Under the pieces are notes generated by a model. That model was not told the origin of the DNA, did not search any database, and worked only from the letters and a program-made list of their open reading frames with translations. Below, piece after piece: positions 1 through 64,000 of a DNA stretch of 64,000 nucleotides. Each line of letters opens with the position of its first letter. Within the stretch, counting starts at the first letter, position 1. The stretch spans positions 32,001-96,000 of the IMG/VR virus record IMGVR_UViG_3300045988_167206; one strand, given 5' to 3'. The stretch is from a virus. Made by a program: the position numbers and the translations under genes.

Positions 1-2679
1 GCCGGAACAGATACACATAGCATCAATTCATATAAAGCACAATGTCGTAGTATTCTTCAGAAAGCAAAAAAGATTGAATATGCTGATGAAGACAAATTTG
101 ATCTTACATATAAGAGCTATAAAGAGCTTGTAAAAATGTTTCGAAAACAAGGTTGTAATATTCCTTTTGAAATTATTTTGGAAGCTATAGAAGAAACAAA
201 TAGAATGGCAGATTCTATTGAAGATTTTATACTTGATACTTCTATAAAATATCCAAAAGCATACGACAATGAAGAAGAAGTTTTAAAAAAACGTATTCTT
301 AGAATGCTTAAAGAGAAAGTTGATGCCGGAATTATTGATAAAAAGAAGATTCCAGAATATAAAAAGAGAATCGCAGAAGAAATGCGTGTTTTCAAAAAAA
401 TTAATATGGTTGGTTTCATGCTTTTTATGTCTGAACTTGTTTGTTGGTGTTGGGATAATGGAATCCCAGTTGGTCCATGTAGAGGATCTGTAGGTGGTTC
501 CGAGATTGCTTACATTACAGATATTATTGATGTAGACCCTATTGTATGGAACACAATTTTCTCACGATTTGCCAATGAAGATCGAGAAGAAGTTGGAGAT
601 ATTGACCTTGATATTTCTCCTGATCAGAGAGAATTAGTATACAACCATATTATTGAATCATTTGGATATGATAAAACTGCGTATATCCTTGCTATCGGAA
701 CAATATCTGATAAAGGTACCATTGATGAAATTGGTCGTGCTTTAAATATTCCACTTGATGAAGTTGCAAAAATCAAAGAATTATATAGCTCTTACAAGGA
801 TTCAATTGATAATACTGCAAAACGTATTAAGGATATTGAAGGCAGAAATGATTTTGAAGAAATTAGGAATGCTGCAAAAGATTCTGAATTATATGGATTA
901 AGAAGGGATTACGAAAATAAACTATCAGAACATAAAAACGCTCTTAAGAACATGAATAATTTAAAAGAAAATCAGTATAGAGAAGTATTTTATTATTTTG
1001 ATGGATTAAACGGAACCCCAATTTCACAATCAATTCATCCAGCTGGTATTGTTGTATCACCAGTAACGCTTCCGGATAATTATGGTACATTCTGGAGTGA
1101 CGGGAAAAGAATCCTCTGTATCAATATGGAAGAGATTCATGATGGTGCCGGTCTTGTAAAATACGATCTCCTTGGATTAAAGAACTTGCAGATTATTCGT
1201 AAGTGTTATGAGTATGTAGGAAAACCATACCCAAGATCACACCAGATTAACTGGAAAGATAAAAAAGTGTGGGATGATATTATTACTTCTCCTGCCGGGA
1301 TATTTCAGTTCGAGTCGCCATATGCGTTCGAAATGCTCAAAAATTACAAACCTCAATGTGTCAATGACTTATCTATGGTTAATGCATCATTAAGACCTTC
1401 TGGTGCATCATATAGAGATCGATTATTGGCAGGAGAAACAAACAAGAATCCATCACCTTTGATCGATGAGTTACTAAAGGATAATAGAGGATTTCTTATT
1501 TTCCAGGAAGATACAATTAAATTCCTTCAGAATATATGTGGGTTGAGCGGATCTGAGGCTGATAATGTAAGGCGAGCTATTGGACGTAAACAGATGGATC
1601 GACTTCAGAAAGCTCTTCCAAGCATTTTGGAAGGATATTGTAAAATGTCTCCGCAGCCGAAAGAAATTGCAGAACAAGAAGCAAAGACATTTTTACAGAT
1701 TATTGAGGACAGTGCAAACTATCAGTTCGGATTTAATCATTCGACAGGCTATTCAATGATTGGTTATATGTGTGCGTTTTGCAGATTTTATTATCCGGAA
1801 GAGTTCATAGCTGCTTATCTGAACTGTGCAAGCAATACAGACGATATTGTAATGGGGACAGAACTGGCAAAAATTAAACATATAACTATGAATAATATTA
1901 AATTCAGAAAGTCTGGACCAGAGTATACAGTAGATAAAAAGAACCATGCTTTATATAAAGGAATTGCTTCAATTAAATTCTGTAACGCTCAGATTGCAAC
2001 AGAGTTACTTAATTTATCTGATAATACCTATAAAACTTTTGTTGGTGTTCTAGCTGATGTTCATTCAAAAACATCGGTAAACTCCAGGCAGTTAACTATT
2101 CTTATGGGATTAAACTTTTTTTCAGAATTTGGTAATAATAAATATCTTATGCAGGTATCTGAGTTATATGATAAATTTGCTACATGCAAGATTATTAGTA
2201 AGAAGAAGATGGAAGAACTTGGATTATCAGAATATCTCATGAAAAAGTACGCCGGAAGAGAGACGGCTTCACAGTATAGAGAACTTGATAACAATGGACT
2301 TATCACAGAATTGTCATCAAGACTTGAAGATAAATCAATGTCTGTTGTGGATCAGGTTAAATTTGAAAAAGAATATCTGCAGTATGTAGTTTATACGAAT
2401 CCAAAAGTAAATAAAAGTTTTTATATTGTTACAGAGTATAAAACTTTTAAAGAAGCAAGAAAACCATATTGTACTTTACATAATATCAAGACTGGAGAAG
2501 ACATTAAGACTCGTGTGATCCAGGTTAAAGTATACGAGGATAACCCATTTGGAGAATATTCCGTATTGAAAGTAGATCATTTTGATCAGAAACATAAAAA
2601 GAAATGTGTAAATGGAACATGGCAGGAGACAGAAGAATTAGAAGATATCTTAAATGATTACGAGGTAATTAAAAAATAA
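1..2679 (+). CDS. dnaE: DNA polymerase III alpha subunit (DnaE-type), 5' end outside window
   Basis: Frame 1 is open from nt 1 (AGTDTHS..., PHP-domain-like), so the Met at 136 is internal. Motifs GPCRGSVGGS, GDIDLDIS, HPAGIVVS, KYDLLGLKNL and FQFES fit the Pol III alpha core. Confidence 0.9.
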   Translation, partial: AGTDTHSINSYKAQCRSILQKAKKIEYADEDKFDLTYKSYKELVKMFRKQGCNIPFEIILEAIEETNRMADSIEDFILDTSIKYPKAYDNEEEVLKKRILRMLKEKVDAGIIDKKKIPEYKKRIAEEMRVFKKINMVGFMLFMSELVCWCWDNGIPVGPCRGSVGGSEIAYITDIIDVDPIVWNTIFSRFANEDREEVGDIDLDISPDQRELVYNHIIESFGYDKTAYILAIGTISDKGTIDEIGRALNIPLDEVAKIKELYSSYKDSIDNTAKRIKDIEGRNDFEEIRNAAKDSELYGLRRDYENKLSEHKNALKNMNNLKENQYREVFYYFDGLNGTPISQSIHPAGIVVSPVTLPDNYGTFWSDGKRILCINMEEIHDGAGLVKYDLLGLKNLQIIRKCYEYVGKPYPRSHQINWKDKKVWDDIITSPAGIFQFESPYAFEMLKNYKPQCVNDLSMVNASLRPSGASYRDRLLAGETNKNPSPLIDELLKDNRGFLIFQEDTIKFLQNICGLSGSEADNVRRAIGRKQMDRLQKALPSILEGYCKMSPQPKEIAEQEAKTFLQIIEDSANYQFGFNHSTGYSMIGYMCAFCRFYYPEEFIAAYLNCASNTDDIVMGTELAKIKHITMNNIKFRKSGPEYTVDKKNHALYKGIASIKFCNAQIATELLNLSDNTYKTFVGVLADVHSKTSVNSRQLTILMGLNFFSEFGNNKYLMQVSELYDKFATCKIISKKKMEELGLSEYLMKKYAGRETASQYRELDNNGLITELSSRLEDKSMSVVDQVKFEKEYLQYVVYTNPKVNKSFYIVTEYKTFKEARKPYCTLHNIKTGEDIKTRVIQVKVYEDNPFGEYSVLKVDHFDQKHKKKCVNGTWQETEELEDILNDYEVIKK

Positions 2680-2680
2680 A

Positions 2681-4915
2681 ATGAACAATGAAAAACAAGT
2701 AAAATTTGTTGGAAAAGTTGCAAGATGTATATATAACAAACAAGGATCTGACTGGTCTATTTATGCAATGGAGGTTGATCCTAAAGAGTATCCGAATATT
2801 AAACAGAATCAATATGATAATGTATCGATAAGTGGAGAATTACCTGATTTAAGTGTGACACGGCCGTATTCAATTACGGCTGTGGAGCAAGAAAGTAAAT
2901 ATGGCCCAACATATAAAGTCGTTAAAATGAGCATTATGAGACCAAAAACTGGGGAAGAAGTATATTCTTTTCTGCGTGAAATTTTGACAGAAAATCAGGC
3001 AGCAGTATTGTATAAAGAATATCCTGATATTATTGAACTTGTAGAAAACGAAACAGCAGATGAAAAGGTTGATCTTTCTAAGCTGCCAGGAATTGGTGAA
3101 AAAACATTTGCAAAAATTAAAGATAAAATTAATACCAATATTAGATTACTTGATTTAGTAGTTGAATTTGGTGGAGTATTATCATTGACTGTAATCAAAA
3201 AGCTATATGAGGCATATCCTGCAATGGAGTTAGTTCGAAAGAAATTACGTACAGAACCATATAAATGTCTTACCAACATTTCTGGCATTGGGTTCATAAA
3301 AGCAGATAGTATGCTTCTGGAGCTTGAGAGAGAAAAAAAGATTGACTTTGGTTTTAATCTTAGAAAAAGTCCGCAGAGATGTGCAGCTTGTATGCAGTAT
3401 TATCTTGAAGAGAATCAAAAAGAAGGAAATACGAAAATGGATCTTCGCGATCTTCGTAAGCAAGTGCTTAAATTAGTCCCAGCGTGTGCAAATCATTATG
3501 TTGATTGTTTAAAAAATGGTGATTTTTATTATAGCAAAGATACATTTGAAGTGGCATTGAAGACTACTTATGAGACAGAAGAGTATATTGCAGAGAAAAT
3601 CAAACTTGCTAATCAGAAACCTAAGATTTGGGATATTAATTGGAAGAAATATCAGAATGAAGGCGAATATCCGTTGACAGATGAGCAGCTTAGTGCTCTT
3701 GAGTGTATATGCAATAATAATATTATGATATTAAATGGATTTGGTGGATCTGGAAAGTCAGCTACATCAGCGATGATCATTAAAATGTTGGAAGATAATG
3801 ATATTACATATAAATTATTTGCGCCTACAGGAAGAGCTGCTAAAGTTTTGGCTGATTATACAGAGAAGCCGGCTGCAACTATTCATCGAGGCTTAGGTTA
3901 TATGCCGCCTTCAAATTGGTGTTTTAACGAAGACAATAAGATCACAGTAAGAGTTATTTTGATTGACGAATTTTCAATGACGGATGTTTTCTTATTTAAA
4001 CATGTAATCGAAGCCATTGATTTTAATGTAACTAAATTAATTTTAGTTGGAGATTCGGCACAGCTTCCAAGTGTTGGACCAGGAAATCTACTTCATGATT
4101 TTGTACGATTAAGAAAGCTTCCAATAGTTACATTAAATAAGATATTTCGATATGGTGAAGGTGGCTTAATGACTGTTGCTACAGATATTAGGAATAGACA
4201 GAAGTATTTAACAGATGAAGATTGTCAGTTTTTTGGAGAGAAAAAAGATTATGTGTTTATACGTGCATCTAATGAAAAAATAGTAGGTCAAATACTCTTG
4301 TTATACGCAACATTATTGAAAAAATATAGGCCAGAAGATATTCTTGTTTTGTCTGCATATAACAAAGGAAGTTGTGGAACTGTTGAAATTAATAATAGAT
4401 TGCAGGTTATCGCAAATGAAAATTATGGATCTGAAAATTTCTTAAAAGTTGGAGAGGTAAAATATTTTGAAGGCGATATTGTAATTCAAACTTCAAATAA
4501 TTATCATGCACCAGTGTATTATGATGGCCTTGATATTGCTCATTTGGAATGGGCAGAAGATTTAGAAGAAACATTTGTTCCAAATGGTATGATTGGAAAA
4601 ATTACTTCTATACAAAAAAACGGAGTGATTATTGACTTTGATGGTGTAGAAGTAGTATATACTAAAACAGACATGCAGAATGTGGCATTAGGATATTCTA
4701 TCAGTATTCATAAATCTCAGGGCGGCAGTGCGAAGATTGTTATCTTGCTTTCACCTTCATCGCATGAATTCATGATGAATTCGAATTTACTTTACGTAGG
4801 CATTACCAGAACGAAAGAGAAGTGTTACCATTTTGGAAGCATTGAGTCTGTTAATAGATCAATCAGAAAGAAGGAGAATTTTAACAGAAAAACATTAATG
4901 TATAATTTTTTTTGA
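2681..4915 (+). CDS. RecD2-like SF1 DNA helicase
   Basis: Walker A GFGGSGKS, Walker B LIDEFSM, LVGDSAQLPSVGPGN, SIHKSQGGSAKIVI and YVGITRTK. N-terminal HhH-like segment (LPGIGEKTFAKI). The ATG follows the dnaE stop by 1 nt. Confidence 0.85.
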   Translation: MNNEKQVKFVGKVARCIYNKQGSDWSIYAMEVDPKEYPNIKQNQYDNVSISGELPDLSVTRPYSITAVEQESKYGPTYKVVKMSIMRPKTGEEVYSFLREILTENQAAVLYKEYPDIIELVENETADEKVDLSKLPGIGEKTFAKIKDKINTNIRLLDLVVEFGGVLSLTVIKKLYEAYPAMELVRKKLRTEPYKCLTNISGIGFIKADSMLLELEREKKIDFGFNLRKSPQRCAACMQYYLEENQKEGNTKMDLRDLRKQVLKLVPACANHYVDCLKNGDFYYSKDTFEVALKTTYETEEYIAEKIKLANQKPKIWDINWKKYQNEGEYPLTDEQLSALECICNNNIMILNGFGGSGKSATSAMIIKMLEDNDITYKLFAPTGRAAKVLADYTEKPAATIHRGLGYMPPSNWCFNEDNKITVRVILIDEFSMTDVFLFKHVIEAIDFNVTKLILVGDSAQLPSVGPGNLLHDFVRLRKLPIVTLNKIFRYGEGGLMTVATDIRNRQKYLTDEDCQFFGEKKDYVFIRASNEKIVGQILLLYATLLKKYRPEDILVLSAYNKGSCGTVEINNRLQVIANENYGSENFLKVGEVKYFEGDIVIQTSNNYHAPVYYDGLDIAHLEWAEDLEETFVPNGMIGKITSIQKNGVIIDFDGVEVVYTKTDMQNVALGYSISIHKSQGGSAKIVILLSPSSHEFMMNSNLLYVGITRTKEKCYHFGSIESVNRSIRKKENFNRKTLMYNFF

Positions 4916-4918
4916 TTA

Positions 4919-4933
4919 AATAATGTAAAATTT
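4919..4933 (+). repeat. Copy 1 of intergenic motif AATAATGTAAAATTT
   Basis: Exact 15-mer just after the helicase stop. It is followed by GAAAATTACAT, which gives 6-bp inverted arms ATGTAA/TTACAT. Confidence 0.7.
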
Positions 4934-4945
4934 GAAAATTACATG

Positions 4946-4974
4946 TTGACATATGAAGCAAAGCATGATATGAT
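4946..4974 (+). promoter_or_regulatory. Sigma-70-like promoter: TTGACA, 17-nt spacer, extended -10 TGaTATGAT
   Basis: TTGACA at 4946-4951, TG at 4966-4967 and TATGAT at 4969-4974. It lies in the 109-nt gap upstream of the ThyX-like gene. Confidence 0.6.
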
Positions 4975-4990
4975 ACTAACCGTAGCAAGC

Positions 4991-5005
4991 AATAATGTAA
5001 AGTTT
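4991..5005 (+). repeat. Copy 2 of intergenic motif (AATAATGTAAAGTTT)
   Basis: 14/15 match to the motif. It sits downstream of the predicted -10, in the 5' leader, 19 nt before the ATG at 5025. Confidence 0.65.
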
Positions 5006-5024
5006 AAAAAGGAGTAAAGAAGAT

Positions 5025-5795
5025 ATGAAAGTTTATTTAACAGAAATGCATTCGATCAGAGATGCAATCAGAACAATGTATATGAGTAAACGAAGTTGGA
5101 CACCTGAATTTGAAATCAAACTCAAAGAAACAGTAAATCATTGTACAAACAGAGATGGTAGGCCATATGTAAATCTAGATCTTAACAATGATGATCCAGT
5201 TAAAGTTGAATTTGAAGATATGGTTAATAAACTTTTTAAATGGGGCAAGCAGCATATAACAATGCTTCGGTTCTTAGATGTATCCGTTGTGGTAGAAGGA
5301 CTTCACAGAGGAGCTACAGATGACCTTGATGCTCATGCTAAGAGAATGGATAATCGTATTATTCGAAGCAGTACAAGACTTGCGAATTATCAGTCTTCAG
5401 AAATGTCTGATTGGTATAAAGGAAAAATTATTCCTACTGATATGGCATTAAAAATCTTACTCATGGATCTTCCGGAAGAAATTGAATATGAAGGAAATAC
5501 ATATGTAAGAGCCGAGAATGGATATATTCTTAAAGGGCAGGAAAACAACAAAGATGTAAAACGTGGATTATATATGCTTTCTCTTCCAATGAATTTTACT
5601 TTTAAAATTAATATTGTAGAATTTGCTCATGTTTACATTGAAAGAGGTAAAAGTAAAAAGAACGGCGGCCTTGCACATGGTACAGCGGCTCCAGAACTTC
5701 AAGATATGATTGAAAATCTTGTTGACCAGATCCATGAGTGGTATCCTCAGATCGATAGAGAATTCCTTCTGGAGGTAGAAAATAACAATGTATGA
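5025..5795 (+). CDS. ThyX-fold (flavin-dependent thymidylate synthase-like) protein with a degenerate RHRxxS motif
   Basis: By-eye alignment to ThyX: KQHITMLRFLDVSVVVEGLHRGATDDLDAHAKRMDNRIIRSSTRL against [33 protein letters not shown], and later LPMNFTFKINIVEFAHVYIERG against [34 protein letters not shown]. Confidence 0.5.
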   Translation: MKVYLTEMHSIRDAIRTMYMSKRSWTPEFEIKLKETVNHCTNRDGRPYVNLDLNNDDPVKVEFEDMVNKLFKWGKQHITMLRFLDVSVVVEGLHRGATDDLDAHAKRMDNRIIRSSTRLANYQSSEMSDWYKGKIIPTDMALKILLMDLPEEIEYEGNTYVRAENGYILKGQENNKDVKRGLYMLSLPMNFTFKINIVEFAHVYIERGKSKKNGGLAHGTAAPELQDMIENLVDQIHEWYPQIDREFLLEVENNNV

Positions 5796-6006
5796 TAATA
5801 TTTATTATTGTAGAAACGCTAATAACACATGTGAAAAAAGAGACACTTGCTTAAGATATCTTAATGCAGCAGATAATCCAACAGCTACATTATTTAAATG
5901 TGCATGCACATCAAATAATCAATATTTATTATACATTAATAAATCAAAAGAAACGGAGAGTGAAGATGGAAAAGAATCCGGAGATGACACAGAATCAACA
6001 GAATAA
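5788..6006 (+). CDS. Small Cys-rich hypothetical protein (72 aa)
   Basis: The ATG overlaps the upstream stop (ATGTATGA). Five Cys in a YYCxxxxxxCxxxxxC...CxC pattern and an acidic tail. It overlaps the next gene by 41 nt. Confidence 0.4.
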   Translation: MYDNIYYCRNANNTCEKRDTCLRYLNAADNPTATLFKCACTSNNQYLLYINKSKETESEDGKESGDDTESTE

Positions 6007-6565
6007 TCTTCCTGTAAAGTTTCTTGTTGTTGGCAGAACTGCTTCTGGAAAATCTTCAATTGTAAGAGAAGTATGTAAGAAACTTGAATTAAAACAGGTA
6101 AAAAGTCTAACAACAAGACCGCCACGAGATGTAGAGCTGAATAATCCTGATTCTGATCATTACTTTGTTACAGACGAAGAATTTGAATCTGAAAGAGACA
6201 AAGGATTTGTAGCTTACACTGAAATAAATGATTATAAATATGCTACAACGGTTGATGAGTTTGATAGATCAGATATTTATGTTATCGACCCAAAAGGTAT
6301 AGAATATCTTAAACAAACATGTGGTGATAAATATAAATTTGTCGAGATTTATATTCGAGTTCCATTTATAACTGCGATAAATAGATTTATTGAACGTGGT
6401 GGTATAGAGAGTGAATTTAAGGCAAGATTCAATCAGGAAAATTTACAATTTAAAGAATATGAAAAGAAACAAGGATTTGATTATCACGTATTAAATGATC
6501 AGGCATTAGAAGATGCGGTTGAAAAAGTATGCGAGATAATCAAAAAAAATAATTTGATAATGTAA
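5966..6565 (+). CDS. Guanylate kinase-like (d)NMP kinase
   Basis: P-loop GRTASGKSS, LTTRPPR motif and HYFVTDEEFE. Start moved to the internal ATG at 5966, preceded by GGAGAG. The longer ORF-track N-terminus looks non-coding. Confidence 0.75.
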   Translation: MEKNPEMTQNQQNNLPVKFLVVGRTASGKSSIVREVCKKLELKQVKSLTTRPPRDVELNNPDSDHYFVTDEEFESERDKGFVAYTEINDYKYATTVDEFDRSDIYVIDPKGIEYLKQTCGDKYKFVEIYIRVPFITAINRFIERGGIESEFKARFNQENLQFKEYEKKQGFDYHVLNDQALEDAVEKVCEIIKKNNLIM

Positions 6566-6570
6566 AATTT
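6556..6570 (+). repeat. Copy 3 of intergenic motif (GATAATGTAAAATTT)
   Basis: 14/15 match. It overlaps the kinase stop codon and lies 20 nt before the ATG at 6591. Confidence 0.65.
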
Positions 6571-6590
6571 GGCAGAATGGTGAAGAAAAA

Positions 6591-8861
6591 ATGAAAACAA
6601 AGGAATGGCTTGGAGAAAATAACACGCTTGGATTAGATATTTGGAAAAATAAATATCAGTACAATAATGAAACATTTGACGAATGGGTTGAGAGAATTTC
6701 TGCAGGAAATAAAGATATTGCTAAATTGATTAAAGAAAAGAAGTTTCTTTTTGGCGGGAGAATCTTAGCAAATAGAGGGCTAGAGAATAAAGGTAGAAAA
6801 ATTAGTCTTTCTAATTGCTATGTAATTGCTCCACCAGAAGATAATATTGAAAGTATCTTTGATTGTGCAAAAAAACTCGCTCGCACATATAGTTATGGTG
6901 GTGGCTGCGGAGTAGATATTAGCAAACTCTCTCCAAGAGGAGCAAGAGTTAATAATGCAGCAAAAGAAACAACAGGCTCTGTATCATTCATGGATTTATA
7001 TTCAATGGTAACAGGTTTAATCGGGCAGAGTGGACGTAGAGGTGCATTAATGCTTAGTATTTCTTGTGAACATCCGGATCTTGAAGAATTCATAGAAATC
7101 AAATCAGATCTTGATAGAGTTACTAAAGCAAATATTTCAATTCGTATTACAGATAAATTTATGGCCGCCGTAAGAAATAAACAGCCATTTGAATTATCTT
7201 TTACAAGAATTGAGACTGGAGAAACAATCACTAAAACAGTTGATGCATATTCAATCTTTCATAAGATGTGCGAAATGAACTGGGATTATGCAGAACCTGG
7301 AATGCTGTTTTGGGACAGAATTAATAACTGGAACTTACTTAGTTGTGATGATGAGTTTGAATATGCAGGGACAAATCCATGTGCAGAAGAACCTTTGCCA
7401 GCAGGCGGGTCGTGCCTTCTCGGTAGTATCAACTTATCAGAATTTGTAAAAGATAATAAAACGTTTGATTTCGATTCTTTTAGAGAATGTGTTGATAAAG
7501 CAGTAATTGCTTTAAATGAAGTATTAGATGAAGGGTTGCCACTCCACCCATTAAAGGAGCAGAGAGAATCTGTATATAATTGGAGACAGATTGGATTAGG
7601 AATTTTTGGCCTTGCAGATATGCTGATAAAAATGGAAATTAGATATGGTAGCGTTGAATCAATTAATTTATGTAATATGATCGGACATCTGATGGCTAAT
7701 CAGGCATTAAAAACATCTGCGTTACTTTCGAAAGAATATGGTCCATATCCTAAATATGATCCAGATGCAGTTGAAGGATCGGCATATTATAGTCTAAATG
7801 CTCTTGACGATACAAAAGATTTAATTAAAGCTTTTGGTCTTCGTAATTCTCAGCTTCTGACAATCGCTCCAACTGGATCACTTTCAACAATGTTTGGTGT
7901 GTCCGGTGGCATTGAACCTATTTTTGCAAATTACTATACAAGAAAGACGGAATCTTTAAAAGGACATGATGAATATTATAAAGTATATACTCCAATTGTA
8001 AAAGAATATATGGATGTACATTCAATTACAGATGATAAAAAATTACCAGATTTCTTTATTACCGCACAGACATTAGATTATAAACAGAGAATAACTATGC
8101 AAGGTATTTGGCAACGTCATATTGATGCATCTATCAGTTCTACTGTTAATTTACCAAATACAGCAACTATAGAAGACGTAGAAAATCTTTATATATACGC
8201 ATGGGATTTTGGATTAAAAGGAGTAACAATTTTTAGAGATGGTTGTAAAAGGGCTGGAATTTTAACTACTGATACTAAGAAAAAAGAAGAAGATAATAAT
8301 ACAAATTCAAAAAAATACACTCTTGAAAGAGGAATGATTATCAAAGCTGATGATAATTGCATTGGTAAGAAACGTACACTAAAGACTGGATGTGGAACTC
8401 TTCACTGTGAAGCATTCTTTGATCCTGAGACTGGACAGCTTTTAGAGACATATTTCAGTAAAGGTTCGTCAGGTGGATGTAATAATTTTATGATTGGATT
8501 ATCAAGAGCAATTTCGCTTTGTGCAAGAGGCGGTATTGATATTTATTCAATTGTTGATCAGCTTTTATCTTCTGGAACTTGCCCTTCTTACGCAGTAAGA
8601 AAAGCAACAAAACATGATACATCTAAAGGAAGTAGTTGTCCAGTAGCAATTGGCAATGCTTTACTTGATATGTATAAAGAAATTCAAAATGAATTAATCG
8701 ATTCTGATGATGGCGAAATATCTGAATTAATAGCAGAAAATAATAATTCTATATCAAAAGATAGTATTCCTAAGCCTAAATGCCCACAGTGTGGTGGAGA
8801 ATTAATTTTTGAAGGTGGATGTAATACCTGCAAATCTTGTGGCTGGAGTAAATGTGATTAA
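6591..8861 (+). CDS. nrdJ: Class II (adenosylcobalamin-dependent) ribonucleotide reductase
   Basis: LSNCYV, NPCAEEPLPAGGSC, TIAPTGS, KGVTIFRDGC and a C-terminal zinc ribbon CPQCGGEL..CNTCKSCGWSKC. Single-chain 756 aa. Confidence 0.9.
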   Translation: MKTKEWLGENNTLGLDIWKNKYQYNNETFDEWVERISAGNKDIAKLIKEKKFLFGGRILANRGLENKGRKISLSNCYVIAPPEDNIESIFDCAKKLARTYSYGGGCGVDISKLSPRGARVNNAAKETTGSVSFMDLYSMVTGLIGQSGRRGALMLSISCEHPDLEEFIEIKSDLDRVTKANISIRITDKFMAAVRNKQPFELSFTRIETGETITKTVDAYSIFHKMCEMNWDYAEPGMLFWDRINNWNLLSCDDEFEYAGTNPCAEEPLPAGGSCLLGSINLSEFVKDNKTFDFDSFRECVDKAVIALNEVLDEGLPLHPLKEQRESVYNWRQIGLGIFGLADMLIKMEIRYGSVESINLCNMIGHLMANQALKTSALLSKEYGPYPKYDPDAVEGSAYYSLNALDDTKDLIKAFGLRNSQLLTIAPTGSLSTMFGVSGGIEPIFANYYTRKTESLKGHDEYYKVYTPIVKEYMDVHSITDDKKLPDFFITAQTLDYKQRITMQGIWQRHIDASISSTVNLPNTATIEDVENLYIYAWDFGLKGVTIFRDGCKRAGILTTDTKKKEEDNNTNSKKYTLERGMIIKADDNCIGKKRTLKTGCGTLHCEAFFDPETGQLLETYFSKGSSGGCNNFMIGLSRAISLCARGGIDIYSIVDQLLSSGTCPSYAVRKATKHDTSKGSSCPVAIGNALLDMYKEIQNELIDSDDGEISELIAENNNSISKDSIPKPKCPQCGGELIFEGGCNTCKSCGWSKCD

Positions 8862-8873
8862 TTTTTTTGAATT

Positions 8874-8917
8874 AATAATGTAAAATTTAAAATAGCATAA
8901 AGGAGAAAACAAAAATG
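8874..8917 (+). repeat. Copy 4 of the motif, as a 44-nt block that includes RBS and ATG
   Basis: AATAATGTAAAATTTAAAATAGCATAAAGGAGAAAACAAAAATG, 42/44 identical to 9891-9934. Confidence 0.85.
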
Positions 8918-9895
8918 GCAAAAATTACAATGAAATCAACAAAACAGGAAATTATGGATGCTTATGAGGCAGCAAAGAGCAAGATTGAAGAAATTGAGTC
9001 TATTAAAGATGATCCGCTTGCATCTGCAAAAGCAGAAAAGTCAGCAGAAATTATTAAGTCTGCGGATGCGGTTGCAGAAAATGATATCCTAAATCCTGCT
9101 GTTATTGCTCAGTATAACGATCTGAAAGCAGCCATCCAGATGAAAAAAGAGGAACTTCAGAACCTTTATGGTATTGAAGCAAAAGCCAATTCTCTTGTGG
9201 CAATTATTAATGCTCATAAAGACAAAGAGGCTGAATTAAAAGAGAAATTTAAGGCAGAAGAGGCTACTCTTATGGCTGATATGGCAGCTCAGGAAGAGGC
9301 TTTAAATTCCGATATTAAAGAACTTGAGAAGAAAAAAGAGGATCTGATTGCAGCTACTAAAGCAGAACACGATGAACTGAAAAAAGAACTTGATAAACAG
9401 CGTAAACGTGAAGCAGAAGAGTATAATTATGATCTGAAACGTGCTCGTCAGCTTGAAGAAGACAAATGGACTGATGAAAAGAATGCTCGTGAAAAAGAAC
9501 TGACAGAACGTGAGGCAGCTGTAAGAGCAGATGAACAGGAATTAGCTGAAAAGACTGCTTATATTGAAGAACTGGAACAGAAAGTTGAAGAAATTCCTAC
9601 TCTTGTACAGGAAGCTACAGAAGAAGGTGTTAAAAAGGGTAAAGTAGATGCGGATAAATCAAATGCTTTTGAAGTGCGCGCTCTTAAACAGAAGAATGAT
9701 TATGATGTACAGATTCTCGAAGATAAAGTAAATAGACTTGAATTAGAGGTTGATTCTCTTAGAAATGAAAAAGCAGATTTACAGATGAAACTTGATGATG
9801 CTTATGCACAGATGAGAGATCTTGCGGCCGAGACAGTCAAATCTACAGGTGGGGTTAAAATTCTTAACGGACAGAATTCTCAGTTAAGCAAATAA
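8915..9895 (+). CDS. Charged coiled-coil protein (326 aa), function unknown
   Basis: E/K/A-rich heptad-like sequence throughout. Strong RBS AAGGAG. Confidence 0.7.
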   Translation: MAKITMKSTKQEIMDAYEAAKSKIEEIESIKDDPLASAKAEKSAEIIKSADAVAENDILNPAVIAQYNDLKAAIQMKKEELQNLYGIEAKANSLVAIINAHKDKEAELKEKFKAEEATLMADMAAQEEALNSDIKELEKKKEDLIAATKAEHDELKKELDKQRKREAEEYNYDLKRARQLEEDKWTDEKNAREKELTEREAAVRADEQELAEKTAYIEELEQKVEEIPTLVQEATEEGVKKGKVDADKSNAFEVRALKQKNDYDVQILEDKVNRLELEVDSLRNEKADLQMKLDDAYAQMRDLAAETVKSTGGVKILNGQNSQLSK

Positions 9896-9934
9896 TGTAA
9901 AATTTAAAATAGTATAAAGGAGAAAATAAAAATG
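9891..9934 (+). repeat. Copy 5 of the motif, second 44-nt block
   Basis: AATAATGTAAAATTTAAAATAGTATAAAGGAGAAAATAAAAATG. It overlaps the stop of the upstream gene and supplies the RBS and ATG of the small ORF at 9932. Confidence 0.85.
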
Positions 9935-10096
9935 CCGCCAGTATTTGTATTTTTAGTAATCTGTGGAGCTGTTGCGGTATGGTTCCTTCTTTCGGGAATC
10001 TTTCAGCCTCTTGGAAGATTCCTTGGAAGGATCTGGAGTGACGCATGTGATGAAATAGAGAAAGAAAATAAAGAAGAAGACAAGGAGAACAAATAA
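9932..10096 (+). CDS. Small membrane protein (54 aa), not in the ORF track
   Basis: MPPVFVFLVICGAVAVWFLLSGIF... has one TM helix and an acidic/basic tail. RBS AAGGAGA. Its stop overlaps the next start (TAATG). Confidence 0.5.
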   Translation: MPPVFVFLVICGAVAVWFLLSGIFQPLGRFLGRIWSDACDEIEKENKEEDKENK

Positions 10097-11046
10097 TGAA
10101 GAATGGTAAATTAGGAGCAATTGGATTAGCAGTATTTATTATCGCAGGATTAATTTGTGTAAATAAATGTACGATTCGAGTGCCGGCTGGTTATGTAGCG
10201 GTCGAGTATAAACCTAACGGGGGAATTGCAAAAGAAGCATTAGGTCAGGGATGGCATATTATTTCTCCGACTATTAAAACATCACTTTATTCTATTGGAA
10301 TTGAACAGTCTTATCTTACATCTGAGGATAAAGGTGATTCACCGAAGGACGAAAGTTTCAAGACACCTACAGCAGATGGTAAACAGCTTCTTGTAGATCT
10401 TGAGTTTTCTTATAAGTTTGATCAGGATACAGTCTCTGACGTATTTACAAGATTTAAAGGGCAGTCTGGAGAAGCTGTAAAAAATACTTTTATTAAACCT
10501 AAAATGAAAGCTTGGACTCAGGAAGTAACTGCAAAATATCCTGTTACAGATGTTTTTGGAGACAAACGACAGGAACTGAACGAAGCCCTTGATGCATACT
10601 TAAAACAGAAATTTGAACCATACGGAATTATTATTGATACTGTAAACTTTACTTCCATTTCTACAGATGATGAAACTCAGGCAGCAATTCAGAAGAAAGT
10701 AAATGCACAGCAGGAACTTGAGCTTGCAAATATTGAAGCTAAGACAGCAAAAGTACAGGCTGATAAAGATAAAGAAGTAGCTCTTATTGCAGCGGAGCAG
10801 GATAAAGAGAAAGCCGCTATTCAGGCAGAGCAGGCAAAAATTACAGCACAAGGACAGGCTGAAGCTGTAAAAATTAAAGCTCAGGCAGAAGCTCAGGCGA
10901 ATAAAGAAATTGCAGAATCGCTTACTCCAGAACTGATTGAGAAGCAGAAGATTGACAAATGGAATGGTGAGGTTCCGAAAATCCAGGGTGGAGATGCTTC
11001 TACAATTGTTGATACCAAGGATATGACTGAGGACGCAGCAGAATAA
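10096..11046 (+). CDS. SPFH/band-7 (prohibitin/flotillin-like) membrane protein
   Basis: N-terminal TM (LGAIGLAVFIIAGLICV), an SPFH-like core (VPAGYVAVEYK...GWHIISP...DGKQLLVDLEFSYKF) and a C-terminal A/E/K/Q coiled coil. Confidence 0.8.
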   Translation: MKNGKLGAIGLAVFIIAGLICVNKCTIRVPAGYVAVEYKPNGGIAKEALGQGWHIISPTIKTSLYSIGIEQSYLTSEDKGDSPKDESFKTPTADGKQLLVDLEFSYKFDQDTVSDVFTRFKGQSGEAVKNTFIKPKMKAWTQEVTAKYPVTDVFGDKRQELNEALDAYLKQKFEPYGIIIDTVNFTSISTDDETQAAIQKKVNAQQELELANIEAKTAKVQADKDKEVALIAAEQDKEKAAIQAEQAKITAQGQAEAVKIKAQAEAQANKEIAESLTPELIEKQKIDKWNGEVPKIQGGDASTIVDTKDMTEDAAE

Positions 11047-11057
11047 TTTGAATTTGC

Positions 11058-11087
11058 CCTATGCACGACTTTAACATCGTGCATAGG
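11058..11087 (+). other. Perfect 11-bp stem hairpin without a U tract
   Basis: CCTATGCACGA, 8-nt loop, TCGTGCATAGG. It is followed directly by the RBS of the next gene. Possible RNA processing or stability element or weak attenuator. Confidence 0.4.
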
Positions 11088-11101
11088 AATTAGGAGAAAA
11101 T

Positions 11102-11509
11102 ATGACATTAGATGGAATTATTAAAACTCATAAAATATTTAAAGATAAACCATGGATCATATTGAAGAAGAGAGAGATTAATATTCCTTTTAAGAAGAAA
11201 TACATTGAAGTCTGTGAATATTATTATGACTTAGAAGACAGGCCGGAGTTCAATAACTGGATTGATGTTGAAGGTATTGGATATGGTTGGATGTGGTGTG
11301 CTAATAAACTTAGAAGTAAATTTGAATTTTTGCAGCGTAGAGCAGTTAAAAAATACGCTTTGGGTTTATTAAAAACGATCGATGATGATACAGACATGGT
11401 AGCTTTTTACTATAGAAATCTTTTTGTTTGTGGATTCATTCCTAAAGATAATCCAACGATTTATATTCAGATCAGATTGAGCAATGAAGAGTTACATTAT
11501 AGTTTTTGA
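11102..11509 (+). CDS. Hypothetical protein (135 aa)
   Basis: ORF with RBS AGGAGA. No recognisable motif. Confidence 0.65.
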   Translation: MTLDGIIKTHKIFKDKPWIILKKREINIPFKKKYIEVCEYYYDLEDRPEFNNWIDVEGIGYGWMWCANKLRSKFEFLQRRAVKKYALGLLKTIDDDTDMVAFYYRNLFVCGFIPKDNPTIYIQIRLSNEELHYSF

Positions 11510-11519
11510 GGTAGAAAAT

Positions 11520-11885
11520 ATGATTGTAGGAAAAATTGGAAAGTTTAATTCACATAAATGTAATAAATGTGGTAGCGACGTTATGTTTATAAAAGTAAAA
11601 GGAAATAACGTTGGATTATATTGTCATGAGTGTGGCACCTGGCAGAAATGGCTAAATAAAAGTGAAAGAAATCTATTTGAAGCCAGTCAAAATAGAACAA
11701 TTGAAGAGCGACTGAAAGACTTTATTGACGCAATTGAAAATAAAATTGATGTAGAAATGATGGAACTTCCAAAATCTGACGCAGATCAAATCAGAAAGAA
11801 TGCCTGCTGTTTAGCATTAGAACAATGTAAGACATCGCTTGAAAATATTTTGGCCGATAGGGAATTCAATGATTATGGGAAATAA
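11520..11885 (+). CDS. Zinc-ribbon protein (121 aa)
   Basis: CNKCGS..(17)..CHECG. Start set to the ATG at 11520, preceded by GAGG. Confidence 0.6.
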   Translation: MIVGKIGKFNSHKCNKCGSDVMFIKVKGNNVGLYCHECGTWQKWLNKSERNLFEASQNRTIEERLKDFIDAIENKIDVEMMELPKSDADQIRKNACCLALEQCKTSLENILADREFNDYGK

Positions 11886-11886
11886 G

Positions 11887-12588
11887 ATGGTTGAAGACAA
11901 AGTTTGTATTGTTTCTGCACCAAGTATATATGAGCCTTATGATTTGGTCGGAAGAATTGGGAAAATTATAAGGGCAGATATAACACTAAACAAAATAGTG
12001 TATGGAATAAAGCTTAATTGCGGATTAATAAATGCAGGAAGAGACGATGGATTATTTTACCTTAATAAAAATGATTTTTGTGTTATTTTTCCACCACAAA
12101 AACCATCTAGTCTTACAAATGATATTACATATGCAAATTTAAAAGAAGAAGAGGAGAGTAAAAATATGGCAGCATTAACAGGATTTAAAGCGGTAGCAGT
12201 AATTGAACAGGGTACAGGATATTATAAAAAAGATTATCATTATGCGATTTATGATGATGGAACAACATATATGCCAGGAGATAAAGTATATGTTTCTGGT
12301 ACTAGCAATACCTGTATTTTAAAAATTAAAGAAATTATTACGCCAAAAGAAGCTGCGGATAGATGTAAGAAAAATATTACCGCAGAGATTATTTGTAGAG
12401 TTAATACAGAAGCTTACGATACAAGGGTTAATCAGCGTAAAGAAGCTGCGGCTCTAAAAAAAGAAATGGATAAAATGATTAAACAAATGGACGAGACAAA
12501 GAAGTATGATATGTATGCAGCTGAAAACCCAGAATTAAAAGAAATGCTTGATAGATATAAAGAACTTAGAGGTGAGAAATATGAATAA
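11887..12588 (+). CDS. Hypothetical protein (233 aa)
   Basis: Start set to the ATG at 11887, just after the upstream stop. An internal in-frame GAGGAGAG-ATG at about 12163 could give a shorter product. Confidence 0.6.
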   Translation: MVEDKVCIVSAPSIYEPYDLVGRIGKIIRADITLNKIVYGIKLNCGLINAGRDDGLFYLNKNDFCVIFPPQKPSSLTNDITYANLKEEEESKNMAALTGFKAVAVIEQGTGYYKKDYHYAIYDDGTTYMPGDKVYVSGTSNTCILKIKEIITPKEAADRCKKNITAEIICRVNTEAYDTRVNQRKEAAALKKEMDKMIKQMDETKKYDMYAAENPELKEMLDRYKELRGEKYE

Positions 12589-12724
12589 AATAATCAAATT
12601 TATCATTTGTACTATATGCTACGCAGGGATATTAAGAATAGCTAATGTTGAGATTGCAAGTGCGGAATATTGGATTGTAGTAATATTATTAATTATTGAA
12701 AGTGTAGCGTGGGGTACATATTAA
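12581..12724 (+). CDS. Small hydrophobic protein (47 aa), not in the ORF track
   Basis: MNKIIKFIICTICYAGILRIANVEIASAEYWIVVILLIIESVAWGTY. RBS GAGGTGAG. Overlaps both neighbours, with TAATG at 12722-12726. Confidence 0.45.
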   Translation: MNKIIKFIICTICYAGILRIANVEIASAEYWIVVILLIIESVAWGTY

Positions 12725-13461
12725 TGATTTGGGTTACAGGTGATACTCATGGTGATTGGGTCCATAGATTAAATATGGATACCTTCCCGGAACAAAAAGA
12801 AATGACAAAAGAAGATTATGTGATTATCTGTGGTGACTTCGGAATTTGGAGAGATAGTGCCCAACAAAGATGGTATTTAAAATGGCTTGAAGAAAGAAAT
12901 TTTACCACACTATTTATAGACGGAAATCATAGTAACTTTGATGTACTTGATTCTTACCCGGTATCTGAATGGCATGGTGGAAAAGTACATTTTATAAATC
13001 CATCAGTAATTCATCTTATGAGAGGGCAAATATTTAATATAGAAGAAAAAATATTTTTTACTTTTGGTGGTGCTGCCAGTTACGATATTCAAGATGGAAT
13101 TCTTGAGATTGATGATCCAAGAATTAAATCCTGGAGAAAAGATCCATATAAAATGTATAGAGTCAACCATGTATCATGGTGGAAACAAGAGATGCCTGAC
13201 GAAGAAGAAATGGCTGAAGGAAGAGAGAATCTTGAATTAGCAGGTAATAAAGTGGATTTTGTTGTTACTCATTGTGCTCCATCATCTACTCAGGCCATAT
13301 TGAGCGGTGGATTTTATGAATCAGATAAGCTTACTAATTATTTGGAAACGATAAAATCTGGCATTGATTATAAAAGATGGTTTTTCGGCCATTATCATAT
13401 TAATCAAGCTGTTAGTGACAAAGACATTGCTCTATTTGAACAAATTGTGAGGATTAATTAA
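12724..13461 (+). CDS. Calcineurin-like metallophosphoesterase
   Basis: GDTHGD, CGDFG, DGNHSNFD, VTHCAP and GHYH motifs in the canonical order. Start set to the ATG at 12724, coupled to the upstream small ORF. Confidence 0.85.
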   Translation: MIWVTGDTHGDWVHRLNMDTFPEQKEMTKEDYVIICGDFGIWRDSAQQRWYLKWLEERNFTTLFIDGNHSNFDVLDSYPVSEWHGGKVHFINPSVIHLMRGQIFNIEEKIFFTFGGAASYDIQDGILEIDDPRIKSWRKDPYKMYRVNHVSWWKQEMPDEEEMAEGRENLELAGNKVDFVVTHCAPSSTQAILSGGFYESDKLTNYLETIKSGIDYKRWFFGHYHINQAVSDKDIALFEQIVRIN

Positions 13462-13613
13462 TTTATTATTAGTAAATAAGGAATTAAATAATCGAAAAGG
13501 ACACGCTTCATATAGACATAAAGGTGCTTATGGTCCAGCAGATAATTATTCAAAACATGATAAGCAGCAAGTTGAAGATGGAATACAGCAAATTAAAGAA
13601 TGGGAGAATGAAG

Positions 13614-14165
13614 ATGAAAGAAGAGAAAAAGAAGGTTCTGATTGTAATTGATGTGCAGAATGATTTTGTGACAGGAGTTCTTGGAACACCGGAAGCACAA
13701 GCTATTGTACCAAATGTGAAAAAGAAATTTGATGAATATAAGAATAATAAGAGCTATGTAATTCTTACAAAGGATACTCATCATTCAGATTACGCAGATA
13801 CTTCAGAGGGCAGAAAACTTCCTGAACATTGTATGTATGGTACTAAAGGTTGGGAAATTATTGATGAACTTGATTATAAAAATCTCGATAGTTTTATGGT
13901 GTGTTGTAAACCTACATTTGGACTTGATAACTGGGATTGGGAAGAAATATTTAATACTACAGATGATTCTTTATTAGATATTGAAATTATTGGAGTATGC
14001 ACAGATATCTGTGTGATTACAAATGCTCTTCTTATTAAAACTTATTATCCAGAGGCAAAAATCACAGTGGATGCATCATGTTGCGCAGGATCAACACTGG
14101 AAAAGCATAAAGCGGCTCTTGATGTGATGGAAAGTTGCCAGATTAATGTAACCAATAGAAATTAA
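13614..14165 (+). CDS. pncA: Isochorismatase-family cysteine hydrolase, nicotinamidase-like
   Basis: VLIVIDVQNDF, TKDTH and GVCTDICV (catalytic Cys context). Size of 183 aa fits from the ATG at 13614, which has GGGAGA 6 nt upstream. Confidence 0.7.
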   Translation: MKEEKKKVLIVIDVQNDFVTGVLGTPEAQAIVPNVKKKFDEYKNNKSYVILTKDTHHSDYADTSEGRKLPEHCMYGTKGWEIIDELDYKNLDSFMVCCKPTFGLDNWDWEEIFNTTDDSLLDIEIIGVCTDICVITNALLIKTYYPEAKITVDASCCAGSTLEKHKAALDVMESCQINVTNRN

Positions 14166-14188
14166 ATTAAACAATGGAGGAAATTAAA

Positions 14189-14797
14189 ATGATGAATAAT
14201 TTTATGAATGGAATGTTTGGGAAAATTGGTAGTGGAATGTGTAAGTTATCCATGAGCGGTAATATTGCAGTAAAAACTTCCAATGGATATAAGAGCTACA
14301 ATGTTAAATCCGGAAAGCTCACAAACTGTGGCAATTTCGTATTTCCTGGAGTAGATGAAAACTTCTTCTTCGTCATTCCAACAAATAAGGTAGCTAAAGG
14401 AGACATCATCCTTGTAAATGGCAAGCCAAAATGTGTTATTGAGGCAGACAAAACCAAGATCACTGTAATTAATTATGAAGATTCAACAATTGAAACAATT
14501 TTACCAGAACGTCACGTATTTATGGGTAATACATATTTTTATGGAAAAATTGTTTCAATGTTTGGAAGTAATTTTGGCAAAGACAAAAATAGTGCAAATA
14601 AAATTTTTAAATATATGATGATGACTCAGATGATGGGCGGATCTTCTACATCTGGCATTGGGATAGATAGTAATCCAATGAATGCCATGATGCCATTTAT
14701 GATGATGAATGGCAATATTGGAGACATGTTTGATGGCATGCTTGATTTTGATATGGATGACACAGATGAAGAGGTTGATTTAGAGGAGGATGAATAA
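14189..14797 (+). CDS. Met-rich protein with an acidic C-terminal tail (202 aa)
   Basis: Methionine clusters (MMNNFMNGMF, KYMMMTQMMGG, MNAMMPFMMMNGN) and a DFDMDDTDEEVDLEEDE tail. RBS GGAGG 7 nt upstream. Confidence 0.6.
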   Translation: MMNNFMNGMFGKIGSGMCKLSMSGNIAVKTSNGYKSYNVKSGKLTNCGNFVFPGVDENFFFVIPTNKVAKGDIILVNGKPKCVIEADKTKITVINYEDSTIETILPERHVFMGNTYFYGKIVSMFGSNFGKDKNSANKIFKYMMMTQMMGGSSTSGIGIDSNPMNAMMPFMMMNGNIGDMFDGMLDFDMDDTDEEVDLEEDE

Positions 14798-14799
14798 TT

Positions 14800-15696
14800 A
14801 TGGGATGTGGAAATTGGGATACTAAAAGTTTTGTATCTTATGCATCATCAAGAGGATTTGATACTGATACGCGAGGAGTAATCAGAGGAGATTATTCTAA
14901 TCAGGAAATGTTTAAAGCTAAAAAACTTGATCCTGCGCTTGATCCTAAAAATGCAATTAGAGAATGCTGCGATAGTGAAGAACATCCGAACACCTTGCCG
15001 GTTATTCTTGCTTTAGATGTTACTGGATCAATGGGGCAAACAGCAGTAGAAATTGCAAAAAAGCTTAATGAAATTATGACAAAATTATATGAACAAATCA
15101 ATGATGTGGAATTTATGATTATGGGTATTGGTGATCTGGCATATGATGTCTATCCAATTCAGGCCTCACAGTTTGAATCGGATATTAGAATTGCAGAGCA
15201 GCTTGACAAAATTTATTTTGAATTTGGTGGCGGTAGCAATCCATATGAATCCTATACCGCAGCTTGGTATTTTGCTTCTCGTCATACAGAACTCGATTGT
15301 TGGAATAGAGGCAAAAAAGGTGTAATTATCACGATTGGAGATGAACAGCTTAATCCATATCTTCCAATATCAGGCGAATATAATGGTTTGTCTACTGCTA
15401 CAGGTGATAATCTTCAATCAAATGTCGAGACAAAAGATTTATATCTGGAAGTTGCTAAAAAATTTGATGTTTATCATATTAATGTGGACCATCGTAATTA
15501 TTATAGTACTGAACAAGAAAATATTAAAAAGTCTTTTATGGAATATCTTGATGCAGATCATTTTAGAACAATTAATAACATTGATGACATTACAGATGAA
15601 ATTGTAAAAATTGTTACAGCTGCAAATAACGAACAAACAGTAGTACTACCGATAATTTCTGCAAAAACCGATGAATCGGGAGATATTGTTTGGTAA
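14800..15696 (+). CDS. von Willebrand factor A (vWA) domain protein
   Basis: MIDAS-like LDVTGSMG, a later GGGSNPYES and ITIGDEQ. RBS GAGGAGGA. Confidence 0.7.
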   Translation: MGCGNWDTKSFVSYASSRGFDTDTRGVIRGDYSNQEMFKAKKLDPALDPKNAIRECCDSEEHPNTLPVILALDVTGSMGQTAVEIAKKLNEIMTKLYEQINDVEFMIMGIGDLAYDVYPIQASQFESDIRIAEQLDKIYFEFGGGSNPYESYTAAWYFASRHTELDCWNRGKKGVIITIGDEQLNPYLPISGEYNGLSTATGDNLQSNVETKDLYLEVAKKFDVYHINVDHRNYYSTEQENIKKSFMEYLDADHFRTINNIDDITDEIVKIVTAANNEQTVVLPIISAKTDESGDIVW

Positions 15697-15705
15697 GGAG
15701 AAAAT

Positions 15706-16809
15706 ATGAAAGATATAAAAATTGTCATTGGAGCAAATTTCGGTGACGAGGGAAAGGGTAAACTTACAGATTATTATACTAAAGATAAAAATAATTGTAT
15801 TGTTGTTTGCTCAAATGGAGGAGCGCAGAGAGGACATACAGTATTGAAACCTAATGGGATACGTCATGTTTTTCATCATTTTGGTTCCGGGACATTAAAT
15901 GGAGCCGATACATATTTACCAGAGGATTTTATTTTAAATCCTCTGGTGTTTAAAGAAGAATGGGATGAATTAAAAAAAATGGGATTTGAACCGCATGTAT
16001 ATGCCAATAAAAAGTATATGATTACAAATCCTCTTGATATGATGGCTAATCAAATAATTGAAAGAAATCGCAAAGATAACAAACATGGTAGCTGCGGAAT
16101 GGGAATCTATAATACCATTCAAAGACATAAAAATGACATTATAGATTATTTGGATTCCTGGGCATATTATATGAATATGTTCAGAAGGATGAAAATTACT
16201 TTATCAGAAGAAGAAGCTGAATTATTCGACCAATATAAAAAAGGAAAAGAGATTCGTCTTCATTATTTTAAAGATTTGGATTTTATGATGGAACATATAA
16301 AAATTGTTCAGGATGATCAAATATTAAATAAATATGACACAATAGTATTCGAAAATGGCCAAGGATTGCTTCTCGATCAGAATAATATGGAATATTATCC
16401 ACATCTTACTCCGTCAAATACTGGTATAAAAAATCCTTCCAGGATTATAAAAGCAGTAAATTGGGACGCTGAAATTAACGTAGAGGCATGCTATGTAACC
16501 CGTTCATATATGACAAGACATGGAGCAGGTGCATTCCCAACTGAATGTAATAAGACAGAGATAAATACAGATATAACAGACTTAACTAATGTACCTAATC
16601 CACATCAGGACGTTTTAAGATATGGAACACTTGATGTAAATGAATTATACGATAGATGCCAAAGGGATGTAAAAGTCGCTGGCATTCCATGTCATAAAGT
16701 GTTAGCTATAACTCAAGTAAATGCATGTAAATCAATTATTCCATATATTTATAAAAAATTCAAAAAAAATAATTGGAATATAAAATTTTTTCATTTGGAG
16801 GAGAATTAA
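15706..16809 (+). CDS. Short (archaeal-size) adenylosuccinate synthetase family protein, PurA/PurZ-like
   Basis: GANFGDEGKGK P-loop, GGAQRGHTV (PurA has GGHNAGHT), FENGQGLLLD and TRHGAGAFPTE (PurA has TRVGxGPFPTE). 367 aa. Confidence 0.8.
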   Translation: MKDIKIVIGANFGDEGKGKLTDYYTKDKNNCIVVCSNGGAQRGHTVLKPNGIRHVFHHFGSGTLNGADTYLPEDFILNPLVFKEEWDELKKMGFEPHVYANKKYMITNPLDMMANQIIERNRKDNKHGSCGMGIYNTIQRHKNDIIDYLDSWAYYMNMFRRMKITLSEEEAELFDQYKKGKEIRLHYFKDLDFMMEHIKIVQDDQILNKYDTIVFENGQGLLLDQNNMEYYPHLTPSNTGIKNPSRIIKAVNWDAEINVEACYVTRSYMTRHGAGAFPTECNKTEINTDITDLTNVPNPHQDVLRYGTLDVNELYDRCQRDVKVAGIPCHKVLAITQVNACKSIIPYIYKKFKKNNWNIKFFHLEEN

Positions 16810-17063
16810 TGTATTTACATGATAGACTTATGGATTTATCTCAAAAAACAGAATGTATGGATGTAATATTACATAATGAGTTTAAAAATGATTATCCTTA
16901 TCGAGAAAATTTGCATGATGTAACATTTTTGATTGGCGAACTTATAGATATTTTACAACAATCAACTCTTACATATGATGATCTCATTCAATTAGAACAA
17001 CAATATAACGAAAGGTATGACAGCAAAATTAAACAAGAAAAAGATAATGAAATTATTTGGTAA
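16809..17063 (+). CDS. Hypothetical protein (84 aa)
   Basis: ATG coupled to the upstream stop (TAATG), preceded by GGAGGAG. Confidence 0.55.
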   Translation: MYLHDRLMDLSQKTECMDVILHNEFKNDYPYRENLHDVTFLIGELIDILQQSTLTYDDLIQLEQQYNERYDSKIKQEKDNEIIW

Positions 17064-17075
17064 AGGAGTCTACAT

Positions 17076-17894
17076 ATGATTAAGATTAATAATAATGTAT
17101 TTAAGCCAGAATATTTTCCGGATGGAACGATGAAATTAAAACTTGATGGAGATATAAATTATTGGATTTATTGGCTTTATGATTCAGAAGATGAATTACT
17201 CCAGCTTTATTACATTATGAATTATATTGATGAAAATCATGCACAATCAAGTACATCATTATTTATGCCATATATTCCAAATGCTAGATTTGACCGAACT
17301 AAAAATTATTATGAAATTTTTACCTTAAAATATTTCGCTAAATTTATTAATTATCTTCATTTTGATGAAGTGATAGTATTTGATCCTCATTCACATGTAT
17401 CCGAAGCGTTAATTGATAGGCTTTGCATTCATAACCCTTTAAATTCAATTATTAAAACCATTAAAAAGATTACAAATACATCAAAAGAGTTACTTTTATT
17501 TTTTCCAGATGAAGGAAGCACAAAAAGATATGAGAATGTAATTAAAACATATTCAGAATCTCCATATACTTTCGGTATTAAAAACAGGGATTGGGTCACA
17601 GGAGAGATTAAAGGATTATCTGTAAACGGACAAGTTGATCAGATCAAAGATAGAGACGTACTTATTATTGATGATATTTGCAGCAAAGGTGGCACGTTTT
17701 ATCACAGTGCTAAAAAACTTAAAGAACTTGGCGCGAATAAGATTTATCTTTATGTAAGTCATTGTGAAAATACAATTTATGCTGGAGAATTGCTTAAAGA
17801 TAACGGATTGATTGAAAAAATTTTCACTACAGATAGCATTTTAACAGATCTTACAAGTCCTAAAATTGAATTAGTAGAGGAGTGGAGAAAATAA
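17076..17894 (+). CDS. Ribose-phosphate pyrophosphokinase family protein (Prs-like, candidate ADP-ribose pyrophosphokinase Adps)
   Basis: PRPP-binding loop DVLIIDDICSKGGTF and FDPHS. At 272 aa it is shorter than housekeeping Prs. It lies next to a Nampt-family gene. Confidence 0.75.
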   Translation: MIKINNNVFKPEYFPDGTMKLKLDGDINYWIYWLYDSEDELLQLYYIMNYIDENHAQSSTSLFMPYIPNARFDRTKNYYEIFTLKYFAKFINYLHFDEVIVFDPHSHVSEALIDRLCIHNPLNSIIKTIKKITNTSKELLLFFPDEGSTKRYENVIKTYSESPYTFGIKNRDWVTGEIKGLSVNGQVDQIKDRDVLIIDDICSKGGTFYHSAKKLKELGANKIYLYVSHCENTIYAGELLKDNGLIEKIFTTDSILTDLTSPKIELVEEWRK

Positions 17895-18262
17895 TGAAAC
17901 CAATTATTAGTCCTTGGACGATTTATTTTGCCAGTAGAGTAGATTCTTTGAAAATTCTTGCTGGGTGTATTTTAGTATGTTGCATAATTGCGATATGCAT
18001 AGCATTCATTGAGGGCGATATAGACTACGGATCAGTATTAACTCATAGAAGTTTCATGAAGAAATGTGTAATAATATCTATTATCAGTGCGGTTGTTTTG
18101 GTAATCACGCCAAGTACAGAAACAGTTTATACAATGGTAGTAGCAAATGAAATTACACCAGACAATATTCAAGCATTTGGTAAAACTGGTAAGAATGTAG
18201 TTGATTACATTACAGATCAGATTGACAAAATTATAAATAAAGATGACGAAAAGGAGAAGTAG
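17894..18262 (+). CDS. Membrane protein (122 aa, two predicted TM helices)
   Basis: ILAGCILVCCIIAICIAFI and VIISIISAVVLVI. Start coupled by TAATG to the Prs-like stop. Confidence 0.6.
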   Translation: MKPIISPWTIYFASRVDSLKILAGCILVCCIIAICIAFIEGDIDYGSVLTHRSFMKKCVIISIISAVVLVITPSTETVYTMVVANEITPDNIQAFGKTGKNVVDYITDQIDKIINKDDEKEK

Positions 18263-18265
18263 AAT

Positions 18266-19732
18266 ATGTACGATACATTAGCGATTTTATTATGCGACAC
18301 TTATAAAACATGCCATAACCGAATGTTTCCTAATAAACTTACAAAATTAGTATCTTATTGGACTCCAAGAAGATCTATGTTGAAATATCAAGATCATATG
18401 GTATTCTTTGGACTTCAAGCATTTATTAAAAAGTTTCTGATCGAAGATTTTAATAAAAATTTCTTTGATTTACCAGAAAGTGCAGTAATGTATGAATACT
18501 CCTACACAATGAATACGCAGTTAAAACCAGGAGATTACGATATTGGGCCAATCATTGAATTACATAGATTAGGATTTCTTCCTATTCAGATTCGTGCATT
18601 ACCGGAAGGAACACTGGTTCCAATGGGAGTTCCTTGTATTGAAATCTTTAATACAAAACCAGAATTTGCATGGGTAGTCCAGTGGATTGAGTGTATTCTG
18701 CAGGTGGAACTTTGGAAACCATGTTGTCATGCGACAATCGGGCATATGTATAGGGAATCTGCAAATTATTGGTATAAAAGAACAGTTGATAATGTAAAAC
18801 CATCAATGGCCGCCTCTGACTTTGGAATGAGAGGAATGTCTTGTATGGAAGAAGCAGAAAGATGCTCCGCTGCTTGGTTGCTTTCGTTTGATAAAACATC
18901 CACAATTCCAGCAATCGATTATATTTATAATTATTATTCTACGAACTGTCAAAAACTCAATATTGGACTTGGAGCAGTAAGTACAGAACATTCTGTAATG
19001 GCTTCAAATTTTGCAGTAGACGGTGACGAAATTACATTTGTAAAACGATTACTTACAGAATTATATCCAAATACTTCATTTAGTATGGTTTCTGATACCT
19101 ATGATTATTGGAATATGATCGATAATATTCTTCCGGCCTGCAAAGAAGAAATTATGAATCACAATGGTAAATTGCTTGTAAGACCAGATTCTGGAAATAT
19201 GGTTGATATCTCAGTAAAGACAGTAAAAAAACTTTGGGATATATTTGGTGGGACTATTAATAGTAAAGGTTATAAAGTACTCGATCCACATATTGGTATT
19301 ATTTATGGCGATGGTTGTAGCTTATACAATGTGAACGAGATTTGGAGTTTACTCGCAGATGAAAGATTTGCAGCAAATAATATTGTATTTGGTGTCGGAG
19401 CCTTTTGTTTCTCGGCAATTGTTGAGGGTGACGGTCATATGGCAGTAGTTACCAGAGATACATTTGGAATTGCAATGAAAGCCACATATGGTGTCGTGGA
19501 TGAAAAACCTATTATGATTTATAAAGATCCCAAAACAGATACTTCTCATCTTAAAAAATCCCATAAAGGTTGTTGCAAAATTTATCGTGATCAGAGCGGA
19601 GAATTAATCTGTGAAGATGGTTTTGATAAGCCACAGCATGGAGAGTTGCATATTGTATATTGCAATGGCGATATTATTGAAGAAGAAACATTTGAGGATA
19701 TTCGTAGAAGATTAAATACTCAGGAGAATTAA
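18266..19732 (+). CDS. Nicotinamide phosphoribosyltransferase family protein (Nampt/NadV-like, candidate Namat)
   Basis: FGMRGMS, VSDTYDYW, VRPDSGN and IIYGDG. 488 aa, typical for the family. Confidence 0.85.
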   Translation: MYDTLAILLCDTYKTCHNRMFPNKLTKLVSYWTPRRSMLKYQDHMVFFGLQAFIKKFLIEDFNKNFFDLPESAVMYEYSYTMNTQLKPGDYDIGPIIELHRLGFLPIQIRALPEGTLVPMGVPCIEIFNTKPEFAWVVQWIECILQVELWKPCCHATIGHMYRESANYWYKRTVDNVKPSMAASDFGMRGMSCMEEAERCSAAWLLSFDKTSTIPAIDYIYNYYSTNCQKLNIGLGAVSTEHSVMASNFAVDGDEITFVKRLLTELYPNTSFSMVSDTYDYWNMIDNILPACKEEIMNHNGKLLVRPDSGNMVDISVKTVKKLWDIFGGTINSKGYKVLDPHIGIIYGDGCSLYNVNEIWSLLADERFAANNIVFGVGAFCFSAIVEGDGHMAVVTRDTFGIAMKATYGVVDEKPIMIYKDPKTDTSHLKKSHKGCCKIYRDQSGELICEDGFDKPQHGELHIVYCNGDIIEEETFEDIRRRLNTQEN

Positions 19733-19734
19733 AT

Positions 19735-20172
19735 ATGAATAAATCAATGATTTATAAAAGAAATGTATATATGAGCAGAGACTCAAAAGATGTTGAAGAA
19801 ATGTTCAGTGAAATTTTAAATAATTATGAAGAAAAAGAAGAAACGATTAAGTATCTTCGGGAAGAAAATAAAAGAATTAAAGATGAAAAATATAAGGATT
19901 CTGAACTAACTTCTATGAAAAGAGAACTTGAAGGTGTAAAAGGAGACTTATATAGAGGATTTCCGATTTCAATAAAAGAAAAAAAAGCTATCGAAGAATG
20001 GCGATTAAAACATGAAGCTGAGGCTCACGGAAGAAAAACACTTGAACAAAGGTTATCGGCACACGGAGCAATTGGCGGCAGTTACACTTATGTTTTCACG
20101 CCGACAAGCATTGGTGTTGTTGGCGAGTTTAAGTGTAGTTGTGGCGAATCATTTACATTTCAAGATATTTAA
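19735..20172 (+). CDS. Hypothetical protein (145 aa), coiled-coil N-terminus and Cys-containing C-terminus
   Basis: ORF with RBS AGGAGA. C-terminal GAIGGSYTYVFTPTSIGVVGEFKCSCGESF. Confidence 0.6.
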   Translation: MNKSMIYKRNVYMSRDSKDVEEMFSEILNNYEEKEETIKYLREENKRIKDEKYKDSELTSMKRELEGVKGDLYRGFPISIKEKKAIEEWRLKHEAEAHGRKTLEQRLSAHGAIGGSYTYVFTPTSIGVVGEFKCSCGESFTFQDI

Positions 20173-20184
20173 TAAGGGGTATTT

Positions 20185-20952
20185 ATGACATTAAAAGAGA
20201 TTAAAGAAAAAATAAGGACAGATCCGGCATACGGGTTTCTTCGTACAGATCCTCATCTTGGAGATAATATCTGTCTTCTTTATTTAAGCGGTAGTTATGC
20301 TTACGGAACAAATGTTGAAGATAGTGATATTGATCTTCGTGGGGTTACTTTAAATAGCAAAGAAGAAATTCTTCTTGGACAGGATTTTAGAAGTGTTACA
20401 GATGGAAGTACCGATACAACAATTTATTCATTTAAAAGAATGGTCAAAATGCTTTGTAGTAATACTCCAACTGCTATTGAGATATTTGGTCTTAAACCGG
20501 AACATATTTTATACGCTAATTCAATAGGAAAAGAATTGTTGACTAAGCAAAATATGTTTCTTACAAAAAGAGTCGCTTCTGCTTTCAAAGGATATATTCA
20601 GGCTAGTTTAAAATTGCTTGAATCAGAAAAATGCCTAAATGATAAAACTATGATGTCCAAATATATGGTTCATCCATTTCGATTGTATTTTATGATTATT
20701 GATATTTTAACTGATCGGACAATAACGACATATCGTGAAGAAGAACACGAAATACTTATGGATATTCGTAATGGAAAATGGCTTGAAAATAATAAACCTT
20801 CTAATGATTATATGAATTTTATAAGAAATTATAACAGAGTGATTCCATTTCTTCTTAAAGAAAAAAGTAATCTTCCAGAAGATTTAAATTTGTGTAACAT
20901 TGATGATTATGTGATAGCAGTACATGAAAAAATTGTCAAAGGAGAAATTTAA
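20185..20952 (+). CDS. Pol-beta superfamily nucleotidyltransferase (PF10127/RlaP-like)
   Basis: LSGSYAYGTNVEDSDIDLRGV matches the GS-x9-12-D-x-D nucleotidyltransferase signature as laid out in that family. Confidence 0.65.
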   Translation: MTLKEIKEKIRTDPAYGFLRTDPHLGDNICLLYLSGSYAYGTNVEDSDIDLRGVTLNSKEEILLGQDFRSVTDGSTDTTIYSFKRMVKMLCSNTPTAIEIFGLKPEHILYANSIGKELLTKQNMFLTKRVASAFKGYIQASLKLLESEKCLNDKTMMSKYMVHPFRLYFMIIDILTDRTITTYREEEHEILMDIRNGKWLENNKPSNDYMNFIRNYNRVIPFLLKEKSNLPEDLNLCNIDDYVIAVHEKIVKGEI

Positions 20953-21045
20953 TGATTAAAGTAATCAATGGAAGCATTTTAAATGCTAAAACAGATTTTA
21001 TTATTATTACAAGGAAAACTCAGTACCAAAAGAGGAGGAATAAAT

Positions 21046-21402
21046 ATGGATATTATTTATTTTGAGCTTAATAACTGGTTTTGTGGTAGAGATTATCCAA
21101 ATGATGAGCCATTTATTTCATGGATGAGTAATGATTTACAATTAAAATTCGATAACGAAGATTGGATTATTGAAAATAAATTATGTGTAGTAAAAACATT
21201 TGTAGACATGTCTTGTAATTTCTGTATTACTGCCACAAAGGAATGGGTAGAAGAGAATTGTCCTAAATTACTTACAGAATATAATGAGTTTTTAAGATAT
21301 CCTGATAAATATGGAGATACTTATGGAAAATTTGGAACATTATTTTTGGAATATTGTGTAGAAAATATTGGGTTGGAAGATAGAGAAGAAGATGATATTT
21401 AA
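21046..21402 (+). CDS. Hypothetical protein (118 aa)
   Basis: Start set to the ATG at 21046 behind AGAGGAGGA. The longer ORF-track N-terminus lacks an RBS. Confidence 0.6.
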   Translation: MDIIYFELNNWFCGRDYPNDEPFISWMSNDLQLKFDNEDWIIENKLCVVKTFVDMSCNFCITATKEWVEENCPKLLTEYNEFLRYPDKYGDTYGKFGTLFLEYCVENIGLEDREEDDI

Positions 21403-21418
21403 TGAAAGGATATAAGAT

Positions 21419-22174
21419 ATGAATTATTATTTTGATGCTAAAAAAGTAAAAGATGATTGCGTACAGTGGATTAGAGATTATTTTACAAAGAATGGACTAG
21501 ATTGCAATGCAATTGTTGGAATTTCTGGAGGAAAAGATTCTTCTGTTGTGGCTGCACTTTGCGCAGAAGCACTTGGAAAAGATAGGGTTATTGGTATTCT
21601 AATGCCACAGGGAATACAGTCTGATATTGGATATGCTCAAGAACTTTGTGCCGAACTTGATATTGAGAATTATACTATTAATATTGAATCTGCTTATAAA
21701 GCAATTAGAAATCAAGTAAAAGAGACTCTTAATGGGCATTGGAGCCAGCAGAGTGCCATTAATTTACCGGCAAGATTAAGAATGAGCATATTATATGCTT
21801 ATGCACAGACATTAAATGGAAGAGTGGCAAATACATGTAATCTTAGTGAAGATTGGGTAGGATATGCAACACGATACGGAGACTCTGCAGGAGATTTTAG
21901 TCCGCTTGCAAACTTTACAGTTGAAGAAGTAAAAGCTATTGGTAGAGAATTAGGTCTGAATGAGCTTTTAATTGAAAAAGTGCCAACAGATGGTCTTTGC
22001 GGTAAAACAGACGAAGATAACCTTGGTTTTACATATGCAGTTCTTGATAGATATATTAGAACTGGTAAAATTGACGATTTGGAAACCAAGAAGAAAATTG
22101 ATTATCTTCATGAAAAAAATGCGTTTAAGTTAAGATCAATGCCTACATTCAAATATCCACCTTGTCCATTTTAA
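21419..22174 (+). CDS. nadE: NH3-dependent NAD+ synthetase
   Basis: PP-loop GISGGKDSSV, then LPARLRMSILYAYA, GYATRYGD, PLANFTVEEV and VPTDGL...DEDNLGFTY. Confidence 0.9.
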   Translation: MNYYFDAKKVKDDCVQWIRDYFTKNGLDCNAIVGISGGKDSSVVAALCAEALGKDRVIGILMPQGIQSDIGYAQELCAELDIENYTINIESAYKAIRNQVKETLNGHWSQQSAINLPARLRMSILYAYAQTLNGRVANTCNLSEDWVGYATRYGDSAGDFSPLANFTVEEVKAIGRELGLNELLIEKVPTDGLCGKTDEDNLGFTYAVLDRYIRTGKIDDLETKKKIDYLHEKNAFKLRSMPTFKYPPCPF

Positions 22175-22186
22175 GGAGAATTAGAT

Positions 22187-22312
22187 ATGAAGCATGATAA
22201 TATTACAAAATGCATAGCATGGATTACAATCTGTATAGCAGTACTCGCCGGCTTATATTGGACAAAATCTCCGTCATGCTTATGGGCGTTCTGGATCCTA
22301 TTACTTATATGA
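22187..22312 (+). CDS. Small hydrophobic protein (41 aa), not in the ORF track
   Basis: MKHDNITKCIAWITICIAVLAGLYWTKSPSCLWAFWILLLI. Strong RBS AAGGAGA. Its stop overlaps the next ATG (ATGA at 22309-22312). Confidence 0.45.
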   Translation: MKHDNITKCIAWITICIAVLAGLYWTKSPSCLWAFWILLLI

Positions 22313-22671
22313 GGTGTAAAATGAAAAATAAAGATCAAATTAAATATACGATTAACCATAGAAAAGCTTTTCGAAAAGTAGAAAAAGAACTTCTTGGACA
22401 CAACACAGTAAGAAGTTTGTTTCATGACTTAGATAAAGTATTTTTGTACATGGTGTTCGACCATGAGAAAGTACATAATTGGCATAGATATCATAGTAGA
22501 CATCATCTAAAAGCCAGAACTCATGATGATTATGTGCAGATGGCAATTGATTGGGAATGTGCAAGGTTTACTAAACCAGATAAGCCATTAAATGCGAGAG
22601 AAACATTAAAGAAGATTCACCCAGAAGTCACAGATGAAATGCTTCCTGTATTAGAAGAATTGGGACTATGA
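22309..22671 (+). CDS. Small His/Asp-motif protein (DUF5662-like, possible metal-dependent hydrolase)
   Basis: HRKAF..(17)..HDLDK..(12)..HNWHRYHSRHH and DWECARFTKPDKP. Start placed at the coupled ATG at 22309; 22321 is also possible. Confidence 0.5.
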   Translation: MRCKMKNKDQIKYTINHRKAFRKVEKELLGHNTVRSLFHDLDKVFLYMVFDHEKVHNWHRYHSRHHLKARTHDDYVQMAIDWECARFTKPDKPLNARETLKKIHPEVTDEMLPVLEELGL

Positions 22672-23325
22672 ATGAATAAAGAAGATATTGTAGTATTATT
22701 TATTATATTAATTTTTATTGGATTCTTTTGTATGTATTTAATGGCGGCACGTATTTGGAAAGATATAGATAAAGAGATAGAAGAAGACAAACAAAGGAGA
22801 ATACATATGGCAAAACGAGTAGCAAAGTTCGAAAAAGTATCAAAACAGCAGTTTATTCAGGACTGGCAGCATGAATTTATGGGATCTGAAGAATGGGCTG
22901 GATTTATCTATGATCGAATTAAATTACCAGCAAGAGCAACAAAATTTTCAGCAGGATATGATTTCTTTGCACCAATGGACTTTACACTGAACCCGGGAGA
23001 AACTGTCAAGATCCCTACCGGTATCCGTTGTGGAATCAATACAGACTGGGTATTAATGATTTATCCTCGAAGCGGCCTTGGCTTTAAATATAGAGAAATG
23101 CTTGCAAATACAGTTGGAGTAGTAGATAGCGATTATTTTTATTCAGACAATGAAGGCCATATTTTTATCAAAGTTGTAAATGCCGGAGATAAAACACTTC
23201 ATATTGAAAGCGGGAATGGTTTTGCACAGGGGATTTTTACTGAATATGGTATCACAGAAGATGATCATGTTGAAGCAGAACGAAACGGTGGATTCGGAAG
23301 TACAGATAAAAAGGAACTTAAATAA
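22672..23325 (+). CDS. dut: dUTPase, with an in-frame 45-aa N-terminal TM extension (alternative start 22807)
   Basis: The five trimeric dUTPase motifs: AGYDF, IPTGI, PRSGLG, GVVDSDY and ERNGGFGSTD. An internal ATG at 22807 follows AAAGGAGA. Upstream codons encode IVVLFIILIFIGFFCMYLMAA. Confidence 0.85.
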   Translation: MNKEDIVVLFIILIFIGFFCMYLMAARIWKDIDKEIEEDKQRRIHMAKRVAKFEKVSKQQFIQDWQHEFMGSEEWAGFIYDRIKLPARATKFSAGYDFFAPMDFTLNPGETVKIPTGIRCGINTDWVLMIYPRSGLGFKYREMLANTVGVVDSDYFYSDNEGHIFIKVVNAGDKTLHIESGNGFAQGIFTEYGITEDDHVEAERNGGFGSTDKKELK

Positions 23326-23741
23326 TGGAGAAATGGAAAGAAAAACAATTGAAGGAAGAAGGAATCACAGCAGATAAAATTGCAAAAAATGAATTAACCG
23401 ATGAACAATATAGATCGTTGGTAATGCTTGCAAAATGTATTAATGTTCATCGTCCTTTTAGACCTAAAAAAAGTAGTTCGTATGAAATTGATTATTACTC
23501 ACATATCGTTCAATTTGAAAATCGTTACTTTCATTTAACAGAAACAGTAACCACAGATTTTTGTAAAAGAACCTGTATATTTACTTATAGTGATGTATAT
23601 GAAATGGAACAATGGAAATACGAAGAGGTAGTTCCTGTGACTGAATATGTAAAAAAAGGAGAAATAACACTTTCTGATTTTGAAGCAGAAATTTCAGTAT
23701 TTGGAGGAAGGGTAGTGCCACATGTAAAAAACAAAGATTAG
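23325..23741 (+). CDS. Hypothetical protein (138 aa)
   Basis: ORF coupled by TAATG to the dut stop. No recognisable motif. Confidence 0.65.
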   Translation: MEKWKEKQLKEEGITADKIAKNELTDEQYRSLVMLAKCINVHRPFRPKKSSSYEIDYYSHIVQFENRYFHLTETVTTDFCKRTCIFTYSDVYEMEQWKYEEVVPVTEYVKKGEITLSDFEAEISVFGGRVVPHVKNKD

Positions 23742-23770
23742 TTTCTAAAAAAATTATGAAAGGATTATTT

Positions 23771-24004
23771 ATGAATATTAGAATTAATGATACAAATGCG
23801 GCCAGAAAGCTTGTTTCTATTGCCAGCAACAAAAAATATGCAGACTACGATATTGATTGCATCTGCGGACGTTATATCATTGATATGAAGTCAATTATGG
23901 GAATGCTTTCATTTGCGCTTCCCACGGATGTAGATATTGTGATCCGGGCAGATGGGGATATAGAAAAAGAGTTTTACGAACATGTTAAACGTATAGCGTC
24001 ATAG
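23771..24004 (+). CDS. HPr-fold protein lacking the His15 equivalent (Crh-like)
   Basis: IDMKSIMGMLSFALPTDVDIVIRADGDIEKEF aligns to HPr VNLKSIMGVMSLG..G.EITI.A.G.DE. The active-site context reads TNAAR where HPr has GIHAR. Start taken at the ATG at 23771 after AAAGGA. Confidence 0.6.
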   Translation: MNIRINDTNAARKLVSIASNKKYADYDIDCICGRYIIDMKSIMGMLSFALPTDVDIVIRADGDIEKEFYEHVKRIAS

Positions 24005-24017
24005 ATGTATTACATCT
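24003..24017. promoter_or_regulatory. Perfect 15-bp palindrome AGATGTATTACATCT upstream of int
   Basis: Overlaps the stop of the Crh-like gene. The loop is too small for a hairpin, so a dimeric protein site is more likely. Half-site AGATGTAA recurs at 24088-24095, abutting the int ATG (24097). Confidence 0.35.
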
Positions 24018-24096
24018 TTATTTGAAAAAAATATGTATATATGATAATATAATGATGAAGTTATCTCATTACATATTTTGAAAGGATAAAGATGTA

Positions 24097-25269
24097 ATGG
24101 GAAAAGATTTAAAAGGTAAAGAACTTGGAAAGGGGATTACACAAAGAAAAGATGGTAGATATCAAGCAAGATTTACTAATCGTTTTGGAAAAAGACAGAC
24201 GATATATGGTAAAACACTTAAAGAAATTAAAAATGCATTACATGAAGAAACTATAAAAGATTTACGAGAAGAAAATGTAAAAAATATTAAATTAACAGTA
24301 GATGAATGGTTTGAAATATGGTCCAAAACATATAAGGAAACTACAATTAAAAAAACTACATTTGCTAAAAATAAAAGAAATTATCAACATCAAATTAAAC
24401 CAGTTATAGGGAATAAAAAAGTCTCCGAAGTAACATCATTTGATATTGTTTCTTTAACCAGTAACATGGCAAAAAAATATACAAAAGGTTTTATAAGAGA
24501 TGTACATGGTATTTTATATGATATGTTCGAACAAGCGTACATAAATGAGCTATGCAAAAAAAATCCTGTTTATGGAACTAAATTTGGTGGAAAACCAAAT
24601 AGAAAAATACAAGCATTAAATATTGAAGATCAAAGTGAATTTTTAAAATCAAGTAAAGATAATTTTTATTATAATGCGTTTGTTGTACAATTAAATACCG
24701 GTTTAAGACTTGGAGAAATCATAGGTTTATGTGTTGAAGATATTGATTTAAAAAATAATATGCTTCATGTTAGACATAATATGATTATGGTTAGGAAAGA
24801 TGGAGATATTCCATCTTATTTAGAAATAAGTACACCAAAAACGAATGCTGGAATTAGAGATGTTCCAATAAATAAAGCATGTAGAAAAGCTTTGATCAAT
24901 CAACTTGAAATGCGATCTAATGTTATTTTTCCACATAAATTTCATCAATTAGTATTTTTTAGTAAAGATAATTTTTTACCAATAAGCCGATCAACATATT
25001 ATCGAAACATTAATAGTGTTGTTAAGAAAATTAATATTAAAAGAGCAAAAAATAATCAACCTCTTATAAAACAGTTTGGATCACATACTTTTAGACATAC
25101 ATTTGCAACGAGATGTTTTGAAGCTGGTATTCCACCTAAAACAGTACAGGTTTTACTAGGACATGCCAGCATACAAATGACATTAGATATTTATACATCT
25201 GTAATGCAAGATAAACGGGTTGAAGACTTAAAAAAATTTGACACTTTGATGGACACGTTATGTTTATAA
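24097..25269 (+). CDS. int: Tyrosine recombinase (phage integrase) with an N-terminal arm-type DNA-binding domain
   Basis: N-terminus GITQRKDGRYQARFTNRFGKRQTIYG (AP2-like arm binder). Catalytic signatures TGLRLGEI, HTFRHTFAT and LLGHASIQMTLDIYTS. Confidence 0.92.
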   Translation: MGKDLKGKELGKGITQRKDGRYQARFTNRFGKRQTIYGKTLKEIKNALHEETIKDLREENVKNIKLTVDEWFEIWSKTYKETTIKKTTFAKNKRNYQHQIKPVIGNKKVSEVTSFDIVSLTSNMAKKYTKGFIRDVHGILYDMFEQAYINELCKKNPVYGTKFGGKPNRKIQALNIEDQSEFLKSSKDNFYYNAFVVQLNTGLRLGEIIGLCVEDIDLKNNMLHVRHNMIMVRKDGDIPSYLEISTPKTNAGIRDVPINKACRKALINQLEMRSNVIFPHKFHQLVFFSKDNFLPISRSTYYRNINSVVKKINIKRAKNNQPLIKQFGSHTFRHTFATRCFEAGIPPKTVQVLLGHASIQMTLDIYTSVMQDKRVEDLKKFDTLMDTLCL

Positions 25270-25290
25270 ATGGTGTAAAAATGGTGTCAA
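25268..25290 (+). repeat. Tandem pair ATGGTGTAAAA/ATGGTGTCAA (candidate integrase arm sites, left)
   Basis: AAATGGTGTAAAAATGGTGTCAA, beginning at the last two nt (AA, 25268-25269) of the int stop codon. The same tandem unit recurs at 25655-25680. Confidence 0.5.
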
Positions 25291-25332
25291 TTAAAAGTAA
25301 ACACTGTGGAATACTGTAAAAATAAGTAAAGA

Positions 25333-25656
25333 GTTTCCACCTGTATGTATTACACCGGTATCCATCCGCTTACAGGGGAGAAGGTTTACATTCCGCGTGA
25401 CCCGCATGAAAAAGCCATCCAGCGTGCGCTGATGCAGTATAAGAACCCGGCAAACAGAAGCCTTGTACTGGAGGGGCTCAAGATCGCAGGACGCATGGAT
25501 CTGGTCGGTTTCGGCCCGAAATGTCTGCTCCGCCCGGAGAGAGACCGAAGGAAAGAATCCGGCAGAAATCCATCAGGAGGAGACCGCAGGAAGCCACAGA
25601 ACCAGGGACGTAAGCCCGCAAAGAAAACGATCCGCAATACGCATAAGAAAAAATAA
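25333..25656 (+). pseudogene. ygiQ: 3'-terminal fragment of a host-type ygiQ (UPF0313 radical SAM) gene, probable attP core/replacement 3' end
   Basis: VSTCMYYTGIHPLTGEKVYIPRDPHEKAIQRALMQYKNPANRSLVLEGLKIAGRMDLVGFGPKCLLRP matches the conserved YgiQ C-terminus (E. coli MYYSGKNPL...ALLRYHDPANWPLIRQAL...LIG). An in-frame stop lies at 25327-25329, so no full gene is present. G+C is visibly much higher than the flanks. Confidence 0.65.
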
Positions 25657-25680
25657 AATGGTGTCAAAATGGTGTCAAAA
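25655..25680 (+). repeat. Tandem pair ATGGTGTCAAA x2 (candidate integrase arm sites, right)
   Basis: AAAATGGTGTCAAAATGGTGTCAAAA, starting at the final A of the fragment's TAA stop codon (25654-25656). Confidence 0.5.
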
Positions 25681-25724
25681 AAAACTATAAATTACGTAAT
25701 GAGATAACTTTAAATACAATAAAT

Positions 25725-25759
25725 AAAAAGCAGAGGCTCTTTGTAACCTCTGCTTTTTA
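25725..25759 (+). terminator. Rho-independent terminator (bidirectional shape)
   Basis: AAAAGCAGAGG, 10-nt loop, CCTCTGCTTTTT. Confidence 0.7.
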
Positions 25760-25888
25760 TTGCAATACATCTTTTGGTTTTTGTCTGACCATTTCAGAAT
25801 ACATTTTTATTATACATCAAGTATAAGTGCATTGCAATTTCTAAATTTGTCGAGATTATTCGAAATAAGCATACTTGATGTTAAAAGT

Positions 25889-25921
25889 AAAAAAAGGGAT
25901 ATCACTTAATTGTGATATCCC
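25889..25921 (-). terminator. Rho-independent terminator of the lysis/fibre transcription unit
   Basis: On the minus strand: GGGATATCAC, AATTAA loop, GTGATATCCC, then TTTTTTT. Confidence 0.75.
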
Positions 25922-26054
25922 AAATTTATAGAATAATAATTTAATGCAATGCGTATTTTGCTCTAAAATCGATCTCGTGTCAACTCCCTAAGAAGTTTAC
26001 ACTGAACTATCTAGAAACGATTCTAAGCCATACTACACGCCGTAGAAGCCGCTA

Positions 26055-26321
26055 TTATTCATCCTTTTTTGGCTCGGTATATTCAAGTGCCTGAGTACTA
26101 TCTGTAATACCTGCAGTAGTAGGGTCAGTAACGACTCCTAAGATTGCGAGGATCATAAATACTGCGTTTACAACATCAAGCAGCTTATTTCCGAGATCTC
26201 CAAGGTCAATCTGAATTCCAAATACAGCAGCTACAACCTGAATGAGTAGTAGGACAGCAGGAATTAGAGCAATCCAGAATGCTTTGTTTTTTACACGTAC
26301 TAACCAGTTAATGTTTCTCAT
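26055..26321 (-). CDS. Holin, phiLC3 family
   Basis: INWLVRVKNKAFWIALIPAVLLLIQ...LAILGVVTDPTTAGITDSTQALEY is the family hallmark. 88 aa, next to the endolysin. Confidence 0.88.
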   Translation of the reverse strand: MRNINWLVRVKNKAFWIALIPAVLLLIQVVAAVFGIQIDLGDLGNKLLDVVNAVFMILAILGVVTDPTTAGITDSTQALEYTEPKKDE

Positions 26322-26322
26322 A

Positions 26323-26925
26323 TTAAATTCCTTCTTTCTGTGAGTAAATACTTCCTTTTGGATAGCGAATTTCTAATTCTTCGATCTCTGGAAGCAATTT
26401 TTCATGATAAATATCATCTCCACCGGCAGCCTCATAAAGTTTTCCCATTTCCATAAATGTTTTTAGACCATCCGGGGTAATATATCCTTGAGAGGTAAAA
26501 ATTTTATGCATTTGCCATAATGAACTGCGAAATGATGCAACAGTACGATCATTTTGTATGTCGATGTACGAACTTACCATTTGAGCTAAATCTGATATTT
26601 GATTGCTTAAGCCTTTTTGATTTTGCTTTAATTCATTTCTAATCTGAATACTTTGTTCGTGATAACCCTGTTGCTTCTTATAAAGATTATCTTCTCGGTT
26701 ATCTATTTCTTGAGTAAGTTTTTTTACTGAATCTTCAAGATTTAAAATTTTTTGTTCTTGAGCTTTTTTATAAAGACTGGATTTTGTTTCAAATCCAAAT
26801 ATCTCCATCAACTTTTTCCCAATTGTATATAATGCAATAACAATAAGTGCTATGTACAAAAGGGATATGAGAGCATTAAACTCTCCAATTTCATGAATTT
26901 CTTTTATAGCATTGATTCCATCCAT
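26323..26925 (-). CDS. Membrane-anchored coiled-coil protein in the lysis cassette (200 aa)
   Basis: N-terminal TM FNALISLLYIALIVIALYTIG followed by a coiled coil. It lies between endolysin and holin. Confidence 0.65.
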   Translation of the reverse strand: MDGINAIKEIHEIGEFNALISLLYIALIVIALYTIGKKLMEIFGFETKSSLYKKAQEQKILNLEDSVKKLTQEIDNREDNLYKKQQGYHEQSIQIRNELKQNQKGLSNQISDLAQMVSSYIDIQNDRTVASFRSSLWQMHKIFTSQGYITPDGLKTFMEMGKLYEAAGGDDIYHEKLLPEIEELEIRYPKGSIYSQKEGI

Positions 26926-26944
26926 TCTATTCTCCCTTCGTTAT

Positions 26945-28642
26945 TTATTGTTTTGCAATATATTTTTTAGCAGCGTATCCATAGTACTTTCCTGCAATTC
27001 GGATATAATACCATTCGCTATTATCTTTAGCTTTTACTGTATCACATACATCTACAAGATTTCCTTTTTTAAGCATAGGATAGCTTTTGAGTTGCGTATT
27101 CTCAGTTCCTGCACCAGTACGAACATTTAAAGAATCAGCTGTTATCTTTCCGACAAATTTAGGTGTTTTTGATGGTGCTTTATTCGTAGTAGTATTTTTA
27201 TTCTGTGCAGCGATCACAGCATCAAGTTTTGCAATAGTGTTCTTTCCTGCAATGCCATCGATTTCAAGCTTATATTTAGTCTGGAATGATTTTACAGCAG
27301 ATCTGGTTGCATTACCATAAGAACCATCTACAGCTAATTTATATCCAACCTTATTAAGCTTAGTCTGAAGTGTCTTTACATCAGATCCTGTATCGCCATA
27401 CTGAAGATAATTTTTAGTGTTTGTAGGAGTAATAACAGAAGTGGTTACACCAGAAGTTCCAGATAAAATAGATGTGACAAGAGAATAGTTAGGAGTACAG
27501 AATTTAGTTCCTGGAAGCTGCGAATTATAATAAGATTTCTCGCATACACCGCCACCGTTGGCAACGATCCCAGACGCGCCGGAAGTATTCCCCTCGATAG
27601 TCCAAAATTTGTCTCCTTGAACTCTTGTAACCAAACCGGTATGAGCAAATGTTCCGTTACGATAGAAAATTACAATGTCACCGACTTTAGGATTTGCATT
27701 TTTAGTAAATAGTTCTCCAAGAGTAGGACAATATACATAAGGCCAGTGCTTTAATAATTTTTTGGCTGTTTCAAGTCCAAATACCTTCATGAATAACCAT
27801 GAAATGAAGCAAGCACACCATGGTTGTCCTTGATAAGCTGGATATACATCTCTCCAGTACTTTGTTATATTGTTGTATCCTGCATTAGCTGACTTACTAT
27901 CTAACTGAGCATTTGTTTTCTTTTCAAGATAACCGATCTCATCTGTGGCAATTTTAATCATAGCATTAATTGCCTGATCTTTTGTTACTTTATTTGCTGT
28001 GGTATTATTTGAGGAAGAATTGGTAGAATTACCAAGTAGTTTAGAATTATAACAGATATCTCCGTCAAAATTTTGATTGAATCCAGTTAATCTTGCGCGA
28101 CTAGAATACTGGAAAATATCACATGCAATTGGGGCTTCATGATAAGAGTAGTCAGATTTGTATTGAGCCAACCAAAATACATATCCTTTAGATTTCACAC
28201 GATCAGAATACATATTGTAATAATAATCGGTATTACAATAATATCCAGGTATTAATTTAGCAGCTTTTATTGTATCACAAAAAGCAATTGTAAAATCATT
28301 ACATTCTTTTGATCCAAGAGTAACCCCTTTCGCCTTTGCTTTTTTCACAGTGTCATATTCAAAATCATAAAAGATAATTGGAATATTATAAGGTTTACAA
28401 ATATCCATACATAATTTTGCTTCATTTTTAGCTTGAGTTGCATTTAATGCATATGTAAACCAATAAGCTCCAATAATTTTGATTCCTGTAGATTGACATG
28501 CTTTTGCATATTGATCAAACTTGGGATCTTTTGTTGTGCCATAGCCGGCACGTAAAATAATATAGTTAATTCCCGCAGATTTGAGTTTATTAAAATCGAG
28601 GTTTCCTTGCCAGTAACTAATATCAATTAATTTTGTGGACAT
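26945..28642 (-). CDS. Four-domain endolysin: GH25 muramidase, CHAP peptidase, PG_binding_1, SH3
   Basis: LIDISYWQGNLDF (GH25). QPWCACFISW...FAHTGLV (CHAP Cys/His). GDTGSDVKTLQTKLNKVGYKLAVDGSYGNATRSAVKSFQ (PG-binding). C-terminal LNVRTGAG...WYYIRIAGKYYGYAAKKYI (SH3-like). Start set to the Met after AAGGAGGGA. Confidence 0.9.
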   Translation of the reverse strand: MSTKLIDISYWQGNLDFNKLKSAGINYIILRAGYGTTKDPKFDQYAKACQSTGIKIIGAYWFTYALNATQAKNEAKLCMDICKPYNIPIIFYDFEYDTVKKAKAKGVTLGSKECNDFTIAFCDTIKAAKLIPGYYCNTDYYYNMYSDRVKSKGYVFWLAQYKSDYSYHEAPIACDIFQYSSRARLTGFNQNFDGDICYNSKLLGNSTNSSSNNTTANKVTKDQAINAMIKIATDEIGYLEKKTNAQLDSKSANAGYNNITKYWRDVYPAYQGQPWCACFISWLFMKVFGLETAKKLLKHWPYVYCPTLGELFTKNANPKVGDIVIFYRNGTFAHTGLVTRVQGDKFWTIEGNTSGASGIVANGGGVCEKSYYNSQLPGTKFCTPNYSLVTSILSGTSGVTTSVITPTNTKNYLQYGDTGSDVKTLQTKLNKVGYKLAVDGSYGNATRSAVKSFQTKYKLEIDGIAGKNTIAKLDAVIAAQNKNTTTNKAPSKTPKFVGKITADSLNVRTGAGTENTQLKSYPMLKKGNLVDVCDTVKAKDNSEWYYIRIAGKYYGYAAKKYIAKQ

Positions 28643-28744
28643 ATAAATCCCTCCTTGTATTTTTAGAACGCGAATATATTTCACGATATAAGAAAAAATA
28701 GAAATGTAAGATTAGAATATTGTATATAGATTATGTGTCAATGT

Positions 28745-29449
28745 TTAAGCAATTCTTTGCCAAATATAAACACAAAAGAATGGAGGCATATTGTTATGTG
28801 CTGTACCACTTCCATTTGTACCAGTAGTTGATGCTTTTGTCGTAATGGTATGAGTATGAGCACCATTAGAGTTGGCAGTACCAACTGTACCACTTACTTC
28901 ACCAGCTCCAGAATATGGAATTGCTGGATATGAATCATCATTTGCAAAAGTTGTATTAATGCATTTTTTTTTAATTGTTACATTGTGAGTATGAGCACCA
29001 TTATGAGCTGCACTACCACTTAAAGCAGGAATACTATGTGAATGAGATGGAAGATTGGCAGTTTTAAGAGATACCGAAGTTGAGCCGCCAGTTGCCCCAA
29101 CAGCATAAGTATCAGTTCCTGAATATCCATATAAAAATTTTCCATCAATTCTTTGCCAAGTTCCTCCAAAATAAACATGCATTTTTTCGGCAGTGCTTAA
29201 ATCTGGTGCGTTTGTAAGAACCGTTCCGTCTGGCTCGTAATTACACCATGTAAATATGTAACCAATAGGATAGGTGGCTTCAATTTTTTTATTTAATACA
29301 TTACCTTGATTTGCAGAAAGTGGAACTTTAGCAGACGTACTACTGCAATTATCTACGATATTAGCATTTTTAACAAATACCTGTCGTATTGTGATATAAA
29401 AATTTTCAAAACTTTGCAAAATTAATTCTCTTGGAGATTTCATTGCCAT
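28745..29449 (-). CDS. Tail-collar (MdpB-like) fibre protein
   Basis: YPIGYIFTW, NLPSHSHS, GAHTHN/GAHTHT and a C-terminal AHNNMPPF, typical of phage tail collar domain proteins. Confidence 0.7.
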   Translation of the reverse strand: MAMKSPRELILQSFENFYITIRQVFVKNANIVDNCSSTSAKVPLSANQGNVLNKKIEATYPIGYIFTWCNYEPDGTVLTNAPDLSTAEKMHVYFGGTWQRIDGKFLYGYSGTDTYAVGATGGSTSVSLKTANLPSHSHSIPALSGSAAHNGAHTHNVTIKKKCINTTFANDDSYPAIPYSGAGEVSGTVGTANSNGAHTHTITTKASTTGTNGSGTAHNNMPPFFCVYIWQRIA

Positions 29450-30267
29450 TATAATTCCTCCTTGTGTTCATTAAAATCAACATCATTATTATTTTTAGAA
29501 GTTAAAGCCTCAAGATATTTCTGCACAACAAGCTGTGACTGTTCCATAATCATATTATAAGTTTCAAGATATTCTCCTGATAATTCAAAACCATAATTTA
29601 TAGATTCAACAGACTCTTTATCATCAAGAGTTTTGATATACATTTTGAGCTGATTTGTATAAGTTTGATTATGTGTAAGATTAGTCATTTCCTTAATGTA
29701 TAAAGTCGTGATTTCTTCTGGTGTAAACAATCTACAATTCTCCCCATCAGCATGATATGGCATATTCATTTGTGTAGCAATTGCAAGTTGAACGGCATTA
29801 AGTAAATTAGATTGATCTTCTGTTTTATAGGAAAATAATTTTACATCTCCATCAAGCTCCATATAAACTCCATGAATGATATTGAAATTACAAGCATTTG
29901 TTATTTCTTCGATCTTTTGTGCTTTTAATTCATCAAGAGTAAGTTCTCGTGAATCATCAGGTTCAATAGGAACGACAGGTTCTATAAGTTCAGATGATTT
30001 AAATATGCTGCCATCATTACTAAGTGAAAGAGTATTAGTTGTAATATCTTTTTGATAAACAGTATTAAATCCTTTGTATTTTCCTGATATTGAACCACCG
30101 CGTGTTAAAATATAAATAGTATCAAATGTAGACATATCTTCTAAAAGCAAAGATATGTCTACATTTTTATCGAATACAATCGTCATAATGTTAGAAAATA
30201 GTGAAATATTATCAAAATCATATATTTTATCATTTGACAGTTTGATTTTTTCTTTTAATATCGGCAT
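29449..30267 (-). CDS. Fibre-associated protein (DUF4376-like, possible fibre assembly factor)
   Basis: LDELKAQKIEEITNACNFNIIHGVYMELDGDVKLFSYKTEDQSNLLNAV resembles the DUF4376 core. TAATG coupling to the downstream collar gene. Confidence 0.5.
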   Translation of the reverse strand: MPILKEKIKLSNDKIYDFDNISLFSNIMTIVFDKNVDISLLLEDMSTFDTIYILTRGGSISGKYKGFNTVYQKDITTNTLSLSNDGSIFKSSELIEPVVPIEPDDSRELTLDELKAQKIEEITNACNFNIIHGVYMELDGDVKLFSYKTEDQSNLLNAVQLAIATQMNMPYHADGENCRLFTPEEITTLYIKEMTNLTHNQTYTNQLKMYIKTLDDKESVESINYGFELSGEYLETYNMIMEQSQLVVQKYLEALTSKNNNDVDFNEHKEEL

Positions 30268-30301
30268 GTAAATAGCTCCTTTCTTTATTAATAAACACCG
30301 C

Positions 30302-32281
30302 CTATTCTATTATATCTATATCTGGAAGATCATCTTTTTCTATTTTAGTGATCATTTTTAAAAAATCATCTTTTGTAATTGTTACACTATCATCAAAATA
30401 TTTTACTAAAGTATCAAGATTGGATTTATCGTTTGTAGACATAAAGCCAGAAGTAGATGTGGTAACATTATTGTGATTATGACCAGAAGCAGCAGCACCT
30501 ATTTCATTCAACGACCATGAAACATCTGCAGAACCATTTACGGATTTTTTTGCATTACCAATAGTAATATTTCGTGCTGTTCCCCAATTCACGGTAGTAA
30601 TATCTGCAGATCCATTAAATGAAGTTCCATTGATTTTATGAGAATCTTTTAGAACAGTAGTTGTCCTGGCATTACCATTTAAAGAACCGTAAAAATTTGA
30701 AGCTACTACAGCGGCAGGAAATGTAACATTTTGGTTACTATCATATGAATAAATAGAACCATATCGGGCCATATTTGATGGAATTGTCCATCCAACACCG
30801 CCAAATCCCATTATACGTAAAACCTGTAAACCAAAATATTTTCCATCATTCCCAGAAGTACATCCAAATGTAAAACGAATTAAACCATATTGGCTACTAG
30901 GTGTATTTGCATAAGATCTAAATTTAGTTACATTAATAATATTCCAACCACTCCAACCAGAAATTTTTACCTTGTCTGCAAACGATACAAATGTACTAGG
31001 GGCTGATTCTAAAGAAGCATCAATCGTACAATAACATCCAGAGCTACCATTTGTAGAAACGTATAATGCAAATTTATTGAATTCAGTATAAACAGGAATT
31101 TTATCAGTATCTAATATAATTCTAAGCATGCATTTTTCATTAGCCATATTTTTACTATCTGACTTTCCAATTGCAAAACCAAAATCACCAGTACTTAATA
31201 TCGAACACTTTTGAGCATCAGTTGCTTCATAATTAAGCCAAGTTTTACCGCTATCACGAGAATATTCAATAGTTATTCCAGCAGGTTTACCAAAAGCTAA
31301 TCTATTCGCCCCTAAATCAGGAACCATAGCGGCATCAATACAACCAAAATCTCCAGAAAAATTTTTACCTCCCCATGATAAATAACTTTCTTTTACAGAA
31401 TCAATAGGAATACTTATATTTCCTGAACCATCGAAATTAGCTCCATTATTGGATATAGCCCCGCCAGATACTTTAATATTACGAGTAGTTGTTAATTTGT
31501 CTGCACGAACGGCTGCTAATGCACTTGTTGCAGTTTTTACAGATGCATTAGAAATATCTGAAATCTGTGAAATAGAATGAGTATGGGTAGAAGGTGTATA
31601 ACTTGTAGGTTTTCCAGTAATGTTTGTCCAATCAATACTTTCTGGTATTGCTACAATTTCTTCTGTAGCATTTGTTGGAAAATTTTCTTGGCGAGAAAAT
31701 AATGACATCCATGTAAGTTTTCCGCTTCTATCATTTAATGTTTTTTCAAAAAATTTTACTTCGTTCCATGGGACAACATGATACCATACTTCTAATTTAG
31801 AACATTTATTTACTTCGTCTTTATAAATGAACCCTTTAAGATTATCCTTTATAAAATCAGGACATAAACTATTAATTTTATACGAAATTTTAACATTATA
31901 AAAATAGGAATCACCATTATTTTGAATGTAAAATTTAATATAAGCAAATCCGTTATCTCTTTGAGCTATAGCAATTTCATAATTAAAATTTGCCCAGGCA
32001 GTAGTAGTTACTTCGAATAATTTTGTATAATATCCAGTGCCTGTATTCTCGGAAAGAATATATTTATGTTTAAAATCAGATTTATTATTTAACTGAACAT
32101 CCATTGCATATGTTAAGTCGCTCCATTTACTAGATCCGTCACCAACTTTATATCTTCCTTTGTTGTTTCCATTAGAAGTATAAGCGCATTCGCCTGTAAG
32201 CAAAATAGGATTTTTAGAGATCCAATTAGCTTCTGTATCGCACCTATTTTTAATTCGAGTATTTAATGTGTTATTTGCCAT
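30302..32281 (-). CDS. Tail fibre protein (659 aa)
   Basis: N-terminus LNTRIKNRCDTEANWISKNPILLTGECAY...KVGDGSSKWSDLTYA (hyaluronidase/Mtd-N-type fibre anchor). GKPTSYTPSTHTHS motif. Start set after GAGGAGG. Confidence 0.75.
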   Translation of the reverse strand: MANNTLNTRIKNRCDTEANWISKNPILLTGECAYTSNGNNKGRYKVGDGSSKWSDLTYAMDVQLNNKSDFKHKYILSENTGTGYYTKLFEVTTTAWANFNYEIAIAQRDNGFAYIKFYIQNNGDSYFYNVKISYKINSLCPDFIKDNLKGFIYKDEVNKCSKLEVWYHVVPWNEVKFFEKTLNDRSGKLTWMSLFSRQENFPTNATEEIVAIPESIDWTNITGKPTSYTPSTHTHSISQISDISNASVKTATSALAAVRADKLTTTRNIKVSGGAISNNGANFDGSGNISIPIDSVKESYLSWGGKNFSGDFGCIDAAMVPDLGANRLAFGKPAGITIEYSRDSGKTWLNYEATDAQKCSILSTGDFGFAIGKSDSKNMANEKCMLRIILDTDKIPVYTEFNKFALYVSTNGSSGCYCTIDASLESAPSTFVSFADKVKISGWSGWNIINVTKFRSYANTPSSQYGLIRFTFGCTSGNDGKYFGLQVLRIMGFGGVGWTIPSNMARYGSIYSYDSNQNVTFPAAVVASNFYGSLNGNARTTTVLKDSHKINGTSFNGSADITTVNWGTARNITIGNAKKSVNGSADVSWSLNEIGAAASGHNHNNVTTSTSGFMSTNDKSNLDTLVKYFDDSVTITKDDFLKMITKIEKDDLPDIDIIE

Positions 32282-32325
32282 TTTACACCTCCTCATTTAT
32301 TCAAAAAATTGTATTCATTAACATT

Positions 32326-32359
32326 AAAAACTATAGCAGCCTTATGAAAACTGCTATAG
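32326..32359 (-). terminator. Rho-independent terminator between the two large fibre genes
   Basis: Minus strand: CTATAGCAG, 11-nt loop, CTGCTATAG, then TTTTTAATG. Confidence 0.6.
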
Positions 32360-32492
32360 TTGGCTTTGTAAATCTATTCATCAGATATCTTAAGGATTAT
32401 TGATTTTCAGATTCAATTTCATTTATAAATACATTTTCTAAATCAGAAACTAATAATTCCTCTAGACTAGAAACCTGACTTTTATTCGACAG

Positions 32493-34814
32493 TTATTCAG
32501 CTCCACCGCAATTTAAAATAAGCGTATTCGCACCATTAATAATTGCGTCTGTACTTACAGAAGCTACGGTTGCGTTAAGCGTTACATTTCCAGTTCCATC
32601 AAAGTTTACAGCAGTTGCAGTTACTCCACCTGTGATAGAGAATGCTCTTGCTGTAGAAAGTTTAACGGCAGAGTTTGCAGCACCGCCTACAGAACTTGAA
32701 CCAGCATAGCTATGAGTATGGTTACTTGCAGCAGCTCCAATAGAAGCAAGAGTGATATCGGCAGATCCATCAAAAGATGCGTTACCAATCTTTCTTGCGG
32801 TTGCTAATTTGGTTGCTGTGGCTGCGTTTCCTGTACAAGCCTTTGCAGTCTCAGCAGTTGTTGCTGTAGCTGCGTTGCCGGTACATTTTGAAGCGGTAGC
32901 AGCATTTCCAGTGATAGAAATCCCCCATGTTCCTGATGCGCCACTACCAGTCTTAGTTACTGTATAGCCAGTGTAGTTTGCAGAATCAAGGAGTGTTCTC
33001 CAGGTTTTATCGATTCCGCCTGCATTACCATATCTATGATTTAAACTTCCACCATGTTCAGCCCAGATTTGATGAATTTCTGAGCTGCCATATGCCATAT
33101 TAAATAAGAAACCATAACGAGAAGGCTGTCCATTAAGTTCACCCTCTATATTATAATAATGAACACTATTATTTTTGCTTGCCCAGTTTGCTACAGTATC
33201 GTCAGCAATGGTTTTAATAGTGTTTTCACCACATGCGTTAAAACTTGTATGTCCATGACTGGAATTTGCTTTTCCTGCAAGTTTAGTATCCATTTCAGAT
33301 TCAGTATAATAACGATCATCGTGTGTGTGGCCGTTATTAGATTTTCCATCTAATGCTGCCTGTAATCCTGTTACGTTTGCAATAGTATGTGTATGTGAAG
33401 ACGGTGCAAAAGTGGAAGGTTTTCCAGTTACTTTATCCCAGGCTACGGCATTTGCAGAAGCAGCTGAACCTGTAATGTTTGCAGTAATTGTATTTGACTT
33501 CGGATTATATTTTAATGCATCATTGTAATCTCTTTTGGTTTCTGTTGTATTATTTGAGAACCATACATGACGAGCGGCATCTACAGTAGTATCTGCGACT
33601 GTACCAGAAACATTTGTAGCCGTTCCTGCAGAACCTGCATATTTAACACTTTTATTTGCGTCAGCTGTATTATCTACGTTACCTAAACCAACTTGATCTT
33701 TTGTGTGAGTATGAGTGCTTGGTGTAAATGTAGATGGTCTACCGCTTACATTTCCCCATGTCACATAATCAGCTACAGCTTTTGAAGTTGGGAGTTTTGT
33801 AGAAGTGGATCCAGAAGCGATAGTAGAGTCAATCTGTTTTGTGGCTGCTTCACCTAGTGTAATTGAACCTGTTTTAGCAGATGTTGTAAGATTGGTTGTA
33901 GTTGTAGAATAATTAACTGTTGTTACAGCTTCATCACCAGAAGGAACTACAAGCCATTTTGGATCTTTTGCCATTGCAACTACTAAGTCGCCAATTTTTG
34001 CTGTTACATCAGCGGCAGTATAAGAATTATTAGCAGGTACAGTAATCTGAGTAATTACCTTATATGTGTCACCGACTACCGCAGATGTTGGAAGAGTAGT
34101 TGAGGTACCATTTGTACCAATAGTACCTTTAAATACCATTGCGTCAGAAGCAGCAATACTTGAAGAGATTTTGCTATCTACATACTGTTTGGTCGCAGGA
34201 TGTAAATTAGCTGTAGGGTCAGCATTAAGAGTTACGGCTCCAGTAAATGTGCCACCTGCTTTTGGCATTGCATTATCTGCTTTTGTACCTTGAGCGGCGG
34301 TTGCATAAGCATTTGAAGCTGTGTAAGCAGCAGATCCAAGACCTTTAATTGCGACATCTGTAGCTGCACCAGTTCCAGTTGTGACAGAGATTGTACCATT
34401 TTTAGAACCTGTGGCTACTTTTCTTACGGCATTTGTAGCAAGTGTACCCTGTGCGGCTGTTGCATAATTACTTGTATTTGTATAAGCAGCACTGCCAAGA
34501 CCTTTAACAGCAATATTATCTGTAGTTTTGCCATCAACAGTTAATTTTACAGTACCATTGTTTGTACCTGTTGCAAGTGATACAGACTGGACAGCTCCAT
34601 CTGTAATAAGAGTGTTAATTTCGGCCGGAGTCATTGTGGCATATGTTAATTCTTTAAAAGTTTTAACACCATCACCAAATTTAATTTTGTAATCACCGGA
34701 TTCTGTAATTTCAAGAGCGGCTTCACCTTTTAATAAAACTAAGGTAGAAGTGGCCCAATTTGTGGTTGTATCTGTTTTAAGTGAGATACGAGTGTTTAAT
34801 GTCTTTGTAGCCAT
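32493..34814 (-). CDS. Tail fibre protein (773 aa), Ala/Thr/Gly-rich
   Basis: The same N-terminal anchor (LNTRISLKTDTTTNWATSTLVLLKGEAAL...KFGDGVKTFKELTYA). Two GxPSTFxPSxHTHT motifs. An internal about 50-aa duplication (KGLGSAAYT...YATAAQGT twice). TGNAATA repeats. Confidence 0.8.
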   Translation of the reverse strand: MATKTLNTRISLKTDTTTNWATSTLVLLKGEAALEITESGDYKIKFGDGVKTFKELTYATMTPAEINTLITDGAVQSVSLATGTNNGTVKLTVDGKTTDNIAVKGLGSAAYTNTSNYATAAQGTLATNAVRKVATGSKNGTISVTTGTGAATDVAIKGLGSAAYTASNAYATAAQGTKADNAMPKAGGTFTGAVTLNADPTANLHPATKQYVDSKISSSIAASDAMVFKGTIGTNGTSTTLPTSAVVGDTYKVITQITVPANNSYTAADVTAKIGDLVVAMAKDPKWLVVPSGDEAVTTVNYSTTTTNLTTSAKTGSITLGEAATKQIDSTIASGSTSTKLPTSKAVADYVTWGNVSGRPSTFTPSTHTHTKDQVGLGNVDNTADANKSVKYAGSAGTATNVSGTVADTTVDAARHVWFSNNTTETKRDYNDALKYNPKSNTITANITGSAASANAVAWDKVTGKPSTFAPSSHTHTIANVTGLQAALDGKSNNGHTHDDRYYTESEMDTKLAGKANSSHGHTSFNACGENTIKTIADDTVANWASKNNSVHYYNIEGELNGQPSRYGFLFNMAYGSSEIHQIWAEHGGSLNHRYGNAGGIDKTWRTLLDSANYTGYTVTKTGSGASGTWGISITGNAATASKCTGNAATATTAETAKACTGNAATATKLATARKIGNASFDGSADITLASIGAAASNHTHSYAGSSSVGGAANSAVKLSTARAFSITGGVTATAVNFDGTGNVTLNATVASVSTDAIINGANTLILNCGGAE

Positions 34815-34819
34815 TTACA

Positions 34820-35077
34820 TCATCCTTTCGCACTACCGCACTGCATTGTATATTCCGCATTTGGATCAAATGCAAGAGGGTAGTATTTAATATTATTATC
34901 ATCCCATCGATAAATTGCGTTTGTGGTTGTATCGATATAGATAGCCTCTGGTTCACCTACCGATGGAAAAAGAGTGTAAGAAGCATATGGGTGTATCTGG
35001 CTTTTGCTGTCAATGTATGTCTTGATATAGTTTATGACTTCTTCAAGACCACGAAAGTTTAAAAACTGTTCTTTCAT
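34820..35077 (-). CDS. Small structural-module protein (85 aa)
   Basis: ORF immediately upstream of the fibre gene on the same strand. Function unknown. Confidence 0.55.
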   Translation of the reverse strand: MKEQFLNFRGLEEVINYIKTYIDSKSQIHPYASYTLFPSVGEPEAIYIDTTTNAIYRWDDNNIKYYPLAFDPNAEYTMQCGSAKG

Positions 35078-35112
35078 TACCCATCATGTCCTTTCTTTGT
35101 TATTTATTTACA

Positions 35113-35145
35113 TAAAAAAAATAGACACCTTGCAATAGTGTCTAT
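35113..35145 (-). terminator. Rho-independent terminator ending the tubR-tubZ-rep cassette
   Basis: Minus strand: ATAGACAC, 9-nt loop, GTGTCTAT, then TTTTTTTT. Confidence 0.7.
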
Positions 35146-35173
35146 TTTAAACATACGCTTATAAAATTTAAGT

Positions 35174-35941
35174 TTAAAGATTTACGAGATTTGTGTAATG
35201 AGCATCTAGAGTCATCACTGAATTGTATAATGTCGAAATAATAAAACCTTTCGGATTACTAATTTGCTTATCATAATTACGCAGTACATTAACAACGTAC
35301 TGAATATGAAACATTTTAACTTTTAAAAATGATGATTTTACAATATCAACTGAAATATCATTTCCGTTGATAGAAATATATTTCATATTGCTACATAATA
35401 CTTCAACCATAACATCTACGATATTGTCAACAAGCTTTTGATCAATCGAACCAACAAACACTGCATCGTAATCTATGTTTGTTCGTATAGTATTAATACA
35501 TATAGTATTATTATTTAAAGTATTATTATATATGGATGATTTTCCACTTGTGGAAGAACCAGCGGGTGGAAAAGCCACATGTGGAAAATCACCATCTGGC
35601 TCTACAGAACCCACATGTTGAAAATCCACATGTGGATCATCGCACACTTCATATTCATAGTAGAAACGTTTTGTTTCAATATCTTGAAATTTATATTGGA
35701 TCAAATATCCATGATCTTTCAATTCCCTCCATGCACCACGAAAAGAAGTTTCACCATCCGTAGATTTGCTTAATAAAAAATCTTTGTACAATGTAAAGCC
35801 ATCTAATGTAAGATATGACTCTATAATGGCAAGTAGCCCTTTAGCTTTAAGGGACAGTGTTTCGTCCCTTAAAGCCACGTTGCTTACCTGGGCATAGTAG
35901 GTTCTTTTCTTTCTGATCATGCCAGATTTTTTATCAGCCAT
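35174..35941 (-). CDS. Replication-initiator-like protein (RepA_N-type winged helix N-terminus plus DUF6017-like C-terminus); TubY-like modulator is an alternative
   Basis: N-terminus YYAQVSNVALRDETLSLKAKGLLAIIESYL...WRELKDHGYLIQ. C-terminus VDNIVDVMVEVLCSNMKYISINGNDISVDIVKSSFLKVKMFHIQYVVNVLRNYDKQISNPKGFIISTLYNSVMT resembles the C-terminal domain of Clostridial plasmid/ICE initiators. Confidence 0.55.
   Translation of the reverse strand: MADKKSGMIRKKRTYYAQVSNVALRDETLSLKAKGLLAIIESYLTLDGFTLYKDFLLSKSTDGETSFRGAWRELKDHGYLIQYKFQDIETKRFYYEYEVCDDPHVDFQHVGSVEPDGDFPHVAFPPAGSSTSGKSSIYNNTLNNNTICINTIRTNIDYDAVFVGSIDQKLVDNIVDVMVEVLCSNMKYISINGNDISVDIVKSSFLKVKMFHIQYVVNVLRNYDKQISNPKGFIISTLYNSVMTLDAHYTNLVNL
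35541..35640. repeat. Iteron-like repeat cluster inside the rep-like gene (candidate origin)
   Basis: CCACATGTGG at 35575-35584 and 35627-35636. CCACATGTTG at 35611-35620. The first and third-listed of these at 35575 and 35611 are followed by AAAATC. Palindrome TTCCACTTGTGGAA at 35542-35555. GGTGGAAAAG at 35565-35574. Confidence 0.5.
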
Positions 35942-35949
35942 TTTCTCAC

Positions 35950-37005
35950 CTACTTATTTTTCATTTGCATTAATCGTTCTCTAGCAGATAATGGTTTCTT
36001 TTCTGGTATGGATCCAGAAATACTAATAGAATAGTCATCTTTGAATAATGTTTGAGTTTGAGTAGATTTCAAATCTTCCTCTATTTTCTTTTTATCATCT
36101 TGAATAGATTCGTACAGTTTATTGATGGTAGTTGCAGGATATTGAAGGCCACTCATAAATATCAAATTTGTTTTAGTTTGATATCCAACAAATAAATCTC
36201 TCCAATATCCAAATTGAAGCTGCAGTTCTGTAGTGTTGATTGAAATAGTTTTTCTTGTGTTGGAACTCTTGATTCCACAATAATACAAAGGATTACGAGA
36301 TTCAATATCACAAAATATGTTGTCTGTAACTGCCTTCTTTAGATCTGCTGTAATGTCAGATTGGTTTGGCTTTCTTGAAAATGTGTTCAAAATCCCATAT
36401 CCTGAACATTCTAACATAGAACAGATTTCACTATAATCATAAATGCCGTCTATAGAAGTAGAAACATCGGAAACGAGAGAATAGACAACTTCAGCCAAAA
36501 TCTCATTACTTTTCGAATAATTAAGTTCCTTATTATTATCTACGATAAAAATAGTGTGCTTTGCAGTTTCAATTAATTCCCTCAATGCTTCATAAGCATT
36601 TGTTTTAGCCTGAAGCGATTCTGAAAAATTAGGTATTGTAACTACCGGGATCACAATCTTATTTAATTCGGATTCAATAAGCTCTGTTAATAAAGCGCAC
36701 ATTCCGGAAAATGTTCCTCCACCAATAGATCCAAATACAAAAATATATCTGCCAGTTAAATGGCGTTCAATATATTTCAATATGTCTTCATAATTATTTG
36801 CTAAATAATTTTTAGAAACATTTCTATCTTTGTGGCAGCCATTTGCACCTTCCAGATGATAATAATGAATATTATCTGTGCCTAGACTCTGCAGGTCTTC
36901 CAGTGCGCTATTAATATAAAAACTATTTACTCCATATTTTTTAAATGCAGCAACTTGATTCCCTCCGCAAGCACCAACACCGAGGAACGAAAAATTATTT
37001 TTCAT
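35950..37005 (-). CDS. tubZ: Tubulin/FtsZ-superfamily GTPase (TubZ/PhuZ-like)
   Basis: N-terminal GVGACGGNQVAAF (FtsZ G-box 1 context) and the tubulin signature FGSIGGGTFSG. 351 aa. Preceded by an overlapping small winged-helix gene, as in tubRZ operons. Confidence 0.8.
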   Translation of the reverse strand: MKNNFSFLGVGACGGNQVAAFKKYGVNSFYINSALEDLQSLGTDNIHYYHLEGANGCHKDRNVSKNYLANNYEDILKYIERHLTGRYIFVFGSIGGGTFSGMCALLTELIESELNKIVIPVVTIPNFSESLQAKTNAYEALRELIETAKHTIFIVDNNKELNYSKSNEILAEVVYSLVSDVSTSIDGIYDYSEICSMLECSGYGILNTFSRKPNQSDITADLKKAVTDNIFCDIESRNPLYYCGIKSSNTRKTISINTTELQLQFGYWRDLFVGYQTKTNLIFMSGLQYPATTINKLYESIQDDKKKIEEDLKSTQTQTLFKDDYSISISGSIPEKKPLSARERLMQMKNK

Positions 37006-37267
37006 CTTGATTACCTCCGACTATTTCAATTCCAGATTTTGTAATGTAATACATTTTTTCTCTGCCATCGGTTCCAGATTGACAAATCAAATTATTTGCG
37101 ATCATGAAATTGATATGTTTCCAGACAGTGCTTCTGGTCACATTTGTAATTTCCATCTCTTTAATTGTTAATCCGAAAATAGCAGAAGTAGCACCACTTT
37201 TAAATAGAGTTGTCAAAATCAAATAATCAGTTCGGCTAAGTTCTGCAGAGTGCTTATCTGTTCTCAA
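36995..37267 (-). CDS. tubR: Small winged-helix DNA-binding protein (TubR-like centromere binder)
   Basis: 90 aa, LILTTLFKSGATSAIFGLTIKEMEITNVTRSTVWKHINFMIANNLI. TTG start after GAGGTGAG. Overlaps tubZ by 11 nt. Confidence 0.55.
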   Translation of the reverse strand: MRTDKHSAELSRTDYLILTTLFKSGATSAIFGLTIKEMEITNVTRSTVWKHINFMIANNLICQSGTDGREKMYYITKSGIEIVGGNQDEK

Positions 37268-37338
37268 AATTTCTCACCTCTTTCTAAGTATTCTTATAAG
37301 TTGATATGGTTTCACAAGTGTTCGTAATTAGATTATAA

Positions 37339-37388
37339 TTAATATTGTTCAAAAAGTCAACAAAATGATTAATATATAATCAAAAAGT
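37339..37388. repeat. Direct repeat TTAATAT-N4/5-CAAAAAGT x2 upstream of tubR (candidate centromere/operator)
   Basis: TTAATATTGTTCAAAAAGT at 37339-37357 and TTAATATATAATCAAAAAGT at 37369-37388, about 30 nt apart. A third TTAATAT at 37416-37422. Confidence 0.35.
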
Positions 37389-37421
37389 TTAAAACAAAAA
37401 CAACTAATAAGAATATTAATA

Positions 37422-37430
37422 TGATATAAT
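37422..37430 (+). promoter_or_regulatory. Extended -10 promoter element TGaTATAAT for the HTH gene
   Basis: TG at 37422-37423 and TATAAT at 37425-37430, 24 nt upstream of the ATG at 37454, with RBS AGAGGTGA in between. Confidence 0.45.
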
Positions 37431-37453
37431 GTAAATACCAGAGGTGATGAAAT

Positions 37454-37657
37454 ATGAAGATATCATACGAGAATTTATTTTTATACTTTTTTAAGAATAA
37501 TATAAATATGCTTGAGGCATCTAAAAAAAGTGGTGTAAGCAGAAATACACTTATGAAAATGAAAAAAAACGAACCAGTTCATTTAAATGTTATTCTCGCG
37601 ATTTGCGAGGCATATGATTTGGATTTATTTGATGTGGTAGAAATAGTAAGAGAGTAG
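37454..37657 (+). CDS. Xre/Cro-type helix-turn-helix regulator (67 aa)
   Basis: MLEASKKSGVSRNTLMKMKKNEPVHLNVILAICEAYDLDLFDVVE fits the short HTH_26/YozG-like pattern. Divergent from tubR. Confidence 0.75.
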   Translation: MKISYENLFLYFFKNNINMLEASKKSGVSRNTLMKMKKNEPVHLNVILAICEAYDLDLFDVVEIVRE

Positions 37658-37682
37658 AAGAATTATCTTATTAAGTTCTTCT
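37656..37682 (+). terminator. Weak hairpin after the HTH gene
   Basis: AGAAGAA, 13-nt loop, TTCTTCT, followed by a T-rich stretch. Confidence 0.35.
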
Positions 37683-37753
37683 GATTTACTATTTTTTTAT
37701 CTGAATCTCATATTTTTGTTATTTAGATACTAGGAAAATTTTCTCCCACAGAT

Positions 37754-38827
37754 TTAATTTGTAGCAAACAGTCCTTTAATAGATGCTGATGGAATAGCTT
37801 CGTATCCTTCACCAACAAGTCCCTGAAGATTTTTAATAGCAGTAGCATTTGCTGCAATTTTAGGTTTTTCTGTTGCCATATCAGTTTCAAGAGTTTTGAC
37901 TTTTCCTTCAACTGTCGTTACTCTACCTGAAACAGCTGTAATATTATCTGCGTTTGTTTTATCAGCAGCTTCAAGTGTTGGAATTTTCTTTTCTAAAGTA
38001 TCAATTCTTCCAACTGCGGCTGTTAAATCTTTAGCTTTTGCATACTGACTCAAATCAGAATCAGCAAGAGCTTTTGATACATATTCTGCAATGTAACCTA
38101 CAATATCTTTAGATGTAGCTGTGTCTGGAAGAGTACCGATAAGAGTTTTCAGTTTAGTGATATCTTCTTTATTAGTCTTGATCTGGCTGTTCATTCCAGC
38201 AGCGTCAGATGCATGACTTGAAATCCAGTCAGAAATTTCCTTTAAAGTGTCATAGGCTTCTGGAGCACCATTAACAATAGAAGCAACAGCATCAGATACC
38301 GCTTTCTTTACAGAACCATCGCCAGTACCATTTAATGTTGCAATAGCTGTTGTATTCTTGTTTACTTCCGCTTTTAATGCAGTATCATCATAATGACCAG
38401 CTGTTACAGCTTCTTTAATATAAGATACTACATCTTTGGATTTTGCACCTGCTGGAATAGTACCAACATAAGTCATTACTTCACCTTTTGCTTTTGTAGC
38501 AGATCCTGCCACATCAAAATCTGTAACTGACTTTCCAGAATCAATTAAATTACCATTTGCATCAAGCCCCGCAAGGTGGCCATTAACCGCACCAGTTACT
38601 TTGTCAGCTTTTCCACCATCTTTAGGGAGAGTAATAGTAAACACAGCATCTTCGGTTGTAACAGGAGCAGTTTTTGTGTAAAAATACAGTGTAAATCCGT
38701 CAGTTGACTGAGAAACAGTCTTAATAGAGCTTTTTACTGCTTCAGATATCTTTGAGTCGATTTGCACATTATGAAGTGATAAAAACTCTGTAAGATTAGA
38801 AAGTGTAGCGAATTGTAATTTAGCCAT
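37754..38827 (-). CDS. Ala-rich coiled-coil structural (fibre-like) protein
   Basis: Start set to MAKLQF after GAAGGAGG. Repeated A/T/K-rich segments with GxxPxxAxSKDxVxYI occurring twice. Confidence 0.6.
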   Translation of the reverse strand: MAKLQFATLSNLTEFLSLHNVQIDSKISEAVKSSIKTVSQSTDGFTLYFYTKTAPVTTEDAVFTITLPKDGGKADKVTGAVNGHLAGLDANGNLIDSGKSVTDFDVAGSATKAKGEVMTYVGTIPAGAKSKDVVSYIKEAVTAGHYDDTALKAEVNKNTTAIATLNGTGDGSVKKAVSDAVASIVNGAPEAYDTLKEISDWISSHASDAAGMNSQIKTNKEDITKLKTLIGTLPDTATSKDIVGYIAEYVSKALADSDLSQYAKAKDLTAAVGRIDTLEKKIPTLEAADKTNADNITAVSGRVTTVEGKVKTLETDMATEKPKIAANATAIKNLQGLVGEGYEAIPSASIKGLFATN

Positions 38828-38845
38828 AATAGCTTCCTCCTTCAA

Positions 38846-39715
38846 TTAGTTAAAAATATTTGTTAATTCTTCAGTGGAAATACCACTGATTTTTTTATCT
38901 AAAGCACTATCCAGTTTTGCATCTAATTGCTGATCAATAATATTTGATACAGTTTCCTGAATTGTTTCAAGGACAAATTTCTTTGCATTTTCAGCAGACA
39001 TATAATTTTGTTCGGCAATCCAGTTTTCAGTAATATATTTATCAGTACGATATGTTCCGTCTGTTTGCAAAAAATATAGAACAATTGAGGTTCCTTGCAT
39101 TTTTGTAACAGTCATTTTTCCATGTAGTTCTGGATCATGAGAAACAAAAAATAGAATATCTTCGGCAGAAGATTGAATAGCAGGTTTAGATTGGCTAATA
39201 ATATATTGGCCTTTAATTTTATATATACCATCTTCAAGAGATGAAATATAAACAGGAGCATTAAGTGAACCTATCAAATTTTCAATTGGTTTGTCAGATA
39301 ATTTATTATACGAAAGACTATTAATATAATCTACAACAGTATCTTTATCTTCAAGATTGCCAACAATATCATCGAGCAATTTTGTAACATCGACAGCTTT
39401 AATATATTGATCAAGTCCAATTGATGTTTTTACCTGTTCGATAATATGCTGTGCATCTTCATCTGTCATACTCATATCAAATGAATAGAGTAATTTTCCA
39501 TTGGAGTAAAACATAAAGTTTGATCCAACAAATTTAATATCCGTAATCTGATTGGTCCCATATATATAATGTATTTTGTTGTCTTGAGAAATCCAAGCCA
39601 GAGATTTTGTATCCTGAATAAAACACATGCCAGGATATTTTAATATTCCTCTATCAAGAGCTTTCTCAGCTATAGCTTTTGTTGAGGCAGAAAACCAAGA
39701 TGGGATTAATGCCAT
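38846..39715 (-). CDS. Structural-module hypothetical protein (289 aa)
   Basis: ORF in the same-strand array. RBS AGGTGA. Confidence 0.6.
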   Translation of the reverse strand: MALIPSWFSASTKAIAEKALDRGILKYPGMCFIQDTKSLAWISQDNKIHYIYGTNQITDIKFVGSNFMFYSNGKLLYSFDMSMTDEDAQHIIEQVKTSIGLDQYIKAVDVTKLLDDIVGNLEDKDTVVDYINSLSYNKLSDKPIENLIGSLNAPVYISSLEDGIYKIKGQYIISQSKPAIQSSAEDILFFVSHDPELHGKMTVTKMQGTSIVLYFLQTDGTYRTDKYITENWIAEQNYMSAENAKKFVLETIQETVSNIIDQQLDAKLDSALDKKISGISTEELTNIFN

Positions 39716-39722
39716 TTTGTGA

Positions 39723-39971
39723 TCACCTCGCTTTGCTTAATTCATCATATTCAAGTTTTGTAATTTCAATTATTTCATATTCATAGCTATCAGGCGGGAA
39801 ATCATATAGACCTTCAATGTGCCAGCCATGCATCCCGTCCGAACTAAGAATAGCTTCTGCTTCCTGAATATTACACAGAAGCAATAAGTTATTTTTTTCT
39901 TGATATTTTATATAGAAAATATTTTTAAGAATATCTATGATTTTATTATCTTTTAATACTTTATAATACAT
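39723..39971 (-). CDS. Hypothetical protein (82 aa)
   Basis: ORF with RBS AGAGG, lying between structural genes. Confidence 0.55.
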   Translation of the reverse strand: MYYKVLKDNKIIDILKNIFYIKYQEKNNLLLLCNIQEAEAILSSDGMHGWHIEGLYDFPPDSYEYEIIEITKLEYDELSKAR

Positions 39972-40019
39972 TTGGCACCTCTTTAAATAGGCAAGGACAT
40001 TTCTGTCCTTACCTTAATA

Positions 40020-43000
40020 TTATCCTTCACATGAGATTGAGAACATAATAAGCACTCCGGCAGTCTGAGGATAATAGTATCCATTAATTCTACCTGGAGT
40101 ATCATCTCCACCGTCAACACCATATAACCATGTGCCAGGACTTTGATCAACATCAGCAGATCTTGTAGGATATGCTTCATAAATATTTGGAGTTGAAACT
40201 TTAGCTCTACGTCTCACAAAATCACTGGTCATGAAAGAAATAGTAGAATCCGTTTCTATAGAATATGGTTCGCCAGATATTGTTGGATCAATTTCATATA
40301 CAGAAGGAATATAGAAATAACATTCTGATGTAGATGTTGTTTTTGCTTTATCAGCATTATTAGCAATTACATTTACTTTCTTAATAAGAGATTTCCATAA
40401 AGGAGGAATTGCCTTTGGTAATCTGGTATTCAACCATGAGTTAAGCGAAGATTTAGCCCATCCACCGGAAATATTTCCATATGCACAGTTTGCACTTAGA
40501 AGGTTTTTGCCGATAAATGTAATGTTTGCTCTCTTAGTTGTATTATCGGATAGATAATATTCTTTGTACTTAGCAACCATCATTGGAATAGTCTCATGTA
40601 CCCAAGCAGCAATATCCTTGCATTCACCATCACCAAGATCTGCATACCACAGTTTAGCCCAATGAATCTTTCCTTTTGCATATTTCTCATATTCGCCATC
40701 ATCAGCTTTTGAACATCCAAATACAAGAGTAGATGGAATCACAGGGATTCTGATAGCAGAAAGAGTGGTGGTTGACACTTCATTACCAGTCAGATTTGAA
40801 CAATATATATAAGCTTGTTCGCTTCCGGCTTTATGTCGGATAACAACAAGCTCTCTATCTGCAATACCTGCTGGATTTGTACTCTTTGTTCCCCAGTTAA
40901 GGTTTACATTTGAGCTATACCATAATCTGAATCCGTTTGAACCATTAGACTGGAAGCATTGTGCAAGAGTTGCACCAGAAGTATTTCCTGCGTCAAATTC
41001 AAAATCGATTGCAAATGTGAAGTCTCGGTCAATATCCATAATGGTAGTATTAGTATCAATATAATTGGTACCATCAAATTCAGTCGTTTCAGATATGAAT
41101 TCTTTACTTTCCACATCGTCATAATTATAATCAACACCAAGTTTAAAGTTTAATGTATCTGCTTCTTTAGTCTTTTCTTTTTCAAGACTCATCTTCATCA
41201 TTGTGTAGAGTTCAACTTCAGAAAGATTTCCAAGATCTTTTCCATCAAAGTATCCTGTAGTATACTCACAGGAATCAAATACTGTATAAATCTTCTTATT
41301 TCCTGTAACAAGACCGGATTTATCCCATTCTTTGAAGAGATAATACTTAAATGCAGATTCTTCAGCTGTATATCTTGGAGTTTCTCCTTCATATTCAATA
41401 GTTGAACCAAATGGCCCAGTAGAAGACTGCAATACAGTTTCAGATGCATTTAGAGTTGGTTTCAGAATATATTCAACAGTATAATTACGAATAACTGGAT
41501 CATATACAGCAGTAATTACTCTATCCGCAAATATTTTGGTAAATGCAGAATCCCAACGTTTAAATACAAAGTCATTTTCAACTGTACTCGGAATAGTAGG
41601 AGTTTTAATAGGATTTAAACTTCTTGTAAGAGGATCTTCACCATCTGCTCCTTTATCAACATACTGAATATCTAATACTGTATGAGCTTCATCAGCATTA
41701 ACACATGTAATCTTATACTGTACGATTAAAGAATCGTAGGAGACCTCAAGATTAGACCAAATACCTTTTTGTTCATCTGTTCCGATATACTCTTTCAATT
41801 CCTGATCACGAATTACAGGGATGTGAATTGTTCCGGTGAGAACCGAATGATCTGTATTAAATTCGTTTTCATCTTTTCCGGAAAGTTTCGCTAGTACTTT
41901 TAAGATATCAGTATTATCCAAATTCCAATTAATACCTGTTACAGTTACAGTCTTCAAAGATTTAATAGCTTTTTTAATAATACTTAAAGCGTCAATTTTA
42001 GAGTTCCTACAAATAAAAGTTTCAAGATTTTCATAAGAAGGAATAACTAAATCAGTAAGATTCTGTAAATCTTTAAATGTAAGAGTATTAATTGTTGCAG
42101 GAAGATAAGCATGTGTAATTTTTCCATGTGTTGCAAATGATACAGAAGAAATGATTGTTCCTGAAGCATTTAATTTCAGAAGATTTTCACATGCAGAAAG
42201 GTTAATAGAACCGGTAAGATTTGGACAATTTTGAACATCAAGTTCTTCAAGGAGAACGTTATTACCCATATTCAGATTAGTTAAGAAAGAGTTTTGATAT
42301 CCTTCTGTATCATTACCAATAATAAGAGTTTTCAGTTTAGAAGCCTTTGAAAAATCATTATCATGGATGTAACATGCTGATAAGTTGTTTAAAGCCTGAA
42401 TTCTGGATGCACAGTAGATCAATACTGCAGTATCATCCATATTCGTAAGATTTGTGGTAATTTCATATTCCTGTCCAGCTTTTGCACGTACTTGAGTTGG
42501 ATTAGCTGAGTTACCGTATAATACAGATATATACATATCAGAATATGGAACAATTCTTAATGTGTAATCTGGTTTTACAACAGCTTCTTTAGGAGTGTTA
42601 CACCTGAACATAATCTGGTCAGATTTTACATCTGTATGTACAAATTTAGTTCCCATATATGCATGCTGATCACGTTCCCATTGTCTTCTTTGATATTTTT
42701 TACGCCCGTTCATCATTTCCTGAAGGAATCTAATAGTTCCCGCCTGGTATGTACGTAAATATAATCTTTCGTAATGAAGTCTCCACAATTCTTCCGGGAA
42801 CATTTCTTGCCATGTATCAAATTCATTGATAAGGTGAGTGTCGCTCCAACAGTTTGCATTTACTGACTGATATAGATTACGTAACTGTGGTTGCATTAAA
42901 TCACGAATACGGCACCATAATACACTTTCAGCGGCATTAAAGATATAACCAGAAGATGGATTTCTGTCTGTTTTATAGTCAGTATCTTCTTTACCATAGG

Positions 43001-46000
43001 ACATAGTAAGCTCTCCGCTATTATTTATTCCCAAGCCTGTATCGTTATCGTAATCCCAAAAGTCAAATCTATAACCATTATTTATTGCTGCTTTAGAATT
43101 GTCTATTATATAGTATTGCGCCTTCTCGCCTGCTTCGGCTGCTTCAGATGCACTCATATAATGTTTAGCCCAATGAGGAAAGACATTTTTGGCTCTATTG
43201 TCTATCATTGTATATCTCAATGTGAATAAATATAAATATTCAGCAGCTTCTTCGATCATCCAATCTCCAAGATGAGCAACAAAATCTTCATCAGAAGAAG
43301 TAATAACAAATTCATAAAAATCGCGCCAGATTTGACGGTTATTTGTACGAATCTTTTCCTTTACTTCATCTGTAGAAATAGCAGTGCCGTCTTTAGAATC
43401 CCCACAACAATCATAGCGGAATTCAAACGAACCATCCCAATTATTGTAAAGGTTATCGTAAGCGGTATTGCCTGTTTTCCATTCTGTCTTTGTAATTGGA
43501 TATTTTATTGTTCCATCTGGATTTATTACGCCTGTCTGGAATGCTGAGTTCGGGAGAGTATTATCAGAAATTTCAATACAGAACTCTTTCATGTCATCTG
43601 GGTCGTAGGCTCTTGTAACGTCAGTCTTCTTAGAATCACCCATATTACCTAGAGAATAAAAATGCCAATCAGTATCTTGGAATTCTCTATGAGTAGAAAC
43701 ATCAGGATCACTCTCCTTAAGGAAGATCACACAATTAACAAACTCCATAGAGTTCTTGACTTTCGGATCTTTTCTTGTTGCCGGATTTGAATAAGGAAGA
43801 TAGTCATTAAATCGTTTTTGAAGTAATGCATTATTAGTCATTTCAGAAGAGGCCACATTTACCTTAAAGTTCCACCAGTTATTAGGAATTGAATTTCTTG
43901 TAAGAGATATCTTACCTGTTCCGTCAATAGTTTTACTTCCATCGCCAAGTTCAAGTATTGTCTTATAATCTGGATCTAATGTGATTTTGCTATTAACCTG
44001 ATGTTCTCCATCAAAGCAGCAAATAACATCAATATTTCTTGCAGCAAAACCATATTCATTAGAAGTTGTACCTTGTCCAGCATGATAACAATTCGTGAAT
44101 TTCCAGTTATCAAGCACAGGATCACCATTTGTGTAAATACATTGCATTGATGTATTTTTTACAAAATCTTTTTTATCATTTGTAAAGTGTGGTGCTTCAA
44201 TTTTAATAATCCTTAAATCCGGACACGCTTTTGCAACTGATTCAGGAGTGAGAGAATTGTTTTCATCATAAATTTGATTACGCTCAAATCTAGCAATCAT
44301 GTCATCTGCATCTCTTGCATCTGCAATGAAATTAGCGAGAATATCTGTATCTGTTAGAGAAGCAGAATATGCTTTCATTCTATAAATATGCACATCGCAA
44401 TCATCACAACCAATTGTAATTGGAAGCGGTTCATACTGATACAATCTATGTACGTCATTATAGATCATAGGTCTGCCACCGACACCATCTTCATAAGTCA
44501 TTATAATAGATGTCGCACCATCAGTTTTAGTATCAAGAGCATTTATATTAAACTCGTATTCAATAATATCTTCTTCACTGTATGGAAAATATAAACTGCT
44601 TGTTGAAGAATAGATATTTGCTTCATGTACATTCATTTCAAGACCAACAGGATTTGCATCTTTTTTATTGATACAAGATAGGAAAGTAGCGGAAGCATCA
44701 CGAACATTTGTAGTTTTGAATACAACTTTAAATTCAGAACCAGTCTGTTTTGGATCAATTCCAAAAAGATTATAATTAATTTTAACAGTTGTTCCGGCTT
44801 TTACACAAAAGTATTGGTTTCCATCTTTATCAATCTGATATCCACCATTTGACCAGTCAAAATTATCGGATACTGTCATTGCGATATTTGAATGATTTTT
44901 ATCAGACCAAAGTCTGTTTGTATCACTATTTGAATATCCAGTTGGATTAAAATCAAATTCAAGATTTGCAGTTACAGGCTCAACATCAATATCCAGCTTC
45001 TCAATATTTGCTTTAAGAATCTTTGTAACTTTTCGGCAGGAGATAGTCAAATCATGACTTCCAACATCTGAAGATTTATAACTCCAAGTCTGTACGGTAC
45101 GATTAACAGATAATGTAGATACAGTATTTCCATTTACAGCTAATTTTACTGTTGCAGGATTGTGATCAGGATCATATACAACATATGGAATATTTGTAGC
45201 ATGATACTGCTGAGTGGTAAATTCCTGCATTGCACAACCAATAATAGGAGTTCTTTCATCTGGATTAACCCAGATAATATCTTTAATGATTGTAGATGAT
45301 TGAATAGCCTGGTTATTTACAGTAGCTGTCATATATACTTTCAGTAAATGTGCGCCGTGAGATTGTTTGGTTAAAACATAAGACAACTGTCTACCAGAAG
45401 CAGTGGTGTTTACTGAATCTAATTCAACACCGTCAAGAATAAAGTGTACTGTCTTATTAATATTTCCATAAGGGATATATCTGAATGAGACTTCATCAGA
45501 ATAGAAGAGTGTATCATCAAAAGAACTCTCTAATTTAAAATCAACAATTGTGATTGTCCAAGTTTTTGTTGAAAGAGTACCAACACTATCAGTGATTGAT
45601 AATCTGATAGAATTTGTACCTGTTTTAAGAAATTCTGTAAGATCAATACTATTTCTACCTTGACCTACTGTAAGAGTAGACACAGTTGTATTATCAACTT
45701 TCCATACAGCTGTACCAATACCTGTGGAATCACCAACATTATCAACTGATGACCAAGTATATTCAATCACAGCTTTATTGCCAAGTAGGAAAATAGCATC
45801 GGCCGGAGTAACACGTTCAATTGTCATTGTAGAAGTAGTAGTTCCGCCGCCGCCTCCACCTTGAATCGTAAATGTTTTAACGGTTTCTCCATTTTCTTTC
45901 CAATAGAAAATGTTATCAGCATAATCAACATCATATTCAGTAGATGCCGGATTTTCTTCTAACTTTTTAACTCTTCCCTCTAAATTATCAAAATTTGTTC

Positions 46001-47333
46001 CTAGGCTATCAACGGCTTCTTTATTTCCGTCAACAGTCTGTTTCATGTTGTTGACTGTATTAGTTGCTTGAGACACATCTTCCTTGAGCTGTGGAATTTC
46101 TGCTACAGATGTTTTCAGCTTTCCAATAGCATCTTCATTGGTTTTAATTTTAGTATCACGAACTGTATCAGCTTCGTTTATTTTATCTAGAGAAGATGTT
46201 AGAACGGTAATTTTCTGTCCATTCTCAGCCTGTTGCTTTTGAATAGACTGAATACTATTGTTAATAGGAGTGATATTAGCAGCTATCCATTCAGTAGAAG
46301 GATCAATTGAACCAAGTTCAACAGAAGTAATAGGTTCTTCAATTCCTTTCTGATAAAAACTCAAAACACCTTTTCCATCAGAAGTAGTGTATTTTGCCTG
46401 CAATTTAGATAGGCTGTCAATATCAATTACTGTGTGAGCAATTTCTTTTTTACTATCTTTATATAACAGAGTAAGAGTCTGATTTGCTTTTATATAAGAA
46501 ATATCAAGATTTGCCAATCCATCCATATTATCTATGGCATTTCTAAGCAAAGAAATAGAATCATTAATACTTTTTTCTTGTGTATCAATTTCTGTTTTAG
46601 TGTAATAATTTATTAGAGAAGATGTATTATTGATCTCATCTCTGATTTCACTCATAACAGATTCTTTGATGTTATTCAGCTTTTCATTGACTTCAGTAGC
46701 TGCATTTTTAGCTTCAGTAGCAGCTTTTTTTGCTTCCTTTGTGTATTCTATAACTTTCTTTTCAAAAGAAGTCATCCATCCAGAATCCGAAGGCTCGATT
46801 GCTCCATTAATATCAATACCCTGTAAAATATTAATTTTTCCATTAGGTCTCGTGCTCCATGCATAAATCAGATTATCAACTTGTCCTGTTGCACGAATTT
46901 CAAATATATATTCACCTGGTGATCTGGTAAGTTTATCATCAATTAACCACCCAAAACAAATATATTGACTATTACGTTTTACATTGACAATGGAATATTC
47001 TCCAGGAGTTCCACCAGTTAATTTATCACTATAACGAATACAAATCGTCATTTCGGATAAATCAATACCATCATAGTATCTTGGAATTTTGAATGGTATG
47101 TACTGACTGTTTGATTCTTGCGTAATATTGATCTGCGAAGAATCCATCGTAATATTTTTATTTTCATCTACAGTAGAATATTTTTCGTCATTATATTGGT
47201 TATATTGATCATAGCCGGATACAATCTCATAATCATCTCCTGCATATACAGCTACACCATTATCATCTGAAGCAAGCGTCATTGCTTCAAATGATGTAGC
47301 CATAGCTTTTCTTTTTGCGTCTTTAAATGACAT
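40020..47333 (-). CDS. Giant multidomain baseplate/receptor-binding protein (2437 aa): BppU_N-like, coiled coil, three Ig-like modules, CotH-like, LRR-like, LamG-like, C-terminal domain
   Basis: N-terminal BppU-like segment. A coiled coil over roughly aa 190-470. Gly5 then repeated beta-rich modules. MIDNRAKNVFPHW...FDFWDYDNDTGLG (CotH kinase-like) at about 43.0-43.2 kb. LRR-like LxxLxLxxN repeats at about 41.95-42.42 kb. FDGTNYIDT...FRLWY (LamG-like) at about 40.85-41.15 kb. Confidence 0.8.
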   Translation of the reverse strand: MSFKDAKRKAMATSFEAMTLASDDNGVAVYAGDDYEIVSGYDQYNQYNDEKYSTVDENKNITMDSSQINITQESNSQYIPFKIPRYYDGIDLSEMTICIRYSDKLTGGTPGEYSIVNVKRNSQYICFGWLIDDKLTRSPGEYIFEIRATGQVDNLIYAWSTRPNGKINILQGIDINGAIEPSDSGWMTSFEKKVIEYTKEAKKAATEAKNAATEVNEKLNNIKESVMSEIRDEINNTSSLINYYTKTEIDTQEKSINDSISLLRNAIDNMDGLANLDISYIKANQTLTLLYKDSKKEIAHTVIDIDSLSKLQAKYTTSDGKGVLSFYQKGIEEPITSVELGSIDPSTEWIAANITPINNSIQSIQKQQAENGQKITVLTSSLDKINEADTVRDTKIKTNEDAIGKLKTSVAEIPQLKEDVSQATNTVNNMKQTVDGNKEAVDSLGTNFDNLEGRVKKLEENPASTEYDVDYADNIFYWKENGETVKTFTIQGGGGGGTTTSTMTIERVTPADAIFLLGNKAVIEYTWSSVDNVGDSTGIGTAVWKVDNTTVSTLTVGQGRNSIDLTEFLKTGTNSIRLSITDSVGTLSTKTWTITIVDFKLESSFDDTLFYSDEVSFRYIPYGNINKTVHFILDGVELDSVNTTASGRQLSYVLTKQSHGAHLLKVYMTATVNNQAIQSSTIIKDIIWVNPDERTPIIGCAMQEFTTQQYHATNIPYVVYDPDHNPATVKLAVNGNTVSTLSVNRTVQTWSYKSSDVGSHDLTISCRKVTKILKANIEKLDIDVEPVTANLEFDFNPTGYSNSDTNRLWSDKNHSNIAMTVSDNFDWSNGGYQIDKDGNQYFCVKAGTTVKINYNLFGIDPKQTGSEFKVVFKTTNVRDASATFLSCINKKDANPVGLEMNVHEANIYSSTSSLYFPYSEEDIIEYEFNINALDTKTDGATSIIMTYEDGVGGRPMIYNDVHRLYQYEPLPITIGCDDCDVHIYRMKAYSASLTDTDILANFIADARDADDMIARFERNQIYDENNSLTPESVAKACPDLRIIKIEAPHFTNDKKDFVKNTSMQCIYTNGDPVLDNWKFTNCYHAGQGTTSNEYGFAARNIDVICCFDGEHQVNSKITLDPDYKTILELGDGSKTIDGTGKISLTRNSIPNNWWNFKVNVASSEMTNNALLQKRFNDYLPYSNPATRKDPKVKNSMEFVNCVIFLKESDPDVSTHREFQDTDWHFYSLGNMGDSKKTDVTRAYDPDDMKEFCIEISDNTLPNSAFQTGVINPDGTIKYPITKTEWKTGNTAYDNLYNNWDGSFEFRYDCCGDSKDGTAISTDEVKEKIRTNNRQIWRDFYEFVITSSDEDFVAHLGDWMIEEAAEYLYLFTLRYTMIDNRAKNVFPHWAKHYMSASEAAEAGEKAQYYIIDNSKAAINNGYRFDFWDYDNDTGLGINNSGELTMSYGKEDTDYKTDRNPSSGYIFNAAESVLWCRIRDLMQPQLRNLYQSVNANCWSDTHLINEFDTWQEMFPEELWRLHYERLYLRTYQAGTIRFLQEMMNGRKKYQRRQWERDQHAYMGTKFVHTDVKSDQIMFRCNTPKEAVVKPDYTLRIVPYSDMYISVLYGNSANPTQVRAKAGQEYEITTNLTNMDDTAVLIYCASRIQALNNLSACYIHDNDFSKASKLKTLIIGNDTEGYQNSFLTNLNMGNNVLLEELDVQNCPNLTGSINLSACENLLKLNASGTIISSVSFATHGKITHAYLPATINTLTFKDLQNLTDLVIPSYENLETFICRNSKIDALSIIKKAIKSLKTVTVTGINWNLDNTDILKVLAKLSGKDENEFNTDHSVLTGTIHIPVIRDQELKEYIGTDEQKGIWSNLEVSYDSLIVQYKITCVNADEAHTVLDIQYVDKGADGEDPLTRSLNPIKTPTIPSTVENDFVFKRWDSAFTKIFADRVITAVYDPVIRNYTVEYILKPTLNASETVLQSSTGPFGSTIEYEGETPRYTAEESAFKYYLFKEWDKSGLVTGNKKIYTVFDSCEYTTGYFDGKDLGNLSEVELYTMMKMSLEKEKTKEADTLNFKLGVDYNYDDVESKEFISETTEFDGTNYIDTNTTIMDIDRDFTFAIDFEFDAGNTSGATLAQCFQSNGSNGFRLWYSSNVNLNWGTKSTNPAGIADRELVVIRHKAGSEQAYIYCSNLTGNEVSTTTLSAIRIPVIPSTLVFGCSKADDGEYEKYAKGKIHWAKLWYADLGDGECKDIAAWVHETIPMMVAKYKEYYLSDNTTKRANITFIGKNLLSANCAYGNISGGWAKSSLNSWLNTRLPKAIPPLWKSLIKKVNVIANNADKAKTTSTSECYFYIPSVYEIDPTISGEPYSIETDSTISFMTSDFVRRRAKVSTPNIYEAYPTRSADVDQSPGTWLYGVDGGDDTPGRINGYYYPQTAGVLIMFSISCEG

Positions 47334-47344
47334 TTGCTTCCTCC

Positions 47345-48067
47345 TTATTTCAATAATTTATCTAAATTGATCATCTGCATACTTGGCACTTGGTCAAGAT
47401 TTATAACACCATCCTGTACTCCGTCAGGATCTTTTCCTGTAAGATCTTCTGCAATAAGAGCAGAAAGATCATTAATTTCAATACCCTCTCCAGTATCTCT
47501 TCCATCTCTGTCAGTTAAAATAACTTTTTTATCATCAGTATTAATATGAATATCTTGAACCATTCTATTATAAGCATCTTCGGTCATAGACATCATATTT
47601 TTTTGAAGAGCTTCCATGACAAGCAGTCTTTGATCAATTTCATCAAGCATTTCATTTGGTTCAAATTTAGCAAAAGCAGCAAGAGGGGAAACATGGATGG
47701 TTCCAGACTGAGTTTTACGAACATAAGAAGTAGTAGAATCATCTTCGTTAGATACTAATTTAAGAAAGGTAAACGACACTTCAATATCACCGGCTTCAGC
47801 TGTTAAATGTGCTGATGCAGGAATCAAATATTGTATATAATCATTTTCATACATTAAGTTATTCGGAGTAAGTTGAATCATTTTAATTTTCCTAGTTATT
47901 GGAAGTACATATCTCATATATACCGTACAATCTGACATATCAATTTGTTCTCTATATAATTTTGCAACCACAATTTGTATATCATCCACATAACTACTTC
48001 GTTCAATAATTTTTTCTTTCACAGTAGTTATAACAGTATTTTCATCTGTAATTTTTAATGTGTACAT
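47345..48067 (-). CDS. Baseplate upper protein-like (BppU_N-type) protein
   Basis: VDDIQIVVAKLYREQIDMSDCTVYMRYVLPITRK...LTAEAGDIEVSFTF resembles the BppU N-terminal Ig-like domain. Adjacent to the giant RBP. Confidence 0.5.
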   Translation of the reverse strand: MYTLKITDENTVITTVKEKIIERSSYVDDIQIVVAKLYREQIDMSDCTVYMRYVLPITRKIKMIQLTPNNLMYENDYIQYLIPASAHLTAEAGDIEVSFTFLKLVSNEDDSTTSYVRKTQSGTIHVSPLAAFAKFEPNEMLDEIDQRLLVMEALQKNMMSMTEDAYNRMVQDIHINTDDKKVILTDRDGRDTGEGIEINDLSALIAEDLTGKDPDGVQDGVINLDQVPSMQMINLDKLLK

Positions 48068-48090
48068 TGCATTCTCCTTTCTGCTTTTAT

Positions 48091-49050
48091 TTAAGGCGAT
48101 ATTATTGGCTGGTCCTTGGAATCTGCATCTGCAATTATGACAGAAAATTCATTTGTACTAATATACCCTGTGATCGGAGTAATATCTTCCCATTTTGACC
48201 ATTGTGAGCAAGTGGAATCTTGATAAAAAACGCGTCTAAATATATAATATTCTTGCCTAGAGATGGTATTACTATTATCATTAAGTGGGATAACATATAG
48301 AGTTTGAAAAATAAATATTCCATTAAAATTATCATCAGCAATCAATAGTTTTTTTACATCCCCATATTGAATTGAATTTGCAATATCTTTGGATTGAGGT
48401 CCATTTTGAATATCACCGTTAAAAGTTGCTGCATAATACCAGCCAGAAGAATGTTTATTGTCAGCATTATTAAGTATTTCATCAGAAAAAACATTCCAAT
48501 CAGTTATTAATTCTATACCTACACCAGAAATGCCTATTTTTTCCTGAAGTTCATAAATATTGCTCATAGCAGAATTTATATTTGTTTCATTGTTTTTTAT
48601 TAAAACTTTTATATTATTGATATTTTCTTGATGAGCAACTTTGGTTTCATAATTATCTATAATTGATTTATCTAATTTATTTTCTTCAAGTTTTTTTAAT
48701 CTGTTGCCGATATCAGTCTGTTTTTTTTCCCCTAATAAAACTGTCGTATCGTCTAAATCATCTAAAATTTGATTTTCATACAAAACTTTATAAAGAGCAT
48801 TAATTAAGGCTTCATGAGAAATATTAGTGTTGATTATTTGATTTAATTGCTCTCCAACAGCACCAGCATCAGCGATAGAACCTTTTGATTTAATCGGATC
48901 TAATATCATATCCAATGTAGGGCGATGAGAGAGTGTGCGATAATCAATTGGAGCATAACCGCCTTGAATTTGAACAACTTGTATACAGTTATTATCTGTA
49001 TTTATGTCTTCACCGCAATCGGTAGTATTATTTACTTCATTTTCAGCCAT
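48091..49050 (-). CDS. Structural-module hypothetical protein (319 aa)
   Basis: Start set to MAENEV after GAAAGGAAAGGTGA. Central coiled coil. Confidence 0.55.
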   Translation of the reverse strand: MAENEVNNTTDCGEDINTDNNCIQVVQIQGGYAPIDYRTLSHRPTLDMILDPIKSKGSIADAGAVGEQLNQIINTNISHEALINALYKVLYENQILDDLDDTTVLLGEKKQTDIGNRLKKLEENKLDKSIIDNYETKVAHQENINNIKVLIKNNETNINSAMSNIYELQEKIGISGVGIELITDWNVFSDEILNNADNKHSSGWYYAATFNGDIQNGPQSKDIANSIQYGDVKKLLIADDNFNGIFIFQTLYVIPLNDNSNTISRQEYYIFRRVFYQDSTCSQWSKWEDITPITGYISTNEFSVIIADADSKDQPIISP

Positions 49051-49105
49051 TTTTTCACCTTTCCTTTCATATAAAGAAAAGGCCATATAAAATGACCTTT
49101 TCAAA

Positions 49106-49549
49106 TTATTTCATTTGCCATATTATTTTTCCAAAAATTTTATAATATGGCTTTATCTCAGGTTTATAACTAAATATGTGACAATCTATCCAATCCATTA
49201 ATGGGATTACCCATGCAGCTATAAACATCCATAATAATGAAAACGGCAAACATATCATTCCGTCAATATTGTATGGCATATTACGATAGTCCCAAATGTG
49301 ATAATTTGTATTGAAAATAATTCCAAATATATACTCAACAAAAGTTGCAAATATTGTGCATAAAATAAGCTGTAATAAAAAATCAACCTCATATGTAAAA
49401 ATATTATTTAAATAAATCATTGGAATTACACAAATGGATGCACAGAACATCATAGTAATATCCGATCTGCCTCTAAATAAAAGTTCTATACATACATAAA
49501 TATATCCCGAAAATGTTAGAAGCAATAAATATTTTATAAAATTCTTCAT
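49106..49549 (-). CDS. Polytopic membrane protein (147 aa, about four TM helices)
   Basis: LLLLTFSGYIYVCIELLF, MMFCASICVIPMIYL, LLQLILCTIFATFVEYIFGIIF and LPFSLLWMFIAAWVIPLM. Confidence 0.65.
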   Translation of the reverse strand: MKNFIKYLLLLTFSGYIYVCIELLFRGRSDITMMFCASICVIPMIYLNNIFTYEVDFLLQLILCTIFATFVEYIFGIIFNTNYHIWDYRNMPYNIDGMICLPFSLLWMFIAAWVIPLMDWIDCHIFSYKPEIKPYYKIFGKIIWQMK

Positions 49550-49558
49550 AAAATCATC

Positions 49559-49966
49559 CTATTCTTGAATAATAGTTTCATTTTTTTTATCATGCTTAAC
49601 TAAAAAATCTTCAATAATAGCATATTGATTTGGTGTTGCTGTTTCACAATATGGCAACTCAAAATCATTTTTAGATATCTGAAATAAATTTACATCAATT
49701 TTTGCATTAGAGATAGGAGTGATTTCTTGAGTAAATTTTTCAATAGATTCAGAGTCATTTGGATCAATATAATAACCATCAGAATTTTTTTTTCCATATT
49801 TTTTAATCGCTGCATCAACAGCCTTTTGATAATCTTTTAAGTCATTTGATAAAATGCGGATGTTTTTATAAATTGCATAACCGGTTAAACCAACTGCTTC
49901 ATTTGTAAAACCAGGCTGATTAAGTGCATCAAATAAAATCTTAATTACTGTATTTGTCATTTCCAT
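49559..49966 (-). CDS. Hypothetical protein (135 aa)
   Basis: ORF with RBS AAGGAGA, downstream of Tal. Confidence 0.55.
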   Translation of the reverse strand: MEMTNTVIKILFDALNQPGFTNEAVGLTGYAIYKNIRILSNDLKDYQKAVDAAIKKYGKKNSDGYYIDPNDSESIEKFTQEITPISNAKIDVNLFQISKNDFELPYCETATPNQYAIIEDFLVKHDKKNETIIQE

Positions 49967-49981
49967 ATTATGATTCTCCTT

Positions 49982-52900
49982 TTATTCTGTTTGTAAATTT
50001 AATTTGTTCTGCAGATCATTGATTTGCGTTTGTAACAATTCGATTTTTTCTATTATTTCTGCATGAGTATGGCAATCTCGAATTTTTTCAGAAGCGGCAT
50101 CACTTATATTATTTATTTCGGATAGTGACGAAATATTTGTATCTCCAGTTAAAATAATATTATCTGCTTGAATTGAAATATCCGATGTGTTATTTGTGTA
50201 TTTTTTTAATCCAATACATGGATTTTCTAAAGAATACATTTGCAGTCGCAGTGTTTCATAAGAATCAGTCATAGCCGTTTCAAAAATAGTTAGTGGATTA
50301 TTAGTGTTGATTTTATACAAATTACATATAAATTCACCACCAGATAATTTAGTAAATGTAGAATTTAGTAAGTTTGCCGCATCAAAAGTAGTATTATAAA
50401 TGGTAATATCTTTGAAATTATCTTTTGAAAATAAAGAAGCAATGTTTTTAGGTGTGATAAATTTTTTACCAATTAAATCGGAAGTTAAATAGTTTTGATC
50501 AATGGCTTGAATAAAACCACATTTAAAATCTAACGAATTAAATTGCTCTTTATTAGAAGATAAAAATTGAGAAATAACATTATTTATATCTATATCAGAT
50601 ATAGATCCGCTAGAAGAAGTAACGGTATTAGATACTTTAGATGTAAAAAATGGATTTGAAAATAAACGTTGTACGACATCCGCGCTTATTACATAACTTG
50701 ATGAATCGGAAGATTTCTGAACTCCTTGTACAGATCCTCCATCATGATTACTTTGATTCATTGCAACATTTAATAAATTATTATAATCTACACGCCGAGA
50801 CTTGTATTGAATGCTATTTGAAAAAGTAATAGACATTTGCTCGTTTAAATCCATAGGATTATATTGTATTTTTATTACTCTTAATTTTACATAAATCTCA
50901 TCGTCTAGACCAAGATAGATATAATCATTTACGTTTAGTTTATCGTGATATAATTTAAACTCTGGCAGAGCATATATATTTTCAATTGTATCTGAATATG
51001 TATATTGCGGATGAGATTCGATATATAATTCTTCTTTTGCATCATTAAATAATTGAAAACTTTTTTCAACAGCAGTAGAAGTATCATCTATAGATGTTAT
51101 TATAATATTTTCATTAGAATAAGAAGCTTGTGTATATAAATGCTGAATAATCTGCTTTTCTTCATCTGTAAAAGGTTCAGATCCAGACAGTATATTATCA
51201 AAGTTTTTTTTACCCCAATTATCCAAATCAACATCGGCAATTAATTCTTTTCTTTTAGACAAACACCCGGATAGTCCATTACAATAACCAATAATATCCA
51301 ATTCAATATATTCAGGATTTCCATGATCGTCATTTTTTATTTTTCCATTTTCATCAAAAACTTTTACTTTTACTTTAAATGGATCAGTAATGGTGAATTC
51401 AAAATCAGCAGACTCTGGTTTTCTCCCTTCGCTTATATAGTCATATTCAGCTTGACGTTGATTTAATGCCGATTCTGCCCGCTTTTTTAATTCGATATAA
51501 TCGCAATAACTCTGATGCATTTGATATCCATATTCTTCTTTATATCCTGCACTTGTTATATATTTATATCCTTCACCAAAACCATTTTTTTTTAATTCAT
51601 CAATACAATTTTGGTAAGTATTAATTTTCACCTTTAATTCATCTATACCATAAAGCTTCCAATTAATCTCATATGCTTTTAACACAGTTTCTGGTTGGAT
51701 ATAATATCCAAATGTTGGATTAAATTCAGATATCTCAGTATTATCACCATTATATTTTTCTAACTGCATTCCACAGATTTTAACACCTAATCGAGCAGTA
51801 AAAGCAATATTAATCATATTACTATTAATTACTTTATCTGTTCCAGTTTTTATAATCCCTTTTACAAGCTGCCAAGTATTCGAAGTTTCATCTATAACAC
51901 TGTCCAAAACTATAAAATCATCTCCAATGTTTCCACAGTGTAATTGAAATTCTCCTCTAAAACCACTTGAAGATGGTGCGTCATACATAATATAGCAGCT
52001 CAAAATATAAGTTTCGCCTAACTCAATAGGGATTTTTCGCTGCGTTATTCCAAACCGGCCATGAGACGGATTATCTAACAGTGTTTTTGGTATAAAATGA
52101 ATACCTCTTGTAATACCACTAGGAAGACTGCTAGAATCAACATCAAATAATTCAAAATTATTAGCATATTCAGGATATAACATTTCCCAAGAAGTATTTA
52201 GAATTACTGGATTAGAATTCGAAAGTAAATTACCAGTTCCAGAAGGAAAAAATTTCCATTTTTCCATTTCTTCTTCTGTATAATGGTGATTTGATATACG
52301 ATATTGCATTGCAGCAGTAATTTCTGGAATGGTATAATTTTTAATAGATTGATACAAACTCCAATCTTCTTTATTTTTTTTTAATGCATTTATGTCGAAA
52401 TTATTATTATCATCTACATATAATGCTCTCAATCCCATAAGAATAGCAGAATTAGACGTGTAAGCAGATTGTAAAGTATCCATATCACAGTCGGTCCAAG
52501 TATTCTGCACAGAATCTATAGGAACTCTATTAGTCAATTCTGTCAGTTTTTCATTAATAGCATTATAACATTGAGAATAACGAACATATTCTAATCTATG
52601 ATCTTCTTTGTATTTTATATAAGCTCTGTATTTTTCTATAAGAGTATTATCCATGTAAGGCTCTCGTTCAAAATGAGAAAGATCAGTCATTACATTTGAT
52701 GCGTAATTAACTGCAGCTACATCATAGTCTTCTAAACCTTCTACATAAAATTGTGTTATGAGAGAGTCGTCTCTTGAAGTGGTAACATTATTTTGAATAT
52801 TTCTAAAACCTAAAAATATACCTGTATCAACACCAAGGGTTTCAGGACGATATACATTAATTGTCATATTGATAGTATCAAATTCAAAAACGCATCTACA

Positions 52901-53737
52901 TGCCTGAGCGACATCTTGAGTCAAAAAAGTATATACGGACTTATTGTCTACTTCATAATTGGTAACATAATTTGGAAGTATATTCCGATCACTATATGGT
53001 ACAAGACTATCTTCAGAATATGGATCTTTCCCAAAATCATTATTTGTTGAAGAATCTACATATCCAATATGCCAACCAACAATGTCTGCTCCAGAATGTT
53101 TTAAAATTAAATGTAGCAAACTTAAATCCTCAAGAGTTGGATCTACTTTTAATTCATCTTGATTGTAATAAAATTTAATTTGAAAAAACGTGTTATTTTC
53201 AAGTTCATCTTCAGCATCATATTCATCAAGTGCCGTTTTAATTTCATTATCTGTAGCAGATGGATGTTCTGTTATATATTTTTTTTTATAGTTGTTTTTT
53301 AATTTTTCAATCAGAAGATCCTTATGTGTTGTTTTGTACATCACCTCGTAAGAATCTTTTTCTCCGGTATTAATATTGAAGTCATTTAAGGAATATTGAG
53401 ACAACATAATCTCATAAGATTCAGCTGTAATATCTTTCGTTTCTTTGGTTCCATCATTATTTTTAGTAGGTGGATCCATTATTTTAAACCAAATACCATC
53501 ACAGTATAATTCCATTTTTTCTTCTAATTCATCGTATCCATTAGATAAAATAGATTCATCAATATATTTATTAACCGTAAATGATAACTCAGCGGTGTTA
53601 TTCGTATTTAACGAAAGAGAAACAGTAGAAGTATCAATTCCATTTAAAGCGCAAAAAATACGTTTTCCAGGTTTTGCCAAATAAATAATAGAAGGTTCTG
53701 TCCGTCCAAAAATATCATAAGTTTGTATTTTTTTCAT
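49982..53737 (-). CDS. Tail-associated/minor structural protein (Tal-like, 1251 aa)
   Basis: N-terminus IYLAKPGKRIFCALNGIDTSTVSLSLNTNNTAELSFTVNKY is typical of siphophage minor structural/anti-receptor N-terminal regions. Positioned after Dit, with an ATGA overlap. Confidence 0.7.
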   Translation of the reverse strand: MKKIQTYDIFGRTEPSIIYLAKPGKRIFCALNGIDTSTVSLSLNTNNTAELSFTVNKYIDESILSNGYDELEEKMELYCDGIWFKIMDPPTKNNDGTKETKDITAESYEIMLSQYSLNDFNINTGEKDSYEVMYKTTHKDLLIEKLKNNYKKKYITEHPSATDNEIKTALDEYDAEDELENNTFFQIKFYYNQDELKVDPTLEDLSLLHLILKHSGADIVGWHIGYVDSSTNNDFGKDPYSEDSLVPYSDRNILPNYVTNYEVDNKSVYTFLTQDVAQACRCVFEFDTINMTINVYRPETLGVDTGIFLGFRNIQNNVTTSRDDSLITQFYVEGLEDYDVAAVNYASNVMTDLSHFEREPYMDNTLIEKYRAYIKYKEDHRLEYVRYSQCYNAINEKLTELTNRVPIDSVQNTWTDCDMDTLQSAYTSNSAILMGLRALYVDDNNNFDINALKKNKEDWSLYQSIKNYTIPEITAAMQYRISNHHYTEEEMEKWKFFPSGTGNLLSNSNPVILNTSWEMLYPEYANNFELFDVDSSSLPSGITRGIHFIPKTLLDNPSHGRFGITQRKIPIELGETYILSCYIMYDAPSSSGFRGEFQLHCGNIGDDFIVLDSVIDETSNTWQLVKGIIKTGTDKVINSNMINIAFTARLGVKICGMQLEKYNGDNTEISEFNPTFGYYIQPETVLKAYEINWKLYGIDELKVKINTYQNCIDELKKNGFGEGYKYITSAGYKEEYGYQMHQSYCDYIELKKRAESALNQRQAEYDYISEGRKPESADFEFTITDPFKVKVKVFDENGKIKNDDHGNPEYIELDIIGYCNGLSGCLSKRKELIADVDLDNWGKKNFDNILSGSEPFTDEEKQIIQHLYTQASYSNENIIITSIDDTSTAVEKSFQLFNDAKEELYIESHPQYTYSDTIENIYALPEFKLYHDKLNVNDYIYLGLDDEIYVKLRVIKIQYNPMDLNEQMSITFSNSIQYKSRRVDYNNLLNVAMNQSNHDGGSVQGVQKSSDSSSYVISADVVQRLFSNPFFTSKVSNTVTSSSGSISDIDINNVISQFLSSNKEQFNSLDFKCGFIQAIDQNYLTSDLIGKKFITPKNIASLFSKDNFKDITIYNTTFDAANLLNSTFTKLSGGEFICNLYKINTNNPLTIFETAMTDSYETLRLQMYSLENPCIGLKKYTNNTSDISIQADNIILTGDTNISSLSEINNISDAASEKIRDCHTHAEIIEKIELLQTQINDLQNKLNLQTE

Positions 53738-54759
53738 ACAAATGCACCTACTTTTCTAGGTTCACGCCATTGGATTGTAATAAAAGCCAATCCATTTGTC
53801 CAAATAATATTTTGTCCATATACTAATCTAGGCCAATAAATTTTTAAAATATCATTAGGATCAGAAATTCCTAAATCATCAAAAGTAATCTGTACTTCAT
53901 TTTTATAATTATCAAATTTATATATTTTTAAACGTTCACAATCTATATAAATACTATCTATTGTTTTAGGAGTTATAGTTAATTCTTTTAAGGGATTATC
54001 ACTTAAATTACATATGGTAATCTGTTCATTTGGTTTAACAGGCTCTATTTCAATAGTTGGATATACATATTCGCTACGGCAATCGGTCATATTATACAAA
54101 TATTTTGTTTTATTAAGATCATTTAGTTTTATTCCTGTAGATTCAACTGTATTTGATGTAATTTTTTCTGTTTGAAGAGAAGAGTAACCATAGGGACTAT
54201 CACAAGTGGCAGTACATATTAATTTAAACGGTTTCCCTATATTTTCTGTAGATATATCAGTAAAGGTTACAAAAAATTCAATATCTTCTTTATAATATTC
54301 ATTATTTAAGAATTTTAATTTTTTAGGAAATTGAGGAGAGGTCAACCATGCGTTTAATGCTTTAATATCATTAGAAGTAAAATAATCTTCAGCCTCTGTT
54401 GTTAAAACACCATTTGATAAATTTGCCGTATAATTTTTAGGAAATTTTAAAATACCATTATCAATTACCATATTATTTGAAATCATATCATATATTAATG
54501 TATTTTTAGATTTCTCTGTAATTGTTTCGGTTGCCTCTAAATATGGAAGTATACTTTTTTTACATGGATTTTTTATTAAAACAATATTAAAAGACAAATT
54601 TTCTTCATAAGTTGTACCAAAATGATTTTCTCTTGGTCGAAATTTATTTTTTTCTCCAAGTATTAATGAACGCGATTCTAATTGATCGTTTTCTTCAATA
54701 GATGCTATAATTACACCAAACTCTTCGGAATTATAACCATTAAATTCAAATTCTAACAT
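53734..54759 (-). CDS. Distal tail protein (Dit-like)
   Basis: MLEFEFNGYNSEEFGVIIASIE is a Sipho_tail-type N-terminus. Positioned directly after the tape measure gene. Confidence 0.65.
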   Translation of the reverse strand: MLEFEFNGYNSEEFGVIIASIEENDQLESRSLILGEKNKFRPRENHFGTTYEENLSFNIVLIKNPCKKSILPYLEATETITEKSKNTLIYDMISNNMVIDNGILKFPKNYTANLSNGVLTTEAEDYFTSNDIKALNAWLTSPQFPKKLKFLNNEYYKEDIEFFVTFTDISTENIGKPFKLICTATCDSPYGYSSLQTEKITSNTVESTGIKLNDLNKTKYLYNMTDCRSEYVYPTIEIEPVKPNEQITICNLSDNPLKELTITPKTIDSIYIDCERLKIYKFDNYKNEVQITFDDLGISDPNDILKIYWPRLVYGQNIIWTNGLAFITIQWREPRKVGAFV

Positions 54760-54789
54760 TTATGCATTCTCACCTCTCTTTATTTTAAT

Positions 54790-54825
54790 ATAAGAATAAA
54801 AGAGGATGCTTTGACACATCCTCTT
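54790..54825 (-). terminator. Terminator-like hairpin between TMP and Dit
   Basis: Minus strand: AAGAGGATG, 8-nt loop, CATCCTCTT, then TTATTCTT. The interrupted U tract suggests it may only attenuate. Confidence 0.4.
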
Positions 54826-54837
54826 CCTGTATTCCAT

Positions 54838-57800
54838 TTACCTATTCCGTCCGGTCAGTTTCTTCCAGTCCTTTGACATTTTCTTTGTGAAATCATCAAA
54901 CATAATACCACTCAGTTGATGTGCAAGATTCTTTATATCCAACTCACTGTCAATTCTGTCTACATTCAGATTGATCTCTGGATTAAAAGTAATATTCTGG
55001 TTCTGTACAGATGGAACATTATTCAGTTTCGCTCCATTGTTTCCGGTCATCATGTCCGTAAATTCATTCATAGAAGCAATGGAAGGTTTCAGCAACTTGG
55101 TAAATTCTTCTGTCAGGACAGTTTCTCCCGGTCTGGCTCCGATAAATCCGGTGTCACCATTGCGGATAATCGCATCTCCAAGCATTGTACCCATATCAGC
55201 CGGGATAAGATTACGGACAACTCCACCCTTGGAAAATCCAAAAGTCTGTAACTGCTTGAGCAGGTTTGTCTTCTGAGTTCCTGTCCATTTGCTATAGTTA
55301 CCCGGATATTTCAGTCCCAGAATCTTGGCAGCACTCACTAATTGAGCACCTGTAACATCTTTGCCCTTTTTCTTAAAATGCTGTATAAGTTCATGGTTAT
55401 TTTTATAGTCCGCTGGCTTAAAGGTTTTATTCTTCAGGTTTTTATACCACTTTGTCAGTTGATTCTTCTTGATGGATTTCTGAATCTGCTCATTAAACTT
55501 CTTCTTATCATTCAAGTCTTTGTCAGACTTTCCAAGGATCAGACTGTCTTTGATTTCCTGACGTTCCCCATATGAGAACTTGTACCCTGATTTATTCAGT
55601 GCGTCATTTACCGTCTTAGCATATTTATCATAGTTTTTCTGACGTACTGTAACATTAAAGGTTACAGCCGCAGCAGAAGAGACTACTGGATGCACAGTAA
55701 CTGTAGTTTTACCTGATTTTTTGCCAGTTACAATAAAGCTGTTACCATTTTTCTGAGCAGTAGCAATTGAACTGTCTTTTACTGTAAGCGTAAAGTTCTT
55801 CAGATTATCAGTAGCAGCGTTCTTGTAGTTTACCTTTACTGTCTGTTTCTTTCCAACATATATGGTTGCACTCTTTGGGCTTAGTGAAAGTGCAAGTTTA
55901 GCACTATAGGATTTACCATTCTGGTCATAGCCAATATTATTAGAAGCCTTACCAGCACTTTCGGAATCCTTGAGTGCTCCACTAATAGCAGCATCCGCTT
56001 TGGAATCACTTGGAATGCCAGAAGTATCAACATTGGTGTAATTTCCCGGATGATTCTTTGCTTCATTCACGGTTTCGTTGGTAGAATTCTTAATTGTATT
56101 GGCATTCATCAGATCTTTGAACAGATCGGCAGTCTTATAACCAGTTTCATCAAGAATCTTACTGATCTCATCGAAGGTTTCCTTGTAAGAATTCTTGACT
56201 TCAGAGAGCATATCATTGATGACAGACTTCTGAAGATCTGTGTTGGACTTCAGAGACTTTAAGGTGTTATCCAGTGCATCATCTGCTTTTTCGGACAGAT
56301 CATCATATCCTTTGGATTCCATATCAAGCTGATGCTCATACTTGGTATCTGCAAGATCTTCTTCCTTGTCTTTCAGATCAGCCTTGAGTTTCGCTAACTT
56401 AGCCTGTGCAGCAGCGTTAGTGGTTCCTTCAAGGGCAGCAATCTGTGCTTTGAGTGCATTGATATCTTTGGTCTTATCCTTAATGGTCTTATCGTATTCA
56501 TAGTAATCCTTCTTATTGTCAAGAGCTTTCTTACGCTTATCGATATTCTCCTGAAGCAGATCATTTTCTTTGGTGATCTTATCTGAATACATATCAAGCA
56601 GATTCTGCTGGCTGGAATATAAAGACTTGGATGTCTGTTGAATCTGGTTTAAGGCATTTTCTGATCGTTCTTTGTACTCATCAGCTGTAACCATACCGTT
56701 TTTCTTTAATTTTTCAAGTAAATCAAGTTCAGCGGTACAGTCAGAAATCTTCTGTTTATACGCATCCATTTCCTTATTGATGAGAGAGATATTTGCAAGC
56801 CCGGTATCTGTAAATGATCCATCATCGTTATAAAACGTATCAGAATCCATCATATCACGAAGATTTCCATAATCTTCAATCAGATCATCCAGTTTATCCT
56901 GGGCTTCATCAAACTGTTTAAATCTGAGATCAACAATGGATTTCTTCAGTTCAGCATTACTGTTTGCAGTTTCCAAAATCTTCTTGTCAAGTTCTGCAAG
57001 CTGATCTGCATATTCCTGATATTCAGCAGATCCTGCATTGAGTGTTAGCATTTTTTGTTGTACAAGATTCTTCTGTTCCTGCAATGCATTGATGGTGTTA
57101 TTATTTGTGGTGATCGCATTTCGGTAATCAGTCTCAGTGATACCTTTTGCAAAATCACCTGTCTTCGCGTCATAATAACGGTTGGCATCCTTATAGTCTC
57201 TGTACGCTGACTGTTTTTCTGACGCACGAGTGTATTTATCAGTCTTATACTGAGCAGCATTTGCGGCAAGCTTATCTAACTGATTGGTCAATTCAGCTGT
57301 AGCCTTTTTACTGTCATTTAAAGCTGTTCTTAGCTCTTCCAGACCTGCAAGAGCTTCTTTGTAGAAAGTAGAATTCACTCCGTACTTCTTCTTGATCTGA
57401 TTAAGCTGTTTCTGATATTCTTTAATTTCGGATGTTATCAGATTTGTCTGAGTGTTCTGGTTGTTTCTCTGTTTTATAATATTCTGATAATAACCAGAAC
57501 CAACTCCCTGAGAATTTCCAGCTTCAGAAGCCCAATCATTTAAGCTGCTAAGAGTGTTATTCTGATTCTCATATACACTTCTCAGAGCATCATATTTATC
57601 AGTTACATTGTCAAGTCTCTGCTGATATAACTCTTTTTCTTGTGATTTCAGGTCTTGAATGGCTTTGTCACATTCTACGATCTTGTCATACCATTTCTGA
57701 TAGGCTTCGACTTTGGACTTGTCTGTTTCACTCAAGGATTGTATGTCTACGGTTCCATCCTGTACTTTCTTTTTAAGAGCAGCAGATAAACCAATCTTCT

Positions 57801-60800
57801 TGGCATAATTATCAGATGCACGAACATATAAATTACGCCCTTTAATATAATCCTCCATCAGTGTATTTGAATCATTTATTGCTTTTGTCAGATAATTATT
57901 TTTAGTAGAAAGGACAGTAGAATTTTCTGATTTTGACTGAGCAAGATCAATGCGATTCTCAAATCTAGTTACAAGTCTTTCGAACCAATCAACAACGTTT
58001 TTCCATGGATCTTCCCAGCTTTTAGAAGAAGATGAACTTCCTCCACCAGATCCACCTGAAGAACCAGAGTTTCCACCACCACCGGAATTATTATTTCCAG
58101 AAGATTTAGTAGAAGAGGATTTTTTTGAAGAAGTATCTTTAAAATTAAATCCAGTAAGAGCATAAGCGTTACAGCCTAAACTTCCAGTGGCATAAGCCCT
58201 TGCATTACTAGAAGTTTTTCCATGCTCTAGTAAATCTTTTGTCTGAGAAGCATTAAATATAATGTCTCCCTTTTTAAGATTTTCAAAATGTGGACCACCT
58301 GGAAGAAGTGACCATACTCCATCACGAACAATTGATTCCGTACCTACTTCATTTGTGAGAGCTGTTTCATTTTTGCCTAAAGCAACATTTCCTCCAGCGT
58401 GAGCAGAAGAGAGTGGTTTCAAGTTGAGCATATTGTATGCAGTGCCATCTGCATGAGCTATAGAAGTCATTGTACCAGAAGCACTAGCACCTTTTGGCGC
58501 ACCTTCTACCTTTGCATGATATACAACTATTCCACTTTTATTTGGAGGAGTCCATGATGCAATATTACTAGCATTAACAATATAATTCACAACCCCTGTT
58601 TTGTCCGGTGGTTTATATGCTTGAACATCACTGTCTTCAACCGTATATTTAGCTTTAGCATCTTTGTCCTCTGGTTTATAAGAATCAACCTCAGCACTAT
58701 CTTTTTTAATAGTGGCATTAACAGTTATTTGTTTGTTTTGACCATTTAATTCGTCCGCTTTTGCATTAATAGCATCAAGTTCTTCTTGGTTTTGTACATC
58801 ACAAGTAATTGTTACAGGTGTATTATCTGGAACAGATTCCATAGCAGAAGTAAGATCTTCAACCTGATCCTCGCCGGTTACAGAAACATCTACTGTGGCA
58901 GTTGTGCCTTGTGGAATAGAAGCTAATGAATTTTTTAAATCATCTGTGCCTCCGGAGGTAGAGAGATTCGCCTCAATAGTATAAGTACTTCCAGACAAAT
59001 TCTGTAAGTCAGCCGACGTTTCTTCTGCTTCTTCCTGTGCTTCTTCAAGGCTAGAAGTATCGACTTCAGGTTTAAGAACACCCAATCCTTCAAGAGCCTG
59101 TACAAGCTGGTCTTTTGTTAGGCCGGCCTGATCAGCAAGATTCTGCAATGCATCTTCGGCTTGTTCCATACCTTCAACATTATAAGCACCATCACCAAGT
59201 TGGATTCCTTCAAGATCAGCGGCTGTATATTGTTTCAGAGCATTGAAATCAGCTTCAGTTGCTTCTGCATTTGCTTCATGAGCCTGTTTTACAGCTTCAA
59301 GAGAATCGGCGTATTCTTTGGCAGCAGTTGGATCAGAAATTCCCATTTCCTCTGCGGTAAGAGGAGAGTCAAATGTTCCAATGCCCTTATCGTGAAGCAT
59401 CTGATTAAAAGCATCTTCGTCAACTTCGAACTCAGGAGTTAATTTAATTTTATTATCCTTAGCTAATTGCTGGATACGATCGTACAATCCTTGAGCATAC
59501 TCCTGTTGCGCCGGATCATCTTTAACCTGTTGGTATTCTTTTGCAAAATCATTGATTGTCTGTTTTACAGTATTCAGATTTTGCACTTCACGGTCAGTAG
59601 CACCATTTACATATGTATCAAGAGCAGTATTAGCATCATTGACTTGATTCTTTAAATCATCTACAACTTGTGCTTGCTGTTCAATCGCATATTGTGGTGC
59701 ACCATTGGCAACTAATTCAGAGTACTTTTCTTGGGCAGAAATAAGCTCGTTAGTCTTTTCCGTAACATTAGCCTGTCCTTCAGCTACAGATGTAATGTCT
59801 GTAACAACAGCACCCATATCGTCATAACGTCCAAGATAATCTCTAAATTGTTCTTCTCCCATTCCGAGAGTTTTTGCGGCATCAGCGGAATCAGTAAATG
59901 CCATTTGCCATTGTTTGGAACCATCTTCTAGAGTTTTATAAGTAGCTAAACCTTTTGATTTAAGAAGATCAAGAAATTTCAATGGTCCAGATGCATCGTC
60001 TGTATAATATGGTTTCCATTTATTATAGTTTTCAATGAAATTATCTTCATCGCTAAACCCATAAGGGGAGAAGTAAGCAGCACCTTCTTTAAAATCATCT
60101 GTACCGGTTTCACCGTTATCGTACATTTCTTTTAAAGATTCTAACTTACTCTTTGTTGCTTTATAATGATCTCCTGCATTTGGAGTACTTTCAGCGTTGG
60201 CAGCTCTTTGCCATTGACTGGTCTGTTCCTGCATATTTTTATACTGAGCCATGTATTCATTTTGAAGATTCTTAAGTTCTTCAAGTTTTTGTTTTTCTGA
60301 CTCAATAATATTGCCATTGGAATCATAGATTTTCTTCTCTTGATCAGCAATCTGAGATGCAAAATCTTTTGTGACCATTTCATTTTGAGCTTTAGAAAGT
60401 TCCTGGAATCTATCAGTATTTAACTGTAATCCCTTTGCAGATCTTGTAAACAATCCATTTATATCAGTTCCCTGAGCAGTAAGATCACTAAACTGAGTAA
60501 CAAGATTCTTCACGGAGTCACTTGTTAATCCAGTTTCACTATTTGTTTCTCCAATAGCAGTACTCAAAGCACTGGCCAGATTTGTAACATCAGTAATAGG
60601 AAGATTCTGGATTTCTTCAAGCCATCCGGCCTGAGAAGCTTTCATATTCTCTATGGACATTTGAGCAGACTGGATTTGATCCTGGTATCCTTTTATCTTC
60701 TCATTGTCTTCATCAGTAAGAGGAGAGATACCTTTACTTTCTCTGATTGTACGGATGTTATCCTGGTAATCTTTAATCTGTTTATTCAGATTTGAAATCT

Positions 60801-63129
60801 GAGCATTACCATTTTCAACAAGATTATTGTAATCCTGTGCAGTTGCTTTCTGGTTGAATGCAGATTTATTATTCATTAGAGTCTGCATATCTGAAGCGTC
60901 AGTCTGAAGTCTGGTCAAATCTTTTGAGAGATTTTCAAGATCCTGTTCGTTTGCATCAAGACGAACCTGAACCTCAGTATCCTCAATAGCAGACTTCCAT
61001 TCATCGTAAGAAGCATTTGCCATAGAAGGGTCAAGGGATAGTTTAAGAATAGCCTGCATAGCTATTTCATTATCACCATATTCCGACATGAGCTTATTCA
61101 TTGTGCTTACAGCAGAATCTTTAGCTACAGTGCCCTTAGCATTATCAAGAATATTGGTTCTTACTGTTTTTTTGATATCATCCGCAGACATATCAAATCC
61201 TGCAGTATTAATACCATCCAAAATACTCTGAATATATCTATCAGCTTGAGCTAATTCCTTCGGATCAGTCGTATCTTTTACAGCATCACGAATCTTTCCA
61301 ATAGCAGTAGAAGCTTTATCAGTAGCAAGTTTCTGTAATCCTTGCTGTAAATTATCTGTTTCAGTAGCTAATTCTGGGAATTGCTGAATAAGATCTGTGA
61401 TATCAGAACTTTTCATATCACCGGATTTCAGAGAATCCATAGCAGTTTTGATACTAGAGATACTTGACTGGAAATTATCTGTTACGGTATCAATGTCTGT
61501 TGCTGTGTCTTCAGTTGAATTTTTGAAGAGAGAAGAGAATGTTTTAGAGGCATCTTCGGAAGAAGCTTTAGATTCTTCCATTGCTTTATTCCAATTGGAA
61601 GTAAGTGTACCTATTCCCCAATCATTCTCTTCAGGATCAAGACCATTATTCTGGAGATAATTCCAGAAAGTTTCTATATCTTTATCTGATTTATCCTTAA
61701 AAAATGCATCAGCGATTGAGCCGCCAGAAGTACTCGGAAGTTTTGACATAAATGCAAAAGTATCTTTAAGATTTTCTTTTACACCTTCAATATTTAATGC
61801 TTCCGGATCAACTATAGCCATGATATAAGATGCCAAATCATCTGCTGATATTTTCTTATCTCCAAGTGCTGATTTGAGATCAGAATAATCTTTATTACTA
61901 TTCAGAACATCAAGAATTCCCTGGGAACCTTTAGATTTGCCAATGTCCTCAAGTTTTGTCTGTAAGTCTGCATAATCAGCGAGAGCAAAAAGATTGTTTA
62001 GTTTGTCCTCTGTGTCGGAAGATGAACCTATGAGATTTGAGTAATTATCAATAAGAGAATTAACCTGGTCAATGGTACCCTGGTATTTCTTATCAAGAAC
62101 TGTACCATCATCTTTAAGCATACTCTGTGACTGATCTGAGATGTTAGAAATCATTTCAGAGAGTTCTGATTTTTGATTATCAATACCTTCTTGCTGTTTT
62201 TCAAGAGTTTTATTTTCCTCTTCAGTAATTAGGTCTATATTACCGCCATGACCTTTTTTGATATTTTCATAGGCGGTATCATATCTATCCTGAAGATGCT
62301 GGATATAATCCATTTTTGCCTGAGCTTCATCAAGATCATTAACATATACTTTGGCTTGAGGATTATAATTTCCGCTACCGTCAGAGAAATAATCCTGCTG
62401 CATAGATTTCTTATTTAGATCTTTTTGTGCAGCATTTGCCTCAGCAGTCTTAGCACTGTCGGCTAATCTTTGTTTCAATGATACTTGAGCACCAAGAAGT
62501 TCATTTTGATCTTGAAGATTATTTAATTCTTGACTCTCTTCTAGTGATCTGTTTTCTTTTACTCGAAGCTCTTGAATACGATCTTGGTTAGTTTCGTATG
62601 CAGATTGTGCGGTTTCAAGATCAGATTGAGCTGTTTCATTTTTTTTCTGAGCTTTTTGGTATTTCTTTGTGGTGGTTGCTTTTGTAAGATCAAATTGGTT
62701 GTCAAGACCTTTCCATGCTAATGTACCAACCCCAATAGCACCTGCAATTCCAAGAATAGGTAAAAGAGGTTTAATGAATGCTAATAAACCAGAGCCTGTA
62801 TCTTTTAGAGATCCTAATAAACCTGCACCTATGGCTACATCTCCAACTTTACCGGCTCCTCCGGCGGTATAACCGATTTTAGCCATCATGTCTTCGGTAA
62901 TATTTTCTTTACCAAACGCTTTAACCATAGCTTGATACGCAACACCAGAGTCTAAATTTTTTCCATATTTGGTTATCCAATTTACACCTTTACTTGCATT
63001 ACCAGATGCGGCTAATGCAGTTGCTAAACTAACAACATCTTCTCTGGTAGAAACACCATTAAATAAACGTGTTGCATTATTGAATTTTCCGATTTTCTTT
63101 AATGACACTGTTGAGTAAATATGATACAA
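54838..63129 (-). CDS. Tail tape measure protein (2763 aa), apparently two TMP-like units joined by a Gly/Ser linker
   Basis: N-terminal hydrophobic segments, very long coiled coils and a Big_2-like Ig domain (ATIYVGKKQTVKVNY...FIVTGKKSGKTTVTV). The start is uncertain: only a TTG at 63129, and no RBS seen. Confidence 0.85.
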   Translation of the reverse strand: MYHIYSTVSLKKIGKFNNATRLFNGVSTREDVVSLATALAASGNASKGVNWITKYGKNLDSGVAYQAMVKAFGKENITEDMMAKIGYTAGGAGKVGDVAIGAGLLGSLKDTGSGLLAFIKPLLPILGIAGAIGVGTLAWKGLDNQFDLTKATTTKKYQKAQKKNETAQSDLETAQSAYETNQDRIQELRVKENRSLEESQELNNLQDQNELLGAQVSLKQRLADSAKTAEANAAQKDLNKKSMQQDYFSDGSGNYNPQAKVYVNDLDEAQAKMDYIQHLQDRYDTAYENIKKGHGGNIDLITEEENKTLEKQQEGIDNQKSELSEMISNISDQSQSMLKDDGTVLDKKYQGTIDQVNSLIDNYSNLIGSSSDTEDKLNNLFALADYADLQTKLEDIGKSKGSQGILDVLNSNKDYSDLKSALGDKKISADDLASYIMAIVDPEALNIEGVKENLKDTFAFMSKLPSTSGGSIADAFFKDKSDKDIETFWNYLQNNGLDPEENDWGIGTLTSNWNKAMEESKASSEDASKTFSSLFKNSTEDTATDIDTVTDNFQSSISSIKTAMDSLKSGDMKSSDITDLIQQFPELATETDNLQQGLQKLATDKASTAIGKIRDAVKDTTDPKELAQADRYIQSILDGINTAGFDMSADDIKKTVRTNILDNAKGTVAKDSAVSTMNKLMSEYGDNEIAMQAILKLSLDPSMANASYDEWKSAIEDTEVQVRLDANEQDLENLSKDLTRLQTDASDMQTLMNNKSAFNQKATAQDYNNLVENGNAQISNLNKQIKDYQDNIRTIRESKGISPLTDEDNEKIKGYQDQIQSAQMSIENMKASQAGWLEEIQNLPITDVTNLASALSTAIGETNSETGLTSDSVKNLVTQFSDLTAQGTDINGLFTRSAKGLQLNTDRFQELSKAQNEMVTKDFASQIADQEKKIYDSNGNIIESEKQKLEELKNLQNEYMAQYKNMQEQTSQWQRAANAESTPNAGDHYKATKSKLESLKEMYDNGETGTDDFKEGAAYFSPYGFSDEDNFIENYNKWKPYYTDDASGPLKFLDLLKSKGLATYKTLEDGSKQWQMAFTDSADAAKTLGMGEEQFRDYLGRYDDMGAVVTDITSVAEGQANVTEKTNELISAQEKYSELVANGAPQYAIEQQAQVVDDLKNQVNDANTALDTYVNGATDREVQNLNTVKQTINDFAKEYQQVKDDPAQQEYAQGLYDRIQQLAKDNKIKLTPEFEVDEDAFNQMLHDKGIGTFDSPLTAEEMGISDPTAAKEYADSLEAVKQAHEANAEATEADFNALKQYTAADLEGIQLGDGAYNVEGMEQAEDALQNLADQAGLTKDQLVQALEGLGVLKPEVDTSSLEEAQEEAEETSADLQNLSGSTYTIEANLSTSGGTDDLKNSLASIPQGTTATVDVSVTGEDQVEDLTSAMESVPDNTPVTITCDVQNQEELDAINAKADELNGQNKQITVNATIKKDSAEVDSYKPEDKDAKAKYTVEDSDVQAYKPPDKTGVVNYIVNASNIASWTPPNKSGIVVYHAKVEGAPKGASASGTMTSIAHADGTAYNMLNLKPLSSAHAGGNVALGKNETALTNEVGTESIVRDGVWSLLPGGPHFENLKKGDIIFNASQTKDLLEHGKTSSNARAYATGSLGCNAYALTGFNFKDTSSKKSSSTKSSGNNNSGGGGNSGSSGGSGGGSSSSSKSWEDPWKNVVDWFERLVTRFENRIDLAQSKSENSTVLSTKNNYLTKAINDSNTLMEDYIKGRNLYVRASDNYAKKIGLSAALKKKVQDGTVDIQSLSETDKSKVEAYQKWYDKIVECDKAIQDLKSQEKELYQQRLDNVTDKYDALRSVYENQNNTLSSLNDWASEAGNSQGVGSGYYQNIIKQRNNQNTQTNLITSEIKEYQKQLNQIKKKYGVNSTFYKEALAGLEELRTALNDSKKATAELTNQLDKLAANAAQYKTDKYTRASEKQSAYRDYKDANRYYDAKTGDFAKGITETDYRNAITTNNNTINALQEQKNLVQQKMLTLNAGSAEYQEYADQLAELDKKILETANSNAELKKSIVDLRFKQFDEAQDKLDDLIEDYGNLRDMMDSDTFYNDDGSFTDTGLANISLINKEMDAYKQKISDCTAELDLLEKLKKNGMVTADEYKERSENALNQIQQTSKSLYSSQQNLLDMYSDKITKENDLLQENIDKRKKALDNKKDYYEYDKTIKDKTKDINALKAQIAALEGTTNAAAQAKLAKLKADLKDKEEDLADTKYEHQLDMESKGYDDLSEKADDALDNTLKSLKSNTDLQKSVINDMLSEVKNSYKETFDEISKILDETGYKTADLFKDLMNANTIKNSTNETVNEAKNHPGNYTNVDTSGIPSDSKADAAISGALKDSESAGKASNNIGYDQNGKSYSAKLALSLSPKSATIYVGKKQTVKVNYKNAATDNLKNFTLTVKDSSIATAQKNGNSFIVTGKKSGKTTVTVHPVVSSAAAVTFNVTVRQKNYDKYAKTVNDALNKSGYKFSYGERQEIKDSLILGKSDKDLNDKKKFNEQIQKSIKKNQLTKWYKNLKNKTFKPADYKNNHELIQHFKKKGKDVTGAQLVSAAKILGLKYPGNYSKWTGTQKTNLLKQLQTFGFSKGGVVRNLIPADMGTMLGDAIIRNGDTGFIGARPGETVLTEEFTKLLKPSIASMNEFTDMMTGNNGAKLNNVPSVQNQNITFNPEINLNVDRIDSELDIKNLAHQLSGIMFDDFTKKMSKDWKKLTGRNR

Positions 63130-63161
63130 TAAATTTATTTAATATAGGAAGGAAGATGTTT

Positions 63162-63710
63162 ATGGCTCTTATAACTTGTCCAGAATGTGGTCAAAAAATT
63201 AGTGATAAGTCTCCTGCATGCATCCATTGCGGATATCCTTTACAAGAAATAAAAAAATATGAAACTATATGGAATGGCCATGACATATCTAAAATTAATG
63301 AATATTTAGATAGTCTTAATGCTAATGAAAAGCAAGATTTTATTTTGTTCTGTGAATATATAGAAGATCGTAATAAACCATTGGTCGATCCAACAAAAAA
63401 AAATACAAATAAACCATTTCAAGGAGAATATTATAATAAATTTTATGATTTTATGGCAGAGCTAGGATATTATTATAAAATATCAAATGATGATGCCGGT
63501 AAATTCATCTTAGATTATTTACGCAGCAAAAATTATACCTCTCCTCAACCATCAACTCAAACCAATCAAGTCCGTTGTCCAAAGTGTGGCTCTACATCAA
63601 TCACAACAGAGAAGAGAGGATTCGACCTTATGTGGGGATTCCTGGGATCTGAATGGGTTACATACAATGTATGCCAGAAGTGTGGATACAGGTGGAAGAT
63701 TGGAAGATAG
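63162..63710 (+). CDS. Double zinc-ribbon protein
   Basis: CPECGQKISDKSPACIHCG near the N-terminus and CPKCGS...CQKCG near the C-terminus. Start at 63162 (or 63156) after AGGAAGGAAG. Confidence 0.65.
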   Translation: MALITCPECGQKISDKSPACIHCGYPLQEIKKYETIWNGHDISKINEYLDSLNANEKQDFILFCEYIEDRNKPLVDPTKKNTNKPFQGEYYNKFYDFMAELGYYYKISNDDAGKFILDYLRSKNYTSPQPSTQTNQVRCPKCGSTSITTEKRGFDLMWGFLGSEWVTYNVCQKCGYRWKIGR

Positions 63711-63730
63711 AGAGATAGGAGAGAAATATT

Positions 63731-64000
63731 ATGGGAAGTCATATATGGGGTAATATATATCTGTATTGTTGGGAAAATAAAATTGATTTTCGACAGGTAT
63801 TCAACAAGCTTTTGAATACTGAGCTGGAAGCATATAAAGAGGGTTGCGAACAATTCTTGGTTCCTTATACATACAATAAAAATAGTCAATTTAACAGAAG
63901 AAAGCTTGTTGGGTCTACATTAGAGCTTGATGTGGATGTATTAACTTCACATTTTCACATTCCTATTGAAGAAATTTTTAATCCGCGTAATTATCTAGAA
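63731..64000 (+). CDS. Hypothetical protein, 3' end outside window
   Basis: ATG at 63731 after AGGAGAGA. The frame is open for all 90 codons to the window edge (MGSHIWGNIYLYCWENKIDF...). Confidence 0.45.
   Translation, partial: MGSHIWGNIYLYCWENKIDFRQVFNKLLNTELEAYKEGCEQFLVPYTYNKNSQFNRRKLVGSTLELDVDVLTSHFHIPIEEIFNPRNYLE

Follow-up and report, generated by a model that had tools for sequence, protein, structure and literature searches.

In the 64,000-nucleotide stretch of phage DNA analysed here (the window), four genes, encoding a PncA-like protein, an Adps-like protein, a Ser-type Namat and NadE, form the core of an NAD+ island. Judging from their sequences and context, these genes probably encode a deamidated form of NARP1 (NAD+ reconstitution pathway 1), in which nicotinate and ADPR-PP would yield NaAD and then NAD+. 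PncA would convert the nicotinamide freed by NADase defences into nicotinate and NH3, and Adps would form ADPR-PP from ADP-ribose and ATP. The Namat of the Ser/Ala type would then couple nicotinate with ADPR-PP to form nicotinate adenine dinucleotide (NaAD), which the NH3-dependent NadE would amidate to NAD+, possibly recycling the NH3 released by PncA. We infer the substrates of every step from sequence and context. The initial annotation had suggested that the Nampt-family enzyme accepts nicotinate to make NaAD from ADPR-PP and that NadE finishes the reaction, a prediction favoured by the pocket of the enzyme, the co-occurrence of the genes and a related operon of Clostridia. We found no published description of a nicotinate-type ADPR-PP route in the literature.

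The window belongs to a large gut phage, with genes for a DNA polymerase, an ExoV/Dda-type helicase, a ribonucleotide reductase, an endolysin and tail fibres, and the island comes after the replication and nucleotide-metabolism module. Its ORFs form a co-directional array on the + strand, with short gaps or overlaps. A terminator scan, which is a weak test, returned no terminator-like site on the + strand from 9986 to about 25400, and promoter-like matches in the island scan were no more frequent than expected by chance. All genes named in the initial annotation (metallophosphoesterase, PncA-like, Prs-like/Nampt-like pair, pol-beta nucleotidyltransferase and NadE) are present on the + strand at the coordinates given below, and the motifs VIDVQNDF, GVCTDICV and GISGGKDSSV that it quoted were confirmed within the translations. 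The features of the span are the following:

12709..13461, + strand: calcineurin-like metallophosphoesterase (Pfam Metallophos, E 1.1e-10); accessory.
13614..14165 (ORF 13524-14165), + strand: PncA-like nicotinamidase of the isochorismatase family (Pfam Isochorismatase, E 3.9e-22); core.
14174..14797, + strand: 207 aa protein, function unassigned; accessory.
14800..15696, + strand: 298 aa protein, PHROG 2971; accessory.
15706..16809, + strand: divergent short adenylosuccinate-synthetase-like (PurA/PurZ-family) protein (Pfam Adenylsucc_synt, E 4.6e-36); accessory.
16773..17063, + strand: small ORF, 96 aa, without Pfam or PHROG family.
17076..17894, + strand: Adps-like ADP-ribose pyrophosphokinase (PRPS-like), 272 aa, resembling ICP1 Adps; core.
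17882..18262, + strand: small membrane protein, 126 aa (PHROG 3878, E 1.4e-16); accessory.
18266..19732, + strand: Namat-family transferase, Ser/Ala type, with a predicted specificity for nicotinate; core.
19735..20172, + strand: coiled-coil protein, 145 aa; accessory.
20185..20952, + strand: RlaP-type pol-beta nucleotidyltransferase (Pfam RlaP, E 3.4e-12); accessory.
20983..21402, + strand: ORF, 139 aa, without family.
21419..22174, + strand: NadE, single-domain NH3-dependent NAD+ synthetase, 251 aa (Pfam NAD_synthase, E 7e-54); core.

Seven of these ORFs were missing from the initial annotation: the PurA/PurZ-family gene, the small membrane protein and five ORFs that match no Pfam family at the gathering score (14174-14797, 14800-15696, 16773-17063, 19735-20172 and 20983-21402).

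By its sequence, the Nampt-like protein belongs to the Namat family and is far nearer to phage Namat than to Nampt; it scored 377 bits (E 9e-112) against the solved SPbetaL1 Namat (9w5x) and about 184-189 bits (E about 1e-53) against human NAMPT. It also gave an above-cutoff match of 452 bits to NCBIfam NF006629, ‘nicotinate phosphoribosyltransferase’, a historical family name that does not discriminate. The crystal structure of Namat showed seven residues in contact with nicotinamide (PMC12774641). In the window enzyme, Namat D215 is replaced by Ser212, with the motif KTST in place of GTDT, and A242 by Ser239; additionally, G213 is replaced by Lys, H187 by Ser and H207 by Trp, while F189, R192, H245, R306, D308, R399, D400, D13′ and Y15′ are kept. 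The KTST motif was found in all 120 of the 120 closest homologs. We surveyed the pocket in 328 unique sequences using SPbetaL1 numbering, leaving out one that is gapped at position 215. Five of the seven nicotinamide-binding residues (F189, R192, R306, D13′ and Y15′) are essentially invariant across both types. Within the Ser/Ala clade, position 215 is invariably Ala in the Ala type (107/107) and Ser in the Ser type (86/86), and position 242 is Ser throughout (193/193) as opposed to Ala in the Asp/Glu type (134/134). The clade also shows Asn or Lys for G213, Gly, Ser or Ala for H187, and Trp for H207, and its catalytic His245 is intact.

Namat D215 corresponds to human NAMPT D219, the Asp that defines nicotinamide specificity (PMC7096376) and that is Ser or Ala in the window clade. 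According to a table entry in a review, the D219S change in human NAMPT ‘switches the substrate affinity’, and the same table lists D219A as abolishing activity (PMC4919578, Table 2). In Namat, the D215A change made NAD+ synthesis with nicotinamide about 8-fold lower (PMC12774641). Human NAMPT H191, G217 and A244 are the equivalents of other altered sites, and their mutation blocks inhibitor binding.

Co-occurrence was counted in loci that extend at least 5 kb to either side of the Namat gene, considering genes on the Namat strand. The 136 viral Ser/Ala loci contain PncA in 136, Adps in 136 and NadE in 135 cases; the 53 viral Asp/Glu loci (NARP1) contain Adps in all 53, and neither PncA nor NadE in any. 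The co-occurrence of PncA and NadE with Adps/Namat, for which the initial annotation had proposed a survey, holds for 135/136 viral Ser/Ala loci versus 0/53 Asp/Glu loci. In the 44 bacterial Ala loci, PncA, Adps and NadE were found in 44, 44 and 40 cases, respectively; in gut Clostridia, the genes form a chromosomal operon, [NrtR]-PncA-Adps-Namat(Ala)-NadE-[NrtR], and a homolog of NrtR, a regulator of NAD metabolism that responds to ADP-ribose, is present in 61/80 bacterial loci. Ala-type phage loci have another gene order, Adps-Namat-x-NadE-PncA, and one viral locus (L050) has the four core genes alone, contiguous and overlapping. In an NJ tree computed after removal of the diagnostic columns, the members of the Ser/Ala clade fall into one clean bipartition, with 34/34 of them and 0/119 Asp/Glu sequences inside; therefore, the link to PncA and NadE goes back essentially to a single ancient event preserved by inheritance, and the loci are less independent than the Fisher p of about 1e-48 implies.

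The Prs-like protein is closer to ICP1 Adps (99 bits, 33% identity), an enzyme characterised by both biochemistry and structure, than to the solved PRPS proteins, none of which scores above 64 bits. Like Adps, which is without the PRPS C-terminal module, it is short (272 aa), and it conserves ICP1 Adps residues R87, H121, D161, K185, D212, D213, I214 and C215, among them the catalytic lysine K185 and the residues of the DDIC loop. At loop position 216, ICP1 Adps has an Asp (D216) that serves as a triphosphate ligand; the window protein carries Ser there, a variant also found in some ordinary NARP1 loci. The Adps gene is directly upstream of Namat in all loci, and in the Ser/Ala loci it usually abuts Namat. 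The PncA-like ORF opens at 13524, and its likely start is the ATG at 13614, 6 nt past a GGGAGA site. The best solved relative of the protein is the pyrazinamidase/nicotinamidase of P. horikoshii (1ilw, E 2e-11), and both its catalytic triad D43/K129/C163 and its metal site D84/H86/H102 show a conservation of 95% or more across 164 unique homologs. NadE matched TIGR00552 with 181 bits (cutoff 63.65) and has the conserved SGGxDS loop.

The nine remaining ORFs of the span are lineage-specific passengers. The metallophosphoesterase (PHROG 1649, E 7e-46; no PDB relative at E<=0.01) had been tentatively assigned to the NAD+/ADP-ribose theme; it is not core, since it occurs in only 31/80 Ser-type, 0/15 viral Ala-type and 1/44 bacterial loci and has no informative homolog. 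Nor is the RlaP nucleotidyltransferase (PHROG 388, E 2.6e-38), earlier listed as an island member, which was found in 27/80 Ser-type and 13/15 viral Ala-type loci (40/95 viral Ser/Ala loci) and in 4/45 Asp-type loci. The 14174-14797 protein, with no Pfam or PHROG family, the 14800-15696 protein (PHROG 2971, E 8e-69, a family without assigned function) and the PurA-like gene occur together in 21/80 Ser-type loci. The latter matched PHROG 1211 (PurZ-type annotation, E 3.4e-75) and reached only 39 bits against NCBIfam PurZ (cutoff 300); its best PDB matches are canonical PurA (about 60 bits). The small membrane protein, encoded between Adps and Namat, is present in 35/80 Ser-type loci and in none of the other locus types, and the coiled-coil protein, with a sub-threshold XRCC4_CC match, in 41/80 Ser-type loci and in no Ala-type or bacterial locus. 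The ORFs 16773-17063 and 20983-21402 were found in 7/80 Ser-type and 1/80 related loci, respectively.

As for purpose, judging from homology and neighbours only, we infer that the phage uses the island to restore NAD+ that host NADases have consumed. The characterised form of NARP1 acts against host defence, and related phage islands carry a Macro gene in 82/95 cases, resembling the NARP1-AP phosphatase and not mutually exclusive with the metallophosphoesterase, as well as NADAR and Tpt1 genes; in jumbo-phage contigs, the anti-Gabija protein Gad2 is encoded 2-4 kb upstream. These ADPR-processing and anti-defence genes make it rather unlikely that the same chemistry serves general NAD+ upkeep instead, as a host ADPR/niacin recycling operon copied to sustain NAD+-consuming replication enzymes, a likelihood that concerns purpose and is not additive with those of the chemistries. 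In favour of upkeep are the position of the island after the replication module, the assorted NAD synthesis genes reported in gut jumbo phages (PMC11662467) and the Clostridia operon, to which a housekeeping role is ascribed because it is chromosomal in many Clostridia, usually with an adjoining NrtR gene. The two purposes are not exclusive.

With regard to the donor, the Ser/Ala clade keeps D308, G360, D361, G390, an aromatic residue at 392, T398, R399 and D400, and thereby the ribose, phosphate and most adenine contacts. Only part of the ‘selectivity clamp’ signature published for Namat is present, so the use of ADPR-PP over PRPP is not secured: aromatic position 7 (Y396) is Ile or Val, preceded by an insertion of roughly 10 residues, and R40 is Met in Ser-type enzymes, that of the window among them. 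The Ala-type sequences keep R40 (107/107) and also F392. The degraded clamp of the Ser type, together with the PRPP activity that Namat retains in vitro (PMC12774641), would suit a Preiss-Handler route through a non-orthologous nicotinate phosphoribosyltransferase, in keeping with the non-discriminating NF006629 name. Here, the base switch would be real, the Prs-like protein would make PRPP, nicotinate and PRPP would give NaMN, and NadD, which the host should supply because it belongs to the near-universal NaMN-to-NAD route (PMC2330246), would form NaAD for the encoded NadE. The pocket changes and the association with PncA and NadE fit this route equally well. We nevertheless consider it unlikely: the Prs-like protein resembles Adps in score, DDIC loop and short C-terminus; 180/180 Ser/Ala loci have its gene, usually abutting Namat, a pattern that would be puzzling if ordinary cellular PRPP sufficed; and the Ala-type enzymes retain both key clamp residues. 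Moreover, the proteins of the window island and those scanned in loci L255 and L272 included neither NadD nor PncB, the Clostridia operon pair replaces both pncB and nadD, and the operon is flanked by NrtR, which ADP-ribose releases from DNA best of the metabolites tested (PMC2330246). A reading in which NARP1 works on nicotinamide as usual, and PncA and NadE separately add flux through host PncB/NadD, would agree with the homology of Adps and Namat to the characterised NARP1 enzymes and with the intact His245, ribose and phosphate sites, but is very improbable given the clade-wide loss of the residue that hydrogen-bonds the amide, a loss that severely impairs nicotinamide use (about 8-fold in Namat D215A, PMC12774641; NAMPT D219A inactive per the table entry in PMC4919578), the competition of a nicotinamidase for nicotinamide and the 0/53 Asp/Glu loci with PncA or NadE, where such helpers would be equally useful.

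For the preferred nicotinate and ADPR-PP route, one can only speculate on what the detour offers: nicotinamide may be depleted quickly by host PncA in these Clostridia, charged nicotinate may stay within the cell, and the ATP-driven NadE step may render the route irreversible. The route would cost one ATP more than NARP1, and its benefit is hypothetical. The four core proteins of the window are 46-63% identical to their counterparts in the bacterial operon, and the core genes appear to have been passed on as a block. PncB and NadD together also turn nicotinate into NaAD. The classical operon of C. acetobutylicum is nrtR-pncA-pncB-nadD-nadE (PMC2330246); since the gene orders correspond, Adps and Namat hold in the operon of gut Clostridia the slot that PncB and NadD hold in the classical one.

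ORF calling placed 13 co-directional ORFs on the + strand of window positions 12709-22174, which they fill with short gaps or overlaps. The window belongs to a phage, encoding a DNA polymerase, an ExoV/Dda-type helicase, a ribonucleotide reductase, an endolysin and tail fibres. The genes named in the initial annotation, i.e., a phosphoesterase, an isochorismatase-family protein, a Prs-like/Nampt-like pair, a pol-beta nucleotidyltransferase and NadE, were all recovered by family searches; absent from its list were a PurA/PurZ-family gene, a small membrane protein and five ORFs that have no Pfam family at gathering score.

Named genes of the island (window positions)
12709-13461, + strand: calcineurin-like metallophosphoesterase (family search)
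ORF 13524-14165, likely start ATG 13614, + strand: isochorismatase-family (PncA-like) protein (family search)
15706-16809, + strand: PurA/PurZ-family gene (family search)
17076-17894, + strand: PRPP-synthetase-like (Adps-like) protein (family search)
17882-18262, + strand: small membrane protein, 126 aa
18266-19732, + strand: Nampt-family (Namat-like) protein (family search)
20185-20952, + strand: RlaP/pol-beta nucleotidyltransferase (family search)
21419-22174, + strand: NAD+ synthetase NadE, single domain (TIGR00552, 181 bits against a cutoff of 63.65)

The likely start of the PncA-like gene is preceded, 6 nt upstream, by a GGGAGA site, and the 126-aa ORF is the only one between the Adps-like and Namat-like genes. 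No terminator-like site was found on the + strand from 9986 to about 25400, a scan that is weak evidence; matches in the promoter and terminator scan of the window were at or below shuffle expectation. The ORF directly 3' of NadE (22210-22671, 153 aa) contains an 'HDLDK...H' motif; searches of Pfam, PHROG, NCBIfam and the PDB gave no relative for it, and no fetched locus had a homolog. Past the island, a dUTPase extended N-terminally by ~80 aa (22672-23325) is encoded, as are an HPr-like protein (23756-24004) and a tyrosine integrase of the Tn916 type (24097-25269); gene orientation reverses past about 26000, on entering the lysis and tail genes. For a 351-aa protein on the - strand (35950-37005), PHROG gave a weak match (E 1.7e-7) to PhuZ, a tubulin, which is noteworthy in a large phage, and a stronger one to an uncharacterised family.

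In NAD+ reconstitution pathway 1 (NARP1), Adps converts ADPR to ADPR-PP, which Namat joins to nicotinamide to form NAD+. The structures and activity of ICP1 Adps have been published (PMC13586617); a PDB search found no solved Adps, and the ICP1 sequence from GenBank was used as the reference. The Adps-like protein of the window matched it with 99 bits and 33% identity, versus at most 64 bits for any solved PRPS. It is short (272 aa, versus 280 aa for ICP1 Adps and 321 aa for the solved E. coli PRPS), lacks the PRPS C-terminal alpha11-alpha12 module and has a DDIC-type PP loop. Residues R87, H121, D161, K185, D212, D213, I214 and C215 of ICP1 Adps are all invariant in the alignment; D216 of the PP loop is replaced by Ser in the window, and both this replacement and the resulting loop, DDICSKGGTF, occur in some Asp-type NARP1 loci.

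The PncA-like protein is a divergent member of its family and a predicted nicotinamidase: its triad (D43, K129, C163) and metal site (D84, H86, H102) align with those of P. horikoshii PncA and are at least 95% conserved among 164 homologs, and its score of 30.4 bits against the NCBIfam equivalog NF008623 is far below the cutoff of 174. By its sequence, NadE is a standard NH3-dependent enzyme of 251 aa, with a Pfam NAD_synthase match (E 7e-54), an SGGxDS loop and no glutaminase domain.

The Namat-like protein is, in sequence, far nearer to solved Namat than to Nampt. Among solved structures, its best match was SPbetaL1 Namat (9w5x/9w5w; E 9e-112, 377 bits), followed at a distance by human NAMPT (E about 1e-53, about 184-189 bits) and Xcc Nampt (146 bits). 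In the alignment to SPbetaL1 Namat, D215, which corresponds to D219 of human NAMPT, is replaced by Ser212 and A242 by Ser239, and the GTDT motif of Namat reads KTST. The pattern [DN]KTST is present in 120/120 of the closest database homologs. Position 215 holds Asp in 97, Ala in 30 and Ser in 19 of the 150 best cluster representatives (50% identity), and almost all of the ~45 nearest representatives have Ala or Ser. We then sorted Namat-family proteins by this residue and compared their pockets in 328 unique sequences, leaving out one sequence gapped at 215.

Base-pocket residues of Asp/Glu-type proteins and of the Ser/Ala clade (SPbetaL1 Namat numbering)
F189, R192, R306, D13', Y15' (nicotinamide contacts): essentially invariant in both
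Position 215: Asp 124, Glu 10 in Asp/Glu type; Ala 107/107, Ser 86/86 in the Ser/Ala clade
Position 242: Ala 134/134 in Asp/Glu type; Ser 193/193 in the Ser/Ala clade
Position 213: Gly in Asp/Glu type; Asn or Lys in the Ser/Ala clade
Position 187: His in Asp/Glu type; Gly, Ser or Ala in the Ser/Ala clade
Position 207: His in Asp/Glu type; Trp in the Ser/Ala clade

The crystal structure of Namat has seven nicotinamide-contacting residues (PMC12774641), and only the two that face the ring substituent, 215 and 242, are switched in the Ser/Ala clade. The catalytic His H245 and residues R306, D308, G360, D361, G390, R399 and D400, the ribose and phosphate ligands among them, show little or no variation across the 328 sequences. 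Asp215 hydrogen-bonds the nicotinamide amide in Namat, where D215A causes an ~8-fold loss of activity with nicotinamide (PMC12774641). In human NAMPT, Asp219 has been described as the definer of substrate specificity (PMC7096376); D219S is reported to switch substrate affinity and D219A to inactivate the enzyme (PMC4919578, Table 2). Mutation of human NAMPT H191, G217 or A244, the equivalents of remodelled pocket positions, blocks inhibitor binding beside the nicotinamide site. The pocket thus has one acid less and more hydrogen-bond donors, which would be the direction expected for binding a carboxylate rather than a carboxamide.

The SCH clamp segment of the window protein reads GAFCFSA-IVEGDGHMAV-VTRD, in which the aromatic residue at position 3 (F) is retained and position 7 is Ile or Val after an insertion of ~10 aa. 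An abundant Ser-type variant (P0007, locus L005 9992-11935; 646 aa, from a cluster with 2406 members) is extended at its C-terminus by ~160 aa that match no Pfam family. Many Namat/Nampt-family representatives among P0122-P0260 are 550-1100 aa long and match the query in two to three stretches, with breaks near residues 250 and 315, which points to inteins or insertions of another kind.

We then surveyed the neighbourhoods of these genes. Viral loci were fetched with the window protein, a Ser/Ala-type alignment, an Asp-type alignment as control and a further divergent set, and bacterial loci by searching species genomes with a distant Ala-type alignment. ORFs were called in the loci and searched with profiles built from the window proteins.

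Core genes in loci with flanks of at least 5 kb
Viral Ser/Ala loci (n = 136): PncA-like 136, Adps-like 136, NadE 135
Viral Asp/Glu loci (n = 53): PncA-like 0, Adps-like 53, NadE 0
Bacterial Ala loci (n = 44): PncA-like 44, Adps-like 44, NadE 40

All of these genes lie on the same strand as Namat, with Adps directly upstream of it (median distance 0 over 180 Ser/Ala loci). One locus, L050, is a bare contiguous PncA-Adps-Namat-NadE operon, and the order in Ala-type phage loci is Adps-Namat-x-NadE-PncA. The association held down to ~37% identity, across this change of gene order, and in both phages and bacteria. In a neighbor-joining tree built without the diagnostic columns, the Ser/Ala sequences fell in one bipartition (34/34 inside versus 0/119 Asp/Glu sequences); thus, the association with PncA and NadE reflects one old event and not many independent ones. 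The non-core genes of the window are confined to close relatives: the phosphoesterase was found in 31/80 Ser-type loci and the PurA-like gene with two companions (14174-14797 and 14800-15696) in 21/80, 40/95 viral Ser/Ala loci have the nucleotidyltransferase, and the small ORFs were rarer still. A scan of viral contigs aimed at 'NSST'-type Namat representatives yielded further Ala-type loci only. For near-identical DNA in cultured phages, there was one weak match, to an unannotated faecal phage, and a protein search of 50,697 phage records returned nothing above 60% identity; so far, the Ser-type clade has been seen in uncultured phages and MAGs only.

All 80 bacterial loci are of the Ala type, and almost all belong to Lachnospiraceae, Ruminococcus, Oscillospiraceae and relatives. 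Isolates among them are Ruminococcus albus 8 and Pseudoruminococcus massiliensis, in both of which ordinary chromosomal genes flank the operon. The common layout is [NrtR]-PncA-Adps-Namat-NadE-[NrtR], with an NrtR homolog in 61/80 bacterial loci versus 0/205 viral loci searched. NrtR, a Nudix-type protein, regulates NAD genes; of the metabolites tested, ADP-ribose released it from DNA most effectively (PMC2330246). The classical operon of C. acetobutylicum is nrtR-pncA-pncB-nadD-nadE (PMC2330246); in the operons described here, Adps and Namat fill the slot of PncB and NadD, the pair that converts nicotinate to NaAD. A long glutamine-dependent NadE (CN_hydrolase plus NAD_synthase) is present in 12 bacterial operons (e.g., L255, 648 aa; L243, L248 and L258), and all phage copies encode the short NH3-dependent form. 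The four core proteins of the window are 46-63% identical to their bacterial counterparts, which is consistent with transfer as a block.

The most likely mechanism, and in our judgement a probable one, is a four-step nicotinate route. PncA would convert nicotinamide to nicotinate and NH3, Adps would convert ADPR and ATP to ADPR-PP, the Ser/Ala-type Namat would join nicotinate to ADPR-PP to give NaAD, and NadE would convert NaAD, NH3 and ATP to NAD+. The initial annotation had proposed a nicotinate-accepting Nampt-like enzyme and had found a nicotinamidase beside a nicotinamide consumer counter-intuitive. If the Namat-like enzyme uses nicotinate, PncA is not its competitor and the paradox disappears; the chemistry itself seems to us reasonably probable.

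The main rival keeps the base switch, with PRPP as the donor and host NadD completing the synthesis. The adenine clamp of Namat is only partly retained, position 7 being lost after the insertion and R40 being Met in the Ser type, the window included, which favours this alternative, though R40 is kept in 107/107 Ala-type sequences and, in that type, together with F392. A PRPP donor is nonetheless unlikely, given that the Adps-like gene is obligatory and affiliated with Adps, that NrtR is linked to the operon, and that neither PncB- nor NadD-type families were found among the island proteins of the window or the operon neighbours scanned in two bacterial loci (L255 and L272); the sole NAPRTase-family match in the island is the Namat-like protein, which also has a NAMPT_N domain. 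Ordinary NARP1 with PncA and NadE as helpers is very improbable, as the amide-binding Asp is absent throughout the clade and the helpers occur in 0 Asp/Glu-type loci.

Returning to the nicotinate route, we lean slightly towards a joint reading in which a nicotinate-specific Namat makes NaAD directly from nicotinate and ADPR-PP, and Adps and Namat replace PncB and NadD in an ADP-ribose-recycling Preiss-Handler salvage. This pathway would be a housekeeping one, with NrtR, in many gut and rumen Clostridia, captured by their large phages, often with a Macro phosphatase, to serve as one more NAD+ reconstitution pathway against NADase immunity.

We infer a counter-defence role for the phage island because characterised NARP1 is an anti-defence system (bioRxiv 10.1101/2024.02.11.579819), related islands add ADPR-related genes and Gad2 lies nearby; a less likely alternative is plain NAD upkeep, copied from the host. 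Of the related viral Ser/Ala loci, 82/95 have a Macro-domain gene, which is located between Namat and NadE; such a gene has been reported in about 15% of NARP1 generally, where it encodes the ADPR-1''-phosphate phosphatase Adpp (bioRxiv 10.64898/2026.01.28.702374). Other additions in related phage islands are NADAR (35/80), a Tpt1/KptA RNA 2'-phosphotransferase (24/80) and a HAD-like gene (31/80), with examples of added genes at L111 11684-12166, L006 14637-15128 and L008 11900-12478. No window ORF matched the Macro profile at E<=0.01, and NADAR, Tpt1 and the HAD-like gene are also absent from the window. In phage contigs of 238-261 kb (L356 1924-2361 and L357 3572-4801), the anti-Gabija gene Gad2 (PF26128) precedes the PncA-Adps-Namat-NadE block by 2-4 kb. 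These contigs, as well as L058 and L100, have a radical-SAM-like ORF between PncA and Adps.

The phosphoesterase, for which a PDB search gave no solved relative, was considered as a stand-in for the Macro phosphatase and rejected, since the two are not mutually exclusive, occurring together in 19 loci. The PurA-like enzyme is a short one, encoded between PncA and Adps. It matched PHROG 1211, which carries a PurZ-type label (E 3.4e-75), and its best PDB matches were ordinary PurA; its identity as PurZ of a 2-aminoadenine genome was not established (39 bits against an NCBIfam PurZ cutoff of 300), and no DatZ or MazZ homolog was recognised. Possible roles include 2-aminoadenine synthesis or AMP resynthesis.

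The NARP1, NARP1-AP and RyDEP preprints and the NARP3 paper make no mention of PncA, NadE or nicotinate use by Namat. A full-text search of openly accessible papers for Namat or ADPR-PP paired with NaAD or nicotinate gave nothing relevant among the top results. A survey of gut jumbo phages noted pncB-nadD-nadE clusters, NAMPT and pncA genes and not this pathway (PMC11662467). We thus found no earlier description of NaAD formation from nicotinate and ADPR-PP in the searchable literature, though one may exist. If confirmed, it would be a new reaction and a new branch beside NARP1, NARP2 and NARP3, in which one or two pocket residues may re-route the pathway. A possible annotation rule is that GTDT with A242 marks the nicotinamide type and [KN][TS][SA]T with S242 the nicotinate type; anti-defence finders would misassign Ser/Ala-type loci if they label each pair of this kind 'NARP1'. 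Abundant gut Clostridia would, if this is true, possess a dedicated ADP-ribose/niacin recycling operon, which bears on microbiome vitamin B3 metabolism.

Among known systems, the island resembles NARP1 (Osterman et al. 2024, bioRxiv 10.1101/2024.02.11.579819; PMC12774641, PMC13586617) in its adjacent Adps-like and Namat-like genes, its conserved Adps catalytic residues, and its predicted input, ADPR, and output, NAD+. It differs in having Ser/Ala at 215, Ser at 242 and an insertion in the SCH clamp, in that the pair always occurs with a nicotinamidase and almost always with NadE, and in that the predicted Namat product is NaAD rather than NAD+. With NARP1-AP (NARP1 plus the Macro-domain Adpp), it shares an extended operon with accessory enzymes, including the Macro gene of its relatives; however, the window has no Macro gene, and the change lies in the base branch and not in the ADPR branch. 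As in the classical Preiss-Handler operon, PncA comes first, NadE last and NrtR is linked in bacteria, with a predicted net path from nicotinamide through nicotinate and NaAD to NAD+; here, an Adps and a Namat-family enzyme replace PncB and NadD, and therefore the ADP-ribosyl part would come from recycled ADPR and not from PRPP and ATP. The NrtR-regulated prs-nadV operons of Shewanella, Acinetobacter and others likewise combine a Prs paralog, a Nampt-family gene and an ADPR-responsive NrtR, although by their published description they are interpreted as salvaging nicotinamide and have neither PncA nor NadE (PMC2330246). The Prs/Nampt-family pairing was called unexplained in 2008 (PMC2330246), and the nicotinate route would open a new line of thought on why NrtR, which senses ADPR, controls Prs paralogs together with Nampt-family genes. 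Finally, human NAMPT D219S (Khan et al. 2006, as cited in PMC4919578 and PMC7096376) carries the same Asp-to-Ser change at the same position; as described there, this is a single substitution engineered into a PRPP-dependent enzyme, whereas the Ser/Ala proteins form a natural clade with at least four further correlated pocket changes.

Follow-up and report, generated by a model that had tools for sequence, protein, structure and literature searches.

A phage gene cluster that may encode a deamidated variant of the NARP1 pathway for NAD+ reconstitution

The DNA analysed here is a window of 64,000 nucleotides from a virus (IMGVR_UViG_3300045988_167206:32001-96000), a phage of gut Clostridia, and positions are counted from the first nucleotide of the window. 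Four genes on the + strand make up a conserved core: a PncA-like nicotinamidase (13608..14165; 185 aa counted from the ATG at 13608; the automatically called ORF begins at a GTG at 13524), an Adps-like ADP-ribose pyrophosphokinase (17076..17894; 272 aa), an S-type Namat-like transferase (18266..19732; 488 aa) and NadE, a single-domain NH3-dependent NAD+ synthetase (21419..22174; 251 aa). A small two-TM protein (17894..18262; 122 aa) is encoded on the same strand between Adps and the Namat-like gene. The three ORFs from 17076 to 19732 were described in the initial annotation, and their coordinates, their strand and their motifs were borne out: DVLIIDDICSKGGTF in the Adps-like protein, and DFGMRG, VSDTYD, RPDSGN and YGDG in the Namat-like protein. 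That inventory was incomplete, however, since the PncA-like and NadE genes on the same strand had been overlooked.

The core genes are interspersed with others on the + strand. Between PncA and Adps, a lineage-specific insert (14174..17063) holds four ORFs outside the core pathway, encoding an uncharacterised 207-aa protein (14174-14797), a phrog_2971 protein (14800-15696), a PurA/PurZ-like synthetase (15706-16809) and a small ORF product (about 16809-17063). This insert is restricted to the main sublineage and is missing in the compact PncA-Adps-Namat-NadE operons (L051, L153, L158), in which PncA abuts Adps. Three further lineage-specific, non-core ORFs fill the interval from Namat to NadE (19735..21402): a coiled-coil/Zn-ribbon-like protein of 145 aa (19735-20172), a Pol-beta/RlaP-type nucleotidyltransferase (20185-20952; Pfam RlaP, 47 bits) and an uncharacterised 139-aa protein (20983-21402). 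They are missing in the compact operons with NadE abutting Namat (L051, L055, L153, L155, L157-L159, L243). No terminator-like sites were found on the + strand across 12.5-24.2 kb. The cluster neighbourhood is a replication and nucleotide-metabolism module, with a DNA polymerase, RNR, thymidylate synthase, guanylate kinase and dUTPase.

Adps and Namat together constitute NARP1, reported from Bacillus phage SpβL1, E. coli phage Bas63, phage FADO and Vibrio phage ICP1 (Osterman et al., 2024). Reported NARP1 structures include those of Namat (9W5X/9W5W) and of ICP1 Adps. The Prs-like ORF of the window (phrog_619, E 4e-69) gave phmmer scores of 149 bits with SpβL1 Adps, 147 with FADO Adps, 87 with ICP1 Adps and 46 with E. 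coli Prs. All curated Prs cutoffs were missed (TIGR01251, 101 vs 113 bits; all equivalog models far short of their cutoffs), Pfam Pribosyl_synth reached 25.8 against a threshold of 27, and Pribosyltran_N gave no match. An Adps is recognised by a PRPS-like fold without α11-α12, by remodelling of both the PP loop and the catalytic β-hairpin, and by a conserved catalytic Lys (PMC13586617). Alignment revealed that the window protein lacks both the Prs N-terminal βα unit and the C-terminal α11-α12 regulatory/filament module, and that it retains the catalytic Lys185 of ICP1 along with His121, Asp161 and Asp212/213. Its PP loop (DDIC-SK-GGTF) and hairpin (KxR...TGEI) are the variants seen where an Adps protein has a canonical Namat as its partner. 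A grouping with validated Adps enzymes, and not with housekeeping Prs, is supported by these comparisons. In the survey of Osterman et al., 97% of the Adps clade directly adjoins a Namat-family gene. The adjacency typical of NARP1 is present here too, adps ending at 17894 and namat starting at 18266 with one cargo ORF between them. Of the related loci classified below, all 57 of the S/A type and all 76 of the D/E type have an Adps homologue in the flank on the upstream side of the Namat-family gene.

The two-TM ORF (phrog_3878, E 1.4e-16) overlaps the adps stop codon through a TAATG (AAATAATGAAAC), with a GGAG 8 nt upstream. Its hydrophobic segments lie at about residues 17-42 and 56-76, and it has a conserved C-terminal soluble tail, in agreement with the coupling and the two TM segments first ascribed to it. 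No Pfam, NCBIfam or PADLOC match exceeded threshold. The initial annotation had placed this ORF outside the described pathway, which stands, and had called it conserved-looking, which does not: the slot it occupies can take any of several alternative cargo genes and elsewhere holds unrelated ones or nothing. It occurs in 0, 1 or 2 copies per locus and is present in 42 of the 57 S/A-type loci vs 0 of 76 D/E-type loci, but 33 of 78 further homologues, including the closest ones (89% identity), have no Adps or Namat within 6 kb. The ORF is exchangeable accessory cargo in a hypervariable slot and not a pathway step.

The Nampt-like ORF (phrog_448, E 2.5e-159; Pfam NAPRTase and NAMPT_N) has SpβL1 Namat as its best PDB match (9W5X/9W5W, 377 bits); 9KE8, a D-type protein without an aromatic residue at motif position 3, scored 309 bits and human Nampt about 184. 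Identity to validated Namat is 41-43%. These scores, with the Adps comparisons above, uphold the earlier proposal that the adjacent, co-oriented pair is homologous to Adps and Namat, and not to housekeeping Prs and canonical Nampt. The core residues compared in SpβL1 Namat were Asp13', Tyr15', Phe189, Arg192, His245, Arg306 and Asp308, and all are kept in the window protein (D11, Y13, F186, R189, H242, R306, D308), the phospho-His among them. The pyridine pocket differs from that of NARP1: Asp215 is replaced by Ser212, in an ungapped alignment flanked by the invariant SF..T.T.P, and Ala242 by Ser239. Further substitutions are Gly187 for Ser190 and Gly350 for Ala362. An AF2 model of the protein had a pLDDT of 62.9, with the active site below 50, too poor for inspection of the pocket.

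The second set of changes concerns the adenine clamp, whose canonical motif, GSXΦXΦXΦTRD, is reported to enforce the preference for ADPR-PP. In the window, the SCH segment G378-AFCFS[AIVEGDGHMA]VVTR-D398 has 21 residues vs 11; the 10-residue insertion (9-10 residues in this enzyme type) leaves Phe at positions 3 and 5 and displaces position 7. A 12-residue loop of NARP1 Namat is deleted. In the SCL segment, whose third residue in Namat is an adenine-stacking Arg, Lys or Tyr, the window has PRRSMLK, with Met38 at the position of the stacking Arg40 of SpβL1; Arg is retained at this position in the L002 sublineage. Since the insertion breaks the clamp motif and Met replaces Arg40, a preference for ADPR-PP cannot be taken for granted, even with the aromatic residues of positions 3 and 5 in place.

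Among the best 120 database homologues, all 120 have Ser at position 215 and an SCH of 20-21 residues, and 118 have Ser at 242. All 65 of the clade loci have Ser or Ala at 215, with Ala in one sublineage (L002, L155, L156). In SpβL1 Namat, Asp215 hydrogen-bonds nicotinamide (PMC12774641), and it corresponds to Asp219 of human NAMPT, a substrate-specificity determinant at which D219S ‘switches the substrate affinity’ (PMC7096376; PMC4919578). The engineered D219S mutant (Khan et al., 2006, cited in PMC7096376 and PMC4919578) has the same position, substitution and fold as the window enzyme, but it acts on PRPP, whereas the change seen here is natural, is fixed throughout a large clade and comes together with a second Ser as well as a loop insertion. 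D219A inactivates human NAMPT (PMC4919578), yet one sublineage has Ala at this position, and the effect of substitutions there is therefore context-dependent.

The initial annotation had recognised no NMN adenylyltransferase in the window, and this held. The (H/T)xGH nucleotidyltransferase motif was not found in six frames of the window, and CTP_transf_like had no Pfam match in essentially all window ORFs of at least 130 aa, two giant ORFs excepted. NMNAT was absent from every related locus examined. This negative result covers the 64-kb window and the related loci, the phage genome extending beyond the window. The Pol-beta/RlaP-type protein at 20185-20952, the only nucleotidyltransferase in the window, does not belong to an NMNAT family. 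The six-frame motif search and Pfam scans likewise found no NadD-type motif or domain in the window. Nor did the Namat-like protein qualify as a PncB-family NAPRT (TIGR01513, 20.9 bits vs a cutoff of 297). NARP2, reported from Vibrio phage KVP40, combines Nampt with a bifunctional NMNAT. It resembles the window cluster in that a Nampt-family transferase rebuilds NAD+, but it depends on PRPP and an NMNAT and lacks Adps, whereas the window has an Adps, no NMNAT and an enzyme nearer to Namat. A KVP40-type salvage pathway, raised earlier as the alternative, is thus excluded for the window.

The PncA-like protein matches Pfam Isochorismatase with 80 bits. In the PDB it comes closest to the pyrazinamidase/nicotinamidase of P. 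horikoshii (1ILW/1IM5), against which the catalytic Asp, Lys and Cys line up, as does the DxH...HC metal site. The motifs are IVIDVQNDF at residue 12, DTHH...LPEHC at 56 and GVCTDICV at 129, and almost every clade homologue keeps the Asp/His/His metal site. Because the NCBIfam nicotinamidase equivalog cutoff was not reached (31 vs 174 bits), residues rather than a curated score underpin the assignment. NadE passed its curated cutoff (TIGR00552, 181 vs 63.65 bits; Pfam NAD_synthase, 183 bits) and carries the PP-loop motif SGGKDSS, SGGxDS being present in 55 of 55 clade NadE proteins. Both proteins look functional.

The best PDB matches of NadE are the short enzymes 2E18, 3FIU and 3P52, at about 117 bits. 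The window protein is as close to 3FIU (117.3 bits), which we take to be the NaMN-preferring NadE of Francisella, as to ordinary short NadE enzymes, and it shares with 3FIU a short single-domain form. A Francisella-like route would start from nicotinate and PRPP, giving NaMN; the NadE homologue would then turn NaMN into NMN, as an NMN synthetase does, and an NMN adenylyltransferase of the host would complete NAD+. We regard this as highly improbable: it requires an NMNAT, which the phage lacks in the window as in related loci, and the arguments for Adps identity apply to it equally. Moreover, short single-domain NadE enzymes are described as NaAD-specific by default; NMN-synthetase adaptation is documented only with NadM replacing NadD, and the short NadE of M. 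jannaschii shows no NMN-synthetase activity (PMC3376133).

For a wider comparison, 148 loci were classified by Namat residues 215 and 242 and by SCH length. The D/E class has D/E215, A242 and an 11-residue SCH; the S/A class has S/A215, S242 and an SCH of 20-21 residues. With a flank of at least 6 kb, a NadE homologue was found downstream in 44/44 S/A-type loci vs 0/67 of the D/E type, and a PncA homologue upstream in 54/54 vs 0/68; D/E-type loci of the same human-gut dataset also lack both genes. Positions 215 and 242 change together, always with the SCH insertion. The S/A class comprises about 8-10 sublineages, with identity down to 46% and with differing backbones and gene orders, and independent gene calls gave Isochorismatase ... 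Pribosyltran - NAMPT ... NAD_synthase. The covariation counts are not phylogenetically corrected, and at 70% identity 53 of the 58 full-length sequences from viral contigs fall into one sublineage. In one genome locus (L157), no PncA lies within 9 kb upstream. What the comparisons show directly are the homologies, the active-site substitutions and a strict genomic linkage of the four genes.

The initial annotation had read the pair as plain NARP1, in which nicotinamide and ADPR-PP give NAD+. Ser212, Ser239, Met38, the SCH insertion and the PncA/NadE linkage leave that reading unsupported. It could be rescued if the S-type enzyme still used nicotinamide, PncA and NadE were neighbouring auxiliary metabolic genes boosting deamidated salvage in the host, and Asp-to-Ser were neutral or broadening. 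The fully kept core, the closeness to validated Namat and the intact Adps partner are consistent with this. Human D219S reportedly retains some nicotinamide activity while gaining the use of nicotinate. Many S/A-type loci are related by ancestry, and their linkage could partly reflect descent; yet the NadE linkage is perfect both ways and spans sublineages, tight four-gene operons included. A phage nicotinamidase would also destroy the substrate of a nicotinamide-specific Namat, the two pocket residues change jointly and always with the insertion, and Asp215Ala is reported to cut SpβL1 Namat activity about 8-fold. Unmodified NARP1 chemistry is, in our estimation, quite unlikely.

We lean instead towards a deamidated variant of NARP1 with four enzymes, the pair being its core. 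The altered active site and the constant nicotinamidase and NAD synthetase suggest an undescribed route via nicotinic acid. A host NADase (TIR, SIR2 or similar) would split NAD+ into ADP-ribose and nicotinamide. The PncA-like enzyme would convert nicotinamide to nicotinate and NH3, and the Adps-like enzyme would form ADPR-PP and AMP from ADPR and ATP. The S-type enzyme would then join nicotinate to ADPR-PP, giving deamido-NAD (NaAD) and PPi, and NadE would produce NAD+ from NaAD, ATP and NH3. Such a route would make an NMN/NaMN adenylyltransferase unnecessary. All of these catalytic activities, the nicotinate specificity, the choice of ADPR-PP over PRPP and a role in counter-defence are predictions from sequence and gene linkage. 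The cluster resembles NARP1 in its adjacent, co-oriented, phage-borne Adps-clade and Namat-clade genes without NMNAT, in the architecture, catalytic Lys, PP loop and hairpin of Adps, and in the Namat core. It differs in the obligatory linkage to PncA and NadE, seen in 0 of about 67 canonical loci, and in a predicted product that is NaAD and not NAD+.

A macro-domain gene is present in 37 of 41 S/A-type loci, often abutting NadE, and most relatives carry it between Namat and NadE; none was found in the window. The relatives' domain matches Poa1p, an ADPR-1''-phosphate phosphatase, with 36 bits and the macro domain of DarG about equally well, with 38.6 bits. NARP1-AP, reported from Vibrio phage Gary, has the order Adps - macro-domain phosphatase Adpp - Namat (bioRxiv 10.64898/2026.01.28.702374). 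The likeness lies in the macro-domain gene inside the cluster of these relatives; the window has no such gene, and NARP1-AP uses nicotinamide and lacks PncA and NadE. One S-type operon ends with an NrtR-like NUDIX regulator and has a bacterial-looking neighbour.

The gene content must also be weighed against a phage-boosted Preiss-Handler pathway via PRPP, in which a true Prs would feed an S-type enzyme making NaMN, host NadD would yield NaAD for the phage NadE, PncA would supply nicotinate, and ADP-ribose would be no substrate. PncA and NadE are classical Preiss-Handler enzymes, and gut jumbo phages with pncB-nadD-nadE clusters have been reported (PMC11662467); NadD is missing here, though those clusters encode it. 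Under this scheme, too, the Asp-to-Ser change would account for nicotinate use just as well, and the disrupted clamp and the reported use of PRPP by SpβL1 Namat in vitro also fit. The Prs-like protein, however, groups with validated Adps (149 vs 46 bits), shares its PP loop, hairpin and truncations, and failed the Prs cutoffs; with SpβL1 Adps, a ribose-5-phosphate control is reported to have given no product. PRPP is abundant in the host, and the PRPP-using phage Nampts in the published survey come from phages without a Prs/Adps homologue. ADPR rather than PRPP is indicated as the feedstock because Adps is always present (57/57), the macro domain is enriched and an NrtR-like neighbour occurs. 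The S-type enzyme, finally, derives from the Namat side and not from Nampt or PncB. We consider this pathway unlikely. Its likeness to the window cluster consists of nicotinamidase first, NAD synthetase last and deamidated intermediates between; on the best reading, the middle steps of PncB-family NAPRT and NadD would be replaced by Adps and a Namat-derived enzyme, bypassing NaMN.

There is perhaps an even chance that the S-type protein is a new enzyme, a nicotinate ADP-ribose transferase, which with PncA, Adps and NadE would form a fourth, deamidated NAD+ reconstitution pathway bypassing NaMN and any adenylyltransferase and abundant in temperate phages of human-gut Clostridia. Over 120 protein clusters of the S-type family occur there, and some of them contain thousands of sequences. 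No earlier description of the S-type/PncA/NadE variant was found in the literature searchable here. The proposed route is costlier, with an extra ATP and obligatory deamidation followed by re-amidation. One may speculate that charged nicotinate is trapped in the cell, or that the route fits hosts of the Preiss-Handler type.

The proposed chemistry might also serve a general supply of NAD+ to a large phage whose nucleotide metabolism is heavy, or the recycling of ADPR from any source, and not counter-defence. The location within the replication module, bacterial NARP1 copies of unknown role that have been reported, and the S-type operon with the NrtR-like regulator and bacterial-looking neighbour are in keeping with such a role, which we nevertheless find rather unlikely. 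ADPR and nicotinamide would build up usefully mainly after NADase attack, and canonical NARP1 is reported to counter Thoeris, DSR1/2, SIR2-HerA and SEFIR experimentally. The macro/Adpp-like accessory is a reported answer to aRES defence, and a gene of the Gad2 anti-Gabija family lies 4-6 kb from the cluster in two related loci (L240/L241).

The window is phage DNA. Its plus-strand half encodes a DNA polymerase, helicase/exonuclease, thymidylate synthase, guanylate kinase, ribonucleotide reductase, dUTPase and integrase, and its minus-strand half a lysin and tail genes. The three open reading frames singled out in the initial annotation are exactly as described there, with coordinates and family matches in agreement: a Prs-family (Adps-like) protein of 272 amino acids (17076-17894, +; phrog_619, 4e-69), a membrane protein of 122 amino acids (17894-18262, +; phrog_3878, 1.4e-16) whose ATG overlaps the TAA of the preceding frame (TAATG), and a Nampt-family (Namat-like) protein of 488 amino acids (18266-19732, +; phrog_448, 2.5e-159; Pfam NAPRTase and NAMPT_N). 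Two further genes on the same strand had been overlooked. The first encodes a PncA-like protein of the isochorismatase fold (13608-14165, +), with an Asp-Lys-Cys triad and a DxH...HC metal site when aligned to the P. horikoshii nicotinamidase; about half of its homologues have the identical His-Cys with one residue extra. The second encodes an NAD+ synthetase, NadE (21419-22174, +; TIGR00552, 181 bits against a cutoff of 63.65). No terminator-like site was found between the PncA-like and NadE genes. Within this unit the window lineage has gained genes for a phrog_2971 protein, a PurA/PurZ-like synthetase, the membrane protein, h145, an RlaP-type nucleotidyltransferase and h139.

In the pathway known as NARP1, Adps converts ADP-ribose (ADPR) to ADPR-PP and Namat joins the latter to nicotinamide to form NAD+. 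The Namat-like protein matches the crystal structures of SpβL1 Namat (9W5X/9W5W) at 377 bits, ahead of 9KE8 (309 bits) and human Nampt (~184 bits). For the Prs-like protein, the experimentally validated Adps enzymes of SpβL1, FADO and ICP1 give 149, 147 and 87 bits, E. coli Prs gives 46 bits, and every curated Prs cutoff is missed. The protein resembles Adps enzymes in having neither the N-terminal βα unit nor the C-terminal α11-α12 module, and it retains the catalytic Lys as well as Asp and His at the acceptor site. The Adps partners of canonical Namats have the same variants of the PP loop (DDIC-SK-GGTF) and of the remodelled hairpin (KxR...TGEI). Together the scores, the failed cutoffs and the Adps-like architecture argue that the earlier assignment of the pair to Adps/Namat, rather than to Prs/Nampt, was right, and that NARP2, which consists of Nampt and an NMN adenylyltransferase, is excluded for the window. 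The absence of the latter enzyme, also noted earlier, was borne out by a six-frame search of the window for the (H/T)xGH motif and by Pfam scans for the domain. The RlaP/Pol-beta nucleotidyltransferase (20185-20952) was considered as a substitute, and was rejected as a core component because compact operons are without it.

Namat has been defined by a Nampt-like catalytic core together with an adenine "selectivity clamp", made up of the SCH motif GSXΦXΦXΦTRD and the SCL stacking residue (PMC12774641). The core is retained in the window protein (D11, Y13, F186, R189, H242, R306 and D308), but in other respects it departs from SpβL1 Namat. The nicotinamide-binding Asp215 is replaced by Ser212, Ala242 by Ser239, Ser190 by Gly187, Ala362 by Gly350 and Arg40 by Met38; a 12-residue loop is missing; and the SCH, which is GSFTYQYNTRD (11 residues) in SpβL1, is GAFCFS-AIVEGDGHMA-VVTRD (21 residues) in the window. 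The equivalent of Asp215 in human NAMPT is Asp219, the residue that determines substrate specificity, and D219S has been catalogued as a mutation that switches substrate affinity (PMC7096376, PMC4919578). Replacement of a carboxylate by one or two hydroxyls is the change we would expect for binding of nicotinate, itself a carboxylate, instead of the amide. An AlphaFold2 model of the protein, built with 27 close homologues, had a mean pLDDT of 62.9, with active-site segments below 50, and was used for neither pocket analysis nor fold search.

A megablast search of the 6.5-kb region against deposited phages matched the membrane-protein gene alone, and later comparisons were therefore made at the protein level. 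The loci sampled were 66 close relatives on viral contigs, 80 SpβL1-like Namat loci from diverse environments, the references SpβL1, FADO and a Bacteroides crAss-like phage, and eight loci from bacterial genomes and MAGs; each was scored for diagnostic residues and neighboring genes. Classed by the residue at SpβL1 position 215, they split completely into 83 D/E-type and 65 S/A-type loci, the window being S-type. D/E-type loci have Ala at position 242 and an SCH of 11 residues (82/83), whereas S/A-type loci have Ser and 20-21 residues. Adps is present in both classes (76/76 and 57/57, respectively). Among loci with at least 6 kb of flank, NadE occurs in 0/67 D/E-type and 44/44 S/A-type loci, and a PncA-like protein in 0/68 and 54/54. 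A macro domain is present in 6/55 and 37/41. All eight genome-derived loci are S/A-type; NadE adjoins Namat in the seven with downstream sequence, and PncA is found in four of the five with upstream sequence. Among the best 120 matches in a database of 5.8 billion proteins, all have Ser at 215 and an SCH of 20-21 residues, and 118 have Ser at 242. Independent gene calls with precomputed Pfam domains gave the order Isochorismatase ... Pribosyltran - NAMPT ... NAD_synthase, and a second order, Adps-Namat-NadE-NrtR-like.

The raw Fisher test (p ~5e-32) treats the loci as more independent than they are, since one sublineage at 70% identity accounts for 53 of the 58 full-length viral-contig sequences. 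The S/A class nevertheless comprises roughly 8-10 sublineages, with identities as low as 46% and differing backbones and gene orders, and tight PncA-Adps-Namat-NadE four-gene operons occur in several of them (L051, L153, L158). Since D/E-type loci in the same human-gut dataset are without NadE and PncA, environment does not account for the association. The earlier interpretation of the window as NARP1 thus stands in part: the Adps/Namat homology holds, but the Namat-like protein departs from Namat, and PncA and NadE are linked to it. That the locus is ordinary nicotinamide-using NARP1, with PncA and NadE as unrelated neighbors, would accord with this homology and with the intact Adps; set against the changed pocket and the linkage across sublineages, it appears quite unlikely.

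With modest confidence we favor the reading that the locus is a NARP1-derived four-gene cluster that would rebuild NAD+ via nicotinate and deamido-NAD (NaAD). PncA would convert nicotinamide to nicotinate, Adps would convert ADPR to ADPR-PP, the S-type Namat-like enzyme would join nicotinate to ADPR-PP to give NaAD, and NadE would convert NaAD to NAD+, each catalytic step being deduced from homology and gene context. Use of nicotinate would account for both the obligatory NadE and a phage-borne enzyme that destroys nicotinamide. The alternative is a Preiss-Handler-like route, passing through PRPP and NaMN with the aid of host NadD. Single-domain short NadE enzymes are normally NaAD-specific (PMC3376133); the window enzyme is as similar to 3FIU as to these, so that it could prefer NaMN. 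ADPR-PP, rather than PRPP, is supported as donor by an Adps whose signature is intact and which occurs in 57/57 loci, and by a published survey in which the phages that supply PRPP-using Nampts have no Adps homologue. It is further supported by strong enrichment of the macro domain, which often abuts NadE and is related to the ADPR-1''-phosphate phosphatase (Adpp), a known NARP1 accessory, and by the presence in one operon of an NrtR-like regulator; NrtR responds to ADP-ribose. We regard the route through PRPP as unlikely.

The NrtR-like gene (L243:2997-3878; NUDIX and WHD_NrtR) directly follows Adps-Namat-NadE, and the next gene on that contig encodes a GGDEF/EAL protein of bacterial appearance; the S-type operon here may be a regulated copy on a chromosome. 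In one S/A-class sublineage (L002, L155, L156) position 215 is Ala rather than Ser, the canonical Ser190 and Arg40 are kept, and an aromatic residue immediately precedes TRD. By these residues it seems to lie between canonical Namat and the S-type, and it is a useful test case because D219A inactivates human NAMPT (PMC4919578). Some relatives have an S-type Namat frame of 646-649 amino acids (L006:9998-11938, also L007, L010, L015, L016 and L024; protein clusters P0005-P0008, P0012-P0014, P0016, P0017, P0022 and P0026), and one of these clusters comprises 2,406 sequences. The C-terminal extension of ~155 amino acids carries a DVDGVL motif, typical of HAD-family phosphatases, with faint Pfam HAD matches (E 0.07-0.09), and the protein may be a Namat-phosphatase fusion. 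A calcineurin-like metallophosphoesterase (phrog_1649; 12709-13461, +), directly upstream of PncA, was examined as a possible recycler of ADPR-cyclic phosphate; it is kept in 28/52 S/A-type loci, in the main sublineage only, and is therefore not core.

Co-occurrence of the membrane protein with the enzyme pair, raised in the initial annotation, was seen in part. The adps-namat junction in S/A-type loci is a hypervariable slot, an insertion hotspot (L003-L065) holding zero to about four unrelated small genes. It is empty in compact operons; elsewhere it holds one or two genes of the membrane-protein family, a 129-aa membrane protein, an HNH/AP2-like 232-aa frame, a radical-SAM-like 317-aa frame or small Zn-ribbon-like proteins. 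The family does recur in the slot, but in 33 of 78 additional loci Adps/Namat is absent within 6 kb, including those with the closest relatives of the window copy (89% identity, whereas the flanking enzymes reach no more than 79%), and on one phage contig a second, divergent copy lies ~30 kb from the cluster (L236 vs L003/L228). A first view of the gene as a one-off insertion, taken from MT835469.1, was given up in light of its recurrence across the wider synteny table. A role as pathway component, such as a transporter, was likewise rejected: the gene is absent from compact operons, swapped for unrelated genes and found elsewhere in the same genomes, and its product has only two TM segments and belongs to an unannotated family. 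Alignment of phrog_3878 shows these two segments and a well conserved C-terminal tail; no above-threshold match was found in Pfam, NCBIfam or PADLOC. Given the variable slot and the family members away from Adps/Namat, the gene is mobile accessory cargo.

Relatives of the phage are mostly viral contigs of 100-180 kb from human-gut metagenomes, with others in a prophage of the isolate Ruminococcus sp. AM36-2AA (QTYB01000001.1) and in Lachnospiraceae, Acutalibacteraceae and Clostridium MAGs. The window encodes a Tn916-type integrase (24097-25269, +). The nearest Namat in 50,697 deposited phage records is 52% identical and lies on an unannotated metagenomic contig; those of cultured phages reach at most about 42.5%. 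All three cultured-phage loci that were inspected fall in the D/E class: SpβL1, FADO and a Bacteroides Kolpuevirus phage. This distance and this class may be why the S/A variant is missing from the NARP literature. To our knowledge, the three described phage pathways for NAD+ reconstitution all proceed via amidated intermediates. Work on NARP1, NARP1-AP, RyDEP, NARP3 and the structures of Namat and Adps was searched with incomplete coverage, and no link of NARP1 to NadE, nicotinamidase/PncA, nicotinate or NaAD was found. A study of gut jumbo phages describes only conventional pncB-nadD-nadE clusters (PMC11662467). The S-type NARP1-derived cluster is thus provisionally new to the literature.

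If the proposed pathway is correct, formation of NaAD from nicotinate and ADPR-PP is a previously unknown reaction and a new enzyme activity, a single pocket substitution known from engineering of human NAMPT has re-routed a counter-defense pathway in nature, and NARP biology extends to phages of gut Clostridia, missing from the cultured-phage sets that defined NARP1. It would also bear on niacin and nicotinamide metabolism in the gut, because the cluster includes a predicted nicotinamidase expressed from prophages. Current tools would call these loci plain NARP1 or "nicotinate phosphoribosyltransferase"; Ser or Ala at 215, Ser at 242, a 20-21-residue SCH and a nearby NadE provide a rule for annotation.

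The role of the cluster is a question separate from its chemistry. NAD+ depletion is among the commonest bacterial antiviral strategies. We tentatively favor counter-defense over general NAD+ supply, on three grounds: homology to NARP1, the accessory related to Adpp, and, in some relatives, a Gad2-family gene close by. On two contigs of 238-261 kb, a Pfam Gad2 (anti-Gabija) gene and an IS605 OrfB/TnpB gene (L240:1924-2361, L241:3572-4801) lie 4-6 kb upstream of the S-type cluster, which suggests an anti-defense neighborhood.

Several other features of the phage deserve mention. The short PurA/PurZ-like synthetase (15706-16809, +), between PncA and Adps, matches phrog_1211, "2-aminooxy adenylosuccinate synthetase" (3e-75); it scores 39 bits with the NCBIfam PurZ model (cutoff 300), and its PDB matches are ordinary PurA. 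Together with the guanylate kinase, thymidylate synthase and dUTPase of the same phage (5864-6565, 5025-5795 and 22672-23325), it could point to DNA containing 2-aminoadenine (Z-base). An HD protein that was also compared may be DatZ-like. A tubulin/TubZ-like GTPase (35950-37005, -) adjoins a DUF6017 protein (35174-35941, -), and with the integrase in a large temperate phage this arrangement is reminiscent of plasmid-prophage segregation systems. Mtd_N is a domain of the major tropism determinant, and two tail-region proteins (30302-32296 and 32493-34814, both -) have weak N-terminal matches to it, below the Pfam cutoff. The early region encodes an SPFH/Band-7 protein (10096-11046, +), and the structural region contains giant frames of 2,437 (40020-47333, -) and 2,763 amino acids (54838-63129, -).

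Follow-up and report, generated by a model that had tools for sequence, protein, structure and literature searches.

To our knowledge, work on type III (tubulin-based) partition has centred on a few Bacillus plasmids and a single plasmid prophage, c-st of Clostridium botulinum. The Bacillus TubZRC systems (pBtoxis, pXO1 RepX and pBM400) are carried on large virulence plasmids and consist of a winged helix-turn-helix (wHTH) protein, TubR, and a tubulin-fold GTPase, TubZ; tubR is preceded by direct repeats, and plasmid replication is linked to the tubRZ region. In c-st TubZRC(Y) (CST190/189/188), tubR is followed by tubZ and then by tubY, and the centromere, termed tubC, spans ~350 bp. Replication and partition functions are also found side by side on other prophages: repA-parAB is the plasmid-prophage maintenance region of P1, comprising a replicon and a partition system, and a similar pairing of rep with ParM is present in pCQ92. 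In lambda (O/ori-lambda) and TP901-1 (Rep/ori), iterons and an AT-rich tract are located inside the linker-coding segment of the initiator gene. A tubulin/FtsZ-fold GTPase, PhuZ, is likewise encoded by the nucleus-forming jumbo phages, where it forms a spindle and is not known to be accompanied by a TubR adaptor or a centromere. In TubZRC systems the repeats are arranged in blocks upstream of tubR that cover the promoter, and the iterons of c-st TubR are TTGAC and (A/T)GAA (PMC6009700). Cytomotive filaments with a DNA adaptor are also known from integrated elements, namely AlpA-AlpC of the Corynebacterium prophage CGP3 (PMC4446434) and srpMRC with replication of SXT/R391 (PMC4489591), and in both they serve the transient extrachromosomal circle.

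The locus analysed here is a cassette of ~2.7 kb (35097-37787, minus strand) within 64,000 nucleotides of viral DNA, referred to as the window; its carrier, from gut Clostridia, is a temperate phage of ~125 kb that integrates. The cassette resembles c-st in being phage-borne and clostridial, and resembles the Bacillus systems in its wHTH TubR and tubulin-fold GTPase. However, c-st is a plasmid prophage and the Bacillus genes are plasmid-borne, whereas this carrier integrates and the cassette itself appears to be dispensable and portable. The cassette shows presence/absence polymorphism, and its limits were defined by alignment with three close relatives that lack it (L046, L048 and L049); homology to these empty-site relatives ends at window position 37788 and picks up again at 35096. 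In the relatives, which are otherwise the same phage, a 363-aa fibre gene is directly followed by an 85-aa gene, with a terminator hairpin between the two. The genes flanking the cassette in the window match tail-fibre families, and the interruption of a fibre array noted in the first-pass annotation is confirmed directly. Since close relatives do without the cassette it is dispensable, and the same four genes occupy a fibre-gene region in one clade but adjoin the integrase and attP in another. The empty sites and this second genomic position bear out the earlier suggestion of a mobile element, and together they argue for a portable, dispensable module.

The cassette comprises a divergent Xre gene and the minus-strand genes tubR, tubZ and rep, whose reading frames (90, 351 and 255 aa) are as originally described. 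The tubR and tubZ frames share 11 nt, and rep follows tubZ after a gap of 8 nt. The operon ends in an intrinsic terminator with a 12-bp stem, a 7-nt loop and the T-run TTTTTTTT; this structure was correctly recognised at the outset but lies at 35118-35148 (minus strand) rather than at 35113-35145. The three operon genes are under purifying selection, with dN/dS values of 0.07 for tubZ, 0.15 for rep and 0.16 for tubR. The Xre/Cro-type HTH regulator (37454-37657, plus strand, 67 aa), also anticipated earlier, matches Pfam HTH_26 (E 5.6e-8) and is kept beside tubR in L021, L023 and L027-L034 at 53-73% identity; a conserved divergent Xre gene is a feature of the cassette that differs from c-st. 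Its probable promoter, an extended -10 box (TGATATAAT, 37422-37430, plus strand), was recognised by conservation, TGnTATAAT occurring ~20-25 nt upstream of the Xre start in all Xre-bearing loci compared. The cassette is best explained as a plasmid-type, self-contained replication and partition module that is accessory to the phage.

The gene tubZ (35950-37005, minus strand) encodes a tubulin/FtsZ-fold GTPase of 351 aa that carries the two motifs first reported, GVGACGGNQ (residue 9) and GGGTFSG (residue 95), and matches the Pfam families Tubulin (E 2.4e-15) and Tubulin_2 (E 2.3e-8). Its closest match in both the PDB and phage records is c-st TubZ (27% identity, E 1e-21 to 9e-31); for the c-st system as a whole, sequence identity is only 25-27%. 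In the PDB, the single sequence retrieves c-st TubZ at E 2.6e-25 and the profile at 9.1e-31; in the profile search 3zid comes next (5.9e-14), FtsZ follows at E values of at least 2.6e-7, and Bacillus TubZ is undetected at E <= 1e-3. Direct profile alignment with hhalign gives a probability of 99.3% over 306 columns for c-st TubZ, against just 2.5% for phiKZ PhuZ. PhuZ is also absent among the PDB matches of the GTPase in sequence and profile searches, and the PHROG PhuZ family aligns with the GTPase half of the protein only (1.7e-7) while a different family aligns over the full length (1.4e-25). These comparisons set it apart from the jumbo-phage spindle tubulins, and the initial placement with TubZ stands; the GTPase is a c-st-type TubZ, neither PhuZ nor FtsZ. 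The GTP-binding motif GGGTxSG and the catalytic T7-loop residues DxxD..E (residues 186-193, DGIYDYSE at 186) are invariant within the TubZ family, and the tail consists of a variable linker (approximately residues 313-335) followed by the peptide LSAREKLM, conserved in all family members. TubZ would polymerise, contact the TubR-tubC complex via this C-terminal peptide and thereby move the DNA.

The 90-aa product of tubR (36995-37267, minus strand, TTG start) is identified by profile and fold as a winged-helix centromere-binding protein, in agreement with the first-pass annotation. The sole significant PDB match of the TubR family profile is c-st TubR (6tey, E 1.5e-5). An AF2 model of the protein (pLDDT 84) retrieves pBM400 TubR (4asn, TM 0.74) as the top Foldseek match, with 6tey ranking 6 and 3m8e ranking 22.

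Transcription of the operon is assigned to the promoter TTGACT-N17-TATAAT (37332-37360, minus strand), which scores 11/12 in a consensus scan; TTGAC-N-TATAAT is kept in 8/8 divergent loci compared. These eight loci represent ~4 independent lineages, and in the tubR leader of each a lag of 10 is the single outstanding autocorrelation lag (z 2.9-6.7). In the window the periodicity corresponds to four 10-bp-phased iterons, GAACACTTGT, GAAACCATAT, CAACTTATAA and GAATACTTAG (37284-37323, minus strand), situated downstream of the -10 box and ahead of the tubR ribosome-binding site, and one iteron-like unit covers the -35 box of the promoter. The number of copies varies, from ~14 in L021 to only 4-5 short, degenerate ones in the window, and the motif differs where TubR is most divergent, L017 having another leader motif together with a 33%-identical TubR. 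Ahead of tubR and across its promoter the cassette has candidate iterons that resemble those of c-st, with TTGAC and (A/T)GAA-like units, and putative direct repeats in this position also recall the Bacillus systems; the arrangement seems to agree with the layout described for TubZRC systems, with a candidate tubC of ~40-100 bp compared to ~350 bp in c-st. TubR would bind these iterons, both in the leader of its own gene and across the promoter, forming a centromere complex that would also repress the operon.

A bipartite direct repeat upstream of tubR, ATTAATAT...TCAAAAAGT (37338-37388), had previously been put forward as the centromere or operator. The repeat occurs twice, as stated, with TCAAAAAGT at 37349 and 37380 (31 nt apart, close to the ~30 nt given), but it is not distinctive: an exact 9-mer repeat arises in ~44% of first-order Markov simulations of a 186-bp AT-rich stretch, and so the 9-mer alone is not above chance. 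One copy coincides with the -35 box and spacer of the tubR promoter, and the bipartite repeat is conserved in near relatives only. The proposal that TTAATAT-N-CAAAAAGT is the centromere is not supported, the repeat being statistically unremarkable and lacking conservation beyond near relatives; it could serve as another tubC block or as an operator for Xre. The 10-bp-phased leader iterons are the best tubC candidate.

The sequence comparisons establish what the parts are, their operon arrangement, the conserved cis-elements, purifying selection, the presence/absence polymorphism and integration of the phage; that the proteins bind DNA, that TubZ forms filaments, that the candidate origin fires and when in the life cycle the module acts are inferred from these. 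The cassette probably replicates and segregates phage DNA while this is extrachromosomal, so that the phage genome would be copied at low copy number and segregated whenever it is in that state; possible stages are before integration, after excision, or in hosts that lack the attachment site. The same parts and mechanism could instead have a role in the lytic or induction phase, raising the yield of phage DNA rather than maintaining a plasmid, with TubR tethering excised or incoming DNA to TubZ filaments and Rep firing an auxiliary origin. The precedent is CGP3 AlpAC, an adaptor-first operon with leader repeats downstream of the transcription start, which is induced early after excision and on which the circular DNA depends to replicate fully (PMC4446434). 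Like that operon, the cassette is adaptor-first with its iterons in the leader, and its carrier phage is integrative; the motors of CGP3 and SXT/R391 are, however, actin-like where this one is tubulin-like, and CGP3 has no linked initiator. Four observations weigh against a lytic role: the GTPase groups with the plasmid-partition protein c-st TubZ and not with the lytic-cycle protein PhuZ; a rep gene paired with partition genes is what plasmid-prophage maintenance regions such as that of pCQ92 typically show; the cassette is missing from close relatives; and the operon, set in a late-gene block, is equipped with a sigma-A-type promoter and a terminator of its own, as would fit expression outside the lytic programme. 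We regard a lytic role as unlikely, albeit worth serious consideration, and prefer replication and segregation of the extrachromosomal genome.

The lifestyle of the carrier bears directly on this preferred function. The window encodes a phage tyrosine integrase (24097-25269, plus strand; Pfam Phage_integrase, E 4e-28), which also has Tn916-type DNA-binding and SAM-like domains. It is followed by a G+C-rich attP core of 323 bp (25334-25656, plus strand), defined by attL and attR alignments; attL (L037) aligns with the window from 25334 on and attR (L009) up to 25656. The core duplicates the 3′-terminal part of a ygiQ-like radical-SAM gene (DUF3362) of the host. A phage with an identical TubZ is integrated at the ygiQ-like gene, with both attL and attR recovered (312-kb scaffold); host genes border the prophage in L009, L037 and L039, and a relative lies within a 499-kb scaffold from a Ruminococcus isolate in culture. 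In the public assembly collection, 73 indexed blocks contain the identical TubZ protein, on contigs of ~115-150 kb. The carrier is thus not purely extrachromosomal, having an integrase and recovered attL and attR, but a free form also exists. Contigs of the non-integrated attP form include the window itself, L007/L036 (126,640 bp), L008 and L038, and many contigs end precisely at att, which is what a mixture of integrated and free forms would produce. Because attP-form contigs exist, the window among them, the extrachromosomal phase is real and the phage is not confined to the integrated state; these contigs may simply be virion or lytic replicative DNA, or may represent a plasmid.

It is highly unlikely that the carrier is a plasmid prophage like c-st, for which the cassette would provide the main lysogenic maintenance. 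The nearest characterised homologues of TubZ and TubR are indeed those of plasmid prophage c-st, and attP-form contigs are common. As the sole or main mode, however, this is largely refuted by the tyrosine integrase and 323-bp att core in the window, by attL and attR with host genes for a phage of identical TubZ, by contigs breaking exactly at att, and by near relatives, the same phage in other respects, that lack the cassette. With its integrase and its observed integrated state, the phage needs no plasmid maintenance function for ordinary lysogeny. The partitioned episome proposed in the first-pass annotation is accordingly weakened and retained only in part: the free attP form is found, but the phage also integrates and close relatives do without the cassette.

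Extending the preferred reading, one could suppose that integrating gut-Clostridia phages can acquire a portable, complete plasmid-type replicon, made up of a rep-internal origin, type III TubZRC partition and an Xre switch, that provides a facultative second mode of lysogeny, which is possible although on balance doubtful. The phage would integrate where attB is available and otherwise, or after excision, persist as a stable low-copy segregating plasmid, the state being chosen via the divergent Xre and tubR promoters. Were this so, the boundary between integrative prophages and phage-plasmids would be blurred, as SXT/R391 has done for integrative and conjugative elements (ICEs) and plasmids. 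The analysis places type III partition in abundant human-gut phages, joins it physically to a defined initiator whose gene contains a candidate origin, and presents it as a dispensable cassette on integrating phages. Natural pairs of cassette-plus and cassette-minus phages are available, and the compact 2.7-kb unit offers a testable minimal replicon-plus-segregation device for Clostridia.

The final gene, rep (35174-35941, minus strand), encodes a 255-aa protein in which a disordered linker joins an N-terminal winged helix, similar to DnaD and TP901-1 Rep, to DUF6017 at the C-terminus. The earlier label of RepA_N/DUF6017-like is half correct: residues 150-254 match DUF6017 (PF19481; E 8.5e-21, 75.2 bits against a cut-off of 27), but there is no Pfam match to RepA_N (PF06970) at E <= 0.1. 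Over residues 1-107, identity is 51-58% with rep candidates of C. perfringens phage-plasmids and of Sarcina plasmid p4; for TP901-1 Rep it is 39%. Rep also matches PHROG families 4707, 428 and 186 (replication-initiation, DnaD-like; 2e-13 to 1.5e-7); its top BFVD fold match is annotated 'Replication initiator A family protein' (E 4.6e-10), and among solved structures Foldseek gives weak matches to DnaB and to the N-terminal domain of DnaD (E 0.33). A homologous rep stands back-to-back with a ParM partition gene in the C. perfringens phage-plasmid pCQ92, and another is the only replication candidate on the 13.7-kb circular p4. P1 and pCQ92 share with the cassette an initiator gene adjoining partition genes, with an origin of its own that is a probable one here, on a phage genome with separate lytic replication machinery; the partition motor is ParA or ParM in those phages, whereas here it is tubulin-like and the carrier also integrates. 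No DUF6017 gene adjoins tubRZ in phages L017, L020 and L021, so Rep and TubRZ need not cooperate.

Of the two identities first offered for this gene, replication initiator or TubY analogue, the former is favoured, and the protein is of the DnaD/TP901-1-Rep-like initiator type. The least likely alternative, that it is a filament modulator or partition regulator and the palindromes described below reflect a repeated peptide only, draws on the position of the gene after tubZ (held by TubY in c-st), on the N-terminal DNA-binding domain and on the lack of a described function for DUF6017, but is opposed by the absence of similarity to c-st TubY (CST188; BLASTP E 4.3) and of a TubY-type MerR domain in a Pfam search, by homology of the N-domain to TP901-1 Rep, DnaD-like loaders and plasmid rep candidates, by a palindrome conserved in another reading frame and an adjacent AT-rich tract that point to a DNA element, and by several tubRZ loci without this gene.

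The linker-coding part of rep contains four CCAC(A/T)TGTGG palindromes (35544-35637), the probable origin iterons. CCACWTGTGG has five matches in the 64-kb window, four of them in rep linker DNA, compared to a window-wide expectation of 0.87; five matches were reached in 0/100 shuffles. Every homologous rep gene carries 3-5 copies at the same place. One copy is read in another frame, giving S-T-S-G instead of P-H-V, and the constraint on the palindromes is thus on the DNA. Adjoining the iterons is an AT-rich tract (35486-35533), a candidate DNA-unwinding element that encodes an Asn-rich linker segment; an AT-rich tract after the palindromes is conserved in all rep homologs. Taken together, these elements probably form an internal origin. 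Rep would bind the four palindromes within its own linker-coding DNA, open the adjoining AT-rich tract in the style of lambda O at ori-lambda, and recruit host helicase-loading functions. The placement of the candidate origin elements in linker-coding DNA recalls lambda O and TP901-1 Rep, whereas rep is unlike both in its DUF6017 C-terminal domain and in belonging to a partition operon rather than to an early replication module. An 18-nt AT-only repeat (family D3) is listed for the AT-rich tract.

The cassette spans positions 35097–37787 of the window and comprises an Xre-type gene on the plus strand (37454–37657; 67 aa, Pfam HTH_26) and, divergent from it, an operon of three minus-strand genes. 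The ORF list bears out exactly the trio described in the first-pass annotation: tubR (36995–37267, 90 aa) has a TTG start with AAAGAGGTGA just before it, tubZ (35950–37005, 351 aa) overlaps tubR by 11 nt, and rep (35174–35941, 255 aa) starts 8 nt past the tubZ stop codon. The GTPase motifs reported there, GVGACGGNQ and GGGTFSG, are present at TubZ residues 9 and 95, and the tail-fibre surroundings are equally evident, the flanking genes matching PTR, Mtd_N, Gp10_C and several PHROG tail-fibre families. A consensus scan placed the operon promoter, TTGACT-N17-TATAAT (11/12), at 37360–37332 and a terminator with a 12-bp stem and T-run at 35148–35118, both on the minus strand. The plus-strand promoter that the scan called at 37311–37339 is probably the mirror image of the near-palindromic −10 box, and TGnTATAAT, conserved just upstream of Xre, is a better candidate for the Xre promoter. 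Xre and a 363-aa fibre gene converge, and a 19-nt inverted repeat between their ends (37641–37694; 79% complementary, 16-nt loop) may act as a bidirectional terminator at the cassette border.

TubZ clears the Pfam Tubulin threshold. In a search of all PDB sequences, its best matches are two entries for TubZ of the Clostridium botulinum plasmid prophage c-st (E 2.6e-25, full length); FtsZ reaches about 1e-6 at best, and PhuZ and Bacillus TubZ are absent among the matches listed. A 15-member family profile finds c-st TubZ at 9.1e-31, and hhalign aligns the family with c-st TubZ over 306 columns at 99.3% probability, against 2.5% for phiKZ PhuZ. The first-pass annotation had proposed comparing the GTPase with TubZ, PhuZ and FtsZ: it groups with c-st TubZ, PhuZ being ruled out by all three comparisons and FtsZ by the PDB search and family profile. 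The phage records matched by tblastn are c-st, D-1873 and Bacillus phage G only, and the plasmid matches are mostly large (c-st-like C. botulinum plasmid prophages, and plasmids of Bacillus, Pontibacillus, Desulfosporosinus and Cetobacterium), none above 34% identity and none above 28% in alignments that cover most of the protein. An exhaustive search recovered 29 representative clusters at E ≤ 1e-30 and 308 at E ≤ 1e-10, so the branch around c-st TubZ is modest, diverse and uncharacterised. Across the family, neither the G-box nor the acidic residues of the T7 loop vary, and the C-terminus consists of a variable linker followed by a conserved peptide, LSAREKLM.

The 90-aa winged-helix protein is identified as TubR by both profile and structure. 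As a single sequence it matches c-st TubR weakly (E 0.022), while a 23-member profile matches CST190, the c-st TubR chain, over its whole length (E 1.5e-5), the sole significant match in the PDB. Foldseek with the AF2 model (pLDDT 84) ranks TubR of pBM400 first (TM 0.74), c-st TubR sixth and pBtoxis TubR twenty-second. PADLOC defence models gave a CARF-associated wHTH match to TubR and a partial DrmC match to TubZ residues 115–176; these are judged local or generic, and neither is taken as evidence for a defence system.

A candidate for the centromere, tubC, lies in the tubR leader. We aligned the Xre–tubR intergenic regions of eight loci, whose TubZ proteins range in identity from 100% to 48%. 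In all eight, the leader from the −10 box to the tubR ribosome-binding site shows one outstanding autocorrelation, at a lag of 10 (z 2.9 to 6.7), and in the window it corresponds to the iterons GAACACTTGT GAAACCATAT CAACTTATAA GAATACTTAG at 37323–37284. The leaders of the L029–L034 clade carry three or four AACACTTTRT units, that of L017, whose TubR is only 33% identical, carries GAATA-type units, and that of L021 holds about 14 tandem GAACTTTTTT-type iterons, the clearest tubC-like array of the family. Phasing that is kept while the motif varies with the protein is the expected look of a TubR-binding array. TubR of c-st recognises TTGAC and (A/T)GAA iterons, in blocks reaching over the promoter (PMC6009700). 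The −35 box in the window, TTGACTTTTTGAAC, holds both motifs, which places the candidate tubC at 37284–37323, with a possible second block at 37338–37388. This second block includes the direct repeat TCAAAAAGT that had been suggested as the centromere or operator. Its two copies do lie about 30 nt apart (31 nt), but as a centromere it does not rise above chance, since about 44% of Markov simulations of this 186-bp AT-rich stretch produce an exact repeat of 9 nt or longer, and it is unconserved outside near relatives.

The third gene had been read as a RepA_N/DUF6017-like initiator or as an analogue of TubY, the fourth gene of the c-st system; the initiator-type and DUF6017 assignments stand, whereas Rep has no Pfam match to RepA_N, and the TubY reading is discarded for want of any similarity to c-st TubY. 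Rep consists of two folded domains with a disordered linker between them (residues 106–142). The C-terminal domain is DUF6017 (Pfam), on which a literature search found no paper, and the matches of the N-terminal domain are to PHROG families of replication initiation and of DnaD-like helicase loaders. Over residues 1–107, Rep is 39% identical to TP901-1 Rep and 51–58% identical to a ‘DnaD domain protein’ encoded by C. perfringens and C. botulinum plasmids (35–58 kb); a 13.7-kb circular Sarcina plasmid has a single replication candidate, which falls within the same range. The phage-plasmid pCQ92, which encodes a holin and an amidase, has its rep homologue back-to-back with a gene for ParM partition. 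By fold, the best match in BFVD is a ‘Replication initiator A family protein’; against the PDB, Rep finds nothing by sequence and weak DnaB and DnaD N-terminal matches alone by fold. A full-length DUF6017 homologue also occurs in a conjugative element, Vescimonas fastidiosa pMM35_01 (L026, 6001–6855), between a KilAC antirepressor gene on one side and PcfB and VirD4 genes on the other, which suggests that DUF6017 proteins serve ICEs too, possibly in replication of the excised form.

The rep gene appears to carry its own origin. The palindrome CCACATGTGG, allowing at most one mismatch, occurs five times in the 64 kb against 0.87 expected, and four of these copies fall inside 94 bp within rep (35544–35637), next to an AT-rich tract (35486–35533). 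All homologous rep genes have three to five palindromes in the equivalent position, followed by the same tract. Most of the copies code for P-x-V; TCCACAAGTGGAA, however, is read as S-T-S-G, so the constraint acts on the DNA. Iterons and an AT-rich tract inside the initiator gene are also the layout of lambda O and ori-lambda, and this likeness argues for a candidate internal origin.

The cassette is portable, as the first-pass annotation had supposed. Of the relatives found via the neighbouring 289-aa protein, three (80–88% identity; one of them, L046, on a contig of 114,717 bp) do without it, their order being fibre gene, terminator hairpin and 85-aa gene; homology to the window stops at 37788 and restarts at 35096. 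Because close relatives are without the whole cassette, Rep is unlikely to be the essential initiator of the phage, although divergent TubZ copies elsewhere in these genomes could have escaped the IMG/VR scan, which searched by pattern. In the L029–L034 clade (TubZ 68% identity) the identical four-gene order is placed differently, adjoining the integrase and a repeat-rich attP-like spacer, and tubR–tubZ without a DUF6017 gene occurs in three more contexts (L017, L020, L021). L021 (9500–9740 and 3698–4867) is a prophage of much smaller size that has a Mu-like baseplate and a DGR-type reverse transcriptase; its Xre–tubR–tubZ module, with no rep gene after it, follows the lysis genes. A near-identity search of the cassette DNA against 50,697 phage records gave no match. 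The dN/dS of the cassette genes (0.07–0.16) indicates purifying selection like that on flanking structural genes, and rules out a decaying remnant. In L006, an otherwise near-identical phage, two extra small ORFs (50 and 88 aa; 8898–9344) lie between the fibre gene and Xre, so the right-hand border is itself variable.

The carrier phage integrates. A tyrosine integrase gene (24097–25269) is followed by a G+C-rich DUF3362 fragment, and look-ups of integrase and holin recovered both junctions. In attR (L009), host genes for pseudouridine synthase, RecU and histidine biosynthesis come after the integrase and DUF3362 fragment; in attL (L037, a 312-kb scaffold carrying a TubZ identical to that of the window), a radical-SAM ygiQ-like gene of full length (635 aa) comes after the holin, and then relA and recG. 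As seen in window 24097–25700 and in L009, L037 and L039, the target is the 3′ end of the host ygiQ-like gene (DUF3362), and attP, attL and attR have in common an unusually long identity of 323 bp (25334–25656), at which many contigs break. Repeats of the AATGGTGTCAA type bracket this block (about 25270–25292 and 25657–25680) and may be integrase arm sites. The isolate Ruminococcus sp. AM36-2AA carries, in a 499-kb scaffold, a relative with 81% TubZ identity and an equal layout. Samples that contain the phage include ERZ19694111, ERZ28577358 and ERZ925122. Contigs in attP form include the window itself and a 126,640-bp stand-alone contig, among others; together with the junctions they establish that the phage integrates and that an extrachromosomal form exists, be it virion, replicative intermediate or plasmid.

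The identity of the parts is well supported: a c-st-type TubR–TubZ pair with a candidate centromere is coupled to an initiator that has a candidate internal origin, all under a divergent promoter region controlled by Xre. Maintenance is the most economical role: the cassette would replicate and segregate the approximately 125-kb phage genome during its extrachromosomal phase, much as phage-plasmids use rep-par regions and SXT/R391 ICEs their replication-partition functions (PMC4489591). As the main rival, the cassette would have a role like that of AlpAC and organise replication after induction (PMC4446434). The proposal of a partitioned episome is weakened: extrachromosomal contigs exist, but a plasmid prophage as the main lysogenic mode is not tenable given the integrase and the recovery of both attL and attR. 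The cassette is a type III partition system that differs from characterised ones: its TubR and TubZ are highly divergent, it is without the TubY of c-st, tubRZ instead shares an operon with a DnaD-like/DUF6017 initiator and is paired with an Xre gene, and the whole is a dispensable cassette on integrating gut phages.

Neither the window nor four loci contain tRNA genes as attachment sites. A truncated-tRNA-like sequence (GCACCTGTAGCTCAGTGGATAGAGCAGTGG..., minus strand), on which ARAGORN made no call, lies about 950 bp past the holin in the Ruminococcus sp. AM36-2AA prophage (L023, 20760–20820); it may be an att remnant and, if so, the integration site differs in that relative. In L039 (25-kb scaffold SZOS23-1_SAMN29183113_METAG-scaffold_452), attR and attL lie about 6 kb apart in the order int, HPr, truncated dUTPase, lysin and holin, which makes it either the remnant of a massively deleted prophage or the 125-kb prophage collapsed during scaffolding. 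The 77-aa PTS HPr-like gene immediately upstream of the integrase (23772–24005, +) is present in all related loci. Another 25-kb scaffold (L012) carries the identical 390-aa integrase and HPr-like gene with different genes upstream (MrpR-like recombinases, DUF8224, BRCT and ligase fragments), so one integration module serves more than one element. Two giant minus-strand ORFs occupy parts of the structural block, one of 2,437 aa (40020–47333), matching solely PHROG families of unknown function, and one of 2,763 aa (54838–63129). Genes for a PolIII-alpha-like polymerase and a RecD2-like helicase lie upstream of a long plus-strand nucleotide and NAD metabolism block (5864–23325), which includes guanylate kinase, class II-like RNR, isochorismatase/nicotinamidase-like, adenylosuccinate synthetase, PRPP-synthetase-like, NAMPT, NAD synthase, dUTPase and SPFH/Band-7 genes.
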